Source: a virus. From it: a stretch of DNA of 19,774 bases. Of the stretch, positions 1-19,774 are shown piece after piece. The stretch lies in UHGV virus genome UHGV-0311028; one strand, written 5' to 3'. The notes below the pieces were generated by a model. It searched no databases. It saw only the letters and a list, made by a program, of their open reading frames with translations, and was not told the origin of the DNA. How positions within the stretch are numbered: the stretch's first letter is position 1; the number at the start of each line of letters is the position of its first letter. The position numbers and the translations under genes are program-made.

Positions 1-260
1 ATGCTGTGGCATTGCAGCAGATTAAAGAGCGTGGCGCTTTACCGATGATTGATCGCGGTGATATTCGTCAGGCTATTGATCGTTGCAGCAATATTTGGGC
101 TTCATTGCCCGGTGCTGGCTACGGTCAGTATGAACACAAGATCGATAGTCTGATTGCCAAATTCAAAGAAGCTGGCGGGAGAGAAGTCTTTCAGGCCAAG
201 CTGCTTGCGGTAGGCATCCCACCAACGGGAAAGAAGCTGGTAGCGTCCGGCGGCTGTTGA
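1..260 (+). pseudogene. Endolysin 3' fragment (lambda R-type lytic transglycosylase, approx. codons 91-150), truncated; runs off the window start
   Basis: Plus-strand frame reads ...AVALQQIKERGALPMIDRGDIRQAIDRCSNIWASLPGAGYGQYEHKIDSLIAKFKEAGG up to nt 179, which I recognise from memory as the C-terminal half of lambda R-family endolysin. After nt 179 the frame runs into the reverse complement of the opposing fragment and stops at 260. The first in-window codon at 6-8 is GTG (Val of DAVALQQ), so the gene continues upstream of the window. Confidence 0.7.
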
Positions 261-440
261 TTTGAGTTTGGGGTTTAGCGTGACAAGTTTGCGAGGGTGA
301 TCGGAGTAATCAGTGAAGAGTTCACCACCGACAATAATATCATAACCGTGGTTACGTGTCGGTTGTCGCCCGTTATCCGTTCCTTCTGACCATGCCACCA
401 TATCGAGGAAAGCTTTACGCTGAGGATTAAGATTTTGCAT
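102..440 (-). pseudogene. Endolysin 5' fragment (lambda R-type), codons 1-88 intact (nt 440->177), then out-of-frame read-through to a stop at 102
   Basis: Translation MQNLNPQRKAFLDMVAWSEGTDNGRQPTRNHGYDIIVGGELFTDYSDHPRKLVTLNPKLKSTAAGRYQLLSRWWDAYRKQLGLKDFSP matches the N-terminal 88 residues of lambda R from memory. Similarity ends at nt 177, where the expected KSQDAVALQQ continuation is replaced by ASFFEFGNQ..., the reverse complement of the other fragment. The ATG at 440-438 overlaps the holin stop. Confidence 0.7.
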
Positions 441-732
441 TTTTCACCCCTGTCAGTCGTTCCCAGAAGTACGTCAGTGCAACCGAACCCATCGCACCAC
501 TAATCCCCGCTGTCGCGAGAATCATGTAAATACTGAATCCACTTTCGATGCTGATCAGGCCACCAATAACACCGGTGAATCCTGATACCACTATCTGAGC
601 CAGAGCATTTATCCAACTCCACGTTGCTTTACTCTGCTTCACATCTATCAGGTAGCGGACCAGACCGCCCCAACCTGCGATGATCAGCAAAACGAGCCAG
701 AATGCTCCAGCAAGATTCTCTTTTTCGTGCAT
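427..732 (-). CDS. Putative class I holin (three predicted TM segments); start uncertain (ORF extends to 831)
   Basis: About 100 aa with three hydrophobic stretches (AFWLVLLIIAGWGGLV, WINALAQIVVSGFTGVIGGLI, FSIYMILATAGISGAMGSVALTYFW) and a short charged C-terminus. Sits immediately upstream of and overlapping the endolysin start, downstream of Q. The first ATG at 831 has no SD and directly abuts a terminator hairpin, so the internal ATG at 732-730 (MHEKEN...) is preferred. Confidence 0.55.
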   Translation of the reverse strand: MHEKENLAGAFWLVLLIIAGWGGLVRYLIDVKQSKATWSWINALAQIVVSGFTGVIGGLISIESGFSIYMILATAGISGAMGSVALTYFWERLTGVKNAKS

Positions 733-843
733 ATGAATAGCCGCAGTTTCGCCTCCGACAGAAAATCGGAGCGTGAAATGATATGTTGATTTATTATTAA
801 TTCGAAAATTACATTCTAATTCATCAGGCATTGATGATTTTAT

Positions 844-878
844 AATAATAAAGGCCGTTCGTTACGGCCTTTATTATT
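844..878. terminator. Perfect 15-bp inverted repeat hairpin (AATAATAAAGGCCGT / ACGGCCTTTATTATT, 5-nt loop), bidirectional terminator-like
   Basis: Read directly from the sequence at 844-858 and 864-878. A GC-rich core is flanked by A/T runs on both sides. Lies between the Q-proximal moron and the holin. Confidence 0.55.
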
Positions 879-883
879 GATAT

Positions 884-1219
884 TTATTTTACATCCCAAG
901 GTAGTTCCTCAAGAGAGAAGACTAATTCATTATCAATGATTTCGTATTCTGCATAACCTTCAACCTCTCCTGAGAAGTTATTGTCAACGCATCCTTCATA
1001 ATAGCTATATGGTGCTATAAAGTGAAACCCATATTCATCTATCTCTGTGATTTCAAAATTGTAGTAATCGTAAGAATATCGAATATCATCATCAGAAATA
1101 GAACTAAGTACATAGTTATTAAATTTATCGGAATGCTTAACGATAAGCTCTGACAACGCGTCAAGATTCTCTGGAGAGATATTTCCTAACGGTAATCTGT
1201 ACTCAACGGCATTAATCAT
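884..1219 (-). CDS. Hypothetical acidic protein (moron between Q/late promoter and holin)
   Basis: 111-codon ORF with a strong SD (AAAAAGGAGGTTGT before the ATG). AT-rich relative to neighbours. The product is rich in D/E and aromatic residues (SYDYYNFEITEIDEYGFHFIAPYSYYEG) with no family I recognise. Bracketed by terminator hairpins at 1271-1296 and 844-878. Confidence 0.6.
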   Translation of the reverse strand: MINAVEYRLPLGNISPENLDALSELIVKHSDKFNNYVLSSISDDDIRYSYDYYNFEITEIDEYGFHFIAPYSYYEGCVDNNFSGEVEGYAEYEIIDNELVFSLEELPWDVK

Positions 1220-1270
1220 ACAACCTCCTTTTTAACTGATATGAGGTTATATAATGTGTTTCAGTACAAG

Positions 1271-1296
1271 TAAATAAAAACCCGCTCAACAGCGGG
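1271..1296 (-). terminator. Rho-independent terminator (tR'-like) downstream of the putative late promoter
   Basis: Minus-strand hairpin CCCGCT-GTTG-AGCGGG followed by TTTTTATTTA (plus strand 1271-1296: taaataaaaacccgctcaacagcggg). Confidence 0.6.
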
Positions 1297-1344
1297 TTCG
1301 TGAAAATTATCAACGGCAGACATACAAAGCCCATCGTTGAGAAA

Positions 1345-1373
1345 ATCTTATCCATATTTTTTGAAAAATGCAA
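1345..1373 (-). promoter_or_regulatory. Candidate late promoter (pR'-like) just downstream of Q
   Basis: On the minus strand: TTGCAT, a 17-bp spacer, then TAAGAT. Located between the Q stop (1405) and the tR'-like terminator, which is the lambdoid pR'-qut-tR' arrangement. Assigned by motif and position only. Confidence 0.35.
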
Positions 1374-1404
1374 GCTTCATGTCGCCATCTTCGGCGAAAA
1401 TCAC

Positions 1405-2157
1405 TTATCTCGTCACCTTTCTCAATTGCGTTTCAGCATATGCTTCTTCCTGCCAGCACTTTGTTACTAGTTTATCAATTACGTCTGCATATCCTTTGTA
1501 CCACTGATAATCAGTCAGGTCTGGAACCAGCTTCTGGACATGACGTCGTGCCAGTGTAGTTGGTAAACGGCTAAACCGGTTTCCATTGCAACGCCCACAA
1601 ATCTTATAAACAGGCGTGCCATGAAGCCGGGTCCTTTTTTCATCCAGGACAATACCTTTACCCTTACACCCTCTGCACGCTGTGCTGACTTCTCCCTTAC
1701 CATGACAATGCTGACATAGTTCCTTCACCCACTCTTCCTTGATAACAGATTCCCCGCTTCTGGAGTGTTTCACCACCTCGCGCAATACATTATGAAATCC
1801 AGTACCAGCACAATGCTCACAGCGAGCCTTACTTGCCGCAGACCTGGAATAATCAGCAAAGGCAAAATTCACAAGGTAAGGAATGATCTGTAGCCGGGTT
1901 TCTTCACTCAATTTATTCAATGTCGGGTTATCCAGTGCCATCGCGTAATTGAGCAGACCTTCAATCGCAAACTGAGGATCCTGAACACCAACTTTTGCCA
2001 GGAATAAGGCAAACCCAAGCGGTGCTTTCGACTGCACCATCCCCTGCGCAGCCATCACATCCGTAATCGTTAAACCACCAGAGCCTGTCGCCGGTGCGTC
2101 ATCGCTCAGTTTTGGAGATTTCGGGGAGTAATATTTCGGTAAGGCTTCAAGGTTCAT
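1405..2157 (-). CDS. Late-gene antiterminator Q (Qin/quuQ-like family)
   Basis: 250-aa product with Cys-rich zinc-binding motifs (CEHCAGTG, CQHCHGKGE, CRGCKGKG, CGRCNG). N-terminus MNLEALPKYYSPKSPKLSDDAPATG... matches the Q-like antiterminators of E. coli lambdoid prophages as I recall them. Sits directly upstream of the late promoter/terminator and lysis genes. SD GGAGAA precedes the ATG. Confidence 0.8.
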   Translation of the reverse strand: MNLEALPKYYSPKSPKLSDDAPATGSGGLTITDVMAAQGMVQSKAPLGFALFLAKVGVQDPQFAIEGLLNYAMALDNPTLNKLSEETRLQIIPYLVNFAFADYSRSAASKARCEHCAGTGFHNVLREVVKHSRSGESVIKEEWVKELCQHCHGKGEVSTACRGCKGKGIVLDEKRTRLHGTPVYKICGRCNGNRFSRLPTTLARRHVQKLVPDLTDYQWYKGYADVIDKLVTKCWQEEAYAETQLRKVTR

Positions 2158-2170
2158 GCTCGTTCTCCAC

Positions 2171-3166
2171 TTACGCCAGTACGCCTATTGCCAGCGCACG
2201 ATCGATAAAACGAAATATCAGCTCCAGCTGGGAACCATACTTCTCTTCAAATGCCACGGTATCCGCATGCAGCTCGTCGTGATGCTTTCTGCACAAAGGC
2301 AACACAAAGAGGTCATGCGCTTTTGTACCCATTCCCCCCTGACCGTGGCCTATCAGGTGGTGGGGATCATCAGCAGGCTTTCCACAACATGCACACGGCT
2401 GTGTCTTAACCCAGCGTGTGTACTTTTCATTAACCCAGCGGCGACGTTTTGGGCGTAACATAAAAGACTCCGGCGACTCCGGATCCACTTTCAGCGCCAG
2501 CACCTTTTTCACCTTATCCTGGATGATGCTGGTGGCAGGAACCGAAGGCACAAGGTCACTTTCCCGGGTGACAGACGGCACAACAGGCTTCGGTAATCTC
2601 AGTGCCTTACGGGCTGCACTTTCCGGTAAGGCATCCGCCAGGTCATTACGAATCAGCCACCAGCACAGTTCCGGCATTGTCACAACGTGACTGTCATCAA
2701 AACCGAGATCCCGACGCACAACAGACAACACCCAGCGGGCACAGTTATCCGTTGCCATTGATTCCAGCCGTTCCGTGAACTGATCGCGCAGCTGGTTATC
2801 GCAGTGCCAGCACAGACGGATTGCGCCCGGCGCGTGTCGCATTGTTGTCATATTCTCGCTGTGCCAGTCGGAATGAGGCCACTGGCAGCCTTTTTCACGA
2901 AGTAACCAGCTTTCAAGACATTCCACGCCACCAGCACGACGGATCACTGCCTCATTGCGGAACACGGCCCGAACGTCAGGATCATCCGCCAGCGGTTGTG
3001 ATGCCGCCGGAACAGCACCACTGGCGAAAGATGAATAACGTTCCGGCTCAGGCTCCAGCAGGACACGCCCCTGCATAAACAGGGGCATCAGCTCTGAACC
3101 TGGTCTGAACAATACGATCCCCATACGCGGGGCAATTTCAGGGGTCAGTAGTGCTCTCACGGTCAC
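2171..3166 (-). CDS. DUF968/YdfU-like prophage protein with HNH-like Cys/His motif; start codon uncertain (GTG at 3166)
   Basis: C-terminal CACCGKPADDPHHLIGHGQGGMGTKAHDLFVLPLCRKHHDELH resembles the HNH-type motif of DUF968 proteins found upstream of Q in Qin-type prophages (from memory). Tightly packed between the KilA-N gene and Q. Confidence 0.55.
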   Translation of the reverse strand: MTVRALLTPEIAPRMGIVLFRPGSELMPLFMQGRVLLEPEPERYSSFASGAVPAASQPLADDPDVRAVFRNEAVIRRAGGVECLESWLLREKGCQWPHSDWHSENMTTMRHAPGAIRLCWHCDNQLRDQFTERLESMATDNCARWVLSVVRRDLGFDDSHVVTMPELCWWLIRNDLADALPESAARKALRLPKPVVPSVTRESDLVPSVPATSIIQDKVKKVLALKVDPESPESFMLRPKRRRWVNEKYTRWVKTQPCACCGKPADDPHHLIGHGQGGMGTKAHDLFVLPLCRKHHDELHADTVAFEEKYGSQLELIFRFIDRALAIGVLA

Positions 3167-3167
3167 C

Positions 3168-3965
3168 TCAATGAACGGTATCGAGCAGCTTTAACAGCTC
3201 AGGGAATCGGGATTCGAAGAAATGCGGCTGCGTCTCACGCGGATTTGCGGGACTGGTGATATTCTTGCCGAACATGCAGCCTTTCGCTGTCAGCGACCAG
3301 AATTTTTTGATGTTGTTAATCGCTGTACGGCTGTATCGTTCGCGCTGTTCGACGATCCCCAGCTTCGCCATCTGGTGATATGCCTGATTAGCCGTAAGGC
3401 GGATACCATACTGCTTCAGCAGTGCACTCAGTGACAGCGTGGGGCGGCTTGAGCCATCAGGCGCGTCAGCAGGAGCATCAATGGCATAGCGCGGTGCCAG
3501 ATTCGGTAAGCCAACAGCCTCCTGAAGTTTCTGACAGGCTCCAAGCACTGAAGAGTTAGACAGATTTAACTCCCGGCGCATAAAGTCCAGCAGAATCACA
3601 CCAGCCTGCATCTTGTCAGCAGCCTGTCCGGATAATTTTTCCGGTGCGCTGGTTACCATGTCGAAAGTACGGATCACCTTCAGATGGAATGACGGGCTGA
3701 TCCACATTGCATAGGCATACACCAGTTCTTTGCAGACATACGTCCCCTGGTTATTTCCGCCACGAATAACGTTAACTGGCTCTATATTGACCGAGTTGCA
3801 AATCTGCAACTCGCTTATTAAACGTTCAGTTTGCTCATTGCGGAGCCAGAATGCAGGCTTATGCTTATCCAGAGAACCGGCAGCCCTGTGCAGATCGTTC
3901 AGGCTGTAACGCCCATAAGCATCACGACGAACTTCAATACCATCAATGACCATCAGATTATTCAT
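3168..3965 (-). CDS. KilA-N domain protein (putative antirepressor/Bro-like)
   Basis: N-terminus MNNLMVIDGIEVRRDAYGRYSLNDLHRA...GTYVCKELVYAYAMWISPSFHLKVIRTFD has the KilA-N/Bro-N pattern. Strong SD AGAGGAGAA. Stop lies 1 nt from the next gene. Confidence 0.55.
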   Translation of the reverse strand: MNNLMVIDGIEVRRDAYGRYSLNDLHRAAGSLDKHKPAFWLRNEQTERLISELQICNSVNIEPVNVIRGGNNQGTYVCKELVYAYAMWISPSFHLKVIRTFDMVTSAPEKLSGQAADKMQAGVILLDFMRRELNLSNSSVLGACQKLQEAVGLPNLAPRYAIDAPADAPDGSSRPTLSLSALLKQYGIRLTANQAYHQMAKLGIVEQRERYSRTAINNIKKFWSLTAKGCMFGKNITSPANPRETQPHFFESRFPELLKLLDTVH

Positions 3966-3984
3966 ACTTCGTTTCTCCTCTTAA

Positions 3985-4374
3985 TCAGGCGGCTGCACCC
4001 GCCGTTTTCTCGAACTTACTGATAGTGATCTCGACCTTCCCTTTCGGGATAACCGGTCCCCACTCAACCAGCATTCTTTTCACCTGACTGTCGTCTTCCC
4101 ACACACCCGCGTGGGTCAGGGCGTCAAACAGCGCCTTGTTATAGTTGTCCAGATCGCTGATCCGGTTATCCGGAGGAAACAACACGATCTCCACTGCAGA
4201 AGGTGTCGACATTGGTTTCGGCAGACGACGTAACTGCTCAACTATTGCTGCGCACGCCGCGCTCTGGAATTTTCGCCCCGCCGCGCTTATCAGGCTCTTA
4301 CCTGCAAACGCCCCTTTGTTGGGGTGTCGCCAGTACGTGTTCACGCTGGGCGGAAAAGGCAGGATCAGCTTCAT
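3985..4374 (-). CDS. rusA: RusA-family Holliday junction resolvase
   Basis: 129-aa product MKLILPFPPSVNTYWRH...DLDNYNKALFDALTHAGVWEDDSQV has the conserved RusA pattern (PPS-N-Y motif and acidic catalytic residues). ATGA overlap with the upstream gene. Confidence 0.7.
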   Translation of the reverse strand: MKLILPFPPSVNTYWRHPNKGAFAGKSLISAAGRKFQSAACAAIVEQLRRLPKPMSTPSAVEIVLFPPDNRISDLDNYNKALFDALTHAGVWEDDSQVKRMLVEWGPVIPKGKVEITISKFEKTAGAAA

Positions 4375-4658
4375 GCTTTCAGGCCTCTCTCATGTAACCA
4401 GTGGGTTGCACGCAGCCTTGCGTTTTCCTCACCAGCAAGCAGTGAGCGGATAATCCCGACCGCCTCGCTGTCGTCGTCCTTCACCGCGGTATGAAGCGTT
4501 ATCCCCCGGGCCACGCCACGCTTTATCGTGATGACACCTTTTTTCTCCAGTGCGCGAAGATGCTCCACCGCTGCATTCACTGAACGGTATCCCAGCATGG
4601 TTGCCACCTCCTGATTGGTTGGCGGGAAACCACGTTCTTTCTGATAAGAAATCAGCAT
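4371..4658 (-). CDS. LexA-like winged-HTH DNA-binding protein lacking a peptidase domain; start ATG 4658 preferred over GTG 4667
   Basis: Product ...ISYQKERGFPPTNQEVATMLGYRSVNAAVEHLRALEKKGVITIKRGVARGITL aligns to the LexA N-terminal DNA-binding domain (...[36 protein letters not shown]...) from memory. No S24 domain follows. Confidence 0.5.
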   Translation of the reverse strand: MLISYQKERGFPPTNQEVATMLGYRSVNAAVEHLRALEKKGVITIKRGVARGITLHTAVKDDDSEAVGIIRSLLAGEENARLRATHWLHERGLKA

Positions 4659-4693
4659 ATCCAGCACCTGCTACTGGCATTGAGTTAACGTCG

Positions 4694-5347
4694 TCATGCC
4701 GCCATCTCCCTGACCAGTTTTTCTGCCTGCTGGCGAACCTGCGCCAGAAAGGCCTCACCACATGCCTCAAGTTCATCGCGCCCGATGTAGCTGATTGCCG
4801 CTCCCTTCCAGGTCTTGTCGAAAACAGCAATAGCACCAGCGAAGAAAGCGCCTGTCGGCACCTGCTTCTCGTCTTTCGGGATAAACCAGGCAGGCAGTTC
4901 AAAACCAATACGCCCGCGAATAAAAGCAATATGATCTGCATCTTCCGGCCACCACACTTCGCTGGTGGCAGCTTTGATCAGGAAAACATAGCGACCGCCT
5001 TTATCACGCATGGAACTGGCATGCTTCATTATGTAACGCATGCCAGTGATGTATTGCCCCTCATGCTGACTGGCGCGGCTGTATGGGGGATTACCAAAGG
5101 CAGCACCTTTAAGCTCCGCAAGACGTTCTGACCAGTCATGCGCCAGCGCATTGTCTTCCGCCGTGTAATACGCGGCACATTTGGCGTTATCACCGTCGGT
5201 GAACAGATCCAGAACAAACGGGCCAAACAGGGTGTTAATTCCCCAGAAAATGTTGTCCGGCGTGCGCCACTGATCGCCCACTTCCTTCAGTTCATGGGCT
5301 GGTTTGTTCCGCAGTTCCACCAGCGCCTGGCAATATTTATTACTCAT
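4694..5347 (-). CDS. Phage DNA N6-adenine methyltransferase (Dam-like)
   Basis: Contains the NPPY catalytic motif (AAFGNPPYSRA), typical of phage Dam N6-adenine methyltransferases. ATG at 5347-5345 with SD GTGGGGG, overlapping the upstream stop (TAATG). The ORF-track GTG start at 5380 is less likely. Confidence 0.65.
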   Translation of the reverse strand: MSNKYCQALVELRNKPAHELKEVGDQWRTPDNIFWGINTLFGPFVLDLFTDGDNAKCAAYYTAEDNALAHDWSERLAELKGAAFGNPPYSRASQHEGQYITGMRYIMKHASSMRDKGGRYVFLIKAATSEVWWPEDADHIAFIRGRIGFELPAWFIPKDEKQVPTGAFFAGAIAVFDKTWKGAAISYIGRDELEACGEAFLAQVRQQAEKLVREMAA

Positions 5348-5835
5348 TAAGCCCCCACGTAATTCCCTGACAGATACCACTCTTCACCCGATGCAGCGCG
5401 CTTGCTGCTTTTCCGTAAGCACCGCTCACGACGCGCCAGAAAATTGTTTCGTTCTGGCTGGGAGTGGCTTTCACGGAATGCCGCCATCCACACCGTTGCA
5501 GCACGACGGTATAAGCCCCTGGACTCCAGTTCTTCCGCCTGGCGGGTCAGGCACAAAATCTCCCGCGGGTCGTTAGTGCCGACATAGAAATTGCGCACAG
5601 GTCTGGTTTCACGAACTGGTTGCGGTTCCGCCTCCTGCGCTCTCTCAGTCAGACGCGGGAAATGTCTGCGTGTATCCCCTTCACAACGGTGAGCCACACG
5701 ACCACTCTGACGTAACTTGCTTGCTGACTGCAGAACGCGCTGCCGTGAGTAACCTGCAAAAGCATCCGCAATGTCTCCGGAAGTACACCCCGGATGGGCT
5801 TCAATGTATTTCTGAACTTCATTCAAAAGACTCAT
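5347..5835 (-). CDS. Putative transcriptional regulator (winged-helix N-terminus; PerC/ANR-like C-terminal motif); functional assignment tentative
   Basis: Translationally coupled to the replication initiator (GGGGGTGATCATG). C-terminal YRRAATVWMAAF...ERNNF...RRERC resembles PerC/ANR-type regulators as I recall them. It is not a recognisable helicase loader. Confidence 0.35.
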   Translation of the reverse strand: MSLLNEVQKYIEAHPGCTSGDIADAFAGYSRQRVLQSASKLRQSGRVAHRCEGDTRRHFPRLTERAQEAEPQPVRETRPVRNFYVGTNDPREILCLTRQAEELESRGLYRRAATVWMAAFRESHSQPERNNFLARRERCLRKSSKRAASGEEWYLSGNYVGA

Positions 5836-5837
5836 GA

Positions 5838-6779
5838 TCACCCCCTGAATCCTGCCGGGATCTGGCTGTAGTCCACGTTGTCGTAACTGGCTTTGAAGTA
5901 CGGGTCTTCGCGTTTTTCGGTGTACGTGCTGACGGACGGCGATAAGCGCAGGGAAAGCTCATCCCATTTTTCCCGCAGCTTCGACGGGCTGAGCACGTTA
6001 CGGCACCAGAACGGATCGCGGCTGACGCGGCTGTACATCTCGCAGATTTGTTTGTGAGTACGACCATCCTGCACACACATCAGGCGAATTTCGTTTGCCC
6101 AGGCTGTCCAGTTCGGTTCTTTGGGACGAACCACCTCGCCGTCACATTCGGCGGCTTGCTCGTACAGGGCGATGATTTTTTTCCAGAGCCACTGTGCGCA
6201 GGTCAAATCATCCTGCGTCCCCCACTGGCGCTTTTTAGGGCTGAATACAACCGCATCAGGATGGCGAGTTAAAAAATCCTGTTCAGCCTTCTGCGTGTCC
6301 GGTTGCGAAGCGTCCGGACGAGAAGTTTTTTTATCTGACGGATCATGTTTTGATTTTACTGACGGATCCCCGCCAGATTCTGACGGGTGAAAACCCGCTT
6401 TTTTGACAGATTTCGACGCATCAAATTTTGACGGGTCAGATTTTGATGCGTCAGATTTTGACGGGTCAGAATCTGACAGTTGAGAAAAAGCCGCAGCCTG
6501 AAGCTTCGCAACGTTAAGCTGATAAACATTCGACGCATTGCGGTTACCCTGGCGACGCGCCTTACGCGTTAACCAGCCTTCTGCTTCCAGCCGTGCGATA
6601 GCCGTTCTGACGGTACTCATCCCCGCGCCAATCTGGCGGGCAATGGTTTCAATTGATGGCCAGCACACACCTTCGTCATTACTGAAATCAGCCAGGCGTG
6701 CCATAATTGCCACGCTGGATAATTTCATGCCTGACGCTGCGCAACCATCCCATACATAGCCGGTTAATTTAGTGCTCAT
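5838..6779 (-). CDS. Replication initiator (O-like) with N-terminal winged-HTH; ori iterons embedded in the coding sequence
   Basis: N-terminal HTH (LSSVAIMARLADFSNDEGVCWPSIETIARQIGAGMSTVRTAIARLEAEGWL). The central region encodes the 5-aa periodic peptide DPSKSDASKSDPSKFDASKS from tandem 15-bp DNA repeats. SD AGAGGT before the ATG at 6779. Lies downstream of cro/CII-like genes as in the lambdoid cro-cII-O order. Confidence 0.6.
   Translation of the reverse strand: MSTKLTGYVWDGCAASGMKLSSVAIMARLADFSNDEGVCWPSIETIARQIGAGMSTVRTAIARLEAEGWLTRKARRQGNRNASNVYQLNVAKLQAAAFSQLSDSDPSKSDASKSDPSKFDASKSVKKAGFHPSESGGDPSVKSKHDPSDKKTSRPDASQPDTQKAEQDFLTRHPDAVVFSPKKRQWGTQDDLTCAQWLWKKIIALYEQAAECDGEVVRPKEPNWTAWANEIRLMCVQDGRTHKQICEMYSRVSRDPFWCRNVLSPSKLREKWDELSLRLSPSVSTYTEKREDPYFKASYDNVDYSQIPAGFRG
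6396..6485. repeat. Tandem 15-bp iterons (TTTTGACGGGTCAGA-type) = putative ori; further TCTGACGG motifs at 6335-6390; AT-rich stretch at about 6300-6330
   Basis: Read directly: 6426-6440 TTTTGACGGGTCAGA, 6441-6455 TTTTGATGCGTCAGA, 6456-6470 TTTTGACGGGTCAGA, with degenerate copies on both sides. Each unit contains an imperfect palindrome TGAC-GGG-TCA. Confidence 0.6.
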
Positions 6780-6788
6780 GACCGACCT

Positions 6789-7127
6789 CTATTTCCCTGA
6801 ATTTACGACGAAACTGTTCGAGCGGACTGAAGCATTCATGCTCATAGCCTTCGCGGAGGTAGATAACCCGTTGTGTTTCCGGCTCCCAACGAATGACTCT
6901 GACGGGTACTCCGTAGTGATCTTTGAACCAGCGGTTAACTTGTCGCAAAGGACTGTCTCCTTTTGCCGGTTAAAATCACCCACAGCCCACTCTGCAAAGC
7001 TGTGGGTTACAATTACCCTGCCACCTGGTACATTTACTGCATAGCAATACTCCACCTTCGCTTTTCCACCCGGTACAGGAAGCGCAATCAGTTGCGAGCG
7101 ACGGTAGTGTGTTGTTAAACTGTTCAT
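6789..7127 (-). CDS. Hypothetical protein (between the CII-like gene and the replication initiator)
   Basis: The ATG at 7127-7125 overlaps the stop of the upstream gene (ATGA coupling). Same strand as the whole operon. The competing plus-strand ORF 6772-7044 has no such support. Confidence 0.4.
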
Positions 7128-7693
7128 GCGTTAGTTTCTCCACAACCAGAAGCAATCGACGCCACGACGCCCGGAGCTGCACACTCGCGGGCGTCATTAC
7201 TTTCTGAAATGCAAAAAATTTTGTAGACAAGTGCTGCATGCTCCTGCAGCTTCGAAATTGAGAGATACAGCTCGTCGTTAATTGCTGTCTTCTCATGCGG
7301 TTCCACTACACCGTCTTCGATTGCTGAACGAATCTGTTTTGAATAACTGCCGATCTGTTCAATGACTTCCAGCAGACGCTGGTTAATATCGGCGTTGTCC
7401 ACATCCTCGACGTCAGGAAGAGACACAAAGACGCCATTTGCAGACTGCGCCACAGCATCAGCAATGAAGTGAGTGCCACCAGCACGCTGTAAAACCATTG
7501 CCCATCCCAGCGGGAAAATCTGATCGCCATCTGCACGAAGGCGGTTGAATAAAGCGTTTTCTGTTACATCGAGCCAGTCAGCCGCTTCAGCGTAACCACC
7601 CGGCAACGCCGCGATAGTTTTTCTGACAGCTTTCACGTACCACTCAGGCTGTTTTTCTATTTTCCAGTGATGCTTACCCACGATTAGCCTCAT
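7124..7693 (-). CDS. CII-like phage regulatory protein (CP76/YdaT family), tentative
   Basis: Segment [39 protein letters not shown] resembles the conserved core of phage 186 CII-type (CP76) regulators as recalled. Located immediately downstream of cro. Confidence 0.4.
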
Positions 7694-7724
7694 CGTTCTG
7701 TGGTTAAAAATTGAAAGTGTTCTG

Positions 7725-7925
7725 CTAATCTTTCGGATAGATATCCGGTCTTAAGTCAGATTTCGTAATTGCACCTGACGTGCATTGCTCAAGTTTTTTA
7801 GCCAGCACAAAACTGGCTTTTTTATAGCCATTGAAAACCAGCCGTAAGTAGCCAGGTGTTGAGCCAACTTTTCCGGCCAACTCGCCCTGCTGTTCTTTGG
7901 TTAAAGAGTCCCAATACGCTTTCAT
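7725..7925 (-). CDS. cro: Cro-like HTH repressor
   Basis: 66-aa product MKAYWDSLTKEQQGELAGKVGSTPGYLRLVFNGYKKASFVLAKKLEQCTSGAITKSDLRPDIYPKD with HTH character. Divergent from the CI gene across a 90-bp operator region. SD GGAGGT before the ATG at 7925-7923. The longer ORF to 8228 would run through the operators and the cI start. Confidence 0.6.
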   Translation of the reverse strand: MKAYWDSLTKEQQGELAGKVGSTPGYLRLVFNGYKKASFVLAKKLEQCTSGAITKSDLRPDIYPKD

Positions 7926-7930
7926 ACAAT

Positions 7931-8000
7931 ATGTACCTCCGATGTACATATTACATGATTGAAATGAACCTTCAAGATACTTGTACCTTAACGGTACAAG
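7931..8000. promoter_or_regulatory. Immunity operator/promoter region (oR-like) with two palindromic operator candidates sharing a TGTAC core
   Basis: 7931-7949 ATGTACCTCCGATGTACAT (8 of 9 symmetric positions) and 7980-8000 CTTGTACCTTAACGGTACAAG (9 of 10 symmetric). TTTAAT lies 7 nt before the cI ATG, suggesting a near-leaderless cI transcript as in lambda pRM. Confidence 0.5.
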
Positions 8001-8015
8001 GGTTTTAATTTCGTT

Positions 8016-8690
8016 ATGAAAACAATCCATGACATCCGGCGGTCTAACGCCAGAAAACTGAGAGATGGTGTTGGCGGGAATTCTTCCTTTGCCACTATGA
8101 TTGATCGCGAGCCAACCCAGACCAGCAGGTTTATGGGAGATGGTGCTACTAAAAATATCGGTGACAGCATGGCACGACACATCGAAAAATGTTTCGACCT
8201 GCCTGTCGGATGGCTCGATCAAGAACACCAGACAACGAACATCACAAAAAAACCTGATGTTTCAATCACTAATAAACAAATCACATTAGTCCCTGTCATA
8301 TCATGGGTACAGGCCGGAGCATGGAAAGAAGTTGGATATTCTGAGGTTGATTTGAGCACAGCAGAAACGTATCCCTGCCCTGTCCCCTGTGGGGAAATGA
8401 CTTATATCTTGCGGGTGATAGGTGATTCAATGATTGATGAGTACCGCCCGGGAGACATGATTTTTGTCGATCCTGAAGTACCTGCCTGCCACGGTGACGA
8501 CGTTATTGCATTGATGCACGATACAGGTGAAACCACCTTCAAAAGGTTGATAGAAGATGGGACACAGCGTTATCTCAAAGCGTTAAACCCAAACTGGCCT
8601 GAGCCTTACATTAAGATCAACGGTAATTGCTCTATAATTGGTACAGTGATTTTCTCAGGAAAACCAAGAAGATACAAAATCAAAGCCTAA
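8016..8690 (+). CDS. cI: CI-type prophage repressor with N-terminal HTH and C-terminal S24 (LexA-like) autopeptidase domain
   Basis: C-terminal RVIGDSMIDEYRPGDMIFVD...TFKRLIEDG carries the S24 Ser (GDSM) and Lys (KR) pattern. Divergent from cro. Followed by an intrinsic terminator. Confidence 0.85.
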   Translation: MKTIHDIRRSNARKLRDGVGGNSSFATMIDREPTQTSRFMGDGATKNIGDSMARHIEKCFDLPVGWLDQEHQTTNITKKPDVSITNKQITLVPVISWVQAGAWKEVGYSEVDLSTAETYPCPVPCGEMTYILRVIGDSMIDEYRPGDMIFVDPEVPACHGDDVIALMHDTGETTFKRLIEDGTQRYLKALNPNWPEPYIKINGNCSIIGTVIFSGKPRRYKIKA

Positions 8691-8702
8691 TCAATGTTTA
8701 TG

Positions 8703-8727
8703 AACCTGCTTCGGCAGGTTTTTTTAT
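8703..8727 (+). terminator. Rho-independent terminator after cI
   Basis: AACCTGC-TTCG-GCAGGTT hairpin followed by TTTTTTT. Confidence 0.65.
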
Positions 8728-8729
8728 AC

Positions 8730-8757
8730 TTGACAATGTACCTTTGAGATACATAAT
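8730..8757 (+). promoter_or_regulatory. Candidate rightward promoter (pL-like): TTGACA, 16-bp spacer, CATAAT, with a TGTACC operator-like motif in the spacer
   Basis: Read directly from the sequence. Position is immediately after the cI terminator, and the spacer motif matches the oR half-sites. Confidence 0.35.
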
Positions 8758-9179
8758 GTATCCAAGAGAAACAACAAACAGGCAGGACGTCCACGAAGTA
8801 GCCGCCTGGGGCATATGAAGTCCAAGATGATTCGTTAGCAACAAAACGCCCATAGGACGCTTCGCTCTTTAACAATTTGAATATTTTCAGCGTCAATGAT
8901 CTGTTTAGCTCCCTACAAGTAAATGTAGCGTAGCACCATGATAAATCCTGCTAGTGTTTAGTTAAAAATCGCGCGAGAGCAAGAACGACGTGAGGGCAGG
9001 CAATATTGATAGTGTTATTGCTATTAGTTTATCAAAAATATTTAGACGACCCAGATGAATATTTTTAATACATACTCCCCCTAATTTAACAGGAGTAAAT
9101 GTTGATGAATAACGAGACATCTATACTCAACAATTGTATGATATGAACAATTATATAACATAATGTAGGAAAAATAAAA

Positions 9180-9776
9180 ATGGATTGGCATGACCTTATA
9201 TCAAAGGTAATTATCGGACTTGTTACAGGCTCAATCGCAGCTTACTTAACTGCGCGATATGCACTCGGCCGTTATTATAAAGAAAAATGGTGGGACAAAA
9301 GAATAGATTTGTATACGCAATTAGTTGACTGTGTTTATCTTCTAAAAAACACAGCTGACTATTGGTATAAACATGAGTTACATCACGCTTCACAATTCCC
9401 AACCTACTTTAGTTACAAATCAAAAGAAGAAAATGAAATCCTTAGCAAATCTTTCTCTAATGAGCTTGAAAAACTCAGTAGAATAGGTGAGCTATCTTCA
9501 TTATTCTTAACAGAAGAGTGTGGGGATAAAATCCGTTCATTCATTGAAAATGAAGAAAATCTATTTATACAATGGGAGTTTGATAGTATAGAGTTGATAG
9601 ATGCCCACAAGTCAAGACTTGATAAATTAAAAGTATTACTAGACGATATTATCTCTGAAGCAAAGAGAGAGCTTAAGGTCAATAAAAAACATAACAGCCT
9701 AAAGAATATAAAGTGGTCCATAACTATGCCAGACCAAAAAAATGATGAGCCAATTAATTATTACGACAATCATTAA
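9180..9776 (+). CDS. Hypothetical membrane-anchored protein (AT-rich moron downstream of cI); possible superinfection-exclusion/abortive-infection function
   Basis: 198 aa with one N-terminal hydrophobic helix (VIIGLVTGSIAAYLTARYAL) and a charged, probably helical remainder. SD AGGA 8 nt before the ATG. Has its own terminator at 9787-9808. Strongly AT-rich. Confidence 0.6.
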   Translation: MDWHDLISKVIIGLVTGSIAAYLTARYALGRYYKEKWWDKRIDLYTQLVDCVYLLKNTADYWYKHELHHASQFPTYFSYKSKEENEILSKSFSNELEKLSRIGELSSLFLTEECGDKIRSFIENEENLFIQWEFDSIELIDAHKSRLDKLKVLLDDIISEAKRELKVNKKHNSLKNIKWSITMPDQKNDEPINYYDNH

Positions 9777-9786
9777 AACACTTTAG

Positions 9787-9808
9787 AACCCGCTGGGCGG
9801 GTTTTATT
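9787..9808 (+). terminator. Rho-independent terminator after the cI-proximal moron
   Basis: AACCCGC-TGG-GCGGGTT hairpin followed by TTTTATT. Confidence 0.6.
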
Positions 9809-10198
9809 CAAATATACTTTGCACATCACAAATAAAACTATAACGTCCTTCTTCTTTTCCTAATATCTTATATCTACTTATTTATAAGCGGCTTACAGAT
9901 CTTCAACAGATAAACCTAATGAAGGCGACAATGTTCTGATGAATAGCCACCTTTTTACTCAACTGAAAGCGCGTTCTGTCCCTTGTCATTAAGTGCCAGT
10001 TCGTTAAGTCCAAAACCTCCGGAACGCGCTTTCAATTGAGTGGGGAAAATAACTGGCGATGGCAGCCGCCCGTTGCACTAAGTGCCTCTGGATGGGGCAT
10101 TTACTGAAACGAAACCAAAACTTTTAATCGCCTTATGGCGAGGGATTCGTGCAACCAAAAATCGTGCGGTGCAGCGCACCAATTAAGGAGAACTAACG

Positions 10199-10735
10199 AT
10201 GAGTTTTATCCAGACTCTTACCGGTAAGAAGTTCAATTATATCAACTCCACCATTGACGATATTTATATCGAGGATATCGCCGGTGCGCTTTCAAATATC
10301 TGCCGCTTCGCGGGACACTTGCCGGATTTTTACAGCGTGGCGCAGCATTCCGTTCTGTGCAGTCAACTTGTGGCGCCAGAGTTCGCCTTTGAAGCGTTAA
10401 TGCATGATGCAACAGAAGCGTATTGTCAGGACATCCCCGCGCAACTGAAACGCCTTCTTCCTGACTATAAACGGATGGAAGAAAAAATAGACGCCGTAAT
10501 CCGTGAGAAATACGGGTTACCCCCGGTTATGAGCACGCCCGTGAAATATGCCGATCTCATCATGCTGGCAACCGAACGCCGCGATCTCGGGCTTGATGAT
10601 GGCTCTTTCTGGCCTCTACTGGAAGGTATCCCAGCAACAGAGATGTTCAAAGTTATTCCACTGTCGCCAGGCCATGCCTACGGGATGTTTATGGAACGTT
10701 TTAACGAGTTATCGGAGTTACGCAAATGCGCATGA
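10199..10735 (+). CDS. HD-domain phosphohydrolase (prophage early-left gene)
   Basis: H...HD...D arrangement (AQHSVLCSQL, ALMHDATEAY, DLIMLATERRDLG). SD AAGGAG. First gene after a roughly 400-bp leader. Confidence 0.55.
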   Translation: MSFIQTLTGKKFNYINSTIDDIYIEDIAGALSNICRFAGHLPDFYSVAQHSVLCSQLVAPEFAFEALMHDATEAYCQDIPAQLKRLLPDYKRMEEKIDAVIREKYGLPPVMSTPVKYADLIMLATERRDLGLDDGSFWPLLEGIPATEMFKVIPLSPGHAYGMFMERFNELSELRKCA

Positions 10736-11088
10736 ATGTTTTCGAAATGGAAGGGTTTCTTCGCGGGAAATGTGTACCGCGAGATCTGAAAGTGAATGAA
10801 ACGGATGCTGAATACCTGGTGCGTAAATTCGATGCGCTTGAAGCTAAATGTGCGGCACTGGAAAACAAAGTAATACCAGTGTCAACTGAACTGCCACCAG
10901 CAAATGAAAGTGTTTTGTTATTCGATGCTAACGGAGAAGGCTGGCTAATTGGCTGGCGTTCTCTCTGGTACACCTGGGGACAAAAAGAAACCGGAGACTG
11001 GCAGTGGACATTTCAGGTCGGGGACCTTGAAAACGTCAATATCACTCACTGGGCAGTAATGCCAAAAGCACCGGAGGCTGGAGCATAA
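10726..11088 (+). CDS. Hypothetical protein (possible DUF551-like C-terminus)
   Basis: ORF with SD GGAG, overlapping the upstream stop by 10 nt. W-rich C-terminus (GWLIGWRSLWYTWGQKETGDWQWTF). Confidence 0.45.
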   Translation: MRMNVFEMEGFLRGKCVPRDLKVNETDAEYLVRKFDALEAKCAALENKVIPVSTELPPANESVLLFDANGEGWLIGWRSLWYTWGQKETGDWQWTFQVGDLENVNITHWAVMPKAPEAGA

Positions 11089-11393
11089 TGACCACTTTTA
11101 CCGACAAAGAACTGATTAAAGAAATCAAAGAGCGTATCAGCAGCCTTGACGTGCGAGACGATATTGAGCGCCGTGCTTATGAAATCGCACTCCTATCTCT
11201 GGAAGTAGAGCCAGATGAACGCGAATCCTATGAATTATTTATGGAAAAACGTTTCGGTGGCTTAGTAGATAGTCGGAGAGCAAAAAACGGCGATAACGAA
11301 TACATGGCATGGGATATGACTCTCGGTTGGATCGTCTGGCAACAACGAGCTGGCATTCATTTTTCAACAATATCACAGCAAGAGGTGAAATAA
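11088..11393 (+). CDS. Hypothetical protein
   Basis: TAATG overlap with the upstream gene; SD GGAGG. No recognised motif. Confidence 0.45.
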   Translation: MTTFTDKELIKEIKERISSLDVRDDIERRAYEIALLSLEVEPDERESYELFMEKRFGGLVDSRRAKNGDNEYMAWDMTLGWIVWQQRAGIHFSTISQQEVK

Positions 11394-11743
11394 TGGAACC
11401 ATACAGCCTCACGCTAGATGAGGCCTGTCATTTTCTCAAGATATCCAGACCGACTGCCATTAACTGGATACGCACAGGGCGTCTGCAGGCAACACGCAAA
11501 GATCCCACTAAGAATAAATCTCCTTACCTCACAACACGACAAGCCTGCATTGCGGCGCTTCAGTCTCCGCTGCATACTGTCCAGGTGAGCGCGGGTGATG
11601 GCATAACAGAGGAAAGAAAATGTCACTCTTCCGCAGAGGTGAAATATGGTACGCCAGTTTCACATTGCCGAACGGTAAAAGATTTAAACAGTCTCTTGGA
11701 ACAAAGGACAAAAGGCAGGCGACAGAACTCCATGACAAGCTAA
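11393..11743 (+). CDS. xis: Excisionase (Xis, HTH_17/AlpA-like); 3' end overlaps int and may be shorter than the ORF
   Basis: [37 protein letters not shown] is a typical excisionase/AlpA-type HTH. ATG at 11393 with SD AGAGGTGA and TAATG coupling. Directly upstream of int. Confidence 0.6.
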
Positions 11744-12783
11744 AGGCTGAAGCATGGCGGGTCAGCAAACTTGGTGAAATTCCTGATATAACGTTCGAGG
11801 AAGCGTGTGTCAGGTGGCTTGAAGAGAAAGCACATAAAAAATCACTGGACGATGACAAAAGCCGGATCGGATTCTGGCTTCAACATTTCGCAGGAATGCA
11901 ACTAAGAGACATTACTGAATCAAAAATTTATTCAGCAATGCAGAAAATGACGAACCGGCGTCATGAGGAAAACTGGAAACTCAGGGCAGAAGCATGCAGA
12001 AAAAAAGGGAAACCTGTTCCAGAATACACGCCAAAACCAGCGTCCGTTGCAACGAAGGCTACGCATCTTTCATTTATAAAGGCCCTGCTAAGAGCCGCAG
12101 AGCGTGAATGGAAAATGCTGGATAAGGCACCAATTATTAAAGTGCCTCAACCAAAGAATAAACGGATCCGCTGGCTGGAGCCTCATGAAGCACAAAGGCT
12201 GATTGATGAATGTCCGGAGCCATTAAAGTCTGTTGTTGAATTTGCACTTGCAACAGGCTTAAGACGCTCGAACATCATCAACCTTGAATGGCAACAAATA
12301 GACATGCAGCGCCGGGTGGCATGGATAAACCCGGAAGAGAGTAAATCAAACCGCGCAATTGGCGTTGCGCTGAATGATACTGCATGTCGCGTATTGAAAA
12401 AACAAATCGGGAATCATCACCGTTGGGTATTTGTGTATAAGGAAAGCTGTACCAAACCAGACGGAACGAAAGCGCCAACAGTCAGGAAGATGCGGTATGA
12501 CGCAAACACAGCCTGGAAAGCGGCGCTGAGACGAGCAGGTATTGATGATTTCAGATTTCACGACTTGAGACACACCTGGGCAAGTTGGCTGGTTCAAGCC
12601 GGAGTCCCGTTATCAGTGTTACAGGAAATGGGAGGCTGGGAGTCTATCGAAATGGTTCGTCGATATGCTCACCTCGCACCTAATCACCTTACCGAACACG
12701 CACGGCAAATAGACTCGATTCTGAACCCATCGGTCCCAAATTTGTCCCAGTCAAGAAATAAGGAAGGTACTAATGATGTGTAA
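11620..12783 (+). CDS. int: Tyrosine integrase, P22 Int / DLP12 IntD family
   Basis: 387 aa. N-terminus [34 protein letters not shown] and C-terminal catalytic region [39 protein letters not shown] (R...H-x-x-R...Y) match P22-type integrases from memory. SD AGAGGAAAG. Ends 15 bp from the tRNA-derived att core. Confidence 0.9.
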
Positions 12784-12797
12784 CTTATTGATTTAAA

Positions 12798-12843
12798 TGG
12801 TGCCGATAATAGGAGTCGAACCTACGACCTTCGCATTACGAAT
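12798..12843 (-). other. Attachment-site core: 46 nt identical to the 3' end of a tRNA-Thr(CGU) gene (thrW-type), anticodon loop to CCA; not an intact tRNA
   Basis: The reverse complement reads ATTCGTAATGCGAAGGTCGTAGGTTCGACTCCTATTATCGGCACCA: anticodon CGT, T-arm GGTTCGACTCC, acceptor 3' strand and CCA. The 5' half of the tRNA is absent (the sequence continues tataagaatcc...). Confidence 0.8.
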
Positions 12844-12908
12844 TATAAGAATCCGCTTCTAATTCAAAGCATTACCCCATCAACACTGCGCTCACACGTC
12901 CCACCACA

Positions 12909-13043
12909 TCAAAACATGTAAAGCCTTGCAAGCCATTGTGAGGCCTTATGTGTCTCAGTTTTGTCCCACCTTGTATTACGACTTGCATAGCCAATGAAGA
13001 TCAACGTGACGACAAACGGCGCAGCAGTCTTCTTTTCCTTCAT
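12909..13043 (-). CDS. Possible small ORF (44 aa, hydrophobic core), below the ORF-track cutoff; speculative
   Basis: ATG at 13043-13041 preceded by a purine-rich tract GGGGAAGGGGAAGGGAAAGT. Product MKEKKTAAPFVVTLIFIGYASRNTRWDKTETHKASQWLARLYMF. No homology recognised. Confidence 0.2.
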   Translation of the reverse strand: MKEKKTAAPFVVTLIFIGYASRNTRWDKTETHKASQWLARLYMF

Positions 13044-13233
13044 ACTTTCCCTTCCCCTTCCCCACCATGCATACTTTTCTGCCATAACTAAAGTGAATGC
13101 CTGTTATAAGCAATAAACAGGCATTAGCGCCGCTAGCATATTAGCTACCATTCGACTGCCACACTTAAGATTGATTTCTTAAGTATAACCCGGTTTCTAA
13201 TACTACTTATATATTCAGCTCTGAGATTCATTT

Positions 13234-16200
13234 TTATCTCGTAAAATTAGTTTTATGACTTCCTGTTAGCTGACTGTCTTCATAATAAAATGCCCCACTA
13301 AACTCCTGTCGACCATAATGATGACTTGATGTGAGTGAGCCCCCTATAACATCTTTTTCACCTAATAATGTCCAAACGATTTCAAAACCATTTTCCCTTA
13401 ACATTGTTAAAAATGGTTCTTTTTTAACAAGTAGATACGGCTTTGAAGCATATACAGCTTCAGCTGCAAAGCAAACCATAGTTCCATTTTCATCATTGAA
13501 GCTACCCTCTACTTCCCCATTTTTTAAGCCCATCTTTTCAAAGATTAAGTTGCTAGGCTTCAAAAAATTCAAAGCTTCTATTTTTGATTTGTCGAACTCC
13601 TCTCCCCACAAATAATTAATCGAAGTGACACTAACATCAGCTATCTTAGCTCCAGACTCCCGGTCTGTTACCGAAGTCCAGTCAGAACCAGCATAATAAT
13701 CTGATTTAAAAGACTTAAATGCTTCGGACCAATAGTACTCCCTATTAAATAATTGGTATCTATCAGTACCTTCCGGCATCCACCTGCCCATAAAGTCTTG
13801 AGCTATTGCCCAACATCTAAAATTTTCAAATTCTTCAACTTTAACGATATAACTTCTGATCTGATACCAAACCTCTTTTCGTGGGTGCCCCCAATCATCG
13901 TTTCCAATAATTTTTGGTTCTTTCCATGATGGATAACTTTCTAATACTATCCATTCATCACCATTATCATCTTTAACTTCAATCAAAGCATATGGATTAG
14001 TTATAGTAGTAGAGCTTTGAACCCAGTCTTCATTAGAGCAAGTCCAATCAAACACTTCATCATTAAACCACCACATTTCTTTATTGCTTATTTTTTTCGT
14101 CCCAGTTTCTTTAAGTAAGATAGTGGGATCTATATCTCTTACGTAAGGCTCCCATGGCCCTTGGTATGGGTTTTCCTTTCGGTCGTCACCATAACCTTCA
14201 AAATGAATAAAATTATCGGCTAGCCTTGCCATGTATTCATAATAAGCAATCCATTGGTATTTTTTACCAATCCGTTCTTGGAATTCCTCTCTACGTCCAC
14301 GTCCAGTTCCTATTTGTTGGTCAAAATCACCATGCTTCTCCGGATCCCAACCAAGATCCAGAACACGATTGAATATAAATTGTTGAGCTAGTCGAAGATC
14401 AAAGTGTTTATCAGTTTCCAGCAGATTATTATTATGATCTAGGTATGGCTCTATTTCATTTTCAAACTCACTTAACAGATCGTATGACAATGAATTCTTA
14501 AATAGCTTCTTGCTCGCCTTTATTTCTTCCTGTGTTTTTCTACCGACCACGCTACCCAATTTAATACCTTCACATTTATCATCATAAATGAAAGGATCTG
14601 TGGCATCATATAAATCTTTTTGTTGATCAGTTAGTTTACATTTGAAAGTTTTAAAAACTCGCTTACGGTCAACAGGGGTTTCATTAAACTTGCAACCAGA
14701 CCAATCAGAATGATTATAATTTGTTCCAATAGTATATCGTGAAAAGTCACCACCTTCCATAATCGAGCTCCAGAGTTCCCGATAAGGTTCTTTATCATAA
14801 AGGGACTCTAGTTCCTCTTTTGAAGGAATCTTGTCAGGCCAAATGCTGTTGTAGGGTGGTCTAGTCTTGGATAATTCAATGCTTTCAAGTTCCAATCCAA
14901 GATGATTAGCAAATTCAATAATCTCTCTAGCATAATCTCTAAGTAATATATTTGGATACACATACTCAGAACAAAATACCTTTTGGTAAACAGTTTCGGC
15001 TAAATATTTTAGTTCTTTAATATTATCAGTTCGCAATGTACAACCCAATGCAACTGCAAATATTCTTTCCCAAACGTAAGGATCATTTACACCATAAAAC
15101 TTATCAATTATTTTTCTCAATACAGGAATTCTTGGCTCGAGTAAACTCACTAAAGCCTTGGTTGAGCAATCTCGAAGTTCTCGGTTACTAGAAGTTAAAA
15201 ACCAGCATAAACTAGTTGCAACTAGCTCGATTGACTCATCCGAAACGAAGCTTTTATCTGTTCTGCCCCATGCCCAATCGATTAGATGCCTAAATGCTGA
15301 GTCTTCACTATATTTATATTTAAGTTTTGTAGTCCAACACGAATCTCGATTTCCCAAAGAGTAATCTTTTAGCCAATCATGCAAAAAATTAGCATTAAAG
15401 GGATGGTCAACTAAACCTGAAATAGAGATCACTGCCTCGAGAAAATGATCAAAACTACCTTTAAATTTAAAAACATGTTCATTGATGAAAGGTCTGATTT
15501 TTTCGAAATCAATAGCCTTAATATCTCGCCATATCAAGCTATCAATAAAGGCTTCTAGTAATTTATGATTATTGCTGAACTCCGGCAGAAATTCATAAAG
15601 CTCTTTTCCATACTTTTCTGGCAATTGAATAGAAAGCGCCTCAACTATTCCCGAGTTTGTATAAAAATCACATTCATCATGAAAATATTTTTTCAGACAA
15701 CCATCTGACTTAAATTCATTTTCGATATTTTCAACATCATTTAATAAAAAATTAACAGTTAAATGATCATCAAACCTTTCAAAAGCCACATGAACTACTT
15801 CCTCAGTAGCATTATCATTATTTCTCACTATGCCTTTAGTCAATAATCCTTCGTCAATCAAGGCGCTGAGGAAATTTTTATCTGTAACATAATCATTAAC
15901 TACAGATTGAACCACTGAGTGAGCATCTCTAAGTGAAATACTATTACTACCAATCTCTAATTTGAATTTTATGATTTCGTTGAGAGCATCTTTTACAAGA
16001 GGAAAACTGGGATCGAAATCATATTTTCTTGGCGATGCCAATGATTTATTCACCCCTTCCACTAAAAAGTTAAAAATATTTGAAATCCCATTAAACCCAA
16101 CAGGTACTTTGGTTAAACCATTTTTCTTAATGCCTTCACACAATAACTTAAGAAATAGAGGGTTTTTAAACTCTGGATTAAGATTCGGTGATGAAGGCCT

Positions 16201-17688
16201 CTCTATATTGTAATAATCATAAAATAGACTAACCGCTTCTAACTCAACATTCTGAAATCCAATATGTTCATGAATTTCAAAATTATTTCGCTCAACATTC
16301 TCATGTGAAATTGTTACATTTCTATATGTTGTTCTGACTGACATTATCAGACCAAGCCATTCAAAGCATCTGATTTCATCGACAAAACTGTTAATATTGT
16401 CATTCCAGAATTTATTTCCATTACCTTCATTAATAGCATCAATGAAAACCAAGACTCTTTTTCCTGTTTTTTTGCCATATAAATTCAGTTTTTCCAGGAA
16501 TTCACGAGAAGTGATTTTAAGCTGTAATCTCTTGAAGATCTGTGACCATGGAGATTCATCTGAAGTAAGTTGTTGCCCTAGTATGAGTAGAGAAGGATAT
16601 CCAGAAGCAATTCGATTTTTAATCACATCAGCCAGTAAATGAGACTTACCAATTCCAGCTTTTCCTTCGAGAAGTAAGAATGGGTTGTTAGCCAACTTTA
16701 CTGTTGTTGAATTAATGAATGTACGTAATTCATTGCACGCATAGTCAAGTTCCCGAAGCATTCGCAGAGTAGATGAATACTTATCACTGTAATGCTTGGT
16801 TTCACCTACTTGTTCTGACTTTTCTCGGAGTTCCCACAATATTGATTCCGCTCCGCCAATAGCTGTCTGGCAGCTGTCAACATAGTTATTAAATTTATTT
16901 ATAGGAATTTGATCTAATTTAGAAAAATTAAGCCCTTGATATATATCCGCAATTTGATTTAAGGACTCGTCTATTACAGATAATTCTGAGTAAATTACAT
17001 CGCAACTATGTAACCTCTTTCTAGTCATCAGAAAATTATCTATATGTGAGTAAAATATTTTAGCAAAATCATCAGTTCTACCGAGACCATCAAATATCTC
17101 TGCTATTTCTAGCTTTACGTTGAGTTCGGGTGTGTATCGGCCTCCCAAGTCAGCTATTGCTTGACTATTTTTTTCATTTAACCAATCATCACTCAAGTGA
17201 AAAGTTAGTTTCTCATCTATAGACCGCAAAATAAGTTTAACTTGAATAAGCTCTTCATTAATATCGAATATTTTTTCTTTATACGTTTCTTCGATATGTA
17301 GCTTTTTTAACTTCGAACAATTATTGATTTTTAACGATAACATCTCATAAAAAAGGCTGAGTTGTTGTTGAGTTGGGGGGGTGATGCTTGGATATTCTTT
17401 GAACTTGTCTAATAATATCCCTTTGTCAGGAAACTCTTTAAACAAGATGTGTTCATTCAACATCTCAAACAATGGTTCAGAATGATAAAATGGAATTGCT
17501 CCACTTTCTACTGGATATGTTTCTTCAAACTCAATTGCCGTCTCTTCAATTAGTTGATATAATCTATCCACATATCTTTTTTGGGGGAATAATGCTTTCT
17601 TAATACAACCATATCCTTCTTGAGAGATGAATTGATCAATAAGTTTAGTTGCTACATAAGTTGCCACTGTAATTGATATAAGTTCCAT
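13234..17688 (-). CDS. Large P-loop NTPase with NACHT/STAND-like motifs (1484 aa); candidate antiphage defence protein; N- and C-terminal domains unassigned
   Basis: Uninterrupted 4455-nt ORF. ATG at 17688-17686 with upstream GGAAGAAG. Walker A GKAGIGKS (aa 342-349, nt 16642-16665), Walker B-like VLVFIDAINE (aa 412-421) and a sensor-1-like LIMSVRTT (aa 447-454). Strongly AT-rich relative to int and pin. Plus-strand ORFs inside it are short shadows. Confidence 0.85.
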   Translation of the reverse strand: MELISITVATYVATKLIDQFISQEGYGCIKKALFPQKRYVDRLYQLIEETAIEFEETYPVESGAIPFYHSEPLFEMLNEHILFKEFPDKGILLDKFKEYPSITPPTQQQLSLFYEMLSLKINNCSKLKKLHIEETYKEKIFDINEELIQVKLILRSIDEKLTFHLSDDWLNEKNSQAIADLGGRYTPELNVKLEIAEIFDGLGRTDDFAKIFYSHIDNFLMTRKRLHSCDVIYSELSVIDESLNQIADIYQGLNFSKLDQIPINKFNNYVDSCQTAIGGAESILWELREKSEQVGETKHYSDKYSSTLRMLRELDYACNELRTFINSTTVKLANNPFLLLEGKAGIGKSHLLADVIKNRIASGYPSLLILGQQLTSDESPWSQIFKRLQLKITSREFLEKLNLYGKKTGKRVLVFIDAINEGNGNKFWNDNINSFVDEIRCFEWLGLIMSVRTTYRNVTISHENVERNNFEIHEHIGFQNVELEAVSLFYDYYNIERPSSPNLNPEFKNPLFLKLLCEGIKKNGLTKVPVGFNGISNIFNFLVEGVNKSLASPRKYDFDPSFPLVKDALNEIIKFKLEIGSNSISLRDAHSVVQSVVNDYVTDKNFLSALIDEGLLTKGIVRNNDNATEEVVHVAFERFDDHLTVNFLLNDVENIENEFKSDGCLKKYFHDECDFYTNSGIVEALSIQLPEKYGKELYEFLPEFSNNHKLLEAFIDSLIWRDIKAIDFEKIRPFINEHVFKFKGSFDHFLEAVISISGLVDHPFNANFLHDWLKDYSLGNRDSCWTTKLKYKYSEDSAFRHLIDWAWGRTDKSFVSDESIELVATSLCWFLTSSNRELRDCSTKALVSLLEPRIPVLRKIIDKFYGVNDPYVWERIFAVALGCTLRTDNIKELKYLAETVYQKVFCSEYVYPNILLRDYAREIIEFANHLGLELESIELSKTRPPYNSIWPDKIPSKEELESLYDKEPYRELWSSIMEGGDFSRYTIGTNYNHSDWSGCKFNETPVDRKRVFKTFKCKLTDQQKDLYDATDPFIYDDKCEGIKLGSVVGRKTQEEIKASKKLFKNSLSYDLLSEFENEIEPYLDHNNNLLETDKHFDLRLAQQFIFNRVLDLGWDPEKHGDFDQQIGTGRGRREEFQERIGKKYQWIAYYEYMARLADNFIHFEGYGDDRKENPYQGPWEPYVRDIDPTILLKETGTKKISNKEMWWFNDEVFDWTCSNEDWVQSSTTITNPYALIEVKDDNGDEWIVLESYPSWKEPKIIGNDDWGHPRKEVWYQIRSYIVKVEEFENFRCWAIAQDFMGRWMPEGTDRYQLFNREYYWSEAFKSFKSDYYAGSDWTSVTDRESGAKIADVSVTSINYLWGEEFDKSKIEALNFLKPSNLIFEKMGLKNGEVEGSFNDENGTMVCFAAEAVYASKPYLLVKKEPFLTMLRENGFEIVWTLLGEKDVIGGSLTSSHHYGRQEFSGAFYYEDSQLTGSHKTNFTR

Positions 17689-18210
17689 GGTTAGCTTCTT
17701 CCAATAATTAAAATTTTACAAAGCGTTTATGCCTTACAATATGTATTGTATCTCACCGTAAAACATATTTATATGGTTTTAAACCTATCTGTAAATCTTG
17801 ACACCTTGGCAAGAACCTAATCCTACATTTTAATATCAGTCTATATAATATAGCCAGTGTCATAATAATCGGGCTTATCATAGTTAAGTATTCGCCTCCG
17901 ATATCCCAATGAGATAAGTAAGTCATCAGTGTTATAAATGAAAAGATCACATTTTTCAAAGAGTTATTATGATGGAATATTATTCAAAACGCAATGTAGC
18001 TGAAACGAGTCTGAGTTTAACATCCGCTCCTAGTACATAGTAGTCCCAGGGACAGTGGCGTAAAGTCATAGATGGCCGGTGGGAGGTGGTGGAAATCCTC
18101 TCATGCAAAAAATACATAAAATCGATAACGGCTGGAAATCATTCAATACTCGCACTATCGAAAGTTCACCAGCCAACCGCGCACGATCTTGCATACGACA
18201 TGCTACGGTT

Positions 18211-18765
18211 TCATTTATCTCCGACCGGAAACTTCTTATACAGTGTCGATATACCAACATCATAGATGATCGCCACCTTCTGGCGAGGAACGCCTGATGC
18301 AATTAATCGCCCGGCCTGCGCCCATTGTTCTGGTGTAAGTTTGGGACGACGTCCACCAATTCGTCCCTGTGCGCGAGCAGCTTCCAGTCCAGCTTTTGTT
18401 CGTTCAACAATCAGTTCTCGTTCCATTTCAGCCAAGGCCCCCATCACATGAAAGAAAAAACGCCCCATTGGTGTGCTGGTATCAATTGAATCCGTCAGAC
18501 TACGAAAGTTGATGCCTCGTTCGCGCAACTCCTCCACCAACACGACAAGATGCCGCATACTACGCCCCAGCCGATCCAGCTTCCAGACAACCAGAGTGTC
18601 ACCTGCCGATAATGTCCTGAGCAGTTTTTTCAGTCCCGGCCTTTCGGACTTTGTGCCGCTTATCTTGTCTTCAAAAATCAGCTCGCATCCTGCACAGTTC
18701 AGCGCATTACGTTGTAGATCTGTGTTCTGGTCATTTGTTGATACGCGTACATAGCCAATAAGCAT
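18211..18765 (-). CDS. pin: Serine DNA invertase, Pin/Gin/Hin/Cin family
   Basis: MLIGYVRVSTNDQNTDLQRNALN...DRLGRS... carries the resolvase/invertase catalytic serine motif (YVRVST) and a C-terminal HTH, and matches Pin of e14 from memory. SD GGGGGA before the ATG at 18765-18763. The ORF-track start at 18801 adds 12 unlikely residues. Confidence 0.9.
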   Translation of the reverse strand: MLIGYVRVSTNDQNTDLQRNALNCAGCELIFEDKISGTKSERPGLKKLLRTLSAGDTLVVWKLDRLGRSMRHLVVLVEELRERGINFRSLTDSIDTSTPMGRFFFHVMGALAEMERELIVERTKAGLEAARAQGRIGGRRPKLTPEQWAQAGRLIASGVPRQKVAIIYDVGISTLYKKFPVGDK

Positions 18766-18819
18766 GGTAGATCCCCCTGACAAAAGCAGGAATGATGCCA
18801 TTTGCTCGTTATTTCTGCA

Positions 18820-18845
18820 TTTTCATAAACGTTGGTTTGGGAGAA
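18820..18845. other. Candidate invertase crossover site (pix/gix-like), TTTTCATAAACGTTGGTTTGGGAGAA
   Basis: Imperfect dyad with AAAC / GGTTT half-sites resembling the gix/hix consensus (TTATCCAAAACC..GGTTT..GATAA) as recalled. Located between the pin 5' end and the start of the tail-fibre variable exon, as in Mu gixR. Confidence 0.45.
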
Positions 18846-19313
18846 GGCTCTGCATTACCTGTTGGTGTGCCTGTTCCATGGCCTTCAGCCACACCGCCAA
18901 CAGGCTGGCTGAAATGCAACGGTGCGGCTTTTTCTGCTGAAGAATACCCGGAACTGGCAAAGGCTTATCCGACAAATAAATTGCCTGATTTACGTGGTGA
19001 GTTTATTCGTGGCTGGGATGACGGGCGCGGTATTGATGCAGGACGTGTTTTATTGAGCATTCAGACAGGGATGCTGGAAAAACACCGCCATATTGTTGTT
19101 GCCAATGATGGTTACGACACAAAAGATGAATGGGAACTGGCTACGATTTTCAAAAAAACATACACACAAGGACGGGGACTTGATGCCACAAATACAGGAG
19201 GGAGTCTGATCCCATCACCGACACTTCATTCACGAGGGAGTATCGGTAATACTGGCGGGAGTGAAACCCGTCCACGAAATATTGCATTTAACTATATCGT
19301 GAGGGCTGCATAA
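18846..19313 (+). CDS. Tail-fibre protein C-terminal variable exon (alternative, currently pin-proximal and unlinked to a constant 5' part in this window)
   Basis: LPVGVPVPWPSATPPTGWLKCNGAAFSAEEYPELAKAYPTNKLPDLRGEFIRGWDDGRGIDAGR is the conserved C-terminal motif of Mu S / P2 H / e14 StfE-type tail fibres. No credible start of its own: the ORF-track start at 18792 lies upstream of the crossover site. Confidence 0.65.
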   Translation, partial: GSALPVGVPVPWPSATPPTGWLKCNGAAFSAEEYPELAKAYPTNKLPDLRGEFIRGWDDGRGIDAGRVLLSIQTGMLEKHRHIVVANDGYDTKDEWELATIFKKTYTQGRGLDATNTGGSLIPSPTLHSRGSIGNTGGSETRPRNIAFNYIVRAA

Positions 19314-19774
19314 TGGATAACGCCGTATTAAATAGCGAGCTTATTGCCACGAAGGCGGGGAATATTACCGTCTATAACTATGATGGTAAAACTCGGGAAT
19401 ATATTTCTACTTCAAATGAATATCTTGCCATTGGTGTCGGTATCCCTGCATATTCCTGTCTGGATGAACCTGGTATACATAAGGCGGGTTATGCTATCTG
19501 CCGTTCGATGGATTTAAACTCATGGGAATATGTGCCAGACCATCGCGGTGAAATCGTCTATAACACCGAAACGGGAGACGCCAAAGAAATCACAGCTCCG
19601 GGTGATTATCCTGAAAATACAACCACTATCGCCCCGTTAACGCCATTCGATAAATGGGATGGTAAGAAATGGGTGACCGATACTGAGGCACAGCATAGCG
19701 CCGCAGTAGACGCGGCAGAAGTACAGCGTCAGTCACTGATTAATACTGCAATGGCTTCCATTAGTCTGATTCAA
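19313..19774 (+). CDS. tfa: Tail-fibre assembly protein (Tfa/U'-type), 3'-partial (runs off the window end)
   Basis: ATG at 19313 overlaps the stop of the tail-fibre exon (TAATG). Product MDNAVLNSELIATKAGNITVYNYDGK...PDHRGEIVYNTETGDAKEITAPGDYPENTT...KWDGKKWVTDTEAQ... matches the Tfa family pattern (DHRG..VY, PEN.T, W.G..WV.DTEA). Not in the ORF track because no stop occurs in the window. Confidence 0.75.
   Translation, partial: MDNAVLNSELIATKAGNITVYNYDGKTREYISTSNEYLAIGVGIPAYSCLDEPGIHKAGYAICRSMDLNSWEYVPDHRGEIVYNTETGDAKEITAPGDYPENTTTIAPLTPFDKWDGKKWVTDTEAQHSAAVDAAEVQRQSLINTAMASISLIQ

Follow-up and report, generated by a model that had tools for sequence, protein, structure and literature searches.

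The endolysin R of phage lambda, a lytic transglycosylase, is encoded in an S-R-Rz lysis cassette, and lambda R-type endolysins carry the family label GH24/GH104 in annotations. Microhomology inversion joints and joints of the tandem-inversion-duplication type are known from enterobacteria, and were reportedly found by Roth and colleagues in Salmonella under selection for amplification. Strand-switch chimeras between nearby positions are also documented as artefacts of library preparation and long-read sequencing, where fold-back reads run on from one strand into reverse-complemented sequence close by in the same locus, with very few complementary bases at the join (PMC10908179; PMC12870357). 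The stretch of DNA analysed here (19,774 nt, referred to as the window) holds at its left edge a lysis cassette that can be compared with each of these. As in lambda, the start of R overlaps the holin stop, the two R fragments present are close homologues of the lambda gene, and the cassette comes after the antiterminator gene Q, as it does in intact lambdoid relatives. It differs from lambda in its holin, which belongs to the PF16083 family and not to the lambda S family, and above all in R itself, whose halves lie on opposite strands and lack residues 89-92 and 152-158, so that no complete enzyme is encoded. With the chimeric reads the joint between these halves shares both the reverse-complemented same-locus DNA and the minimal complementarity. 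With the enterobacterial joints it shares a strand switch between close sites at minimal homology, but the window gives no sign of duplication or selection, and the far side of any such rearrangement lies outside it.

Anatomy of the lysis cassette and its joint

The features of the left part of the window are as follows.

1..179, plus strand: 3'-half fragment of R (gene nt 275-453, residues 93-151), reversed relative to the rest of the lysis cassette
178..179, either strand: joint with GG microhomology, where BLAST alignments end and start
178..440, minus strand: 5' fragment of R (gene nt 1-263, residues 1-88, including Glu19), its start overlapping the holin stop as in intact cassettes
178..252, minus strand: allele-switch sub-segment of the 5' fragment (R nt 189-263), with the mismatches to the sister prophages
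102..440, minus strand: chimeric 112-aa open reading frame, R residues 1-88 followed by 24 nonsense residues (antisense of the flipped piece)
3..260, plus strand: chimeric open frame, R residues 93-151 and 26 nonsense residues (antisense of the 5' fragment)
427..732, minus strand: intact holin, 101 aa, assigned to Pfam PF16083 (Phage_holin_3_3) in relatives, the protein being 100% identical to the annotated holin of ECONIH4
884-1219, minus strand: intact 111-aa hypothetical protein, 0 amino-acid differences from ECONIH4
1405-2157, minus strand: intact antiterminator Q, 0 amino-acid differences from ECONIH4

The two R fragments were placed by translation and protein comparison, the first (residues 1-88) reading along the minus strand from position 440 to 178 and the second (residues 93-151) along the plus strand from 1 to 179. 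When compared with lambda lysozyme (PDB 1AM7/3D3D), the former aligned with residues 2-88 (E=3e-53) and the latter with residues 93-151 (E=5e-34), a similarity far beyond chance. The minus-strand fragment keeps Glu19, which we take to be the catalytic residue of R, within the motif ...AWSEGT.... The fragments converge tail-to-tail and overlap only in the dinucleotide GG at 178-179, which can be assigned to either of them and thus amounts to 2 nt of microhomology. BLAST alignments against 5,426 complete E. coli genomes broke sharply at the same point, with 178-900 aligning on one strand and 1-179 on the other. The window lacks R gene nt 264-274 and 454-477, and tblastn found no second copy of R in it. 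From the R start the frame follows R for 88 residues only, the C-terminal half being on the opposite strand; a complete R of approximately 158 aa in a single frame was thus not present. These results bear out the initial annotation in so far as it described two convergent, endolysin-derived fragments on opposite strands that cannot be one intact gene, and its coordinates were right within 1-2 nt. The holin at 427-732 was likewise intact as had been claimed, and its neighbouring endolysin frame broken.

The intact holin lies directly upstream of the endolysin start, and the late-operon block further upstream spans 884..2157 on the minus strand. In ECONIH4 the order continues with an intact R, Rz, an HNH gene and the terminase, and Rz follows immediately downstream of R in relatives generally. 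Since the window stops within R, the absence of Rz and terminase from it says nothing.

Occurrence of the joint and position in the sequence

No alignment crossed the joint among the 5,426 complete E. coli genomes, and contig collections of representative genomes, viruses and metagenomes did not contain the exact junction patterns. Three exact look-ups returned no record of the chimeric reading-frame products, and neither read-through tail had a homologue in two protein searches covering 5.8 billion cluster representatives. The homology searches with both read-through frames gave thousands of R proteins, and the odd-length R variants that do exist proved to be frameshifts in the A5 run or unrelated fusions. 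Independent, near-identical assemblies also lack the joint, which, judged from these collections, appears to be private to the window sequence. Among the frameshifted variants, a 106-aa R broken in the A5 run directly after KDFSPKS represents a cluster of 375 members.

A distance of 177-179 nt separates the joint from the left edge of the window, whose length is irregular and whose two ends both fall within multi-copy phage genes. A query with positions 1-900 (holin and R) matched 2,793 genomes at 6,372 places in all (median 2 per genome, maximum 9), and the corresponding right-end query (18100-19774, pinE to tfaE) matched at 11,517 places. The right end was collinear with relatives down to the last base, with no chimeric tail there. 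The features towards this end are as follows.

13234-17688, minus strand: Avs2 (AVAST type 2) anti-phage gene, 1,484 aa, between the attachment core and the pinE invertase
18211-18801: Pin-type DNA invertase, 196 aa (184 aa in most relatives)
near 18818-18843: Pin crossover site

After the invertase come a tail-fibre C-terminal cassette and then tfaE, in which the window ends (region 18211-19774). This end point falls within the Pin-invertible tail-fibre segment, and several other assemblies likewise break there, beside pinE. Since both of its ends lie in multi-copy phage genes, we take the window to be a complete draft contig whose terminal 252 nt, with an allele switch followed by the strand flip, would lie in repeat territory. 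A cluster of 1,160 partial R proteins with a 66-aa representative beginning 'AVALQQ' suggests that E. coli draft contigs often break near the same point of R at which the window starts.

Sister assemblies and allele origin of the R fragments

A rare 313-aa HTH protein encoded in the window led to two sister contigs, one in NCBI assembly GCA_045076085.1 (L022) and one in ENA assembly ERZ27269914 (L021). The rare proteins traced for this purpose also included Avs2, the integrase and KilA-N of the window, and what they led to were sister assemblies, not the contig from which the window comes. Compared with window positions 178-12843, both showed 10 mismatches in 12,666 nt, all of them within 178-252, and were 100.000% identical to positions 253-12843. 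Both contigs encode an intact R of 158 aa, which is followed by Rz. Moreover, a further contig of GCA_045076085.1 (L015) carries the Avs2 region, corresponding to window positions 12797-18688, at 100% identity. The identity of the sister contigs together with the shared Avs2 region indicates that a phage all but identical to this one, in a nearly identical host background, has a normal endolysin gene.

Within the 5' fragment, R nt 1-188 were identical to R of these closest prophages, and the 10 differences, all of which are synonymous, were confined to R nt 189-263. The flipped piece had 16 differences in 179 nt to the sister-prophage R (91% identity) and was 99.4% identical to the intact R alleles of MB30 and of an ENA contig (L020), the latter of which itself shows a natural allele switch within R. 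Both R nt 189-263 and R nt 275-453 matched a different, uncommon group of alleles (E308, MRSN346647, CT29 and MB30). When R nt 189-453 were reconstructed from the two pieces, the best intact alleles were 98.5% identical, and only 28 of the 2,686 matching records reached at least 95%. No intact allele in the complete E. coli genomes was at least 99% identical at the DNA level to both fragments, the best reaching 97.0% over nt 15-453. The protein of the re-ordered fragments was found exactly once in a collection of 15 billion proteins, encoded on an ENA contig whose lysis cassette likewise runs Q-hyp-holin-R-Rz. The sharp allele switch in window positions 178-252 may reflect either mosaic recombination within R or an assembly path switch between R paralogues.

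Because the stretches on either side of the joint share one rare allele family, a single copy of R is the simplest source of both. The strand switch would then have occurred within that copy, joining nt 263 to nt 453, two positions of the same locus approximately 190 nt apart and on opposite strands. The initial annotation had instead proposed that two oppositely oriented cassettes were joined at non-homologous points inside their endolysin genes, an origin with which the shared, rare allele family (28/2,686 records at 95% or above) fits poorly.

Origin of the joint

We infer that the tail-to-tail joint is probably a chimera formed at the end of a contig during assembly or sequencing, and not a structure of the genome, and that it is presumably backed by few or no reads. 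The contig would leave unique prophage DNA and enter the multi-copy endolysin gene R, with its last 179 bases originating in a strand switch inside a single copy of R, either in a molecule or at an assembly step. The sense strand would there end at gene nt 453 and continue as the antisense strand from nt 263, helped by 2 nt of complementarity. This could have come about through a fold-back 3' end or a strand-switching polymerase in library preparation, amplification or long-read sequencing; alternatively, a short repeat piece joined in the wrong orientation would have the same appearance. An artefact is favoured by the position at the edge, by the uniqueness of the joint, by the intact R of the otherwise identical sister prophages, by the lack of decay (the reading frame stays open in either fragment, and intact alleles match the flipped piece at 98.5-99.4%) and by the allele switch within the same 252 nt, which directly follows 12.6 kb of perfect identity to the sisters. 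It is further favoured by the one-copy origin with its local jump, and by the exact reconstructed protein being encoded intact in the same type of cassette. Strand-switch chimeras of this geometry are, moreover, a documented class of artefact, and a tail of 177-179 nt would fit one read of lengths common on current platforms.

Several points speak against an artefact. De Bruijn graph assemblers usually need several reads per junction and prune low-coverage chimeric links. A simple fold-back graph model predicts that the contig would run to R nt 264 and beyond, whereas it in fact stops at nt 275. The published model for short-read artefacts (PDSM) relies on natural inverted repeats, which are at least 8 bp there, whereas the joint in the window shares only 2 nt. 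Finally, lambdoid mosaicism of the ordinary kind could account for the allele switch at nt 189, the ENA contig with a switch inside R being a natural example.

No inverted repeat was found at the R breakpoints, where the overlap is 2 nt only, and this excludes that an assembler graph collapsed at an inverted repeat flanking the joint. The proposal in the initial annotation of an assembly chimera therefore holds as the favoured reading, while the form it was given there, a collapse of prophage copies at an inverted repeat, does not. The R allele of the window does contain an 11-nt perfect inverted repeat, at R nt 201-211 and 439-449 (window 230-240 and 165-175; arms CCAGCTTCTTT / AAAGAAGCTGG), of which approximately 0.03 pairs are expected by chance per 477-nt gene, but it is not at the joint.

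The main alternative to a contig-end artefact is a genuine and very recent microhomology-mediated rearrangement inside a single R gene, which we regard as possible though rather unlikely. It could take the form of an in-place inversion of approximately nt 264-453, with a second joint 10-12 nt to the left of the window that would be expected to read ...TTCATTAACCAC followed, across the breakpoint, by [A/G]AAAAGCCAGGATGCTG, or of a fold-back joint of the tandem-inversion-duplication type that arose when the template was switched at the 2-nt microhomology. Fragments of one allele family, approximately 190 nt apart in R, are what either form would give, and the window starts only 11 nt from the predicted second joint of the in-place inversion. 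A junction kept by an assembler usually has some read support, and the inactivation of lysis genes is a common prophage fate. Spontaneous inversions at 2-nt microhomology, on the other hand, are rare; the joint was unique across all data searched, R is intact in sister prophages that show no difference from the window over 12.6 kb, and the coincidence of contig end, joint and allele switch within 252 nt is left unaccounted for if these arose independently. Were the joint real, the holin would be left without a partner endolysin, as the predicted 112-aa product keeps the presumed catalytic Glu and loses the whole C-terminal half. A more specific version, in which a very recent microhomology inversion in R disarmed lysis while the prophage, otherwise intact and bearing Avs2, still excises or circularises, as the attP-type joint on the same contig would suggest, seems to us unlikely. 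If true, it would be a snapshot of the first step in prophage domestication; equally, a real joint would be one more private inactivating lesion on an ordinary route of lysis loss, and of little biological weight.

If a large chromosomal inversion or deletion had joined two lambdoid prophages whose endolysin genes were cut at different positions, a second holin and Q in opposite orientation would lie to the left of the window. The allele type of R in the sister prophages is indeed not that of the flipped piece or of the 75 nt leading up to the joint, which makes a second R copy in the same genome plausible, and the holin-R query matched E. coli genomes at a median of 2 and a maximum of 9 places. 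Homologous exchange between inverted R copies, however, gives intact hybrid genes and not tail-to-tail fusions, and the model needs two independent illegitimate breakpoints inside 477-bp genes. Since, in addition, the flanks of the joint (nt 189-263 and nt 275-453) share one rare allele family, which fits one copy, and the joint was seen in no other assembly, we consider such an event highly improbable. An even smaller chance, close to negligible, is given to a programmed inversion in which the Pin-type invertase (18211-18801) flipped a segment of R at pseudo-sites. The pinE-type gene and its crossover site are present in the same window, and 2 nt, the overlap at the joint, is also the length of the crossover core used by serine recombinases, but by inspection the surroundings of R nt 262-263 and 452-453 are unlike the 12-2-12 site beside pinE (TTCTCCCAAACC AA CGTTTATGAAAA). 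Such an inversion of R was not found in any other genome among the 5,426 complete E. coli genomes, and the R DNA is not flanked by inverted 26-bp crossover sites; an origin at Pin pseudo-sites was accordingly rejected.

For an artefactual joint, which we favour, the practical consequence is one of caution: where a multi-copy phage gene is split into tail-to-tail fragments less than a read length from the end of a contig, a rearrangement scar should be assumed only with read support. Near-identical sister assemblies can be used for judging such joints.

Attachment site, Avs2 and neighbouring loci

Window positions 12797-12843 correspond to the 47-nt 3' part of the tRNA-Thr(CGT) gene thrW, the attachment core (context 11620-13234). 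In the window, the integrase end is joined to the Avs2 end through this core, and the window contains no complete tRNA. In a sister assembly, by comparison, the integrase adjoins the full thrW beside proA (attL), and the Avs2 end adjoins a partial core beside a P4-like integrase (attR side). A join of integrase, core and Avs2 that lacks a complete tRNA is an attP-type joint, and the window is thus not a simple integrated prophage; this arrangement implies that the contig represents excised circular phage DNA, a tandem lysogen or DNA from phage particles.

The location of Avs2 between the attachment core and pinE makes it cargo at the att-distal end of the lambdoid phage. The exact Avs2 protein was found on only 9 contigs in the collection. 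In two relatives (L032, 8055-10455, and L033, 6428-8828), a P4-like integrase past the attachment core is followed by two genes with reverse-transcriptase domains (PF00078; 398 and 667 aa), and these genes beside the prophage may be a retron or a DRT-type defence island.

Follow-up and report, generated by a model that had tools for sequence, protein, structure and literature searches.

A candidate self-contained moron between the Q and holin genes of a lambdoid prophage, with a predicted leader hairpin over its start codon

An AT-rich gene for a small acidic protein, located between the late antiterminator gene Q and the first lysis gene of a lambdoid prophage of E. coli, was found to lie in a cassette that combines a terminator-like hairpin of its own, a promoter-like element and a leader predicted to fold over the SD sequence and the AUG. 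The window, which denotes here the whole stretch of DNA analysed, comprises 19,774 nucleotides of the virus genome UHGV-0311028. We regard the cassette as a candidate self-contained moron, which would be expressed from its own promoter and be insulated, at the level of translation, from Q-dependent read-through, and we judge the arguments for and against this whole picture to be evenly balanced; the insulation step taken alone is given lower chances than the whole, i.e., chances below even.

The late slot and the borders of the cassette

The interval between Q and the lysis genes is known to carry the genes for Shiga toxin and conversion genes, and cargo located there is usually assumed to be activated by Q. 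The order in the window, read on the minus strand, is Q, an intergenic leader, the 111-codon ORF, a hairpin, the gene for a LydA-type holin and the 5' part of a lysozyme gene. The features used in the following are listed below from 5' to 3' on this strand.

1405..2157 (-): gene of the Q late antiterminator, 250 aa; upstream border of the slot
1373-1368 (TTGCAT) and 1350-1345 (TAAGAT) with a 17-nt spacer (-): candidate late promoter pR', proposed by reading of the sequence
1268..1299 (-): tR'-like intrinsic terminator from the terminator scan, with the stem GAACCCGC..GCGGGTT at 1299-1278 and the T-tract at 1277-1268; left junction of the cassette
765..1275 (-): cassette-specific DNA of about 510 bp, flanked by homology to phages lacking the moron
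1246..1274 (-): putative promoter-like element, TTTACT at 1274-1269, 17-nt spacer and TATAAC at 1251-1246; start predicted at about 1240
1215..1255 (-): predicted 5'-UTR hairpin of 13 bp, 5' arm 1255-1243, 15-nt loop 1242-1228, 3' arm 1227-1215
884..1219 (-): cargo gene for a 111-aa acidic cytoplasmic protein, WP_000606308.1 / UniProt J7QCH0, of the PHROG 13663 family
843..879 (-): cassette terminator, predicted as a perfect hairpin of 16 bp that has a 5-nt loop, a GC core and A/U-rich extensions
427..732 (-), with the open frame extending up to 831: gene of the LydA-type holin, the first lysis gene; downstream border of the slot

Both borders of the slot have clear matches. The product of the upstream gene matches the Pfam family Antiterm (PF03589, 3.8e-54) and the Q-like PHROG 127 (4.7e-109), and it bears the RefSeq label 'antitermination protein' in the identical locus of ECONIH4; the downstream ORF at 427-831(-) matches PF16083 (1.5e-21) and PHROG 785, and RefSeq assigns to the holin of the identical locus a length of 101 aa, with the ATG equivalent to position 732 as the start. 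The candidate pR' was not called in the promoter scan because it agrees with the consensus at only 7 of 12 positions, and the block containing it is kept in phage SfV, 5' of the terminator annotated in that phage. The site corresponding to tR' carries the SfV annotation 'putative rho-independent terminator', and in the window the terminator scan found there a stem of nine pairs at 1299-1278(-), followed by TTATTTACTT. The leader that includes the tR' fold has a folding energy of -25.9 kcal/mol (z -4.6), and the number of terminator-like sites in the scan was three, against 0.3 expected from shuffled sequences.

The cargo ORF starts with ATG, and its SD, AAGGAGGT at 1223-1230(-), is located 3 nt 5' of this codon. 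Its GC content is 34% (GC3 30%), as compared with 47% for Q, 45% for the holin gene and 55% for the DUF968 gene, and it is part of a low-GC tract spanning about 700-1400. The hairpin after the gene, at 843-879, has an energy of -20.2 kcal/mol with a z of -7.9 and looks bidirectional from its sequence. A preliminary description, made from the letters of the window, had pointed out an AT-rich ORF of 111 codons in the Q-to-holin slot, a strong SD in front of it, a tR'-like terminator at 1271-1296 and a perfect hairpin downstream of it; these elements are all present, and only the coordinates given for the tR'-like terminator had to be shifted by a few bases.

The extent of the cassette was delimited by comparison with phages that have other contents in the slot. 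Q, pR' and tR' of the window have counterparts in SfV and about 29 phages, and this homology ends at about 1276, right after the terminator; on the holin side, the sequence is again homologous to that of a phage, PhiR47_2, from about 764 onward. The slot of SfV is filled by orf47 and orf48 and ends in a terminator of its own. Morons are said to have been defined by Hendrix, Juhala and co-workers on the basis of HK97 and HK022, and in SfV, SfIV and Stx phages they are known to occupy the slot between Q and the lysis genes. What the window and its relatives display at the sequence level is patchy presence with sharp junctions, a terminator of the cassette's own and a deviant GC content, and the best reading of these characteristics is a classical moron, namely, foreign AT-rich DNA placed directly after tR' of an SfV/e14-like lambdoid prophage. 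The paper on SfIV also calls the Q-to-lysis interval a moron site (PMC3851460). The cassettes of relatives likewise differ from their surroundings in composition (35-40% GC vs 45-51%).

WP_000606308.1 is encoded in a prophage of the SfV/e14 type, whose head is of the HK97 type and whose tail is contractile. For strain CX04, the complete phage is additionally recorded as a circular sequence of 37.7 kb, which suggests that it still excises. The prophage represented in the window is rearranged.

The cargo protein and its family

The protein has a mass of 13.0 kDa and a pI of 4.05, with 24 D/E against 5 K/R and with 19 aromatic residues, 12 of them Tyr. Its N-terminus, MINAVEYRLPLGN, is devoid of a hydrophobic stretch, and neither a signal peptide (by inspection of the N-terminus) nor a toxin domain (in Pfam), which would be the characteristics of secreted cargo of the Stx type, was recognised. 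The RefSeq product name is 'hypothetical protein'. The sole named match is to PHROG 13663, which aligns over the full length (residues 1-111 on profile positions 1-111, E 9.4e-54); this PHROG carries no annotation and is of unknown function. No Pfam domain was found, the sub-threshold hit to NIR_SIR_ferr scoring 15 bits vs the cut-off of 24, and the NCBIfam search gave no match; the models of PADLOC, which cover defence systems only, gave none even at E up to 10, and phmmer and profile searches of PDB gave nothing below E 0.2. When 25 family members were compared with Pfam, only scattered single matches appeared. We found no paper on WP_000606308, J7QCH0 or phrog_13663 in the literature.

The preliminary description had characterised the product as acidic, aromatic-rich, free of a signal peptide and belonging to no recognised family, which agrees with the results above; homology to any phage protein of known structural or regulatory role, which it had named as a possible objection, was looked for and not found. 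The AF2 model has a pLDDT of 83.7, and the fold comparison gave no informative match and none among viral structures; the modelled fold is a generic alpha+beta roll (NTF2-like, cystatin-like, VirB8-like), which points to no function. From general knowledge on soluble and very acidic small proteins, the cargo protein most likely acts by binding another protein or macromolecule, as an inhibitor or an immunity-type accessory factor. An immunity or anti-defence role, put forward speculatively in the preliminary description, is likewise speculative here, the PADLOC search and the fold comparison having yielded no match that would favour it.

Sequence comparison marks the ORF as a real gene under purifying selection, beyond a chance ORF, because dN/dS in closer pairs is 0.10-0.28 and the identical protein is widespread; J7QCH0 was found on at least 1000 contigs, Shigella included. 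Against the Salmonella homologue, pN is 0.17 and pS is 0.79, the latter being saturated. A 641-bp query that extends from the end of Q through the cassette was found in full in 131 of 5426 complete E. coli genomes (about 2.4%). Part of the query was matched by 1026 E. coli genomes, and about 900 of these have pieces such as the Q end, pR' and tR' and lack the whole stretch.

At the protein level, a word-indexed search of 5.8 billion proteins gave relatives of the cargo protein in E. coli, Salmonella (72% identity) and Citrobacter (69%) only. A profile search of the 5.8 billion proteins gave 27 matches, which add Enterobacter, Erwinia, Duffyella and further members from Salmonella and Citrobacter, all of them unnamed, and a search with an HMM, run exhaustively on 1.84 billion representatives, gave 26 proteins, nearly all 106-118 aa in length; the family thus defined amounts to about 26 clusters at 50% identity. 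The wider family, at 25-45% identity, reaches beyond PHROG 13663. No homologue of the cargo protein was found by tblastn in 50,697 GenBank phage records, and the search for related loci with a narrower family alignment reached one GTDB species representative only. Judging from these searches, the family is small, uncharacterised and confined to prophages of Enterobacterales. Its near-invariant residues are F33, Y48, C77 within a G-C-x-D motif, and a C-terminal L-D-E-x-x-W.

The position of the gene is conserved and its neighbours change. The gene is on the late strand, 3' of Q/tR' and 5' of the holin gene, in nearly all of the prophage loci that were compared. The Q genes ahead of it are of three types (PF03589, DUF1133/PF06530 of 192 aa and PF06530 of 121 aa), the holins after it belong to PF16083, PF16931+PF05449 or PF16080, and the endolysins are also of three types (GH24/104, GH19-like and T4-type lysozyme). 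Other cargo is present between Q and the family gene in five loci (L014, L019, L020, L042 and L045), and a methyltransferase gene is present between the family gene and the holin gene in two of them (L014 and L020). In Erwinia tracheiphila the gene is found in a decayed prophage, and one copy (L022) is located beside sbcB, outside any prophage. Homologues at 25-72% identity share the length, the motifs and the architecture of the cassette across six genera and among unrelated flanks; within E. coli the cassette is accompanied by the same Q and holin modules throughout.

Two functional links to neighbouring genes were considered and dropped. The divergent neighbours of 289 aa and 293 aa (L014 and L016) were rejected as functional partners because these two proteins are unrelated to each other. 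A role as a late anti-Avs factor, conceivable as an Avs2 gene is also present in the window, was unsupported: none of the 40 listed Avs2 records was among the 30 listed cassette records. Avs2 occurs in 88 genomes, with a different context in EF7-18-58.

Promoter-like element and predicted leader hairpin

The regulatory comparison covered the flanking DNA of 20 distinct gene versions. In almost all loci a terminator stem with a T-tract is located directly 5' of the cassette, and most loci of relatives have, at the same place after the stop codon, canonical terminators with a GC stem and a T-tract, whose sequence differs by subgroup. From the sequence we infer a weak sigma-70-like promoter that overlaps the T-tract of tR'. 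Relatives from Salmonella, Citrobacter and IMG/VR keep its hexamers with a diverged spacer (TTTACA-17-TATAAC), and other subgroups have an A-tract, TTGACA/TTGGCA/CTGACA, a 15-nt spacer and TAnnnT. Both variants are suboptimal and were not called in a consensus scan; the second has a good TTGACA but a spacer of 15 bp, and the first has TATAAC, whose lack of the consensus final T explains why the element of the window was not called.

The promoter-like module also accompanies those family genes that do not adjoin Q (L014, L019, L042 and L045). In two pattern scans of IMG/VR, the combination of a T-tract, the module and a well-placed ORF occurred, among the matches listed, only at family members. 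A generic 'slot promoter' common to other cargo was therefore not seen, since the motif stood in the right setting only before family members among those matches.

The hairpin predicted in the 5'-UTR would connect this element with the start of translation. Its 5' arm contains the -10-like TATAAC, and its 3' arm covers the GAGGT part of the SD (1227-1223 of 1230-1223) as well as the AUG (1219-1217). In the window its energy is -13.7 kcal/mol with a z of -4.24, and none of 200 shuffled sequences was as stable; in relatives the leader hairpins attain -14 to -18 kcal/mol, and their stems pair the SD region with a segment that contains the -10-like hexamer or directly follows it. The SD is paired in the MFE structures of 19 of the 20 distinct family leaders, positions -8 to -3 from the AUG are paired in nearly all of the 20, and folds of -100..+30 keep the stem. 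At individual positions the pair types change among leaders (UA/AU/CG/GC at -7, AU/UA/CG at -4, AU/UA/GU/CG at -3 and AU/GC/UA/CG at -1), as tabulated on MFE structures, an anchoring that favours pairing. The leader stems have many G-U pairs, and these fit folding of the sense-strand RNA only, because the corresponding bases would not match on the opposite strand or in palindromic DNA.

Two comparisons with 116 other annotated genes of the same loci also point to unusual pairing of the SD. The mean probability that the SD is paired was 0.80 in the family vs 0.54 in the controls (Mann-Whitney p 2e-6). The longest uninterrupted complement to -12..+3, a measure that requires neither an alignment nor an energy model, was 9-14 nt in 8 of the 20 leaders (11 nt in the window), and a complement of at least 9 nt was found in 6 of the 116 controls (p 1.5e-4); the leaders being related, both p-values overstate independence. 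A subgroup with 6-bp stems is not individually significant (z about -1), and its complement length of 6 is common in the controls. When the leaders were simply aligned with MAFFT, RNAalifold detected no consensus structure, since loops of unequal length shift the arms out of register; in Rfam, which includes thermometers and other families, no match of a leader reached the threshold.

When the RNA was cut in silico at the predicted own start, which is a prediction from the promoter-like element, the probability of SD pairing fell from 0.84 to 0.57, the level of ordinary genes. In the group with TTTTCACCT/AGGTGAAAA, a transcript from the predicted start would retain part of the stem. It should also be mentioned that a strong SD beside an A-rich loop of 15 nt might still recruit ribosomes.

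A model of expression and its alternatives

The model that we propose distinguishes two transcripts of the gene. Late in infection, Q-modified RNA polymerase would have to pass both terminators before it reaches the lysis genes and the structural genes, and the cargo gene would then be transcribed too; transcription under Q control follows from the gene order, because the late transcript must cross the cassette. In this long read-through RNA the 5' arm would pair with the SD and the AUG and hold translation down. A transcript initiated at the cassette promoter would start within the loop (at about 1240 in the window) and lack the 5' arm, so that the strong SD would be free; across the family, the own start is expected 7 nt beyond the -10-like hexamer, which places it either in the loop or within the 5' arm. 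The outcome would be low-level expression mainly from the cassette promoter, probably in the lysogen and insulated from late transcription. We favour promoter-proximal, and probably lysogenic, expression because of the combination of the SD/AUG stem, its recurrence in the family, the own promoter-like element and the terminator.

The preliminary description had assumed, by analogy with Stx phages, that the gene is expressed under Q antitermination. Late transcription can be kept on the basis of gene order, but simple expression of the Stx type is opposed by the predicted SD/AUG stem, the own promoter-like element and the terminator. The cassette resembles Stx-type late cargo in its slot and orientation and in that it would be transcribed by Q-modified polymerase, and it differs in having neither a signal peptide nor toxin homology and in having a terminator and leader stem of its own, which argue against bulk late expression. 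With lambdoid morons it shares extra DNA between genes that are adjacent or otherwise filled in relatives, a promoter-like element, a terminator and a low GC content; unlike the described ones, it combines an uncharacterised cargo family with a conserved leader predicted to sequester the SD and the AUG. To our knowledge, such a leader has not been described in morons.

A possible parallel is found in transposons. Davis, Simons and Kleckner reportedly described in 1985 the fold-back inhibition of IS10/Tn10, which shields the transposase gene from external promoters. In IS10 a stem pairs the ribosome-binding site with sequence 5' of the element's own start, and only transcripts coming from outside form this stem and are poorly translated. 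By analogy, the stem predicted here would sequester a ribosome-binding site with a 5' arm upstream of the predicted own start; unlike IS10, the cassette is part of a phage late operon, not of an insertion sequence, and no antisense RNA partner is evident. The 1985 article (Cell 43:379) is included in the reference list of PMC13181058.

Among the alternatives, the one that survives best, though we consider it rather unlikely, is that the gene product is a late protein dependent on Q: encoded by the operon's first cistron, it would be made in bulk after induction and serve a lytic role, for example, in anti-defence or host takeover. Its co-directional position directly after tR' in nearly every prophage locus, behind Q proteins of three families, is what would be expected of such a protein, as are the strong SD, the DNA methyltransferase-type cargo in the same slot of SfV and of L014 and L020, and the small, acidic and soluble character that is typical of phage inhibitor proteins. 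It has to be reconciled, however, with a predicted sequestration of the SD and AUG in the read-through RNA (-13.7 kcal/mol in the window and -16 to -18 in relatives), with a dedicated terminator and promoter-like module accompanying the gene, and with searches in which neither PADLOC, limited to defence systems, nor viral structures gave a match. This reading would hold if the stem opens in vivo or serves just to tune expression.

The stem may also have a role other than insulation, and we consider this improbable: it could be an RNA thermometer, a 5' hairpin stabilising the mRNA, a repressor-binding DNA operator, or a stem opened by translation of a leader ORF. An A/U-rich stem with G-U pairs over the SD is reminiscent of fourU and ROSE thermometers; the predicted pairing was, however, unchanged from 20 to 60 C and no Rfam family was matched, and a thermometer was rejected. 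The arms constitute an inverted repeat that overlaps the -10-like hexamer, as an operator might, but the aforementioned G-U pairs would turn into A-C mismatches if the other strand or a DNA palindrome were the functional form. In the window a frame of 53 codons (1212..1373) crosses the stem and terminates 5 nt beyond the AUG; coupling to this leader ORF was rejected, as the frame has 7 codons in L007, is absent from L056 and has no ATG in most loci.

Still less probable is a regulator of lysis timing, i.e., a cytoplasmic factor of the antiholin type or a factor modulating the holin. The LydA of phage P1 has a soluble antagonist, LydB, and the gene studied here is located just 5' of the holin gene in intact prophage loci, with a holin of the LydA type (PF16083) in the window. 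The holins next to family genes represent, however, at least three unrelated families, the endolysins are of three types, a methyltransferase gene intervenes before the holin gene in two loci (L014 and L020), a terminator separates the gene from the holin gene, one member (L022) is outside any prophage, and the close relative SfV lyses without the gene. A vestigial cassette, hitch-hiking on its linkage to the Q and lysis modules and with the hairpin and promoter-like motifs as by-products, is the least probable of all: the same Q and holin modules always accompany it within E. coli, no function is known and the prophage of the window is rearranged, but purifying selection with saturated synonymous sites, the architecture, length and motifs kept at 25-72% identity over six genera and unrelated flanks, and an identical protein on at least 1000 contigs all speak against it.

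Morons and this slot have already been known, and a unit composed of terminator, promoter, stem, gene and terminator, together with the insulation proposed here, would be a new variant of the moron. If the promoter and the insulation are inoperative, the cassette is one more hypothetical moron. More tentatively, and with a probability that we place clearly on the doubtful side, the RNA stem may separate promoter-proximal transcripts, which would be translated, from Q-antiterminated transcripts, which would be silent, so that a protein beneficial to the lysogen is kept out of the lytic programme; the family may then be a new prophage family of inhibitor or immunity proteins occupying the first position of the late operon in lambdoid prophages of Enterobacterales. 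If this is true, position in the late operon alone does not predict expression, and a simple RNA device separates lysogenic from lytic expression. The protein is common, with an occurrence in about 2.4% of the complete genomes of E. coli and a presence in Shigella, Salmonella, Citrobacter and Enterobacter as well; as it lacks any annotation, any phenotype, such as exclusion, toxin immunity or anti-defence, would annotate thousands of genes.

Occurrences of the cargo-gene family and accompanying genes

In three of the loci compared with the window (L014, L015 and L020), which are among the Citrobacter and Salmonella prophages and represent some, not all, of these, the family gene has an ORF of 63 aa on one side and a gene for an N6/N4 DNA methyltransferase on the other. 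When compared by sizes and order alone, these two flanking genes match orf47 and orf48 of the related phage SfV (L058), and the arrangement resembles an insertion of the cassette between an orf47-like and an orf48-like gene.

The Citrobacter prophages L007-L011 have a 69%-identical homologue together with a protein containing a pore-forming colicin domain (PF01024), whose gene precedes RusA and is encoded on the opposite strand; in the prophage of L023, which also has a family member, an Avs-like gene is located just upstream of the nin region. One family member (L022) has no recognisable prophage around it and lies between sbcB, which encodes exonuclease I, and a gene resembling glycosyltransferases; this copy has neither a promoter-like motif nor a stem that sequesters the SD.

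L007-L011, 2181-3275 (L011: 749-1843), minus strand: PF01024 colicin-domain protein, 364 aa
L023, 1-1449, plus strand: NACHT/NB-ARC (Avs-like) protein
L022, 4001-4333: family member without recognisable prophage

Nine separate stretches of a large protein (P0019, 2661 aa) match residues 68-102 of the family profile (E 7.7e-10), and these matches probably reflect resemblance to a Tyr-rich beta-hairpin repeat, not homology.

Leader frame and terminator region

The following open frame starts in the pR' region, crosses tR' and the leader stem, and ends 5 nt past the AUG of the cargo gene; relatives do not conserve it.

1212-1373, minus strand: 53-codon open frame

Rfam gave a weak, sub-threshold IS102 RNA match at 726-890 on the minus strand (26 bits, where the gathering score is 46; E 0.036), which spans the cassette terminator and the region ahead of the holin.

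Lysozyme junction and genes beyond the integrase

1-177, plus strand: lysozyme 3' part (residues ~92-150, ...AVALQQIKERG...KFKEAGG)
102-440, minus strand: lysozyme 5' part
11620-12783: prophage integrase
13234-17688, minus strand: Avs2, AVAST type 2 defence protein, 1484 aa
18211-18801, minus strand: Pin/resolvase-type DNA invertase, adjoining Avs2

Because the lysozyme 3' part is inverted against the 5' part, which it directly abuts, the endolysin is disrupted and the late operon ends abruptly at the junction (~178). None of the complete E. coli genomes spans this junction, their homology starting at 178; either the prophage mediated an inversion here or the junction is an artefact of assembly.

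Just past the integrase, avs2 is full-length according to PADLOC and NCBIfam (NF041813, E = 0), and its ORF has no Pfam match. It is carried by 88 complete E. coli genomes, and no linkage to the acidic cargo gene is apparent among the matches listed. The same avs2-pinE pair adjoins a decayed prophage in strain EF7-18-58, where the chromosomal context differs.

State of the prophage in strain CX04

The assembly of strain CX04 contains the whole cassette-bearing phage as a circular 'plasmid' of 37,667 bp (NZ_CP081716.1, locus L182) in addition to a chromosomal copy. The coexistence of these two assembled forms suggests that the cassette-bearing prophage of CX04 excises spontaneously.

What the first reader, a model, noticed from the sequence alone, without database searches (positions are those of the whole stretch)
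9180..9776. AT-rich membrane-anchored moron in the rexAB-equivalent position downstream of cI
Immediately downstream of the repressor gene (the position of rexA/rexB in lambda) there is a free-standing, strongly AT-rich gene with its own SD and intrinsic terminator. It encodes a 198-aa protein with a single N-terminal TM helix and a charged cytoplasmic body. Lysogen-expressed genes at this locus are classically exclusion or abortive-infection functions. No homology recognised.
Basis: partly seen in the sequence, partly recalled or inferred. Interest (0 to 1): 0.6.

Follow-up and report, generated by a model that had tools for sequence, protein, structure and literature searches.

The report
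Self-contained membrane-protein moron beside PL
A real, AT-rich, stand-alone prophage gene for a small inner-membrane-anchored helical protein of an unnamed family whose distant relatives sit in bacterial anti-phage defence islands, so it is a credible but untested candidate for a new single-gene phage-defence protein.

Summary
The ORF (9180-9776, +, 198 aa) is real. It has GC 0.33 against about 0.46 in the flanks, an AGGA Shine-Dalgarno, a strong terminator hairpin (9784-9806), one N-terminal TM helix (N-out/C-in) and dN/dS of about 0.15.

It is not in the rexAB position. The e14-type repressor (CohE/YmfK, 8016-8690) has its own terminator. The "candidate promoter" at 8730-8757 carries the same operator as the cI-cro region, so it is the PL equivalent. 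An rrn-type boxA follows it. The gene fills a variable cargo slot downstream of PL, with its own conserved promoter-like element (9114-9142).

The family has 376 representatives across several phyla and no Pfam, NCBIfam or PADLOC match; PHROG 17948 is "unknown function". The AlphaFold model (pLDDT 90) shows a TM helix running into a generic four-helix bundle.

In prophages, family members are typical morons: AT-rich in 77/78 loci, and 48/61 have their own terminator against 17/131 neighbouring genes. They occur at four or more different genome positions. Distant members (hhalign 97%) lie beside McrBC, SIR2, TIR, HEPN, ToxN or Shedu genes in 7 of 9 sampled loci.

Best reading: a lysogen-expressed single-gene defence candidate, probably membrane-acting. 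The function is inferred, not shown.

The parts
8016..8690 (+). cI-type repressor (e14 CohE/YmfK; context, not part of the cassette)
   Evidence: Peptidase_S24 at 1.5e-26. Annotated ymfK / LexA family protein in more than 1300 E. coli genomes.
8702..8721 (+). Intrinsic terminator of the repressor gene
   Evidence: 8-bp GC-rich stem followed by a U7 run; -11.6 kcal/mol, z = -3.8.
8730..8757 (+). PL-equivalent promoter TTGACA-16-CATAAT (11/12 match)
   Evidence: Found by the promoter scan. It holds the repressor operator in its spacer. The Raoultella locus L086 has the same design with a different operator.
8737..8753 (.). OL-type operator TGTACCTTTGAGATACA (a weaker second copy at 8757-8773)
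   Evidence: The pattern TGTACC-N5-GGTACA with up to 2 mismatches occurs 3 times in 19.8 kb: at 7932, 7982 (cI-cro intergenic) and 8737. Expected number 0.43 (repeats).
8863..8875 (+). rrn-type boxA (CGCTCTTTAACAA) in the PL leader, preceded by a short imperfect hairpin at about 8847-8859
   Evidence: One exact copy of GCTCTTTAACAA in the window. The same 12 bases are given as the rrnB boxA in PMC2176067. Lambda nutL boxA is CGCTCTTA. Conserved in L086, L089 and L090 and in many E. coli prophages of other immunity.
8885..9949 (.). Variable cargo segment; other e14-type prophages hold different genes here
   Evidence: Similarity to other E. coli prophages stops at about 8840-8885 and resumes at about 9950. 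Other occupants are ymfJ/ymfI (L004), a 170-aa minus-strand gene (L005), and others in L130 and L131.
9114..9142 (+). Candidate own sigma-70 promoter GAGACA-17-TATGAT
   Evidence: 9/12 match. AGAGACAT and TTGTATrATA stay conserved in four loci whose synonymous sites are saturated. In Raoultella the -10 is TATAAT. Family-wide, promoter-like sites are enriched upstream, mostly ending 31-38 nt before the ATG. No transcript data exist.
9168..9171 (+). Shine-Dalgarno AGGA, 8 nt before the ATG
   Evidence: Read directly from the sequence.
9180..9776 (+). CDS of 198 aa: TM helix at about 6-28, juxtamembrane motif R-Y-Y-K-E-K-W-W-D-K-R (31-41), four-helix bundle to about 167, variable tail 168-198
   Evidence: AlphaFold2 pLDDT 90.4. 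Invariant W38 and near-invariant E35 and L165. PHROG 17948. dN/dS 0.155.
9784..9806 (+). Intrinsic terminator of the cassette (GC core 9789-9801, U-run 9802-9808)
   Evidence: -13.6 kcal/mol, z = -4.1. Conserved in Raoultella. 48 of 61 family members have such a hairpin, against 17 of 131 neighbouring genes.

Best explanation
Anatomy (high confidence, about 0.85): 9114-9806 is an autonomous transcription unit of the classical moron type, with its own promoter, SD, gene and terminator. It is dropped into the variable cargo slot at the promoter-proximal end of the early-left (PL) operon of an e14-type lambdoid phage.

Expression (inferred): in the lysogen the repressor shuts PL through the operator at 8737-8753. 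The gene would then be read only from its own weak promoter and stop at its own terminator. After induction, PL transcripts modified at the boxA site would read through it towards yfdR, xis and int.

Product: a bitopic inner-membrane protein with a short periplasmic N-terminus. One long helix forms the TM segment, the highly conserved juxtamembrane EKWW motif and the first helix of a cytoplasmic four-helix bundle.

Function (inferred, about 0.45): a single-gene anti-phage defence protein expressed by the lysogen. The mechanism I favour is abortive-infection-like. The cytoplasmic bundle senses an infection cue, and the TM/EKWW helices then self-associate and compromise the inner membrane. Blocking of genome entry at the membrane is the main alternative.
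For: Cassette:
- Base composition.
- Terminator.
- Conserved promoter-like element.
- Presence/absence polymorphism: the cassette is in 16 complete E. coli genomes, against 1323 genomes with the same immunity region.

PL and operator logic: repeated with a different operator in Raoultella. boxA.

Family-wide moron signature in 61-78 viral loci:
- Gene GC is on average 13 points below the flanks, and lower in 77/78 loci.
- Terminator-like hairpin in 48/61 members against 17/131 neighbours, p = 4e-19. Median gaps are 59 and 69 nt against 10 nt for neighbours.
- Promoter-like sites in 19/61 against 8/258, p = 1e-9.
- The gene sits at four or more unrelated positions: Mu-F/scaffold, TraR/xis-int, lysis/terminase, cI/PL.

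Defence association:
- Distant members are homologous over the full length (hhalign 97.1%, E = 7e-11).
Binomial P is 5e-5 even at an assumed 15% background. The published E. coli background is 2% under a stricter definition (PMC13092281).
- Neighbours in genome contigs include KwaA/KwaB, TIR-TM, dGTPase and MzaB.
- No conserved partner gene exists: 123 Pfam families among 150 neighbours.
- The same phage carries Avs2 in another AT-rich slot.

Structure and topology.
Against: - There is no functional or expression data of any kind.
- No PADLOC, Pfam or NCBIfam model matches the protein or 73 relatives.
- The defence-island sample is small (9 loci) and has no matched control. It concerns members only 14-25% identical to this protein.
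- Other occupants of the same slot in related prophages are not known defence genes.
- The own promoter scores only 9/12 in AT-rich DNA, where such matches are common (8 found against 8.1 expected in the region).
- DNA at 32% GC is typically H-NS-silenced in E. coli (general knowledge).
- Only 2 of 50,697 phage records carry a homologue.
Confidence: 0.45

Rival explanations
1. Superinfection exclusion at genome entry. The membrane-anchored protein sits in the inner membrane of the lysogen and blocks DNA translocation of incoming phages without killing the cell. Known examples of this kind are HK97 gp15, P22 SieA and lactococcal Sie2009.
For: It has a bitopic inner-membrane topology. It is a moron with its own promoter and terminator. 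The close subfamily always lies between the repressor and the integrase end of lambdoid prophages, which is where Sie2009-type genes lie (from memory of the literature).
Against: Nearly all of the protein is cytoplasmic, and the periplasmic tail is only about 5-7 residues. The family spans several phyla and sits in chromosomal defence islands and a mobilisable element. Entry blockers are usually narrow and prophage-restricted (general knowledge). No sequence relation to any named Sie protein was found.
Confidence: 0.15
2. An early lytic function for the phage itself. As the first ORF after PL and boxA, it would be made on induction and act on the host membrane, for example on proteolysis, division or lysis timing. 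It would not be made for the lysogen's benefit.
For: It lies directly downstream of the PL-like promoter and boxA and is co-oriented with the early-left operon. In CobraSix and OS31 the homologue sits inside the early-left gene string next to xis and int. In other phages it lies inside late operons and is always co-oriented with them.
Against: An essential or useful lytic gene would not be present in only 16 of 1323 or more prophages of the same immunity type. It would not occupy four unrelated genome positions. It would not carry its own terminator in 79% of cases. It would not occur outside prophages in defence islands. Topology excludes an i-spanin, since Rz-type proteins are N-in/C-out, and in context (c) a separate Rz is present.
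Confidence: 0.15
3. A lysogenic-conversion factor unrelated to phages: a membrane protein that changes host envelope physiology or stress tolerance.
For: It has the same moron signature as lambda bor and lom. It is membrane-anchored. It has no detectable enzymatic or nucleic-acid-binding domain.
Against: The defence-island neighbourhood of distant members points to phage conflict rather than general physiology. The bulk of the protein is cytoplasmic rather than surface-exposed.
Confidence: 0.12
4. Silent cargo: a horizontally acquired AT-rich gene that is H-NS-silenced and currently does nothing in E. coli.
For: GC is 0.33. The own promoter is only a 9/12 match. The gene is rare in E. coli.
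Against: There is strong purifying selection (dN/dS 0.11-0.17). The identical protein is seen on 666 contigs. Promoter blocks stay conserved although synonymous sites are saturated.
Confidence: 0.08

Closest known systems
Lambda sieB (superinfection exclusion B, abortive-infection type)
   Same: It is a lysogen-expressed, membrane-associated protein of about 180-190 aa. It is encoded just downstream of PL/nutL/N inside the early-left operon and has its own expression signals. The lambda map gives the position; the expression details are from memory.
   Different: There is no sequence or profile relation: Pfam SieB does not match, and hhalign gives probability 0.1%. Lambda sieB is on the strand opposite to PL, whereas this gene is co-oriented with PL. 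This protein has a single TM helix plus a four-helix bundle.
Lambda rexA/rexB
   Same: It is prophage cargo near the repressor gene with a presumed membrane-acting protective role.
   Different: rexAB lies between cI and OL/PL and is co-transcribed with cI from PRM (textbook knowledge). Here a terminator and the PL-like promoter-operator intervene. This is a single gene, not a pair. RexB is polytopic and unrelated (hhalign 0.6%).
Morons of lambdoid phages (lambda bor and lom, HK97 gp15; Hendrix/Juhala definition)
   Same: It is an extra gene present in some but not other related phages. It is flanked by its own promoter and terminator and has deviant base composition. All three features were seen here and family-wide. 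HK97 gp15 is also a small inner-membrane protein that excludes phages (from memory).
   Different: The protein family is different, and the insertion site is the PL leader rather than the late operon. Other family members are in late operons.
Lactococcal Sie2009-type proteins / AbiP
   Same: They are small proteins with an N-terminal membrane anchor. They are encoded between the repressor and integrase of temperate phages (Sie2009), or are membrane-anchored with a cytoplasmic body (AbiP). Both comparisons are from memory of the literature.
   Different: They come from Gram-positive hosts. No sequence similarity could be tested here or is known. The family here also occurs in chromosomal defence islands of many phyla.
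PHROG 17948
   Same: Full-length match (1-185 of 185, E = 6e-95). This protein is a member.
   Different: The PHROG has no function assigned. It covers only the close phage-borne subset of the wider family of 376 representatives.

Membership tests
rexAB-equivalent locus (lambda) | Located between cI and OL/PL and co-transcribed with cI | tested here: not met
   The cI terminator is at 8702-8721. The PL-like promoter with operator at 8730-8757 lies between cI and the gene. The lambda layout is shown for comparison.
rexAB-equivalent locus (lambda) | Homology to RexA or RexB; two-gene system | tested here: not met
   hhalign against RexB gives probability 0.6%. It is a single gene with no conserved partner.
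SieB (PF14163) | Sequence/profile match to SieB | tested here: not met
   No Pfam hit for the protein (E <= 10) or for 73 relatives. hhalign against lambda SieB gives probability 0.1%.
Moron (Hendrix/Juhala sense) | Present in some and absent from other closely related phages | tested here: met
   16 complete E. coli genomes carry it, whereas 1323 carry the same immunity region. Other genes occupy the same slot in related prophages.
Moron (Hendrix/Juhala sense) | Own transcription terminator | tested here: met
   Hairpin at 9784-9806, z = -4.1. Family-wide 48/61 against 17/131 neighbours, p = 4e-19. Met in silico only.
Moron (Hendrix/Juhala sense) | Own promoter active in the lysogen | tested here: inconclusive
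   GAGACA-17-TATGAT at 9114-9142 is conserved in 4 diverged loci. Family-wide enrichment is 19/61 against 8/258. However, the upstream DNA is AT-rich, the match is only 9/12, and no transcript data exist.
Moron (Hendrix/Juhala sense) | Base composition different from the surrounding phage genes | tested here: met
   0.33 against about 0.46 here. 77/78 family loci are lower than their flanks, by 13 points on average.
Known anti-phage defence systems (PADLOC-DB 2.0) | Profile match to a catalogued defence protein | tested here: not met
   0 families for the protein. Only scattered chance-level hits among 73 relatives.
Candidate defence gene (defence-island criterion of Doron/Gao) | Family members enriched next to known defence genes | tested here: met
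   7 of 9 loci of distant members have McrBC, SIR2, TIR, HEPN, ToxN, Shedu or ApeA-like neighbours. PADLOC hits occur among neighbours. Homology of these members is supported by hhalign 97.1%. The sample is small, there is no matched control, and domain-level calls were used rather than complete systems.
Candidate defence gene | Protects cells against phage infection | not testable with these tools
   This needs plaque and liquid-infection assays.
Spanin / holin (lysis proteins) | i-spanin topology (N-in, periplasmic coiled coil) or holin-type TM pattern, located in the lysis cassette | tested here: not met
   The positive-inside pattern gives N-out/C-in with a cytoplasmic body. Holin, endolysin and the lysis protein are elsewhere in this phage. 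In lysis-adjacent contexts a separate Rz is present.
PHROG 17948 | Full-length profile match | tested here: met
   6.1e-95, residues 1-185 against profile positions 1-185 of 185.

The most novel reading that the evidence does not exclude
The gene is a founding, experimentally tractable member of an undescribed single-gene anti-phage defence family that spans several phyla. It consists of a TM helix, an invariant juxtamembrane EKWW motif and a cytoplasmic four-helix bundle. It travels both as a promoter-gene-terminator moron in prophages and as a stand-alone gene in defence islands. It would act by infection-triggered self-assembly in the inner membrane.
Probability: 0.3. Interest if true: 0.65.

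Novelty: new member of a known kind. Interest (0 to 1): 0.45.

Why it matters
If it is active, this would add a very small defence determinant (about 160-aa core, one gene, no enzyme domain) that no current catalogue detects. It is found from Enterobacterales to Deltaproteobacteria, Alphaproteobacteria, Bacteroidota and CPR bacteria. It would also give a clean model, in an E. coli e14-type prophage, for how a minimal membrane-anchored helical bundle senses infection.

The locus also illustrates how cargo with its own terminator can sit inside an antiterminated early operon. The cargo slot just after the PL/boxA leader of e14-type prophages holds a series of unknown genes worth screening together.

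Tried and rejected
- Pfam, NCBIfam and PADLOC on the protein gave nothing significant. Pfam and PADLOC on 73 relatives also gave nothing significant.
- PDB sequence searches with the protein and with the profile returned only chance-level hits.
- The first structure model, built from 7 sequences, was poor (pLDDT 64) and was replaced by the 73-sequence model.
- hhalign against lambda SieB and RexB showed no relation.
- An Rfam scan of 7600-10300 at E <= 1 found nothing, so the boxA leader is not a catalogued RNA family.
- The minus-strand 52-aa ORF at 8962-9120 is present only in near-identical copies. It is not called or conserved in L086, L089 or L090, so I treat it as spurious.
- Other occupants of the same slot in related prophages had no PADLOC hits, so 'guilt by slot' is unsupported.
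- Literature searches for the accession and the PHROG id found nothing, and the DefensePredictor supplements do not list the protein. The e14 genome paper is not held.

Full report
**1. The observation**

- Composition drops to GC 0.333 in the CDS and 0.322 over 9000-9949. The left flank (7000-8884) is 0.454 and the right flank (9950-12783) is 0.472.
- AGGA lies 8 nt before the ATG.
- Eight bases after the stop, a hairpin at 9784-9806 folds at -13.6 kcal/mol (z = -4.1; none of 200 shuffles as stable). It is followed by UUUUAUU.
- The only hydrophobic stretch is at about residues 6-28 (Kyte-Doolittle peak 1.6). The N-tail MDWHD is acidic, and the following RYALGRYYKEKWWDKR is basic, so the positive-inside rule gives N-out/C-in.
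- The gene is under purifying selection. dN/dS is 0.155 against a 73%-identical Raoultella orthologue and about 0.11 for residues 1-167. The tail 168-198 is much freer.

**2. Where it really sits**

The surrounding element is an e14-type lambdoid prophage of E. coli. Its genes include terminase, lysis genes, a Q-type antiterminator, RusA, ymfL, ymfT (cro-like), ymfK/cohE (cI-like, Peptidase_S24), yfdR-type HD hydrolase, xis and int.

The repressor gene (8016-8690) ends with its own terminator at 8702-8721 (-11.6 kcal/mol, z = -3.8, U7 tail).

Nine bases later comes TTGACA-16-CATAAT (8730-8757, 11/12 match). Its spacer contains TGTACCTTTGAGATACA.
- The palindrome TGTACC-N5-GGTACA (up to 2 mismatches) occurs three times in the 19.8-kb window. 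Two copies are in the cI-cro intergenic region (7932, 7982) and the third is here (expected 0.43).
- This is the lambdoid OR/OL design. The promoter is therefore the PL equivalent and should be repressed in the lysogen.
- The Raoultella orthologous locus (L086) has an unrelated repressor and repeats the design with a different operator. ACAGTTTTATCTGT occurs both in its cI-cro region and inside a TTGACC...TATCAT promoter just after the cI terminator.

About 105 nt downstream of the promoter lies an exact rrn-type boxA (GCTCTTTAACAA, 8864-8875; a single exact copy in the window).
- The same 12 bases are the rrnB boxA in PMC2176067.
- Lambda nutL has CGCTCTTA.

In lambda, rexAB lies between cI and OL/PL, while nutL, N and sieB lie after PL. 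The present gene is therefore in the N/sieB region, not the rexAB position, and it is not co-transcribed with cI.

**3. A variable slot and a self-contained cassette**

- The immunity region up to about 8840-8885 is shared by 1323 of 5426 complete E. coli genomes. The cassette is present in only 16. Similarity resumes at about 9950, upstream of yfdR.
- Related prophages carry other genes in the same place. These are ymfJ/ymfI in K-12 e14, a 170-aa minus-strand gene, and an ECs1072-family gene. They are usually followed by yfdP-yfdQ-yfdR. None of these occupants matches a PADLOC model.
- I aligned the upstream region with three diverged orthologous loci (52-73% protein identity, different repressors). 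AGAGACAT and TTGTATrATA remain conserved, which corresponds to GAGACA-17-TATGAT at 9114-9142 (9/12 match). Synonymous sites in the same comparison are saturated. In Raoultella the -10 is TATAAT.
- The terminator is conserved in Raoultella.
- I therefore read 9114-9806 as an autonomous unit. Whether it is transcribed in the lysogen is inferred, not shown. AT-rich DNA produces such promoter matches easily (8 found against 8.1 expected in the region), and it is commonly H-NS-silenced (general knowledge).

**4. The protein family**

- Named libraries give nothing: Pfam, NCBIfam and PADLOC on the protein, and PDB by sequence. PHROG 17948 ('unknown function') matches over its full length (6e-95).
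- Only 10 close relatives exist among 5.8 billion proteins.
- A profile search of 1.84 billion representatives finds 376 at E <= 1e-3. Nearly all those listed are 150-200 aa with the same layout.
- Seventy-three members have no Pfam family, and all source names are 'hypothetical protein'.
- Across the 73 members, the N-tail has a median of 7 residues with 0.2 K/R. The 16 residues after the TM carry 4.9 K/R. 69/73 reach KD >= 1.6, and none has a second TM.
- The best-conserved part of the whole family is the juxtamembrane motif [RK]-[FY]-Y-x-E-K-W-W-E-K (W38 invariant, E35 96%). A C-terminal A-K-x-x-L-K is also conserved (L165 93%).
- With the 73-sequence alignment, AlphaFold2 gives pLDDT 90.4. 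One continuous helix spans residues 3-70 (TM, then EKWW, then bundle helix 1). Helices 82-104, 112-133 and 139-164 follow, and the tail is of low confidence.
- Fold searches return only generic four-helix bundles. The structure does not identify a mechanism.

**5. Behaviour of the family in phages**

IMG/VR holds 139 relatives. In 78 loci the gene's GC is on average 13 points below its flanks, and it is lower in 77/78.

The gene occurs in at least four unrelated contexts and is always co-oriented with its neighbours:
- between the Mu-F-like head protein and the DUF2213 scaffold/capsid genes;
- between a TraR zinc-finger gene and xis-int;
- between lysozyme/Rz and the gpA terminase;
- after a cI-type repressor, which applies to the close subfamily with three different repressors.

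Its spacing and signals differ from those of its neighbours:
- Median intergenic gaps are 59 and 69 nt, against 10 nt for neighbours.
- A terminator-like hairpin plus T-run follows 48 of 61 distinct members, against 17 of 131 co-oriented neighbours (Fisher p = 4e-19).
- Promoter-like sites (>= 9/12) precede 19/61 members against 8/258 neighbours (p = 1e-9). The -10 mostly ends 31-38 nt before the ATG.

This is the textbook moron signature. Only two isolated phages of 50,697 records carry a homologue: Enterobacter phage CobraSix gp34 and Serratia phage OS31 p04. Both homologues lie in the early-left string near xis/int.

**6. Behaviour outside phages**

The family reaches Deltaproteobacteria, Alphaproteobacteria, Burkholderiales, Bacteroidota, Calditrichota, Acidobacteriota and a CPR genome. 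It has no conserved partner gene: 123 Pfam families occur among 150 neighbours.

A group of 152-168-aa members is homologous to the close subfamily over the whole length (hhalign 97.1%, E = 7e-11, 145 columns). I sampled nine of their loci, chosen only for long contigs. Seven have defence-type genes next to or near the gene:
- McrBC plus AAA_15/21 ATPases;
- SIR2_2+DUF4020 plus PIN;
- TIR_2, HEPN_Swt1, Schlafen/AlbA_2 and Mrr_cat on a mobilisable element;
- HEPN plus ToxN;
- PIN plus SIR2_2;
- SduA (Shedu);
- ApeA_NTD1 (weak) plus a trypsin-like protease.

Even with an assumed 15% background, 7/9 has P = 5e-5. The published background for E. coli genes lying within 10 genes of a known system is 2%, against 17% for known defence genes (PMC13092281).

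PADLOC hits among the +/-3 neighbours of 33 genome loci include KwaA/KwaB, TIR-TM, dGTPase, MzaB, a type III methyltransferase and PDC-S02.

Caveats: the sample is small, there is no matched control, the calls are at domain level, and these members share only 14-25% identity with the window protein.

**7. Interpretation**

Shown in silico:
- a real, constrained gene;
- a bitopic N-out/C-in protein;
- a cassette with its own terminator;
- a location downstream of a repressor-controlled PL-like promoter and a boxA;
- presence/absence polymorphism;
- family-wide moron behaviour;
- defence-island neighbourhoods for distant members.

Inferred:
- transcription from 9114-9142 in the lysogen;
- read-through from PL after induction because of boxA-dependent antitermination;
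- an anti-phage role.

I commit to a single-gene defence function (about 0.45). Within it I favour an abortive-infection-like membrane mechanism, in which a cytoplasmic bundle acts as sensor and the TM/EKWW helices act as a self-associating effector. My reasons are these:
- Almost all of the protein is cytoplasmic.
- The most conserved element is at the membrane interface.
- There is no enzymatic domain.
- The family is broadly distributed in defence islands rather than tied to one phage-receptor system.

Rivals are entry-blocking exclusion (0.15), an early lytic function for the phage (0.15), non-phage lysogenic conversion (0.12) and silent cargo (0.08).

**8. Comparison and novelty**

- In logic, the closest analogue is lambda sieB (a membrane protein expressed from within the PL operon just past N), together with classical morons such as HK97 gp15.
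- It is not a member of SieB or RexB, nor of any catalogued defence family.
- It is a member of PHROG 17948.
- The kind (a prophage moron with a likely protective membrane protein) is well known, but the protein family is undescribed. Hence 'new member of a known kind', with moderate interest. It is a good and cheap experimental candidate, but one among many uncharacterised defence candidates.

Noticed in passing
window 13234-17688 (-): A 1484-aa AT-rich ORF (GC about 0.33) is a full-length Avs2 (AVAST type 2, STAND NTPase) defence protein (PADLOC 1749 bits). It has no Pfam hit. It lies between the integrase and a Pin-type invertase, in the slot where K-12 e14 carries lit/mcrA. RefSeq annotates the same gene as avs2 next to pinE in 87 E. 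coli genomes.
   Followed up: partly
window 8846-8915 and 8970-8995: The PL leader carries a short imperfect hairpin, an exact rrn-type boxA (8863-8875) and a boxC-like CAATGATCTGTTTAG. A further conserved non-coding block, CGCGAGAGC.AGAACG.CGTGAG, follows. These are conserved across prophages with different repressors, and no N-like gene follows. This suggests rrn-style (Nus-factor) antitermination of the early-left operon. Rfam has no match.
   Followed up: partly
window 7932-7998 and 8737-8773: Operator set of the e14 CohE repressor, with consensus TGTACC-N5-GrTACA. There are three sites in the cI-cro region (7932, 7965 weak, 7982) and one or two over the PL-like promoter. I found no description of these operators in the papers I could reach.
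   Followed up: partly
window 12784-12843 and onwards: Similarity to the 16 ORF-carrying chromosomes stops about 60 nt after the integrase stop (about 12843). The window then continues into Avs2, pinE and a tail-collar gene, which is the other prophage end. The window therefore looks like a circular/excised or differently permuted form of the phage. A 44.8-kb E. coli record (NZ_CP172337.1) has avs2, pinE and an integrase together. No tRNA gene is present in the window.
   Followed up: partly
window 884-1219 (-): A second AT-rich patch (GC about 0.34 over 750-1350) holds a 111-aa ORF between the Q-type antiterminator (1405-2157) and the holin/lysis genes. This is the classical late-promoter moron position. 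It has no Pfam or PADLOC match.
   Followed up: partly
L005 5194-5706, L130 3136-3651, L131 3156-3768, L004 5166-5753: The slot right after the PL/boxA leader of e14-type prophages holds a series of different small genes of unknown function, several of them on the strand opposite to PL. None matches PADLOC. This is a possible uncharted cargo hotspot.
   Followed up: partly
window 8962-9120 (-): A 52-aa hydrophobic ORF lies antisense and just upstream of the gene. It is present only in near-identical copies and is not conserved in diverged orthologous loci, so it is probably not a gene.
   Followed up: yes
L138 (ENA ERZ21829562 contig, 14.5 kb): A mobilisable element (relaxase, MobC, RepA_C, AlpA) carries a dense defence island: HEPN_Swt1, Schlafen/AlbA_2, TIR_2, Mrr_cat and a DEAD/ResIII protein. 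A family member sits in the middle of it.
   Followed up: no

Follow-up and report, generated by a model that had tools for sequence, protein, structure and literature searches.

The thrW site, its core, the integrase and its target are textbook matters for P22 and for the Shigella serotype-converting phages. The 46-nt attP core was printed in the SfI paper, where it was defined by PCR and sequencing of attP, attB, attL and attR and was stated to be identical in SfII, SfV, SfX and P22 (PMC3636060), and the SfIV paper agrees on it (PMC3851460). The GenBank record of SfI carries an annotated 'attP core' 14 nt past int, followed by gtrA, gtrB, gtrI and the tail-fibre genes, and in the record of the P22-like phage L the homologous position bears the annotations 'P22 attP site' and 'tRNA-like fragment'. 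Here we analysed a stretch of 19,774 nucleotides from the virus genome UHGV-0311028, the whole of which we call the window, in which an initial annotation had pointed out the 3' end of a tRNA-Thr gene with phage-like DNA on both of its sides. We conclude, with a probability of about 0.9, that this 46-nt fragment is the attP core of a temperate phage of the SfV/SfII/SfIV type that integrates into thrW, a finding that belongs to the already known biology of the P22/SfV family of thrW att-int systems and is in this sense ordinary. The full attP extends approximately from 12733 to 12968; its short arm lies within the 3' end of int, and past the 46-nt core comes a long arm, about 125 bp in length, towards the cargo (Table 1).

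Table 1. Features of the attP region and of the genes that flank it, in window coordinates.
Feature	Position	Strand	Basis or content
Excisionase (xis-like HTH protein)	11393-11743	plus	Pfam HTH_17, E = 3e-8
Tyrosine integrase, SfV/P22 lineage	11620-12783	plus	Pfam Phage_integrase, E = 3e-48
Int-side arm (P'-like, short)	12733-12797	plus	GTCCCA at 12733 and 12744; candidate IHF site
attP core	12798-12843	minus	thrW 3'-terminal 46 nt, tRNA-Thr(CGU); shared with attB; predicted strand-exchange segment
Cargo-side arm (P-like, long)	12844-12968	plus	GTCCCA at 12898 and 12963; GTCTCA at 12952
Avs2 (AVAST type 2 STAND NTPase), anti-phage defence	13234-17688	minus	PADLOC Avs2, 1748.9 bits
Pin-type serine DNA invertase	18211-18801	minus	Pfam Resolvase and HTH_7
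Tail-fibre C-terminal cassette	18792-19313	plus	Pfam Collar domain; within the invertible segment

The reverse complement of the core (12798-12843, minus strand, TGGTGCCGATAATAGGAGTCGAACCTACGACCTTCGCATTACGAAT) is identical at 46 of 46 positions to positions 31-76 of thrW, the reference being the RefSeq-annotated tRNA-Thr beside proA in two E. coli chromosomes, and the description of the fragment as the 3' portion of a tRNA-Thr(CGU) gene in reverse complement is thus borne out. The match starts at the last base of the 5' strand of the anticodon stem and runs through the anticodon loop with its CGT, the variable loop, the T arm and the 3' acceptor strand to the terminal ACCA, and the number of such matches expected by chance (approximately 2 x 19774 x 4^-46) is negligible. 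The 5' half of the tRNA is indeed missing, as had been claimed: the 5' 30 nt of thrW are absent beside the core, ARAGORN found 0 tRNA genes in the window, Rfam at gathering score found no tRNA in it, and a permissive Rfam scan yielded 14.2 bits for the tRNA model over 12801-12884 against the 29 that are needed (E = 3.4). On these three results any tRNA on the right of the core, complete or degenerate, is rejected, and so is a functional tRNA gene, the fragment being without the 5' acceptor strand and D arm of a complete cloverleaf. A variant of the core occurs at locus L013 and in strain EC21Z-144 (locus L010), where T>G at 12810 and A>C at 12824 change both sides of one T-stem base pair from A-T to G-C. 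This compensatory change suggests that the variant copy descends from a different functional tRNA-Thr allele and, if the variant came from the target side, the exchange at these two attL-type junctions would have occurred to the right of 12824.

Judged by alignment, both flanks of the core are phage attP arms, homologous to those of experimentally defined attP sites. Identity to SfI, SfII and SfV amounts to 97-98% in the int-side arm, 100% in the core and 96-97% in the cargo-side arm, and falls to about 41% in the next 42 nt (12969-13010), so that the similarity to the Sf phages stops sharply at 12968-12969. Aligning the flanks to P22-type attP arms had been proposed by the initial annotation as a check, and both do align to those of phage L (77% on the int side, 74% on the cargo side, with 100% in the core and 43% in the 42 nt beyond). 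A megablast search of the region 11600-14600 against phage genomes aligned it to SfIV, SfII, SfV and SfI at 98-99%, with P22-like phages reaching about 80%, from int across the core as far as 12968-12969.

Four copies of GTCCCA, all on the plus strand, lie within these 236 nt where 0.08 would be expected (Poisson P = 1.8e-6), the whole window holding 11 occurrences on both strands; the two int-side copies are in tandem, 11 bp apart, within the 3' end of int, and all four are unchanged in the phage L alignment. One of the five matches to the IHF consensus WATCAANNNNTTR in the window, AATCAATAAGTTA on the minus strand at 12781-12793, falls between the stop codon of int and the core, and phage L retains the consensus at the equivalent position. 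By analogy with lambda and P22, and because the GTCCCA copies are repeated and conserved, we regard them as candidate arm-type Int sites, and the match at 12781-12793 as a candidate IHF site. The P arm also holds, downstream of int, two overlapping terminator-like hairpins (12923-12957, plus strand) that are partly kept in phage L and are joined to int only in the attP configuration; speculatively, they could work like lambda sib in retroregulation. A short repeat of CCCTT/CCCCTT lies between attP and Avs2 at 13046-13068, with three more units at locus L001, just upstream of an unannotated ORF of 44 codons on the minus strand (13043 to 12909, MKEKKTAAPFVVTLIFIGY...) that has a hydrophobic N-terminus and extends into the P arm.

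The genes around the site follow the order lysis, Q, replication, cro/cI, xis, int, attP, cargo, pin and tail fibre, which is the non-integrated (vegetative) order of the phage, and it is because of this order that phage DNA stands on both sides of the core. The xis gene, whose mechanical ORF covers 11309-11743 with a RefSeq-style start at about 11393, overlaps the start of int with its end, and its homologues are annotated as excisionase in SfIV, SfII, SfV and SfI. With its RefSeq-style start at 11665 the integrase has 372 amino acids; at the DNA level it shares 98.8% identity with SfIV int and about 80% with P22 int, and its stop codon precedes the core by 14 nt, in keeping with the claim that the integrase ends just left of the fragment. 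The claim that the right side is not host DNA holds as well, since what follows the core is phage arm DNA, Avs2 (named avs2 by RefSeq at L001 and L003), pin and tail-fibre genes. The stretch 12797-18845 is 100.000% identical to and colinear with a prophage end in GCA_048126865.1 (locus L011), and 18827-19774 is 99.9% identical to the same locus (7009-8862) but inverted. The pin crossover site AAACGTTGGTTTGGGAGAA at 18827-18845 marks the edge of the invertible tail-fibre segment, inside which the window ends, and the cassette in it matches the tail-fibre genes of L001, P2, HK97 and similar phages.

The junctions of such prophages were surveyed in complete E. coli genomes, 5,426 in number. In at least 13 chromosomes the match to 178-12843 (99.4%) stops exactly at the end of the core and gives way to the 5' half of thrW and proA, as in strain 0H26, where thrW is completed past the core and is followed by proA and proB. 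The identical 372-aa Int adjoins an intact thrW in many chromosomes: among the eight distinct contexts returned for this protein, Aldedh (proA) was the next gene in six, all six with a full thrW, and the exact-protein look-up gave mostly simple lysogens. Other chromosomes match rightwards from 12780 or 12797 through the P arm and Avs2, and there the core follows host genes (L003, L013) or P4-like islands (L011, L012, L014). Both junctions occur on one partly degraded prophage in strain EC25, which reads paoD, core, P arm, Avs2 and onwards to int, thrW and proA; the window is the map of an EC25-type prophage permuted at the core, and therefore it contains attP by definition. The rule stated by the initial annotation, that the int-proximal junction of a simple lysogen has the complete tRNA, proved true in every one examined (L002, L003, L016-L019, L021 and L022). 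The arrangement seen here is no anomaly and is the normal appearance of attP.

What all junctions have in common is the 46-nt segment. The 18 bp at 12780-12797 are shared with some host junctions (L003, L013), which raises the identity there to 64 bp (12780-12843), but not with the junctions of P4-like islands, and they were rejected as part of a universal core. An exact pattern of 85 nt comprising the int-side arm, the core and the P arm was found at five loci in IMG/VR (SfV, SfII and three others), 0 times in the GTDB species genomes and 0 times in the JGI metagenomes. The exact Avs2 protein was found on nine contigs, none of them (0/9) with an SfV-type int beside it, and in the phage, plasmid and complete E. 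coli collections no record reached a coverage of 80% of the window. Other observations were made at these loci: at L020 and L023 other elements follow the same int past a truncated core of 17-19 nt, the P4-like satellites beside the Avs2 end (L011, L012, L014) carry two reverse-transcriptase genes, and EC21Z-144 holds a 204-nt remnant of int together with a reverse transcriptase and AbiE.

The site with its core and both arms thus lies beside int and xis, and its attL and attR products occur in many genomes; the steps that would connect them we infer from the lambda/P22 paradigm. The heterobivalent tyrosine integrase would use one domain to bind the GTCCCA motifs of the arms and its other domain to bind the core, IHF would bend the arm DNA, and strand exchange within the 46-nt identity with chromosomal thrW would insert the phage. 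The 46 nt brought by the phage would then rebuild the 3' part of the tRNA beside int, and a tRNA-less copy of the core would remain beside the cargo. Xis would drive the reverse reaction, excision.

The left edge of the window shows an oddity. The endolysin gene is split: the plus strand at 3-177 codes for residues 92-150 and the minus strand, from 440 to 178, for residues 1-88, so that the last 177 nt are flipped, and about 10 nt are missing between the two pieces. The flipped piece (1-177) is 88-91% identical to relatives, against 99.4% for the adjoining 12.6 kb (178-12843); the 177/178 joint was present in no complete E. coli genome, an exact-protein look-up of the chimeric endolysin ORF specific to the window found none on record, and a fold-back origin of the flipped 177 nt was rejected. 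Either an artefact of the contig end or a private rearrangement may lie behind it; if the joint were real, the phage would make no endolysin and would not be viable as it stands. The start of the window coincides with the end of the flipped piece and its right end falls in the pin-invertible segment, which suggests that the window represents a complete contig that is bounded by repeats and has an artefact at its terminus.

Which physical molecule the window represents can be weighed from the same data. We favour, with some reserve, the reading that it is one copy of the genome running through attP, coming from a virion, from circular or excised DNA or from a prophage circularised in silico. 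The initial annotation had leaned towards a single lambdoid genome read through attP, and this gains support from the map layout of SfI and phage L with their identical published core, from a 44.8-kb circular record with the same order of int, att, Avs2, pin and tail fibre, and from the EC25 prophage, which is the same genome permuted at the core. It had also named tandem and second-element configurations, and both are real at thrW elsewhere. A thrW (poly)lysogen in which the same or closely related SfV-type phages stand head-to-tail would have at its inner junction the very sequence of attP, and nothing in the window contradicts it. A true tandem is known from the chromosome of E. coli ET201, which reads int, core, P arm, cargo and tail genes on to portal, with one and the same portal protein (WP_000466250.1) bounding a stretch of 40 kb on both sides, and thrW arrays in general are common (EC21Z-144, the P4-like satellites, L020, L023). 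Against this, an attP-like chromosomal junction appears in only 2-3 of the 5426 complete genomes, the window has one copy of the core, no duplicated phage genes and no host junction, and, if the window is a whole short-read contig, the three core contexts of a tandem would be expected to break the assembly at the core, as happens in Logan contig L015. We consider a tandem origin rather doubtful.

That two unrelated elements, lodged at thrW one after the other, supplied the stretch from lysis to int on the left and the block of Avs2, pin and tail fibre on the right is far less probable still, even if heterologous arrays exist there: in EC21Z-144 the int fragment, reverse transcriptase and AbiE stand beside the end of a lambda-tailed prophage, P4-like satellites adjoin the same Avs2 end at L011, L012 and L014, and other elements follow int at L020 and L023. 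The left half (lysis, Q, DUF968, KilA-N, RusA, replication, cro/cI, xis and int) aligns to SfV at 95.6% identity, covering 47% of the window, and its nearest relative, the 0H26 prophage (99.4%), has at its far end pinE, an invertible segment with the tail fibre and a baseplate of the Mu type, an architecture that the right side of the window shares. Both halves therefore match one phage type, which combines lambdoid early genes with a Mu-like contractile tail and integrates into thrW, and this makes an array of two unrelated elements unlikely. In addition, SfIV matches pieces of the window from 178 to 19773, the right arm is the P arm that belongs to this family of integrases, and EC25 and pCE-O153H30-A each hold this type of integrase and the Avs2 end in one element, although the early regions of both differ from that of the window. 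Improbable too, if slightly less so, is that the joint of int, core and P arm was made by an assembler or scaffolder joining attR and attL, or by an annotator circularising the sequence in silico. The SfI and SfIV records were themselves made by joining prophage ends at the 46-bp att site (PMC3636060, PMC3851460), so that an attP-form database sequence need not be one sequenced molecule; the flipped left-edge piece suggests an imperfect assembly, and the identity with some host junctions reaches 64 bp. However, a repeat of 46-64 bp is shorter than normal reads and large assembly k-mers, and the product of such a join would anyway equal the true attP formed at excision. That the fragment resembles a tRNA by chance or is the decayed pseudogene of a host tRNA, for which only the absence of a complete tRNA speaks, has a probability close to nil in view of the full identity to thrW and the annotated attP position in related phages, and it is refuted by lysogen junctions that break at the edges of the fragment.

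The place next to attP is a slot for cargo (moron) genes, occupied here by Avs2 and in the Sf phages by the gtrABC serotype-conversion cassette. Between the last repeat of the attP arm and the pin/tail-fibre block (12969-18200) the relatives are variable: SfI has gtrABC, L001, L003 and L011 have Avs2 as the window does, ET201 a DUF262 protein, EC21Z-144 a type II restriction-modification pair with a diguanylate cyclase, and 0H26 hypothetical proteins with a GIY-YIG protein. The slot may alternate between the receptor-modifying gtrABC of the Sf phages and P22 and genes for intracellular defence (Avs2, DUF262, type II restriction-modification). Whether the slot beyond 12968 is a cassette-exchange point throughout the thrW phages, with the window being non-integrated DNA or a polylysogen and no simple lysogen, we judge to be an evenly balanced matter. 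For annotation, the analysis fixes the ends of the phage at 12798-12843, the joint where the map of the lysogen permutes, and places Avs2 as phage cargo in a slot that elsewhere holds genes for O-antigen modification.

Among the records compared, the dilysogen of ET201 (NZ_CP100994.1) has the same junction of int, core and P arm in its chromosome (97.7% over 311 bp) but, unlike the window, it has the portal gene on both sides, DUF262 as cargo and many frameshifts in the record. The 44.8-kb circular 'plasmid' pCE-O153H30-A (NZ_CP172337.1, locus L001) is a whole phage genome with the same int, Avs2, pin and tail-fibre block at 97-98%, contiguous through the att region; it differs in a lambda-like early region (O/P, red genes) and in lacking about 130 bp of the att region (window 12824-12953; 38900-38950 in L001), that is, half the core and most of the P arm. 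Its assembly as a plasmid would make sense for an integration-defective phage that was kept or captured as an episome. Another 'plasmid' of 43.7 kb, NZ_CP081704.1, is an episomal e14/SfV-like phage with a different integrase and was set aside as uninformative for the thrW att site.

The attP of lambda has the form P-O-P' over some 240 bp, with arm-type sites, IHF and Xis; its long arm is on the cargo side and its short arm, with tandem arm-type repeats, lies beside int, whose 3' end adjoins the site and whose gene is overlapped by xis. The attP of the window would share this logic, with a 46-nt tRNA 3' end as core in place of the 15-bp gal-bio core of lambda, and the likeness is one of layout only, the two having no sequence similarity. 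P22, phage L and ST64T are closer, with the same 46-nt thrW core, int and arms homologous at about 74-80%, and the GTCCCA motifs and IHF consensus kept in these relatives, but their virion is that of a podovirus and their sequence has diverged, unlike the phage of the window. Phage L has an annotated 'tRNA-like fragment' of 81 nt, whereas beyond its core the window scores 14 bits against the tRNA model. Closest of all are SfI, SfII, SfIV and SfV, in which the core is identical, int has 98-99% DNA identity and the arms 96-98%, and which have the same order of xis, int, core, cargo and tail fibre, lambdoid early genes and a Mu-like tail. The Sf phages carry gtrA, gtrB and a type-specific gtr in the cargo slot, oriented away from attP, whereas the window carries Avs2, oriented towards attP, and the pin invertase, and the cargo is the only difference from the described Sf phages.

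Follow-up and report, generated by a model that had tools for sequence, protein, structure and literature searches.

The question raised by this locus was whether the AT-rich stretch between the tRNA-derived att core and the pin invertase gene behaves as a self-contained inserted module, as a sequence-only reading of the window had proposed (the window being the whole analysed DNA of 19,774 nt). The stretch is best read as an accessory slot with exchangeable contents, located at one end of a temperate E. coli phage and adjoining its integration site.

Composition and borders of the slot

Across positions 12844–18210 the GC content was 0.353, compared with 0.477 for positions 1–12843 and 0.476 for 18211–19774. 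The abrupt drop, previously judged by eye, was thus borne out by computation. Over positions 10000–19774, a two-breakpoint model was better than a uniform model by 86 log-likelihood units, which places the drop far beyond chance, and the GC profile in 500-nt windows revealed the same discrete low-GC block instead of a uniform composition.

The bounds of the block, however, had been drawn too widely at 12844 and 18210. The best breakpoints were found at about 13160 and 18020, with GC values of 0.30–0.35 inside and 0.47–0.48 in the flanks, and near-normal values were observed at the outer edges (about 0.45 in 12844–13150 and 0.47 in 17991–18210). The cargo cassette corresponds to approximately 13127–18020, while the outer 280 nt or so on the att side and 190 nt on the pin side are conserved phage backbone. 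Two further low-GC islands, both with a GC of 0.35, were noted elsewhere in the window, at 750–1500 and 8750–10000.

The left border of the locus is formed by a tyrosine integrase gene on the plus strand (11620–12783; Pfam Phage_integrase, E 3e-48). Its product matched the integrases of about 80 thrW proviruses from IMG/VR at 99–100% identity, and its DNA was about 96% identical to that of phages SfII, SfIV and SfV. The gene is followed by the att core (12798–12843, minus strand), taken as the longest stretch that the DNA has in common with the tRNA-Thr gene annotated in L003. The end of this core at 12843 had been read exactly, the 46 nt being identical to the last 46 nt (3′ end) of tRNA-Thr (thrW); ARAGORN detected no whole tRNA gene in the window, just this 3′ fragment. 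When attP, attL and attR were aligned three ways, common identity extended from about 12788 to 12843, and the window therefore holds a genuine attP junction.

Beyond the core lies the phage arm of attP (P′ arm, 12844–12968), which was 97–100% identical in all 44 viral loci holding it, whatever their cargo; homology to SfII and SfV stops at 12968. The arm includes the right copy (12952–12968) of a direct repeat, GTCYCAnnTTTGTCCCA (family D10), whose left copy is located at 12733–12749 on the plus strand. From its position flanking the core, this repeat is a candidate arm-type integrase binding site. A pattern scan also located two overlapping terminator-like hairpins on the plus strand directly downstream of int and att (12923–12957), a candidate int terminator for which tI/sib of lambda is the analogue.

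The att-side anchor of the slot (12969–13126) is backbone sequence that was 82–93% identical beside unrelated cargo and was present in 3567 of 5426 complete E. coli genomes. It ends in a hairpin (13097–13126) with a U-rich tail; compared with other variants, one U-A pair of this hairpin has become C-G by a double change, so that pairing is preserved. Among loci with unrelated cargo, homology on the att side breaks off at this hairpin or just beyond it. As a universal feature of the slot the hairpin was rejected, since it is strong beside avs2 alone, many other variants having it in partial form.

The possible 44-codon ORF of the sequence-only reading is present on the minus strand at 12909–13085, with 58 codons, or 44 when counted from the second ATG. 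It would encode a short hydrophobic peptide, for which PADLOC and PHROG searches gave no match. At this site a 50-aa hypothetical protein is annotated by RefSeq in one genome, and an early stop was found in some variants.

On the pin side the slot is closed by a non-coding backbone block, here called element E (18021–18210), which was 76–99% identical beside unrelated cargo. Nearly all E. coli genomes examined contain parts of this block (5394 of 5426). A protein-coding nature of element E was considered and rejected, as the start codon is lost and indels in an A-run shift the frame in several copies. Rfam searches of the whole window and of both slot borders yielded nothing at gathering thresholds; the sole match, CssrB, was at chance level (E 0.25, 18 bits against a threshold of 76 bits) and overlaps the pin-side end of the element. 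When element E was folded as RNA, covariation was confined to the terminal hairpin, with an overall covariation term of −0.78 kcal/mol.

This GC-rich terminal hairpin (18177–18208, an RNAalifold helix) lies 2 nt from the pin stop codon, and 4 of 14 sequences have compensatory C-G to U-A changes in it. The letters that follow it on the plus strand are TTTCATTT. At other loci the end of a plus-strand PD-T4-3 gene lies immediately upstream of a copy of the hairpin, and in genomes without pin the homology of the module stops at 18208. The hairpin would probably act as a two-way terminator. The right border is the gene for a pin-type serine DNA invertase (18211–18801, minus strand; Pfam Resolvase and HTH_7, named pinE in RefSeq), after which comes an ORF with a Pfam tail-fibre Collar domain (18792–19313).

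The avs2 cassette

All the contents previously listed for the segment were found, namely the hairpin at 13097–13126, the small ORF, an NTPase ORF of 1484 codons and an upstream region of 522 nt. The large NTPase ORF (13234–17688, minus strand) can now be named. By its sequence it is avs2, coding for an AVAST type 2 STAND NTPase, a known defence protein, and is an allele of EcAvs2, the sensor of phage large terminase. Gao et al. (2020 and 2022) are reportedly the references for EcAvs2 (AVAST type 2).

The PADLOC model PDLC02164 (Avs2) matched residues 22–1483 of 1484 with 1749 bits, and five more Avs2 models also matched; PHROGs holds no family for Avs2. The alignment with EcAvs2 (PDB 9O4E) spans residues 1–1484 with zero gaps, and the protein was about 95% identical to the EcAvs2-like alleles met in the analysis. 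A Walker A motif, GKAGIGKS, begins at residue 342 and includes K348, VLVFIDA is located at residue 412, and Pfam gave no more than sub-threshold P-loop and STAND-type matches (STAND, NACHT and NB-ARC families) for residues 324–427.

The two proteins thus share their length of 1484 aa, the type of N-terminal effector, K348 and most of the contact residues. According to the list of residues contacting terminase or the bridging ATP (PMC13601566), D981, R1130, W1266, E1364, E1444 and E1462 are kept, whereas the terminase-contacting glutamate at position 1362 of EcAvs2 is a glycine here (E1362G). The differences, about 5% of residues, are concentrated in 161–330 and 1201–1484, parts reported to face the terminase.

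EcAvs2 gives phage resistance triggered by the large terminase, which alone suffices as a trigger; very diverse terminases set it off, and a clone of EcAvs2 is active in E. coli (PMC13601566). The activated protein is a C4 tetramer with bridging ATP, the K348A substitution abolishes defence, and the effector is described as uncharacterised (PMC13601566). Among the phages that EcAvs2 blocks are T7, PhiV-1 and ZL19. The activity of the allele in the window is assumed.

Six distinct avs2 alleles were observed, and the 4455-nt frame was intact in every one. Synonymous changes exceeded nonsynonymous ones both in the effector region (residues 1–160, 10:3) and in the ATPase region (residues 331–700, 24:17), an excess that points to purifying selection.

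The gene has a GC content of 0.345 and its leader of 0.30, compared with 0.47–0.48 in the flanks. Downstream of the gene lies a 3′ untranslated region (13127–13233, minus strand) that is specific to the cassette, being found just in loci carrying avs2; the GC change-point near 13160 falls within it. Upstream, the AT-rich leader of roughly 520 bp proposed earlier was upheld in part. About 330 nt (17689–18020, minus strand) are AT-rich and specific to the cassette, being 94–98% identical alongside avs2 and missing beside other cargo, but the remaining 190 nt or so (18021–18210) are backbone of normal GC.

The leader is the presumed promoter site. The minus-strand sequences that came closest to a sigma-70 promoter were TTGAAA-17-TATAAC (17959–17931) and TTTACA-16-TATAAA (17795–17768), and in the pattern scan the counts of promoter- and terminator-like patterns in the region were no higher than in shuffled sequence. 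An avs2 promoter within the leader is therefore given as a candidate, and the hairpin at 13097–13126 as a possible terminator of the unit.

Cargo exchange and comparison with related elements

At least 20 different gene sets were found between the same anchors in 57 viral-contig loci. The cargo at these loci comprised Septu, Ppl, PDC-S15, PD-T4-3, PD-T7-1, type II restriction-modification, a type IV restriction enzyme, an AAA ATPase, a SIR2 protein, a kinase, GtrA/B, an oxidoreductase and regulators, together with many genes of unknown function. The large slot proteins without a match to known defence families included ones of 1182 aa (L193), 893 aa (L201), and 374, 331, 321, 311 and 303 aa. 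In phage SKA5, dinI is located between int and the invertase gene. In some loci (L107, L171, L200 and L210) cargo units are stacked and separated by copies or part-copies of element E. This arrangement might suggest an integron-like cassette array, in which a dedicated recombinase acts on a repeated site, but ordinary homologous recombination would account for it.

The O-antigen genes gtrA-gtrB-gtr(type) lie beyond the related integrase and att in SfII, SfIV and SfV. These phages share the integrase, the thrW att core and the P′ arm up to 12968 at 95–97% identity, and likewise carry accessory genes directly past attP; they differ in that their cargo is for O-antigen modification and in being without the att-side anchor 12969–13126. 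The comparison with related prophages that had been proposed as a check of the slot thus gave the same integrase, att arm and pin with different cargo. A search of the available literature found no description of this particular hotspot.

The proposed analogy with the lambda b region also held. Element E, the pin-side backbone, was 86.7% identical to lambda 24169–24348, located in the b region between ea47 and ea31. The b region (ea47, ea31 and ea59, between tfa and attP) occupies the same position as the slot, and the gene order of int, attP, cargo, element E, further cargo and tail-fibre genes is common to both; the lambda cargo there is an AAA ATPase with an HNH nuclease. By gene order and the shared element E, the slot is the equivalent of the b region. 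In contrast to lambda, whose attB lies between gal and bio, att is located here in thrW, the integrase is different, an invertase gene stands at the border, and avs2 runs opposite to int, while the lambda ea genes run in the same direction as int.

A comparable order is known from e14, in which the pin invertase for tail-fibre switching is followed by a single defence gene and then by att at the prophage end. This pin-mcrA order agrees with the order int-attP-cargo-invertase-tail fibre found here. However, e14 integrates in icd, and in place of Avs2 it carries McrA, an enzyme that restricts modified DNA.

The defence hotspots of P2 and P4, in which alternative defence systems lie between conserved flanking genes (Rousset et al. 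2022, PMC9122126; Vassallo et al. 2022, bioRxiv 10.1101/2022.05.12.491691), resemble the slot in their fixed position in related temperate elements and in the many alternative systems. The slot differs from them in phage family and position, in being bounded by non-coding hairpin anchors beside attP, and in holding non-defence cargo as well (gtr genes, regulators, an oxidoreductase).

Annotation of avs2 already exists in RefSeq for E. coli prophages, in 87 of 5426 complete genomes. When 50,697 deposited phage genomes were searched with the module by megablast and tblastn, no Avs2 was found, the sole match being a partial one of 31% identity in a Staphylococcus phage record. In other genomes, block 12780–18208 moves as a unit, beside either pin or a truncated tail-fibre assembly gene, in agreement with the proposal of a self-contained module. 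The carrier phage encodes its own large terminase of 577 aa. A comparison of terminases gave no obvious escape variant in carriers, the large terminases of two avs2 carriers being 96–98% identical to that of SKA5, which is without avs2.

Origin and role of the cassette

Taken together, the locus is very probably an accessory slot of a temperate phage, extending from the attP arm to the invertase gene and equivalent to the lambda b region, into which one foreign avs2 cassette has been placed. The slot would be framed by the two backbone anchors, 12969–13126 and element E (18021–18210), each ending in a hairpin, and the AT-rich cassette of about 4.9 kb between them would hold avs2 as its one gene, together with a leader and a 3′ end of its own. 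Cargo is most likely exchanged by homologous recombination within the shared anchors, as the pattern of homology suggests.

In a lysogen, avs2 would presumably be expressed from a promoter within the AT-rich leader. On infection by a second tailed phage, the ATPase domain of the invader's large terminase and the bridging ATP would bind the C-terminal sensor of Avs2, as in experiments with EcAvs2. The STAND ATPase would then form a tetramer and the N-terminal effector would be switched on, so that cell death would precede maturation of the invader, both as shown for EcAvs2.

When considering other explanations, it was asked whether the cassette could be a mobile element in its own right, for instance a transposon or small integrative element, and have entered the phage by its own insertion instead of being swapped between phages by recombination. 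Its sharp boundaries and foreign composition would suit such an origin, and the two copies of the E hairpin (about 40 nt each) that flank PD-T4-3 elsewhere could be read as a target duplication. These copies, however, are just about 85% alike, so that no fresh duplication is indicated. Moreover, transposase and recombinase are both absent from 13127–18020, where avs2 is the sole sizeable ORF, the repeat scan detected neither terminal inverted repeats nor flanking direct repeats at the cassette ends, and these ends coincide with anchors common to many unrelated cargos. An autonomous element is thus very improbable.

Even less credence was given to the segment being non-phage DNA from a neighbouring chromosomal region or island, with the window representing a junction of tandem elements at thrW. 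Tandem elements do occur there: a different integrase lies directly past the att core beside avs2 in several genomes, and a P4-like satellite does so in two contigs. Since the junction of tandem prophages has the sequence of attP, the junction alone cannot tell the source of the window. In single prophages, however, avs2 is an internal part of the element: it is located between pin and the attR core, and host DNA (paoD side) begins past the core. In addition, a circular record of 44.8 kb, one complete phage genome, includes avs2 with int, att, avs2 and pin in the same order as in the window, and the arm 12844–12968 is phage-specific and common to free Shigella phage genomes.

It is also improbable, although to a lesser degree, that avs2 is a silent or decaying chance passenger, repressed in the lysogen (for instance by H-NS on the leader) and without a role in defence. 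The leader and gene are indeed very AT-rich, pattern scans found no clear promoter, Avs2 is absent from cultured phage genomes, and E1362G affects a terminase contact. Decay is nevertheless difficult to reconcile with an intact frame in six of six distinct alleles and with purifying selection in the effector and ATPase regions. The prophage remnant H27, in which nearly everything else has been lost, keeps avs2, and the cloned EcAvs2 works in E. coli.

The avs2-carrying accessory slot therefore remains the preferred reading, with one point against its simple form, which does not account for the carrier's tolerance of avs2: EcAvs2 senses very diverse terminases, and the carrier has a large terminase of its own. 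A more elaborate reading, regarded as doubtful, provides either for a dedicated self-tolerance of avs2 by the carrier or for element E as a dedicated boundary or exchange element for cargo. Tolerance might be achieved by silencing avs2 or timing its expression, by an inhibitor, or by a terminase that Avs2 does not detect; a parallel would be the self-immunity element of BstA prophages. That Avs2 is missing from the 50,697 cultured phage genomes, although E. coli prophages carry it, could reflect a real cost to such phages. A role of element E in exchange is suggested by its recurrence between stacked cargo units and its presence in nearly every E. coli genome.

The locus is a clear example of known biology and not a new kind of system, avs2 being already known and annotated. 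What is useful is the precise map of a cargo slot, consisting of the attP arm, a hairpin-ended anchor, exchangeable cargo and a second conserved element that the lambda b region also contains. Used as search handles, the two anchors would retrieve cargo variants across genomes, and the slot proteins without a match to known defence families, although a small sample, may reasonably be considered as new defence candidates. The locus also offers a natural system for studying the coexistence of a temperate phage with a sensor of its own kind of terminase.

Composition and cargo of the slot between att and pin

The sequence-only reading had placed an abrupt compositional drop, judged by eye, between the tRNA-derived att core and the stop codon of pin, the serine DNA invertase gene (18211-18801, minus strand). 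By exact count, the GC content of 12844-18210 was 0.353, compared to 0.477 for all sequence to its left (1-12843) and 0.476 for all sequence to its right (18211-19774). The sliding-window plot proposed in that reading (500-nt window) revealed a discrete low-GC block, with values of 0.46-0.49 before 12750, 0.31-0.38 at about 13000-17950 and 0.48-0.51 after 18000. A two-breakpoint likelihood fit on 10000-19774 gained 86 log-likelihood units over a single composition and placed the breaks at about 13160 and 18020. The drop is thus both real and sharp, although narrower than 12844-18210 at both ends; the margins of the segment were near backbone GC (about 0.45 at 12844-13150 and 0.47 at 17991-18210).

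Two more low-GC islands (GC 0.35) were observed at classic accessory positions. In the island at 750-1500, the Q antiterminator and holin genes flank a 111-aa ORF (884-1219, minus strand; phrog_13663), and in that at 8750-10000 a 198-aa ORF (9180-9776, plus strand; phrog_17948) lies downstream of the cI-like repressor; both PHROG families are of unknown function. Neither ORF had a Pfam or PADLOC match.

Viral-contig loci were gathered via pin (80 loci) and via a 28-nt piece of the att arm (44 loci). A common frame was present in 13 pin loci and nearly all arm loci. It consisted of the att core and an arm (12844-12968) 97-100% identical across loci, an anchor that aligned with 12969 to about 13126 (82-93%), an interval of 1.5-6.6 kb with variable content, and an element, here called E, matching about 18021-18210 (76-99%) and followed by pin or a tail-fibre assembly gene. 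In alignments, the ends of homology between loci fell a few bases or less from the att-side hairpin on one side of the interval and from the start of E on the other. The att-side anchor was present in 3567 of 5426 genomes.

Avs2 occupied the interval in eight loci, including L123, and in the window. Other loci carried a 936-aa SIR2 protein (L127), Septu PtuA/PtuB with PDC-S15 (L130), a Type II methyltransferase and restriction enzyme with PD-T7-1 and PD-T4-3 (L099), an AAA ATPase with ImmA, HTH and Bro-N genes (L107), Ppl (L194), a Type IV methyl-directed restriction enzyme (L177, L178, L182), a Ser/Thr kinase of PD-T4-6 type (L169), or PIN, HNH-like and DUF4145 proteins (L104, L108, L110). 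GtrA/GtrB-like proteins, so named from a reading of the sequences by eye, were found in various loci, as were a LysR regulator with an oxidoreductase and IS fragments. Cargo proteins of 1182, 893, 374, 331, 321, 311 and 303 aa from various loci had no PADLOC match.

A comparison with deposited phage genomes gave 95-97% identity to Shigella phages SfII, SfIV and SfV across the early region, integrase, att core and arm up to 12968, with no similarity beyond. Past attP, SfIV carries genes for a flippase, a bactoprenol glucosyltransferase and a serotype-specific glucosyltransferase, and phage SKA5 has dinI between integrase and invertase. Different cargo in the same slot of related prophages was the outcome named in the sequence-only reading as supporting a cargo segment, and it was borne out by the unrelated gene sets within the shared frame and by the gtr genes of SfIV.

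Integration site and position within the phage

The tyrosine-recombinase integrase gene (11620-12783) precedes the att core (12798-12843), whose 46 nt match the 3' end of tRNA-Thr exactly. In a three-way alignment, the left side of the window was common to the integrase end of prophages (attL) and the right side to the far end (attR); the junction in the window is therefore attP. Where two prophages lie in tandem, their junction would have the same sequence as a free or circular genome, and the window could derive from either. Tandem elements, including P4-like satellites, were found at the tRNA-Thr gene thrW.

At least 80% of 12700-18300 was present in 87 of 5426 complete E. coli genomes. One lone intact prophage among the matches (H1) ran from tRNA-Thr and int through early genes, the terminase, an HK97-type head and a lambda-type tail to the tail fibre, pinE, avs2 and the att core, with the host paoD side beyond. 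The complete phage genome H7, a circular 44.8-kb record whose tail is of Mu type, had the same int-att-avs2-pinE order as the window. Both gene orders indicate that the avs2 module belongs to the phage.

Two contigs encoding exactly the Avs2 of the window carried a P4-like satellite in tandem just past the att core (L216 13055-19464; L217 6428-12837), with an integrase, two reverse-transcriptase genes, Psu and Ogr/Delta; here thrW holds a stack of two defence-carrying elements. A direct repeat, GTCYCAnnTTTGTCCCA, flanks the att core (12733-12749 and 12952-12968). The right copy ends exactly where the Shigella phages cease to match, and both copies are candidate arm-type sites for integrase binding. 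A small ORF (12909-13085, minus strand) spanning arm and anchor may be a gene for a short hydrophobic peptide (MKEKKTAAPFVVTLIFIGYASRN...). In one genome RefSeq has a 50-aa protein there; early stops occur in some variants, and a diverged version in L168-type loci.

Element E and the lambda b region

Element E (18021-18210) is a non-coding stretch of about 190 nt, conserved beside unrelated cargo and common to the lambda b region. A conserved ORF was ruled out by single-base indels between copies and by loss of the start codon. Rfam gave no hit at the gathering threshold, the sole hit being CssrB (E 0.25, 18 bits against a threshold of 76 bits). A GC-rich terminal hairpin (18177-18208) lies 2 nt from the pin stop codon; covariation in E was confined to it, 4 of the 14 copies carrying compensatory changes from C-G to U-A. 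Parts of E were found in 5394 of 5426 complete E. coli genomes, at a median of three places per genome; fragments include a core-chromosome site between ecpE and ykgJ, and further E coordinates are L212 4001-4087.

Copies or part-copies of E also stood between stacked cargo units in some loci. PD-T4-3, a 274-aa GIY-YIG defence gene, recurs in a second sub-slot, typically between E and pin (L169 3135-4346, L200 3124-4340 and L210 3317-4441, att-arm orientation), flanked on both sides by E hairpin copies of about 40 nt, about 85% alike. Recombination at the hairpin or homing-endonuclease-like spread could account for this arrangement.

The analogy drawn earlier with the lambda b region held. E was 86.7% identical to lambda 24169-24348 (L215 4170-4349), between ea47 and ea31, and the lambda order of int, attP, ea59 (AAA ATPase), ea31 (HNH), E, ea47, tfa and stf is the layout of the slot. 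Judged by alignment and gene order, the locus is the positional and partly the sequence equivalent of the b region. Att-proximal gtr genes in Shigella phages and mcrA in e14 are likewise long-established positions. A literature search of limited coverage found no paper in which this slot, with its anchors, is treated as a defence hotspot. The slot falls in the known class of prophage accessory and defence hotspots, as do those of P2 and P4 (PMC9122126; bioRxiv 10.1101/2022.05.12.491691). 

Avs2 and its possible consequences for host and phage

The large ORF (13234-17688, minus strand, 1484 codons) scored 1749 bits against the Avs2 model of PADLOC across nearly its full length and aligned without gaps, residue for residue, with structure 9O4E ("AVAST type 2 anti-phage system protein Avs2"), its solved homologue EcAvs2; RefSeq names the same gene avs2. 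By every sequence criterion tried, the protein is a member of the Avs2 family. It shared 99.7% identity with the H1 copy, 98.1% with that of H7 and about 94.8% with EcAvs2-like alleles. Its Walker A lysine (K348) is kept, as are the contact residues D981, R1130, W1266, E1364, E1444 and E1462, and residue 1362, a terminase-contacting glutamate in EcAvs2, is glycine in the window allele (E1362G; residue roles from PMC13601566).

All six distinct alleles compared were intact. Nonsynonymous to synonymous differences between them were 3:10 at residues 1-160 (effector region), 22:9 at 161-330, 17:24 at 331-700 and 14:6 at 1201-1484, that is, mostly synonymous in the effector region and mostly nonsynonymous at 161-330 and 1201-1484. 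The faster-changing parts are those placed against the terminase by the structure paper (PMC13601566).

EcAvs2 defends against diverse tailed phages, and the large terminase was its only trigger in whole-genome screens of PhiV-1 and ZL19. A pocket of TPR and C-terminal sensor takes the terminase ATPase domain with a bridging ATP, and binding leads to a C4 tetramer; defence is lost in K348A, and the uncharacterised N-terminal effector is probably non-enzymatic (PMC13601566). In the window, the avs2 promoter would lie within the AT-rich 330 nt upstream of the gene (candidates at 17959-17931 and 17795-17768). The transcript would terminate at the att-side hairpin (13097-13126), whose 10-bp stem, with CACUUUAGUU directly after it on the minus strand, suits a terminator for leftward cargo transcripts. 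Its pairing is kept through a U-A to C-G double change relative to other variants; many other anchor variants have only a weak or partial hairpin. The promoter and terminator pattern matches were not enriched over shuffled sequence. Expression in lysogens would protect the host, and hence the prophage, from other phages, and cargo would be swapped by homologous recombination in the anchors.

Toxicity of EcAvs2 is seen with terminases less than 10% identical to each other (PMC13601566). The carrier phages encode their own 577-aa large terminase, 96-98% identical to that of phage SKA5, which is without avs2. No Avs2 was found by megablast and tblastn in 50,697 deposited phage genomes, and PHROGs has no family for it. 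In NZ_LR134231.1 (L003 6001-12700), a thrW prophage remnant is left with little more than avs2, a tail-fibre assembly gene fragment and a truncated integrase, which suggests that the defence gene was kept after decay of the phage. Taken together, these observations would be consistent with a gene that may benefit the host while being a burden to the phage.

Follow-up and report, generated by a model that had tools for sequence, protein, structure and literature searches.

The question raised by this locus is whether a long, AT-rich open reading frame lying between a phage integrase gene and a DNA invertase gene encodes a novel single-gene antiphage defence system, as a preliminary description of the DNA had proposed. 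In the window, i.e., the whole analysed stretch of 19,774 nucleotides of the virus genome UHGV-0311028, the gene and its start region are the following:

13234..17688, minus strand: avs2 open reading frame, 1484 aa, assigned by NCBIfam, PADLOC, PDB 9O4E and RefSeq annotation
17695..17702, minus strand: Shine-Dalgarno-like GGAAGAAG, read from the sequence and followed by the 6-nt spacer CTAACC and the avs2 ATG

The list of open reading frames and the stop-free translation agree with the single uninterrupted minus-strand frame of 4455 nt described before, which starts with an ATG at 17688-17686, contains zero internal stops and ends with TAA, and the ribosome-binding site lies where it had been placed. 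The higher AT content compared to the flanking genes is borne out by calculation, with 34.5% G+C in the avs2 frame (0.31-0.38 in a 500-nt profile along it) vs 46.5% in int, 49.7% in pin and 47.1% in the rest of the window. A frame of 4455 nt at 34.5% G+C cannot have originated by chance.

The identity of the encoded protein is revealed by family-specific models and by the comparison with a solved structure. The NCBIfam Avs2 equivalog model NF041813 scores 1690.4 bits (cutoff 1000) over aa 178-1476, covering model positions 1-1317 of 1317, and the PADLOC Avs2 model PDLC02164, the best among six matching PADLOC Avs2 models, scores 1748.9 bits over aa 22-1483. PDB entry 9O4E aligns end to end (aa 1-1484) with 94.8% identity, 77 substitutions and no insertions or deletions; its sequence is exactly that of WP_063118745.1 from strain H8, which is also the accession given for EcAvs2. 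Moreover, 99.9%-identical copies in RefSeq carry the annotation avs2, and a full-length copy with at least 95% identity is present in 87 of 5426 complete E. coli genomes. The frame is thus almost certainly avs2 (AVAST type 2), a natural allele of EcAvs2 encoding a member of the STAND NTPase superfamily, which is predicted from the 94.8% identity to act on its own as an antiphage pattern-recognition receptor. The proposal of a single-gene antiphage defence system is thereby supported by the profiles and the 9O4E match, while the suggested novelty is not: the gene is already known as avs2, because the cryo-EM structure of an E. coli version with 95% identity has been published, and the whole protein falls into a characterised family (NCBIfam equivalog, PADLOC Avs2, 9O4E over 1484 residues). 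Such a family placement was the finding that the preliminary description itself had listed as speaking against its proposal.

The nucleotide-binding motifs are located as follows:

16642..16665, minus strand: Walker A/P-loop GKAGIGKS, aa 342-349, with the K348 codon at 16645-16647
16426..16455, minus strand: Walker B block VLVFIDAINE, aa 412-421, unchanged across 4 of 4 alleles compared

Both motifs correspond letter for letter to those of EcAvs2, and together with LIMSVRTT (aa 447-454) they are found at the positions reported earlier.

For EcAvs2, it was shown that the protein protects against T7, PhiV-1, ZL19 and Pal009, and whole-genome screens of PhiV-1 and ZL19 identified the terminase as the sole activating gene, while in Pal009 Ksap1 activates EcAvs2 besides the terminase (Evans et al., Nat Commun 2026, PMC13601566). 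For activation, the ATPase domain of the terminase is enough, and the terminase induces oligomerisation, which was resolved by cryo-EM as a tetramer at 2.3 Å (PMC13601566). The exchange K348A, which the preliminary description had suggested as a control, is the published mutation that abolishes EcAvs2 defence, and E1362A, affecting a terminase-contact residue, reduces it partly; the contacts to the terminase are redundant and single alanine mutants mostly retain defence (PMC13601566). The individual mechanistic steps were shown for EcAvs2 and are carried over to the window allele by its 94.8% identity. Accordingly worded for the lysogen, Avs2 would be present as an inactive protein until a tailed phage produces its large terminase, the ATPase domain of which would be clasped by the TPR domain, the C-terminal beta-rich sensor and the helical extension, with a bridging ATP sealing the Avs2-terminase interface. 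The ATP-bound NTPase domains would assemble into a flat C4 tetramer bringing together the four N-terminal effector domains, and the cell would die before the phage cycle is completed. The outcome would probably be abortive infection by a non-enzymatic effector, and the avs2 gene of the window presumably protects the lysogen from other phages.

The genomic context is defined by the following features:

11620..12783, plus strand: tyrosine integrase of the SfI/SfII/SfV/SfIV type (Pfam Phage_integrase, E = 3e-48), a neighbour outside the system
12798..12843, no strand assigned: attP core, reverse complement of a tRNA gene 3' end, 46/46 match to the annotated phage SfI attP core
18211..18801, minus strand: pin-type serine DNA invertase (Pfam Resolvase, E = 2e-51, plus HTH_7), a neighbour
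12781..18202, no strand assigned: low-G+C unit of ~5.4 kb with 35.3% G+C, matched by blastn to the EcAvs2 locus of strain H8 at 96.3%

The int-xis regions of SfII, SfV, SfI and SfIV show 96.5-98.3% nucleotide identity to the window, and the attP core begins 15 nt past the int stop. Homology to an integrated copy (L001) begins at 12780 and homology to the prophage of strain 0H26 stops at 12843. With the SfI attP core at 12798-12843 on one side and pin at 18211-18801 on the other, avs2 is therefore placed between the att core and the invertase, as it had been described; the counterpart of pin is annotated pinE in L001 and in a further locus, L005. The low-G+C unit comprises avs2 with 390 nt downstream and ~515 nt upstream and excludes pin, and a circular phage genome of 44.8 kb has the identical order int-avs2-pinE. 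The G+C contrast, the attP core and the int and pin context uphold the earlier view of foreign cargo with low G+C content in a temperate phage, and the analogy to e14 is confirmed by the K-12 annotation, which has mcrA beside pinE in the equivalent slot. In conclusion, avs2 is carried as cargo by a temperate phage of lambdoid, SfV- and e14-like type, in the slot from attP to the pin/tail-fibre module.

Two alternative explanations would change this assignment or deprive it of its biological relevance. The earlier classification as NACHT/STAND-like holds for STAND, but NACHT is not demonstrated, as Pfam NACHT PF05729 stays below threshold (E = 0.12, 12.6 bits vs cutoff 26.7) and covers the P-loop only (aa 338-357). 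That the protein belongs to another STAND defence family, i.e., bNACHT or another Avs type, might be deduced from the weak matches to nSTAND6, NPHP3_N, NB-ARC and NACHT near the P-loop. However, none of the Pfam matches attains its gathering score, the top one, nSTAND6, reaching 18.9 bits with a cutoff of 27.7, whereas the full-length Avs2-specific models give 1690-1749 bits and Avs2 itself is the sole sequence match in the PDB, making this the least probable of the alternatives considered, with next to no weight. It is also very improbable that avs2 is a decaying or silent passenger here, intact by chance, unexpressed and non-functional in the lysogen. Remnants are frequent in prophage cargo, in L001 the neighbouring LysR gene and a tail-fibre gene are pseudogenes, and a scan of the avs2 region for sigma-70 promoters revealed sites no more numerous than in shuffled sequence. 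Nevertheless, the long frame stays open, full-length copies are retained in the 87 genomes, position 1362 is the only altered one among the catalytic and interface residues checked, and the 96%-identical EcAvs2 is active when plasmid-borne. Moreover, the pairwise dN/dS between the window gene and the EcAvs2 allele, a single pair with small counts and all values below 1, is 0.24 for the whole gene; its values for the NTPase part (0.04) and the effector (0.06) show strong purifying selection, and the frame is therefore a gene under selection.

Next to its identity, the divergence of the allele from EcAvs2 is of importance for its function. The substitutions in the window protein cluster in three parts, namely aa 206-281 of the helical extension, the TPR domain and the C-terminal sensor, which are encoded here:

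16699..17208, minus strand: helical extension from effector to NTPase, ~aa 161-330, boundaries approximate, the most divergent segment
13234..16008, minus strand: remainder of the STAND module, TPR domain and beta-rich C-terminal sensor, ~aa 561-1484, order taken from the cryo-EM description
13603..13605, minus strand: codon 1362, Gly here and Glu in EcAvs2, a published terminase contact

The sensor had been considered possibly undescribed, and no TPR periodicity had been noticed in the translation; however, the C-terminal ~1000 aa correspond to the solved TPR domain and beta-rich sensor binding the terminase ATPase domain, and the helical extension contributes to the terminase-binding surface (PMC13601566). 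The helical extension is 87.1% identical to that of EcAvs2 and contains 22 of the 77 substitutions, compared to 98-99% identity in effector and NTPase, and its dN/dS is 0.43 (0.53 for aa 200-285); that of aa ~561-1484 is 0.33-0.35. Of nine published interface and bridging-ATP residues, eight are kept (D981, T1128, R1130, R1132, W1266, E1364, E1444 and E1462), K348 and the Walker B residue D417 are conserved as well, and G1362 is common to the alleles of the window, L001 and L005. Because of E1362G and the 22 substitutions in the helical extension, the phage spectrum could differ from that of EcAvs2 or be narrower. A further-reaching explanation, for which the likelihood appears rather low, is that these exchanges might have retuned the trigger range, shifting the terminases or Ksap-like proteins recognised and possibly tolerating the terminase of the carrier phage itself. 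It would be in agreement with the concentration of substitutions and the elevated dN/dS in the helical extension compared to effector and NTPase, with G1362 marking an allele group at a published contact, and with one carrier phage genome that holds avs2 plus its own large terminase. It is opposed by the eight unaltered interface residues, the redundancy of the published contacts and a dN/dS that stays below 1 and is estimated from one pair with small counts.

Finally, the N-terminal part of the protein constitutes the effector:

17209..17688, minus strand: effector domain, ~aa 1-160, all-alpha, boundary at aa 160 approximate

The domain is not covered by the NCBIfam Avs2 model, the match of which begins at aa 178, and is 98.1% identical to the EcAvs2 effector. 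The assumption that the effector may be undescribed agrees with the literature, in which the N-terminal ~160 aa of EcAvs2 are reported as an uncharacterised effector without clear enzymatic function, belonging to the rarer, non-nuclease type of effector in Avs2 (PMC13601566). Pfam gave no match for aa 1-160 even at E <= 10, and for the enzymatic Avs effector types (Mrr/Cap4 nuclease, SIR2, TIR, protease) neither a profile match nor a conserved polar catalytic constellation was found in this region. In 91 homologues, conservation is highest for F, Y, L, P and I, and nearly all conserved positions are hydrophobic. The domain occurs in at least 318 cluster representatives, N-terminal in every case and fused to Avs2, NB-ARC/TPR, NACHT-like and PIN-TPR-GreABC proteins, and is thus a module common to several proteins of STAND and other defence types. 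An AF2 model of moderate overall confidence (mean pLDDT 71.9, pTM 0.57) has an all-alpha core (aa 37-165, pLDDT 82-90) and an undocked helix (aa 4-24, pLDDT below 50), and its structural comparison returned no homologue and no enzyme-like match. The candidate of a membrane-targeting helical death domain (HeLo, MLKL 4HB, plant NLR CC) is not supported, as no structural similarity to a solved member was found. Both these data and the published discussion favour an all-alpha domain that is activated by proximity and acts non-enzymatically, and not a nuclease, NADase or protease. As a tentative suggestion, more doubtful than not, it might be a cell-death module of a new, non-enzymatic class: upon tetramerisation, the poorly docked, I/T/V/A-rich helix aa 4-24 would leave the core, either to attack the membrane or to act as the nucleus of an amyloid-like assembly.

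Compared to known systems, the closest is EcAvs2, which likewise has 1484 aa, carries the same uncommon effector and is located at the tail-fibre end of a temperate prophage; the neighbouring gene is pin in the window and a tail-fibre assembly gene at the locus of strain H8. KpAvs2 and most Avs2 proteins belong to the same family, sense the large terminase and have the tripartite organisation of effector, NTPase and sensor (Béchon et al., Nat Commun 2024, PMC11564622), and Ksap1 activates KpAvs2 as well as EcAvs2 (PMC11564622, PMC13601566). However, they kill by an N-terminal Mrr-like dsDNA nuclease whereas the window protein has a non-nuclease effector, and KpAvs2 is encoded in an operon with the accessory Avap1/2 whereas avs2 in the window stands alone between att and pin. 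SeAvs3, EcAvs4 and SeAvs7 are likewise STAND NTPases; they form tetramers upon binding of a conserved phage protein, which gathers their N-terminal effectors, and the C-terminal sensor of Avs3 and the terminase surface bound by it are the same as for Avs2 (PMC13601566). They have nuclease effectors, and Avs3 assembles into an elongated tetramer; unlike these Avs proteins, EcAvs2 forms a flat tetramer with a bridging ATP and a different TPR domain (PMC13601566). Regarding the genomic position, mcrA of e14 and gtrABC of SfI/SfII/SfV occupy the same slot, from the tail-fibre/pin module to att, as lysogenic-conversion or defence genes of atypical composition; as a type IV restriction enzyme and an O-antigen glucosylation cassette, they are unrelated to avs2 in protein and function.

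As a summary, the value as a discovery is small, as RefSeq annotates avs2 and defence, trigger, mutagenesis and a 2.3 Å structure are published for a 95%-identical allele. The locus raises the question how a sensor for tailed-phage terminases can be encoded by a tailed phage and yet not be triggered during the lytic cycle of that phage. If the suggested mode of killing is true, the effector would be a bacterial counterpart to resistosome/HeLo-type killing with an unrelated fold. With its G1362 group and its divergent helical extension, the natural allele series could serve to relate sensor variation to the range of terminases recognised. Moreover, avs2 moves as a low-G+C unit of ~5.4 kb among different temperate phages, both lambda-like siphoviruses and myoviruses of the SfV/e14 type, and its site is in each case the junction of att and tail fibre.

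The minus-strand ORF at 13234-17688 encodes Avs2, a defence protein that is already known, annotated in RefSeq and solved structurally. ORF listing and translation resulted in a single reading frame of 1484 codons with an ATG start and a TAA stop, preceded by GGAAGAAG at 17695-17702 (-) with a spacer of 6 nt. Its G+C content is 34.5% compared to 47.1% in the remaining window, 46.5% in int and 49.7% in pin, and a 500-nt G+C profile stays at 0.31-0.38 throughout the gene. Three motifs were read from the translation:

aa 342-349, GKAGIGKS
aa 412-421, VLVFIDAINE
aa 447-454, LIMSVRTT

The ORF, its start, the upstream GGAAGAAG, the low G+C and the three motifs had all been reported in the preliminary description and were recovered at the same coordinates and residues. 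A scan for promoters and terminators around avs2 gave no enrichment over shuffled sequences, and no promoter was therefore assigned.

The family assignment depends on the models that are used. For the full-length protein, Pfam yielded only P-loop/STAND matches, all sub-threshold, with nSTAND6 at 18.9 bits (cutoff 27.7) and NACHT at 12.6 bits (cutoff 26.7); by Pfam alone the protein would seem novel or unassigned, and it was NCBIfam, PADLOC and the PDB search that decided its identity. The PADLOC Avs2 models align end to end, the top score being 1748.9 bits over aa 22-1483, and against NF041813, the NCBIfam equivalog model named “AVAST type 2 anti-phage system protein Avs2”, the protein reaches 1690 bits at a cutoff of 1000. 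The PDB sequence search returned a sole match, 9O4E chain A, “Avs2”, covering aa 1-1484 of 1484. When the sequence of 9O4E was pieced together from the alignments as printed and compared with the window protein, 77 substitutions and no indels emerged (94.8% identity). The reconstructed sequence is identical to WP_063118745.1, the protein encoded by avs2 in E. coli strain H8; a 2023 preprint lists this accession for EcAvs2, the characterized E. coli Avs2. Of the 5426 complete E. coli genomes in RefSeq, 87 have a full-length copy of at least 95% identity annotated as avs2, the closest having 99.9% DNA identity to the window gene. Membership in the NACHT family was rejected with a score of 12.6 bits, below the cutoff of 26.7, and assignment to another STAND family was rejected in view of the 1690-1748.9 bits reached by the Avs2-specific models; a pseudogene is rejected by the intact 1484-codon ORF. 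The functional call made from the raw sequence, i.e., a STAND NTPase acting as single-gene antiphage system and carried as phage cargo adjoining pin and att, was correct. The suggested novelty of the protein did not hold, as NCBIfam, PADLOC and PDB entry 9O4E place it over its whole length in a characterized family.

For EcAvs2 it was shown that it protects E. coli from the phages T7, PhiV-1, ZL19 and Pal009 (Evans et al., Nat Commun 2026; PMC13601566). When the whole genomes of PhiV-1 and ZL19 were screened by co-expression, the large terminase was the sole trigger of EcAvs2 toxicity, and for Pal009 Ksap1 is a further trigger besides the large terminase (PMC13601566). The terminase ATPase domain alone is enough for activation, and purified EcAvs2 forms oligomers only with terminase present (PMC13601566). 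The cryo-EM structure at 2.3 Å revealed a flat C4 tetramer joined through the ATP-bound NTPase domains, in which the terminase ATPase domain is enclosed by the helical extension, the TPR domain and the beta-rich C-terminal sensor of EcAvs2, with a third, “bridging” ATP located at the EcAvs2-terminase interface (PMC13601566). EcAvs2 K348A has lost defence (PMC13601566), so that the K348A control suggested in the preliminary description corresponds to a published mutant.

The window allele retains K348, D981, T1128, R1130, R1132, W1266, E1364, E1444 and E1462. The lone change among the residues singled out in that study is the terminase contact E1362, which is replaced by glycine (codon 13603-13605); the exchange E1362A in EcAvs2 partly reduces defence (PMC13601566). 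G1362 is common to the alleles of the window, of the integrated prophage copy L001 (NZ_OZ547541.1) and of L005 (NZ_CP172337.1), a 44.8-kb circular record, and therefore marks an allele group. The 77 substitutions are spread unevenly along the protein, and the dN/dS pattern parallels the identity.

Identity of the window allele to EcAvs2 and pairwise Nei-Gojobori dN/dS, by our own domain partition
aa 1-160, effector: identity 98.1%, dN/dS 0.06
aa 161-330, helical extension: identity 87.1%, dN/dS 0.43
aa 331-560, NTPase: identity 98.7%, dN/dS 0.04
aa 561-1000, TPR: identity 94.8%, dN/dS 0.35
aa 1001-1484, C-terminal sensor: identity 94.6%, dN/dS 0.33

This is the pattern expected of an immune receptor with fixed signalling and killing modules and drifting or diversifying ligand-binding surfaces, which is only suggestive because it stems from a single pairwise comparison with small counts and domain boundaries that are arbitrary beyond aa 330. 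The avs2 of L001 (15216-19688 of NZ_OZ547541.1) has 99.9% DNA identity to the window and is annotated with 1490 aa; its product departs from the window protein past residue 1481 and is six residues longer, suggesting a small indel immediately 5' of the stop codon.

Judged by its gene content, the window represents part of a lambdoid temperate phage. It encodes an endolysin, a holin, antiterminator Q, an HNH/DUF968 protein, a KilA-N-type regulator, a replication protein and a xis-like HTH protein, next to the following genes:

8016-8690, cI-like S24 repressor
11620-12783, tyrosine integrase
18211-18801 (-), pin (Resolvase and HTH_7), on the far side of avs2 from attP and beside a tail-collar ORF

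The int-xis segment shows 96.5-98.3% identity to the Shigella phages SfII, SfV, SfI and SfIV, and the attP core of 46 nt known from the SfI annotation has an exact copy at 12798-12843. Homology to L001 starts at 12780 and homology to the prophage H31 of strain 0H26 stops at 12843; these breakpoints are independent and agree with the position of the attP core. ARAGORN detected no tRNA in the window; of a tRNA gene, the att core comprises no more than the 3' portion. The order int-attP-avs2-pin-tail fibre is that of a circular/vegetative phage genome or of tandem prophages, and it recurs on the circular replicon L005 (44.8 kb). In L001, avs2 is the final gene of a lambda-like siphovirus prophage, and in H8 a tail-fibre assembly gene precedes it and pin is lacking; the segment common to the avs2 contexts is 12781-18202 with a G+C content of 35.3%. 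The slot held here by avs2 contains gtrABC in SfI and mcrA in e14. The att core, pin and the mcrA of e14 thereby bear out the placement of avs2 and the analogy to e14 that had been proposed. Between att and pin no other ORF of at least 70 aa was found, which fits a single-gene system. The window shares with L001 and SfI a stretch of about 130 bp directly beside the attP core (12824-12953) that is missing from L005, for which the homology to the window skips from 12823 to 12954.

Further features of the window were observed:

9180-9776 (+), 198-aa ORF, second low-G+C island (0.32-0.34), directly downstream of the cI-like repressor on the same strand
884-1219 (-), 111-aa ORF, G+C 0.36-0.41, flanked by antiterminator Q (1405-2157) and the holin (427-831)
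18792-19313 (+), tail-collar-domain ORF, back to back with pin (-), with 10 nt shared at the 5' end of pin

The 198-aa ORF has no match in Pfam or PADLOC, its sole match being phrog_17948 (“unknown function”) over the full length (E = 6e-95). In lambda, rexAB occupy the equivalent position, and the ORF is a candidate for a lysogen-expressed moron or defence gene. The 111-aa ORF solely matches phrog_13663, of unknown function; in Stx phages, toxin genes reside in the slot between Q and lysis genes. The pin/tail-collar pair is arranged like the invertible tail-fibre host-range switch of e14 and Mu, and the window stops short of where a far inverted repeat would lie.

L005 (pCE-O153H30-A), deposited as a plasmid, is the complete circular genome of an SfV/e14-like temperate myophage. 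Besides avs2, this genome encodes a large terminase of its own (WP_000088153.1; 16797-18530), iss, emrE and, 3' of the repressor, a protein with a Panacea domain; thus, terminase sensor and terminase coexist on one element. A terminase gene is not located within the window. How a prophage-borne terminase sensor spares the terminase of its carrier is not discussed by Evans et al. (PMC13601566). The carrier's terminase might evade recognition by Avs2, or avs2 might be tuned at the level of the allele to spare it. Alternatively, avs2 might be silenced or inhibited in lytic growth of the carrier, or the cost of its firing on the carrier's terminase might be tolerated.

The effector of EcAvs2 is not seen in the cryo-EM map; as a domain it recurs in fusions with at least eight other systems, and its first 15 residues were described as similar to amyloid-signalling proteins (PMC13601566). 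The isolated effector gave no Pfam match at E ≤ 10; a SesA match to the helical extension in the Pfam search at this threshold (E = 0.2) was dismissed as meaningless. A word-index homologue search resulted in Avs2 N-terminal fragments only, whereas a profile built from Avs2 N-termini identified 318 proteins (E ≤ 0.001) among 1.84 billion cluster representatives, i.e., the wider family is visible only through exhaustive profile search. In all 318 the domain is N-terminal, with host length classes near 870, 1250 and 1400-1490 aa. The proteins sampled comprise Avs2 sensors, NB-ARC+TPR STANDs, one NACHT-like protein and one of PIN-TPR-GreABC type, in agreement with the published fusion partners (PMC13601566). 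Across 91 homologues the top conserved positions are F67, Y68, L127, L77, F113, P105, L43, I140 and F141, and the conserved positions contain no catalysis-like polar constellation. The domain is strongly constrained, and no structural homologue was found that would assign its fold. An initial AlphaFold2 model from 16 sequences reached a pLDDT of 66.6; an alignment of 35 sequences improved the core, not the N-terminal helix, and resulted in a confident all-alpha core of aa 37-165 (pLDDT about 82-90). The helix predicted for aa 4-24 is rich in I, T, V and A, and its docking onto the core is not confident because its pLDDT is below 50. A classical transmembrane segment was rejected with a maximum 19-residue Kyte-Doolittle mean of 1.33, and the hydrophobic moment of the helix is low (0.15-0.29). 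Our best guess is that the effector acts as a non-enzymatic killing module activated by proximity. Qualitatively, this re-analysis adds nothing beyond the statements of Evans et al. (PMC13601566).
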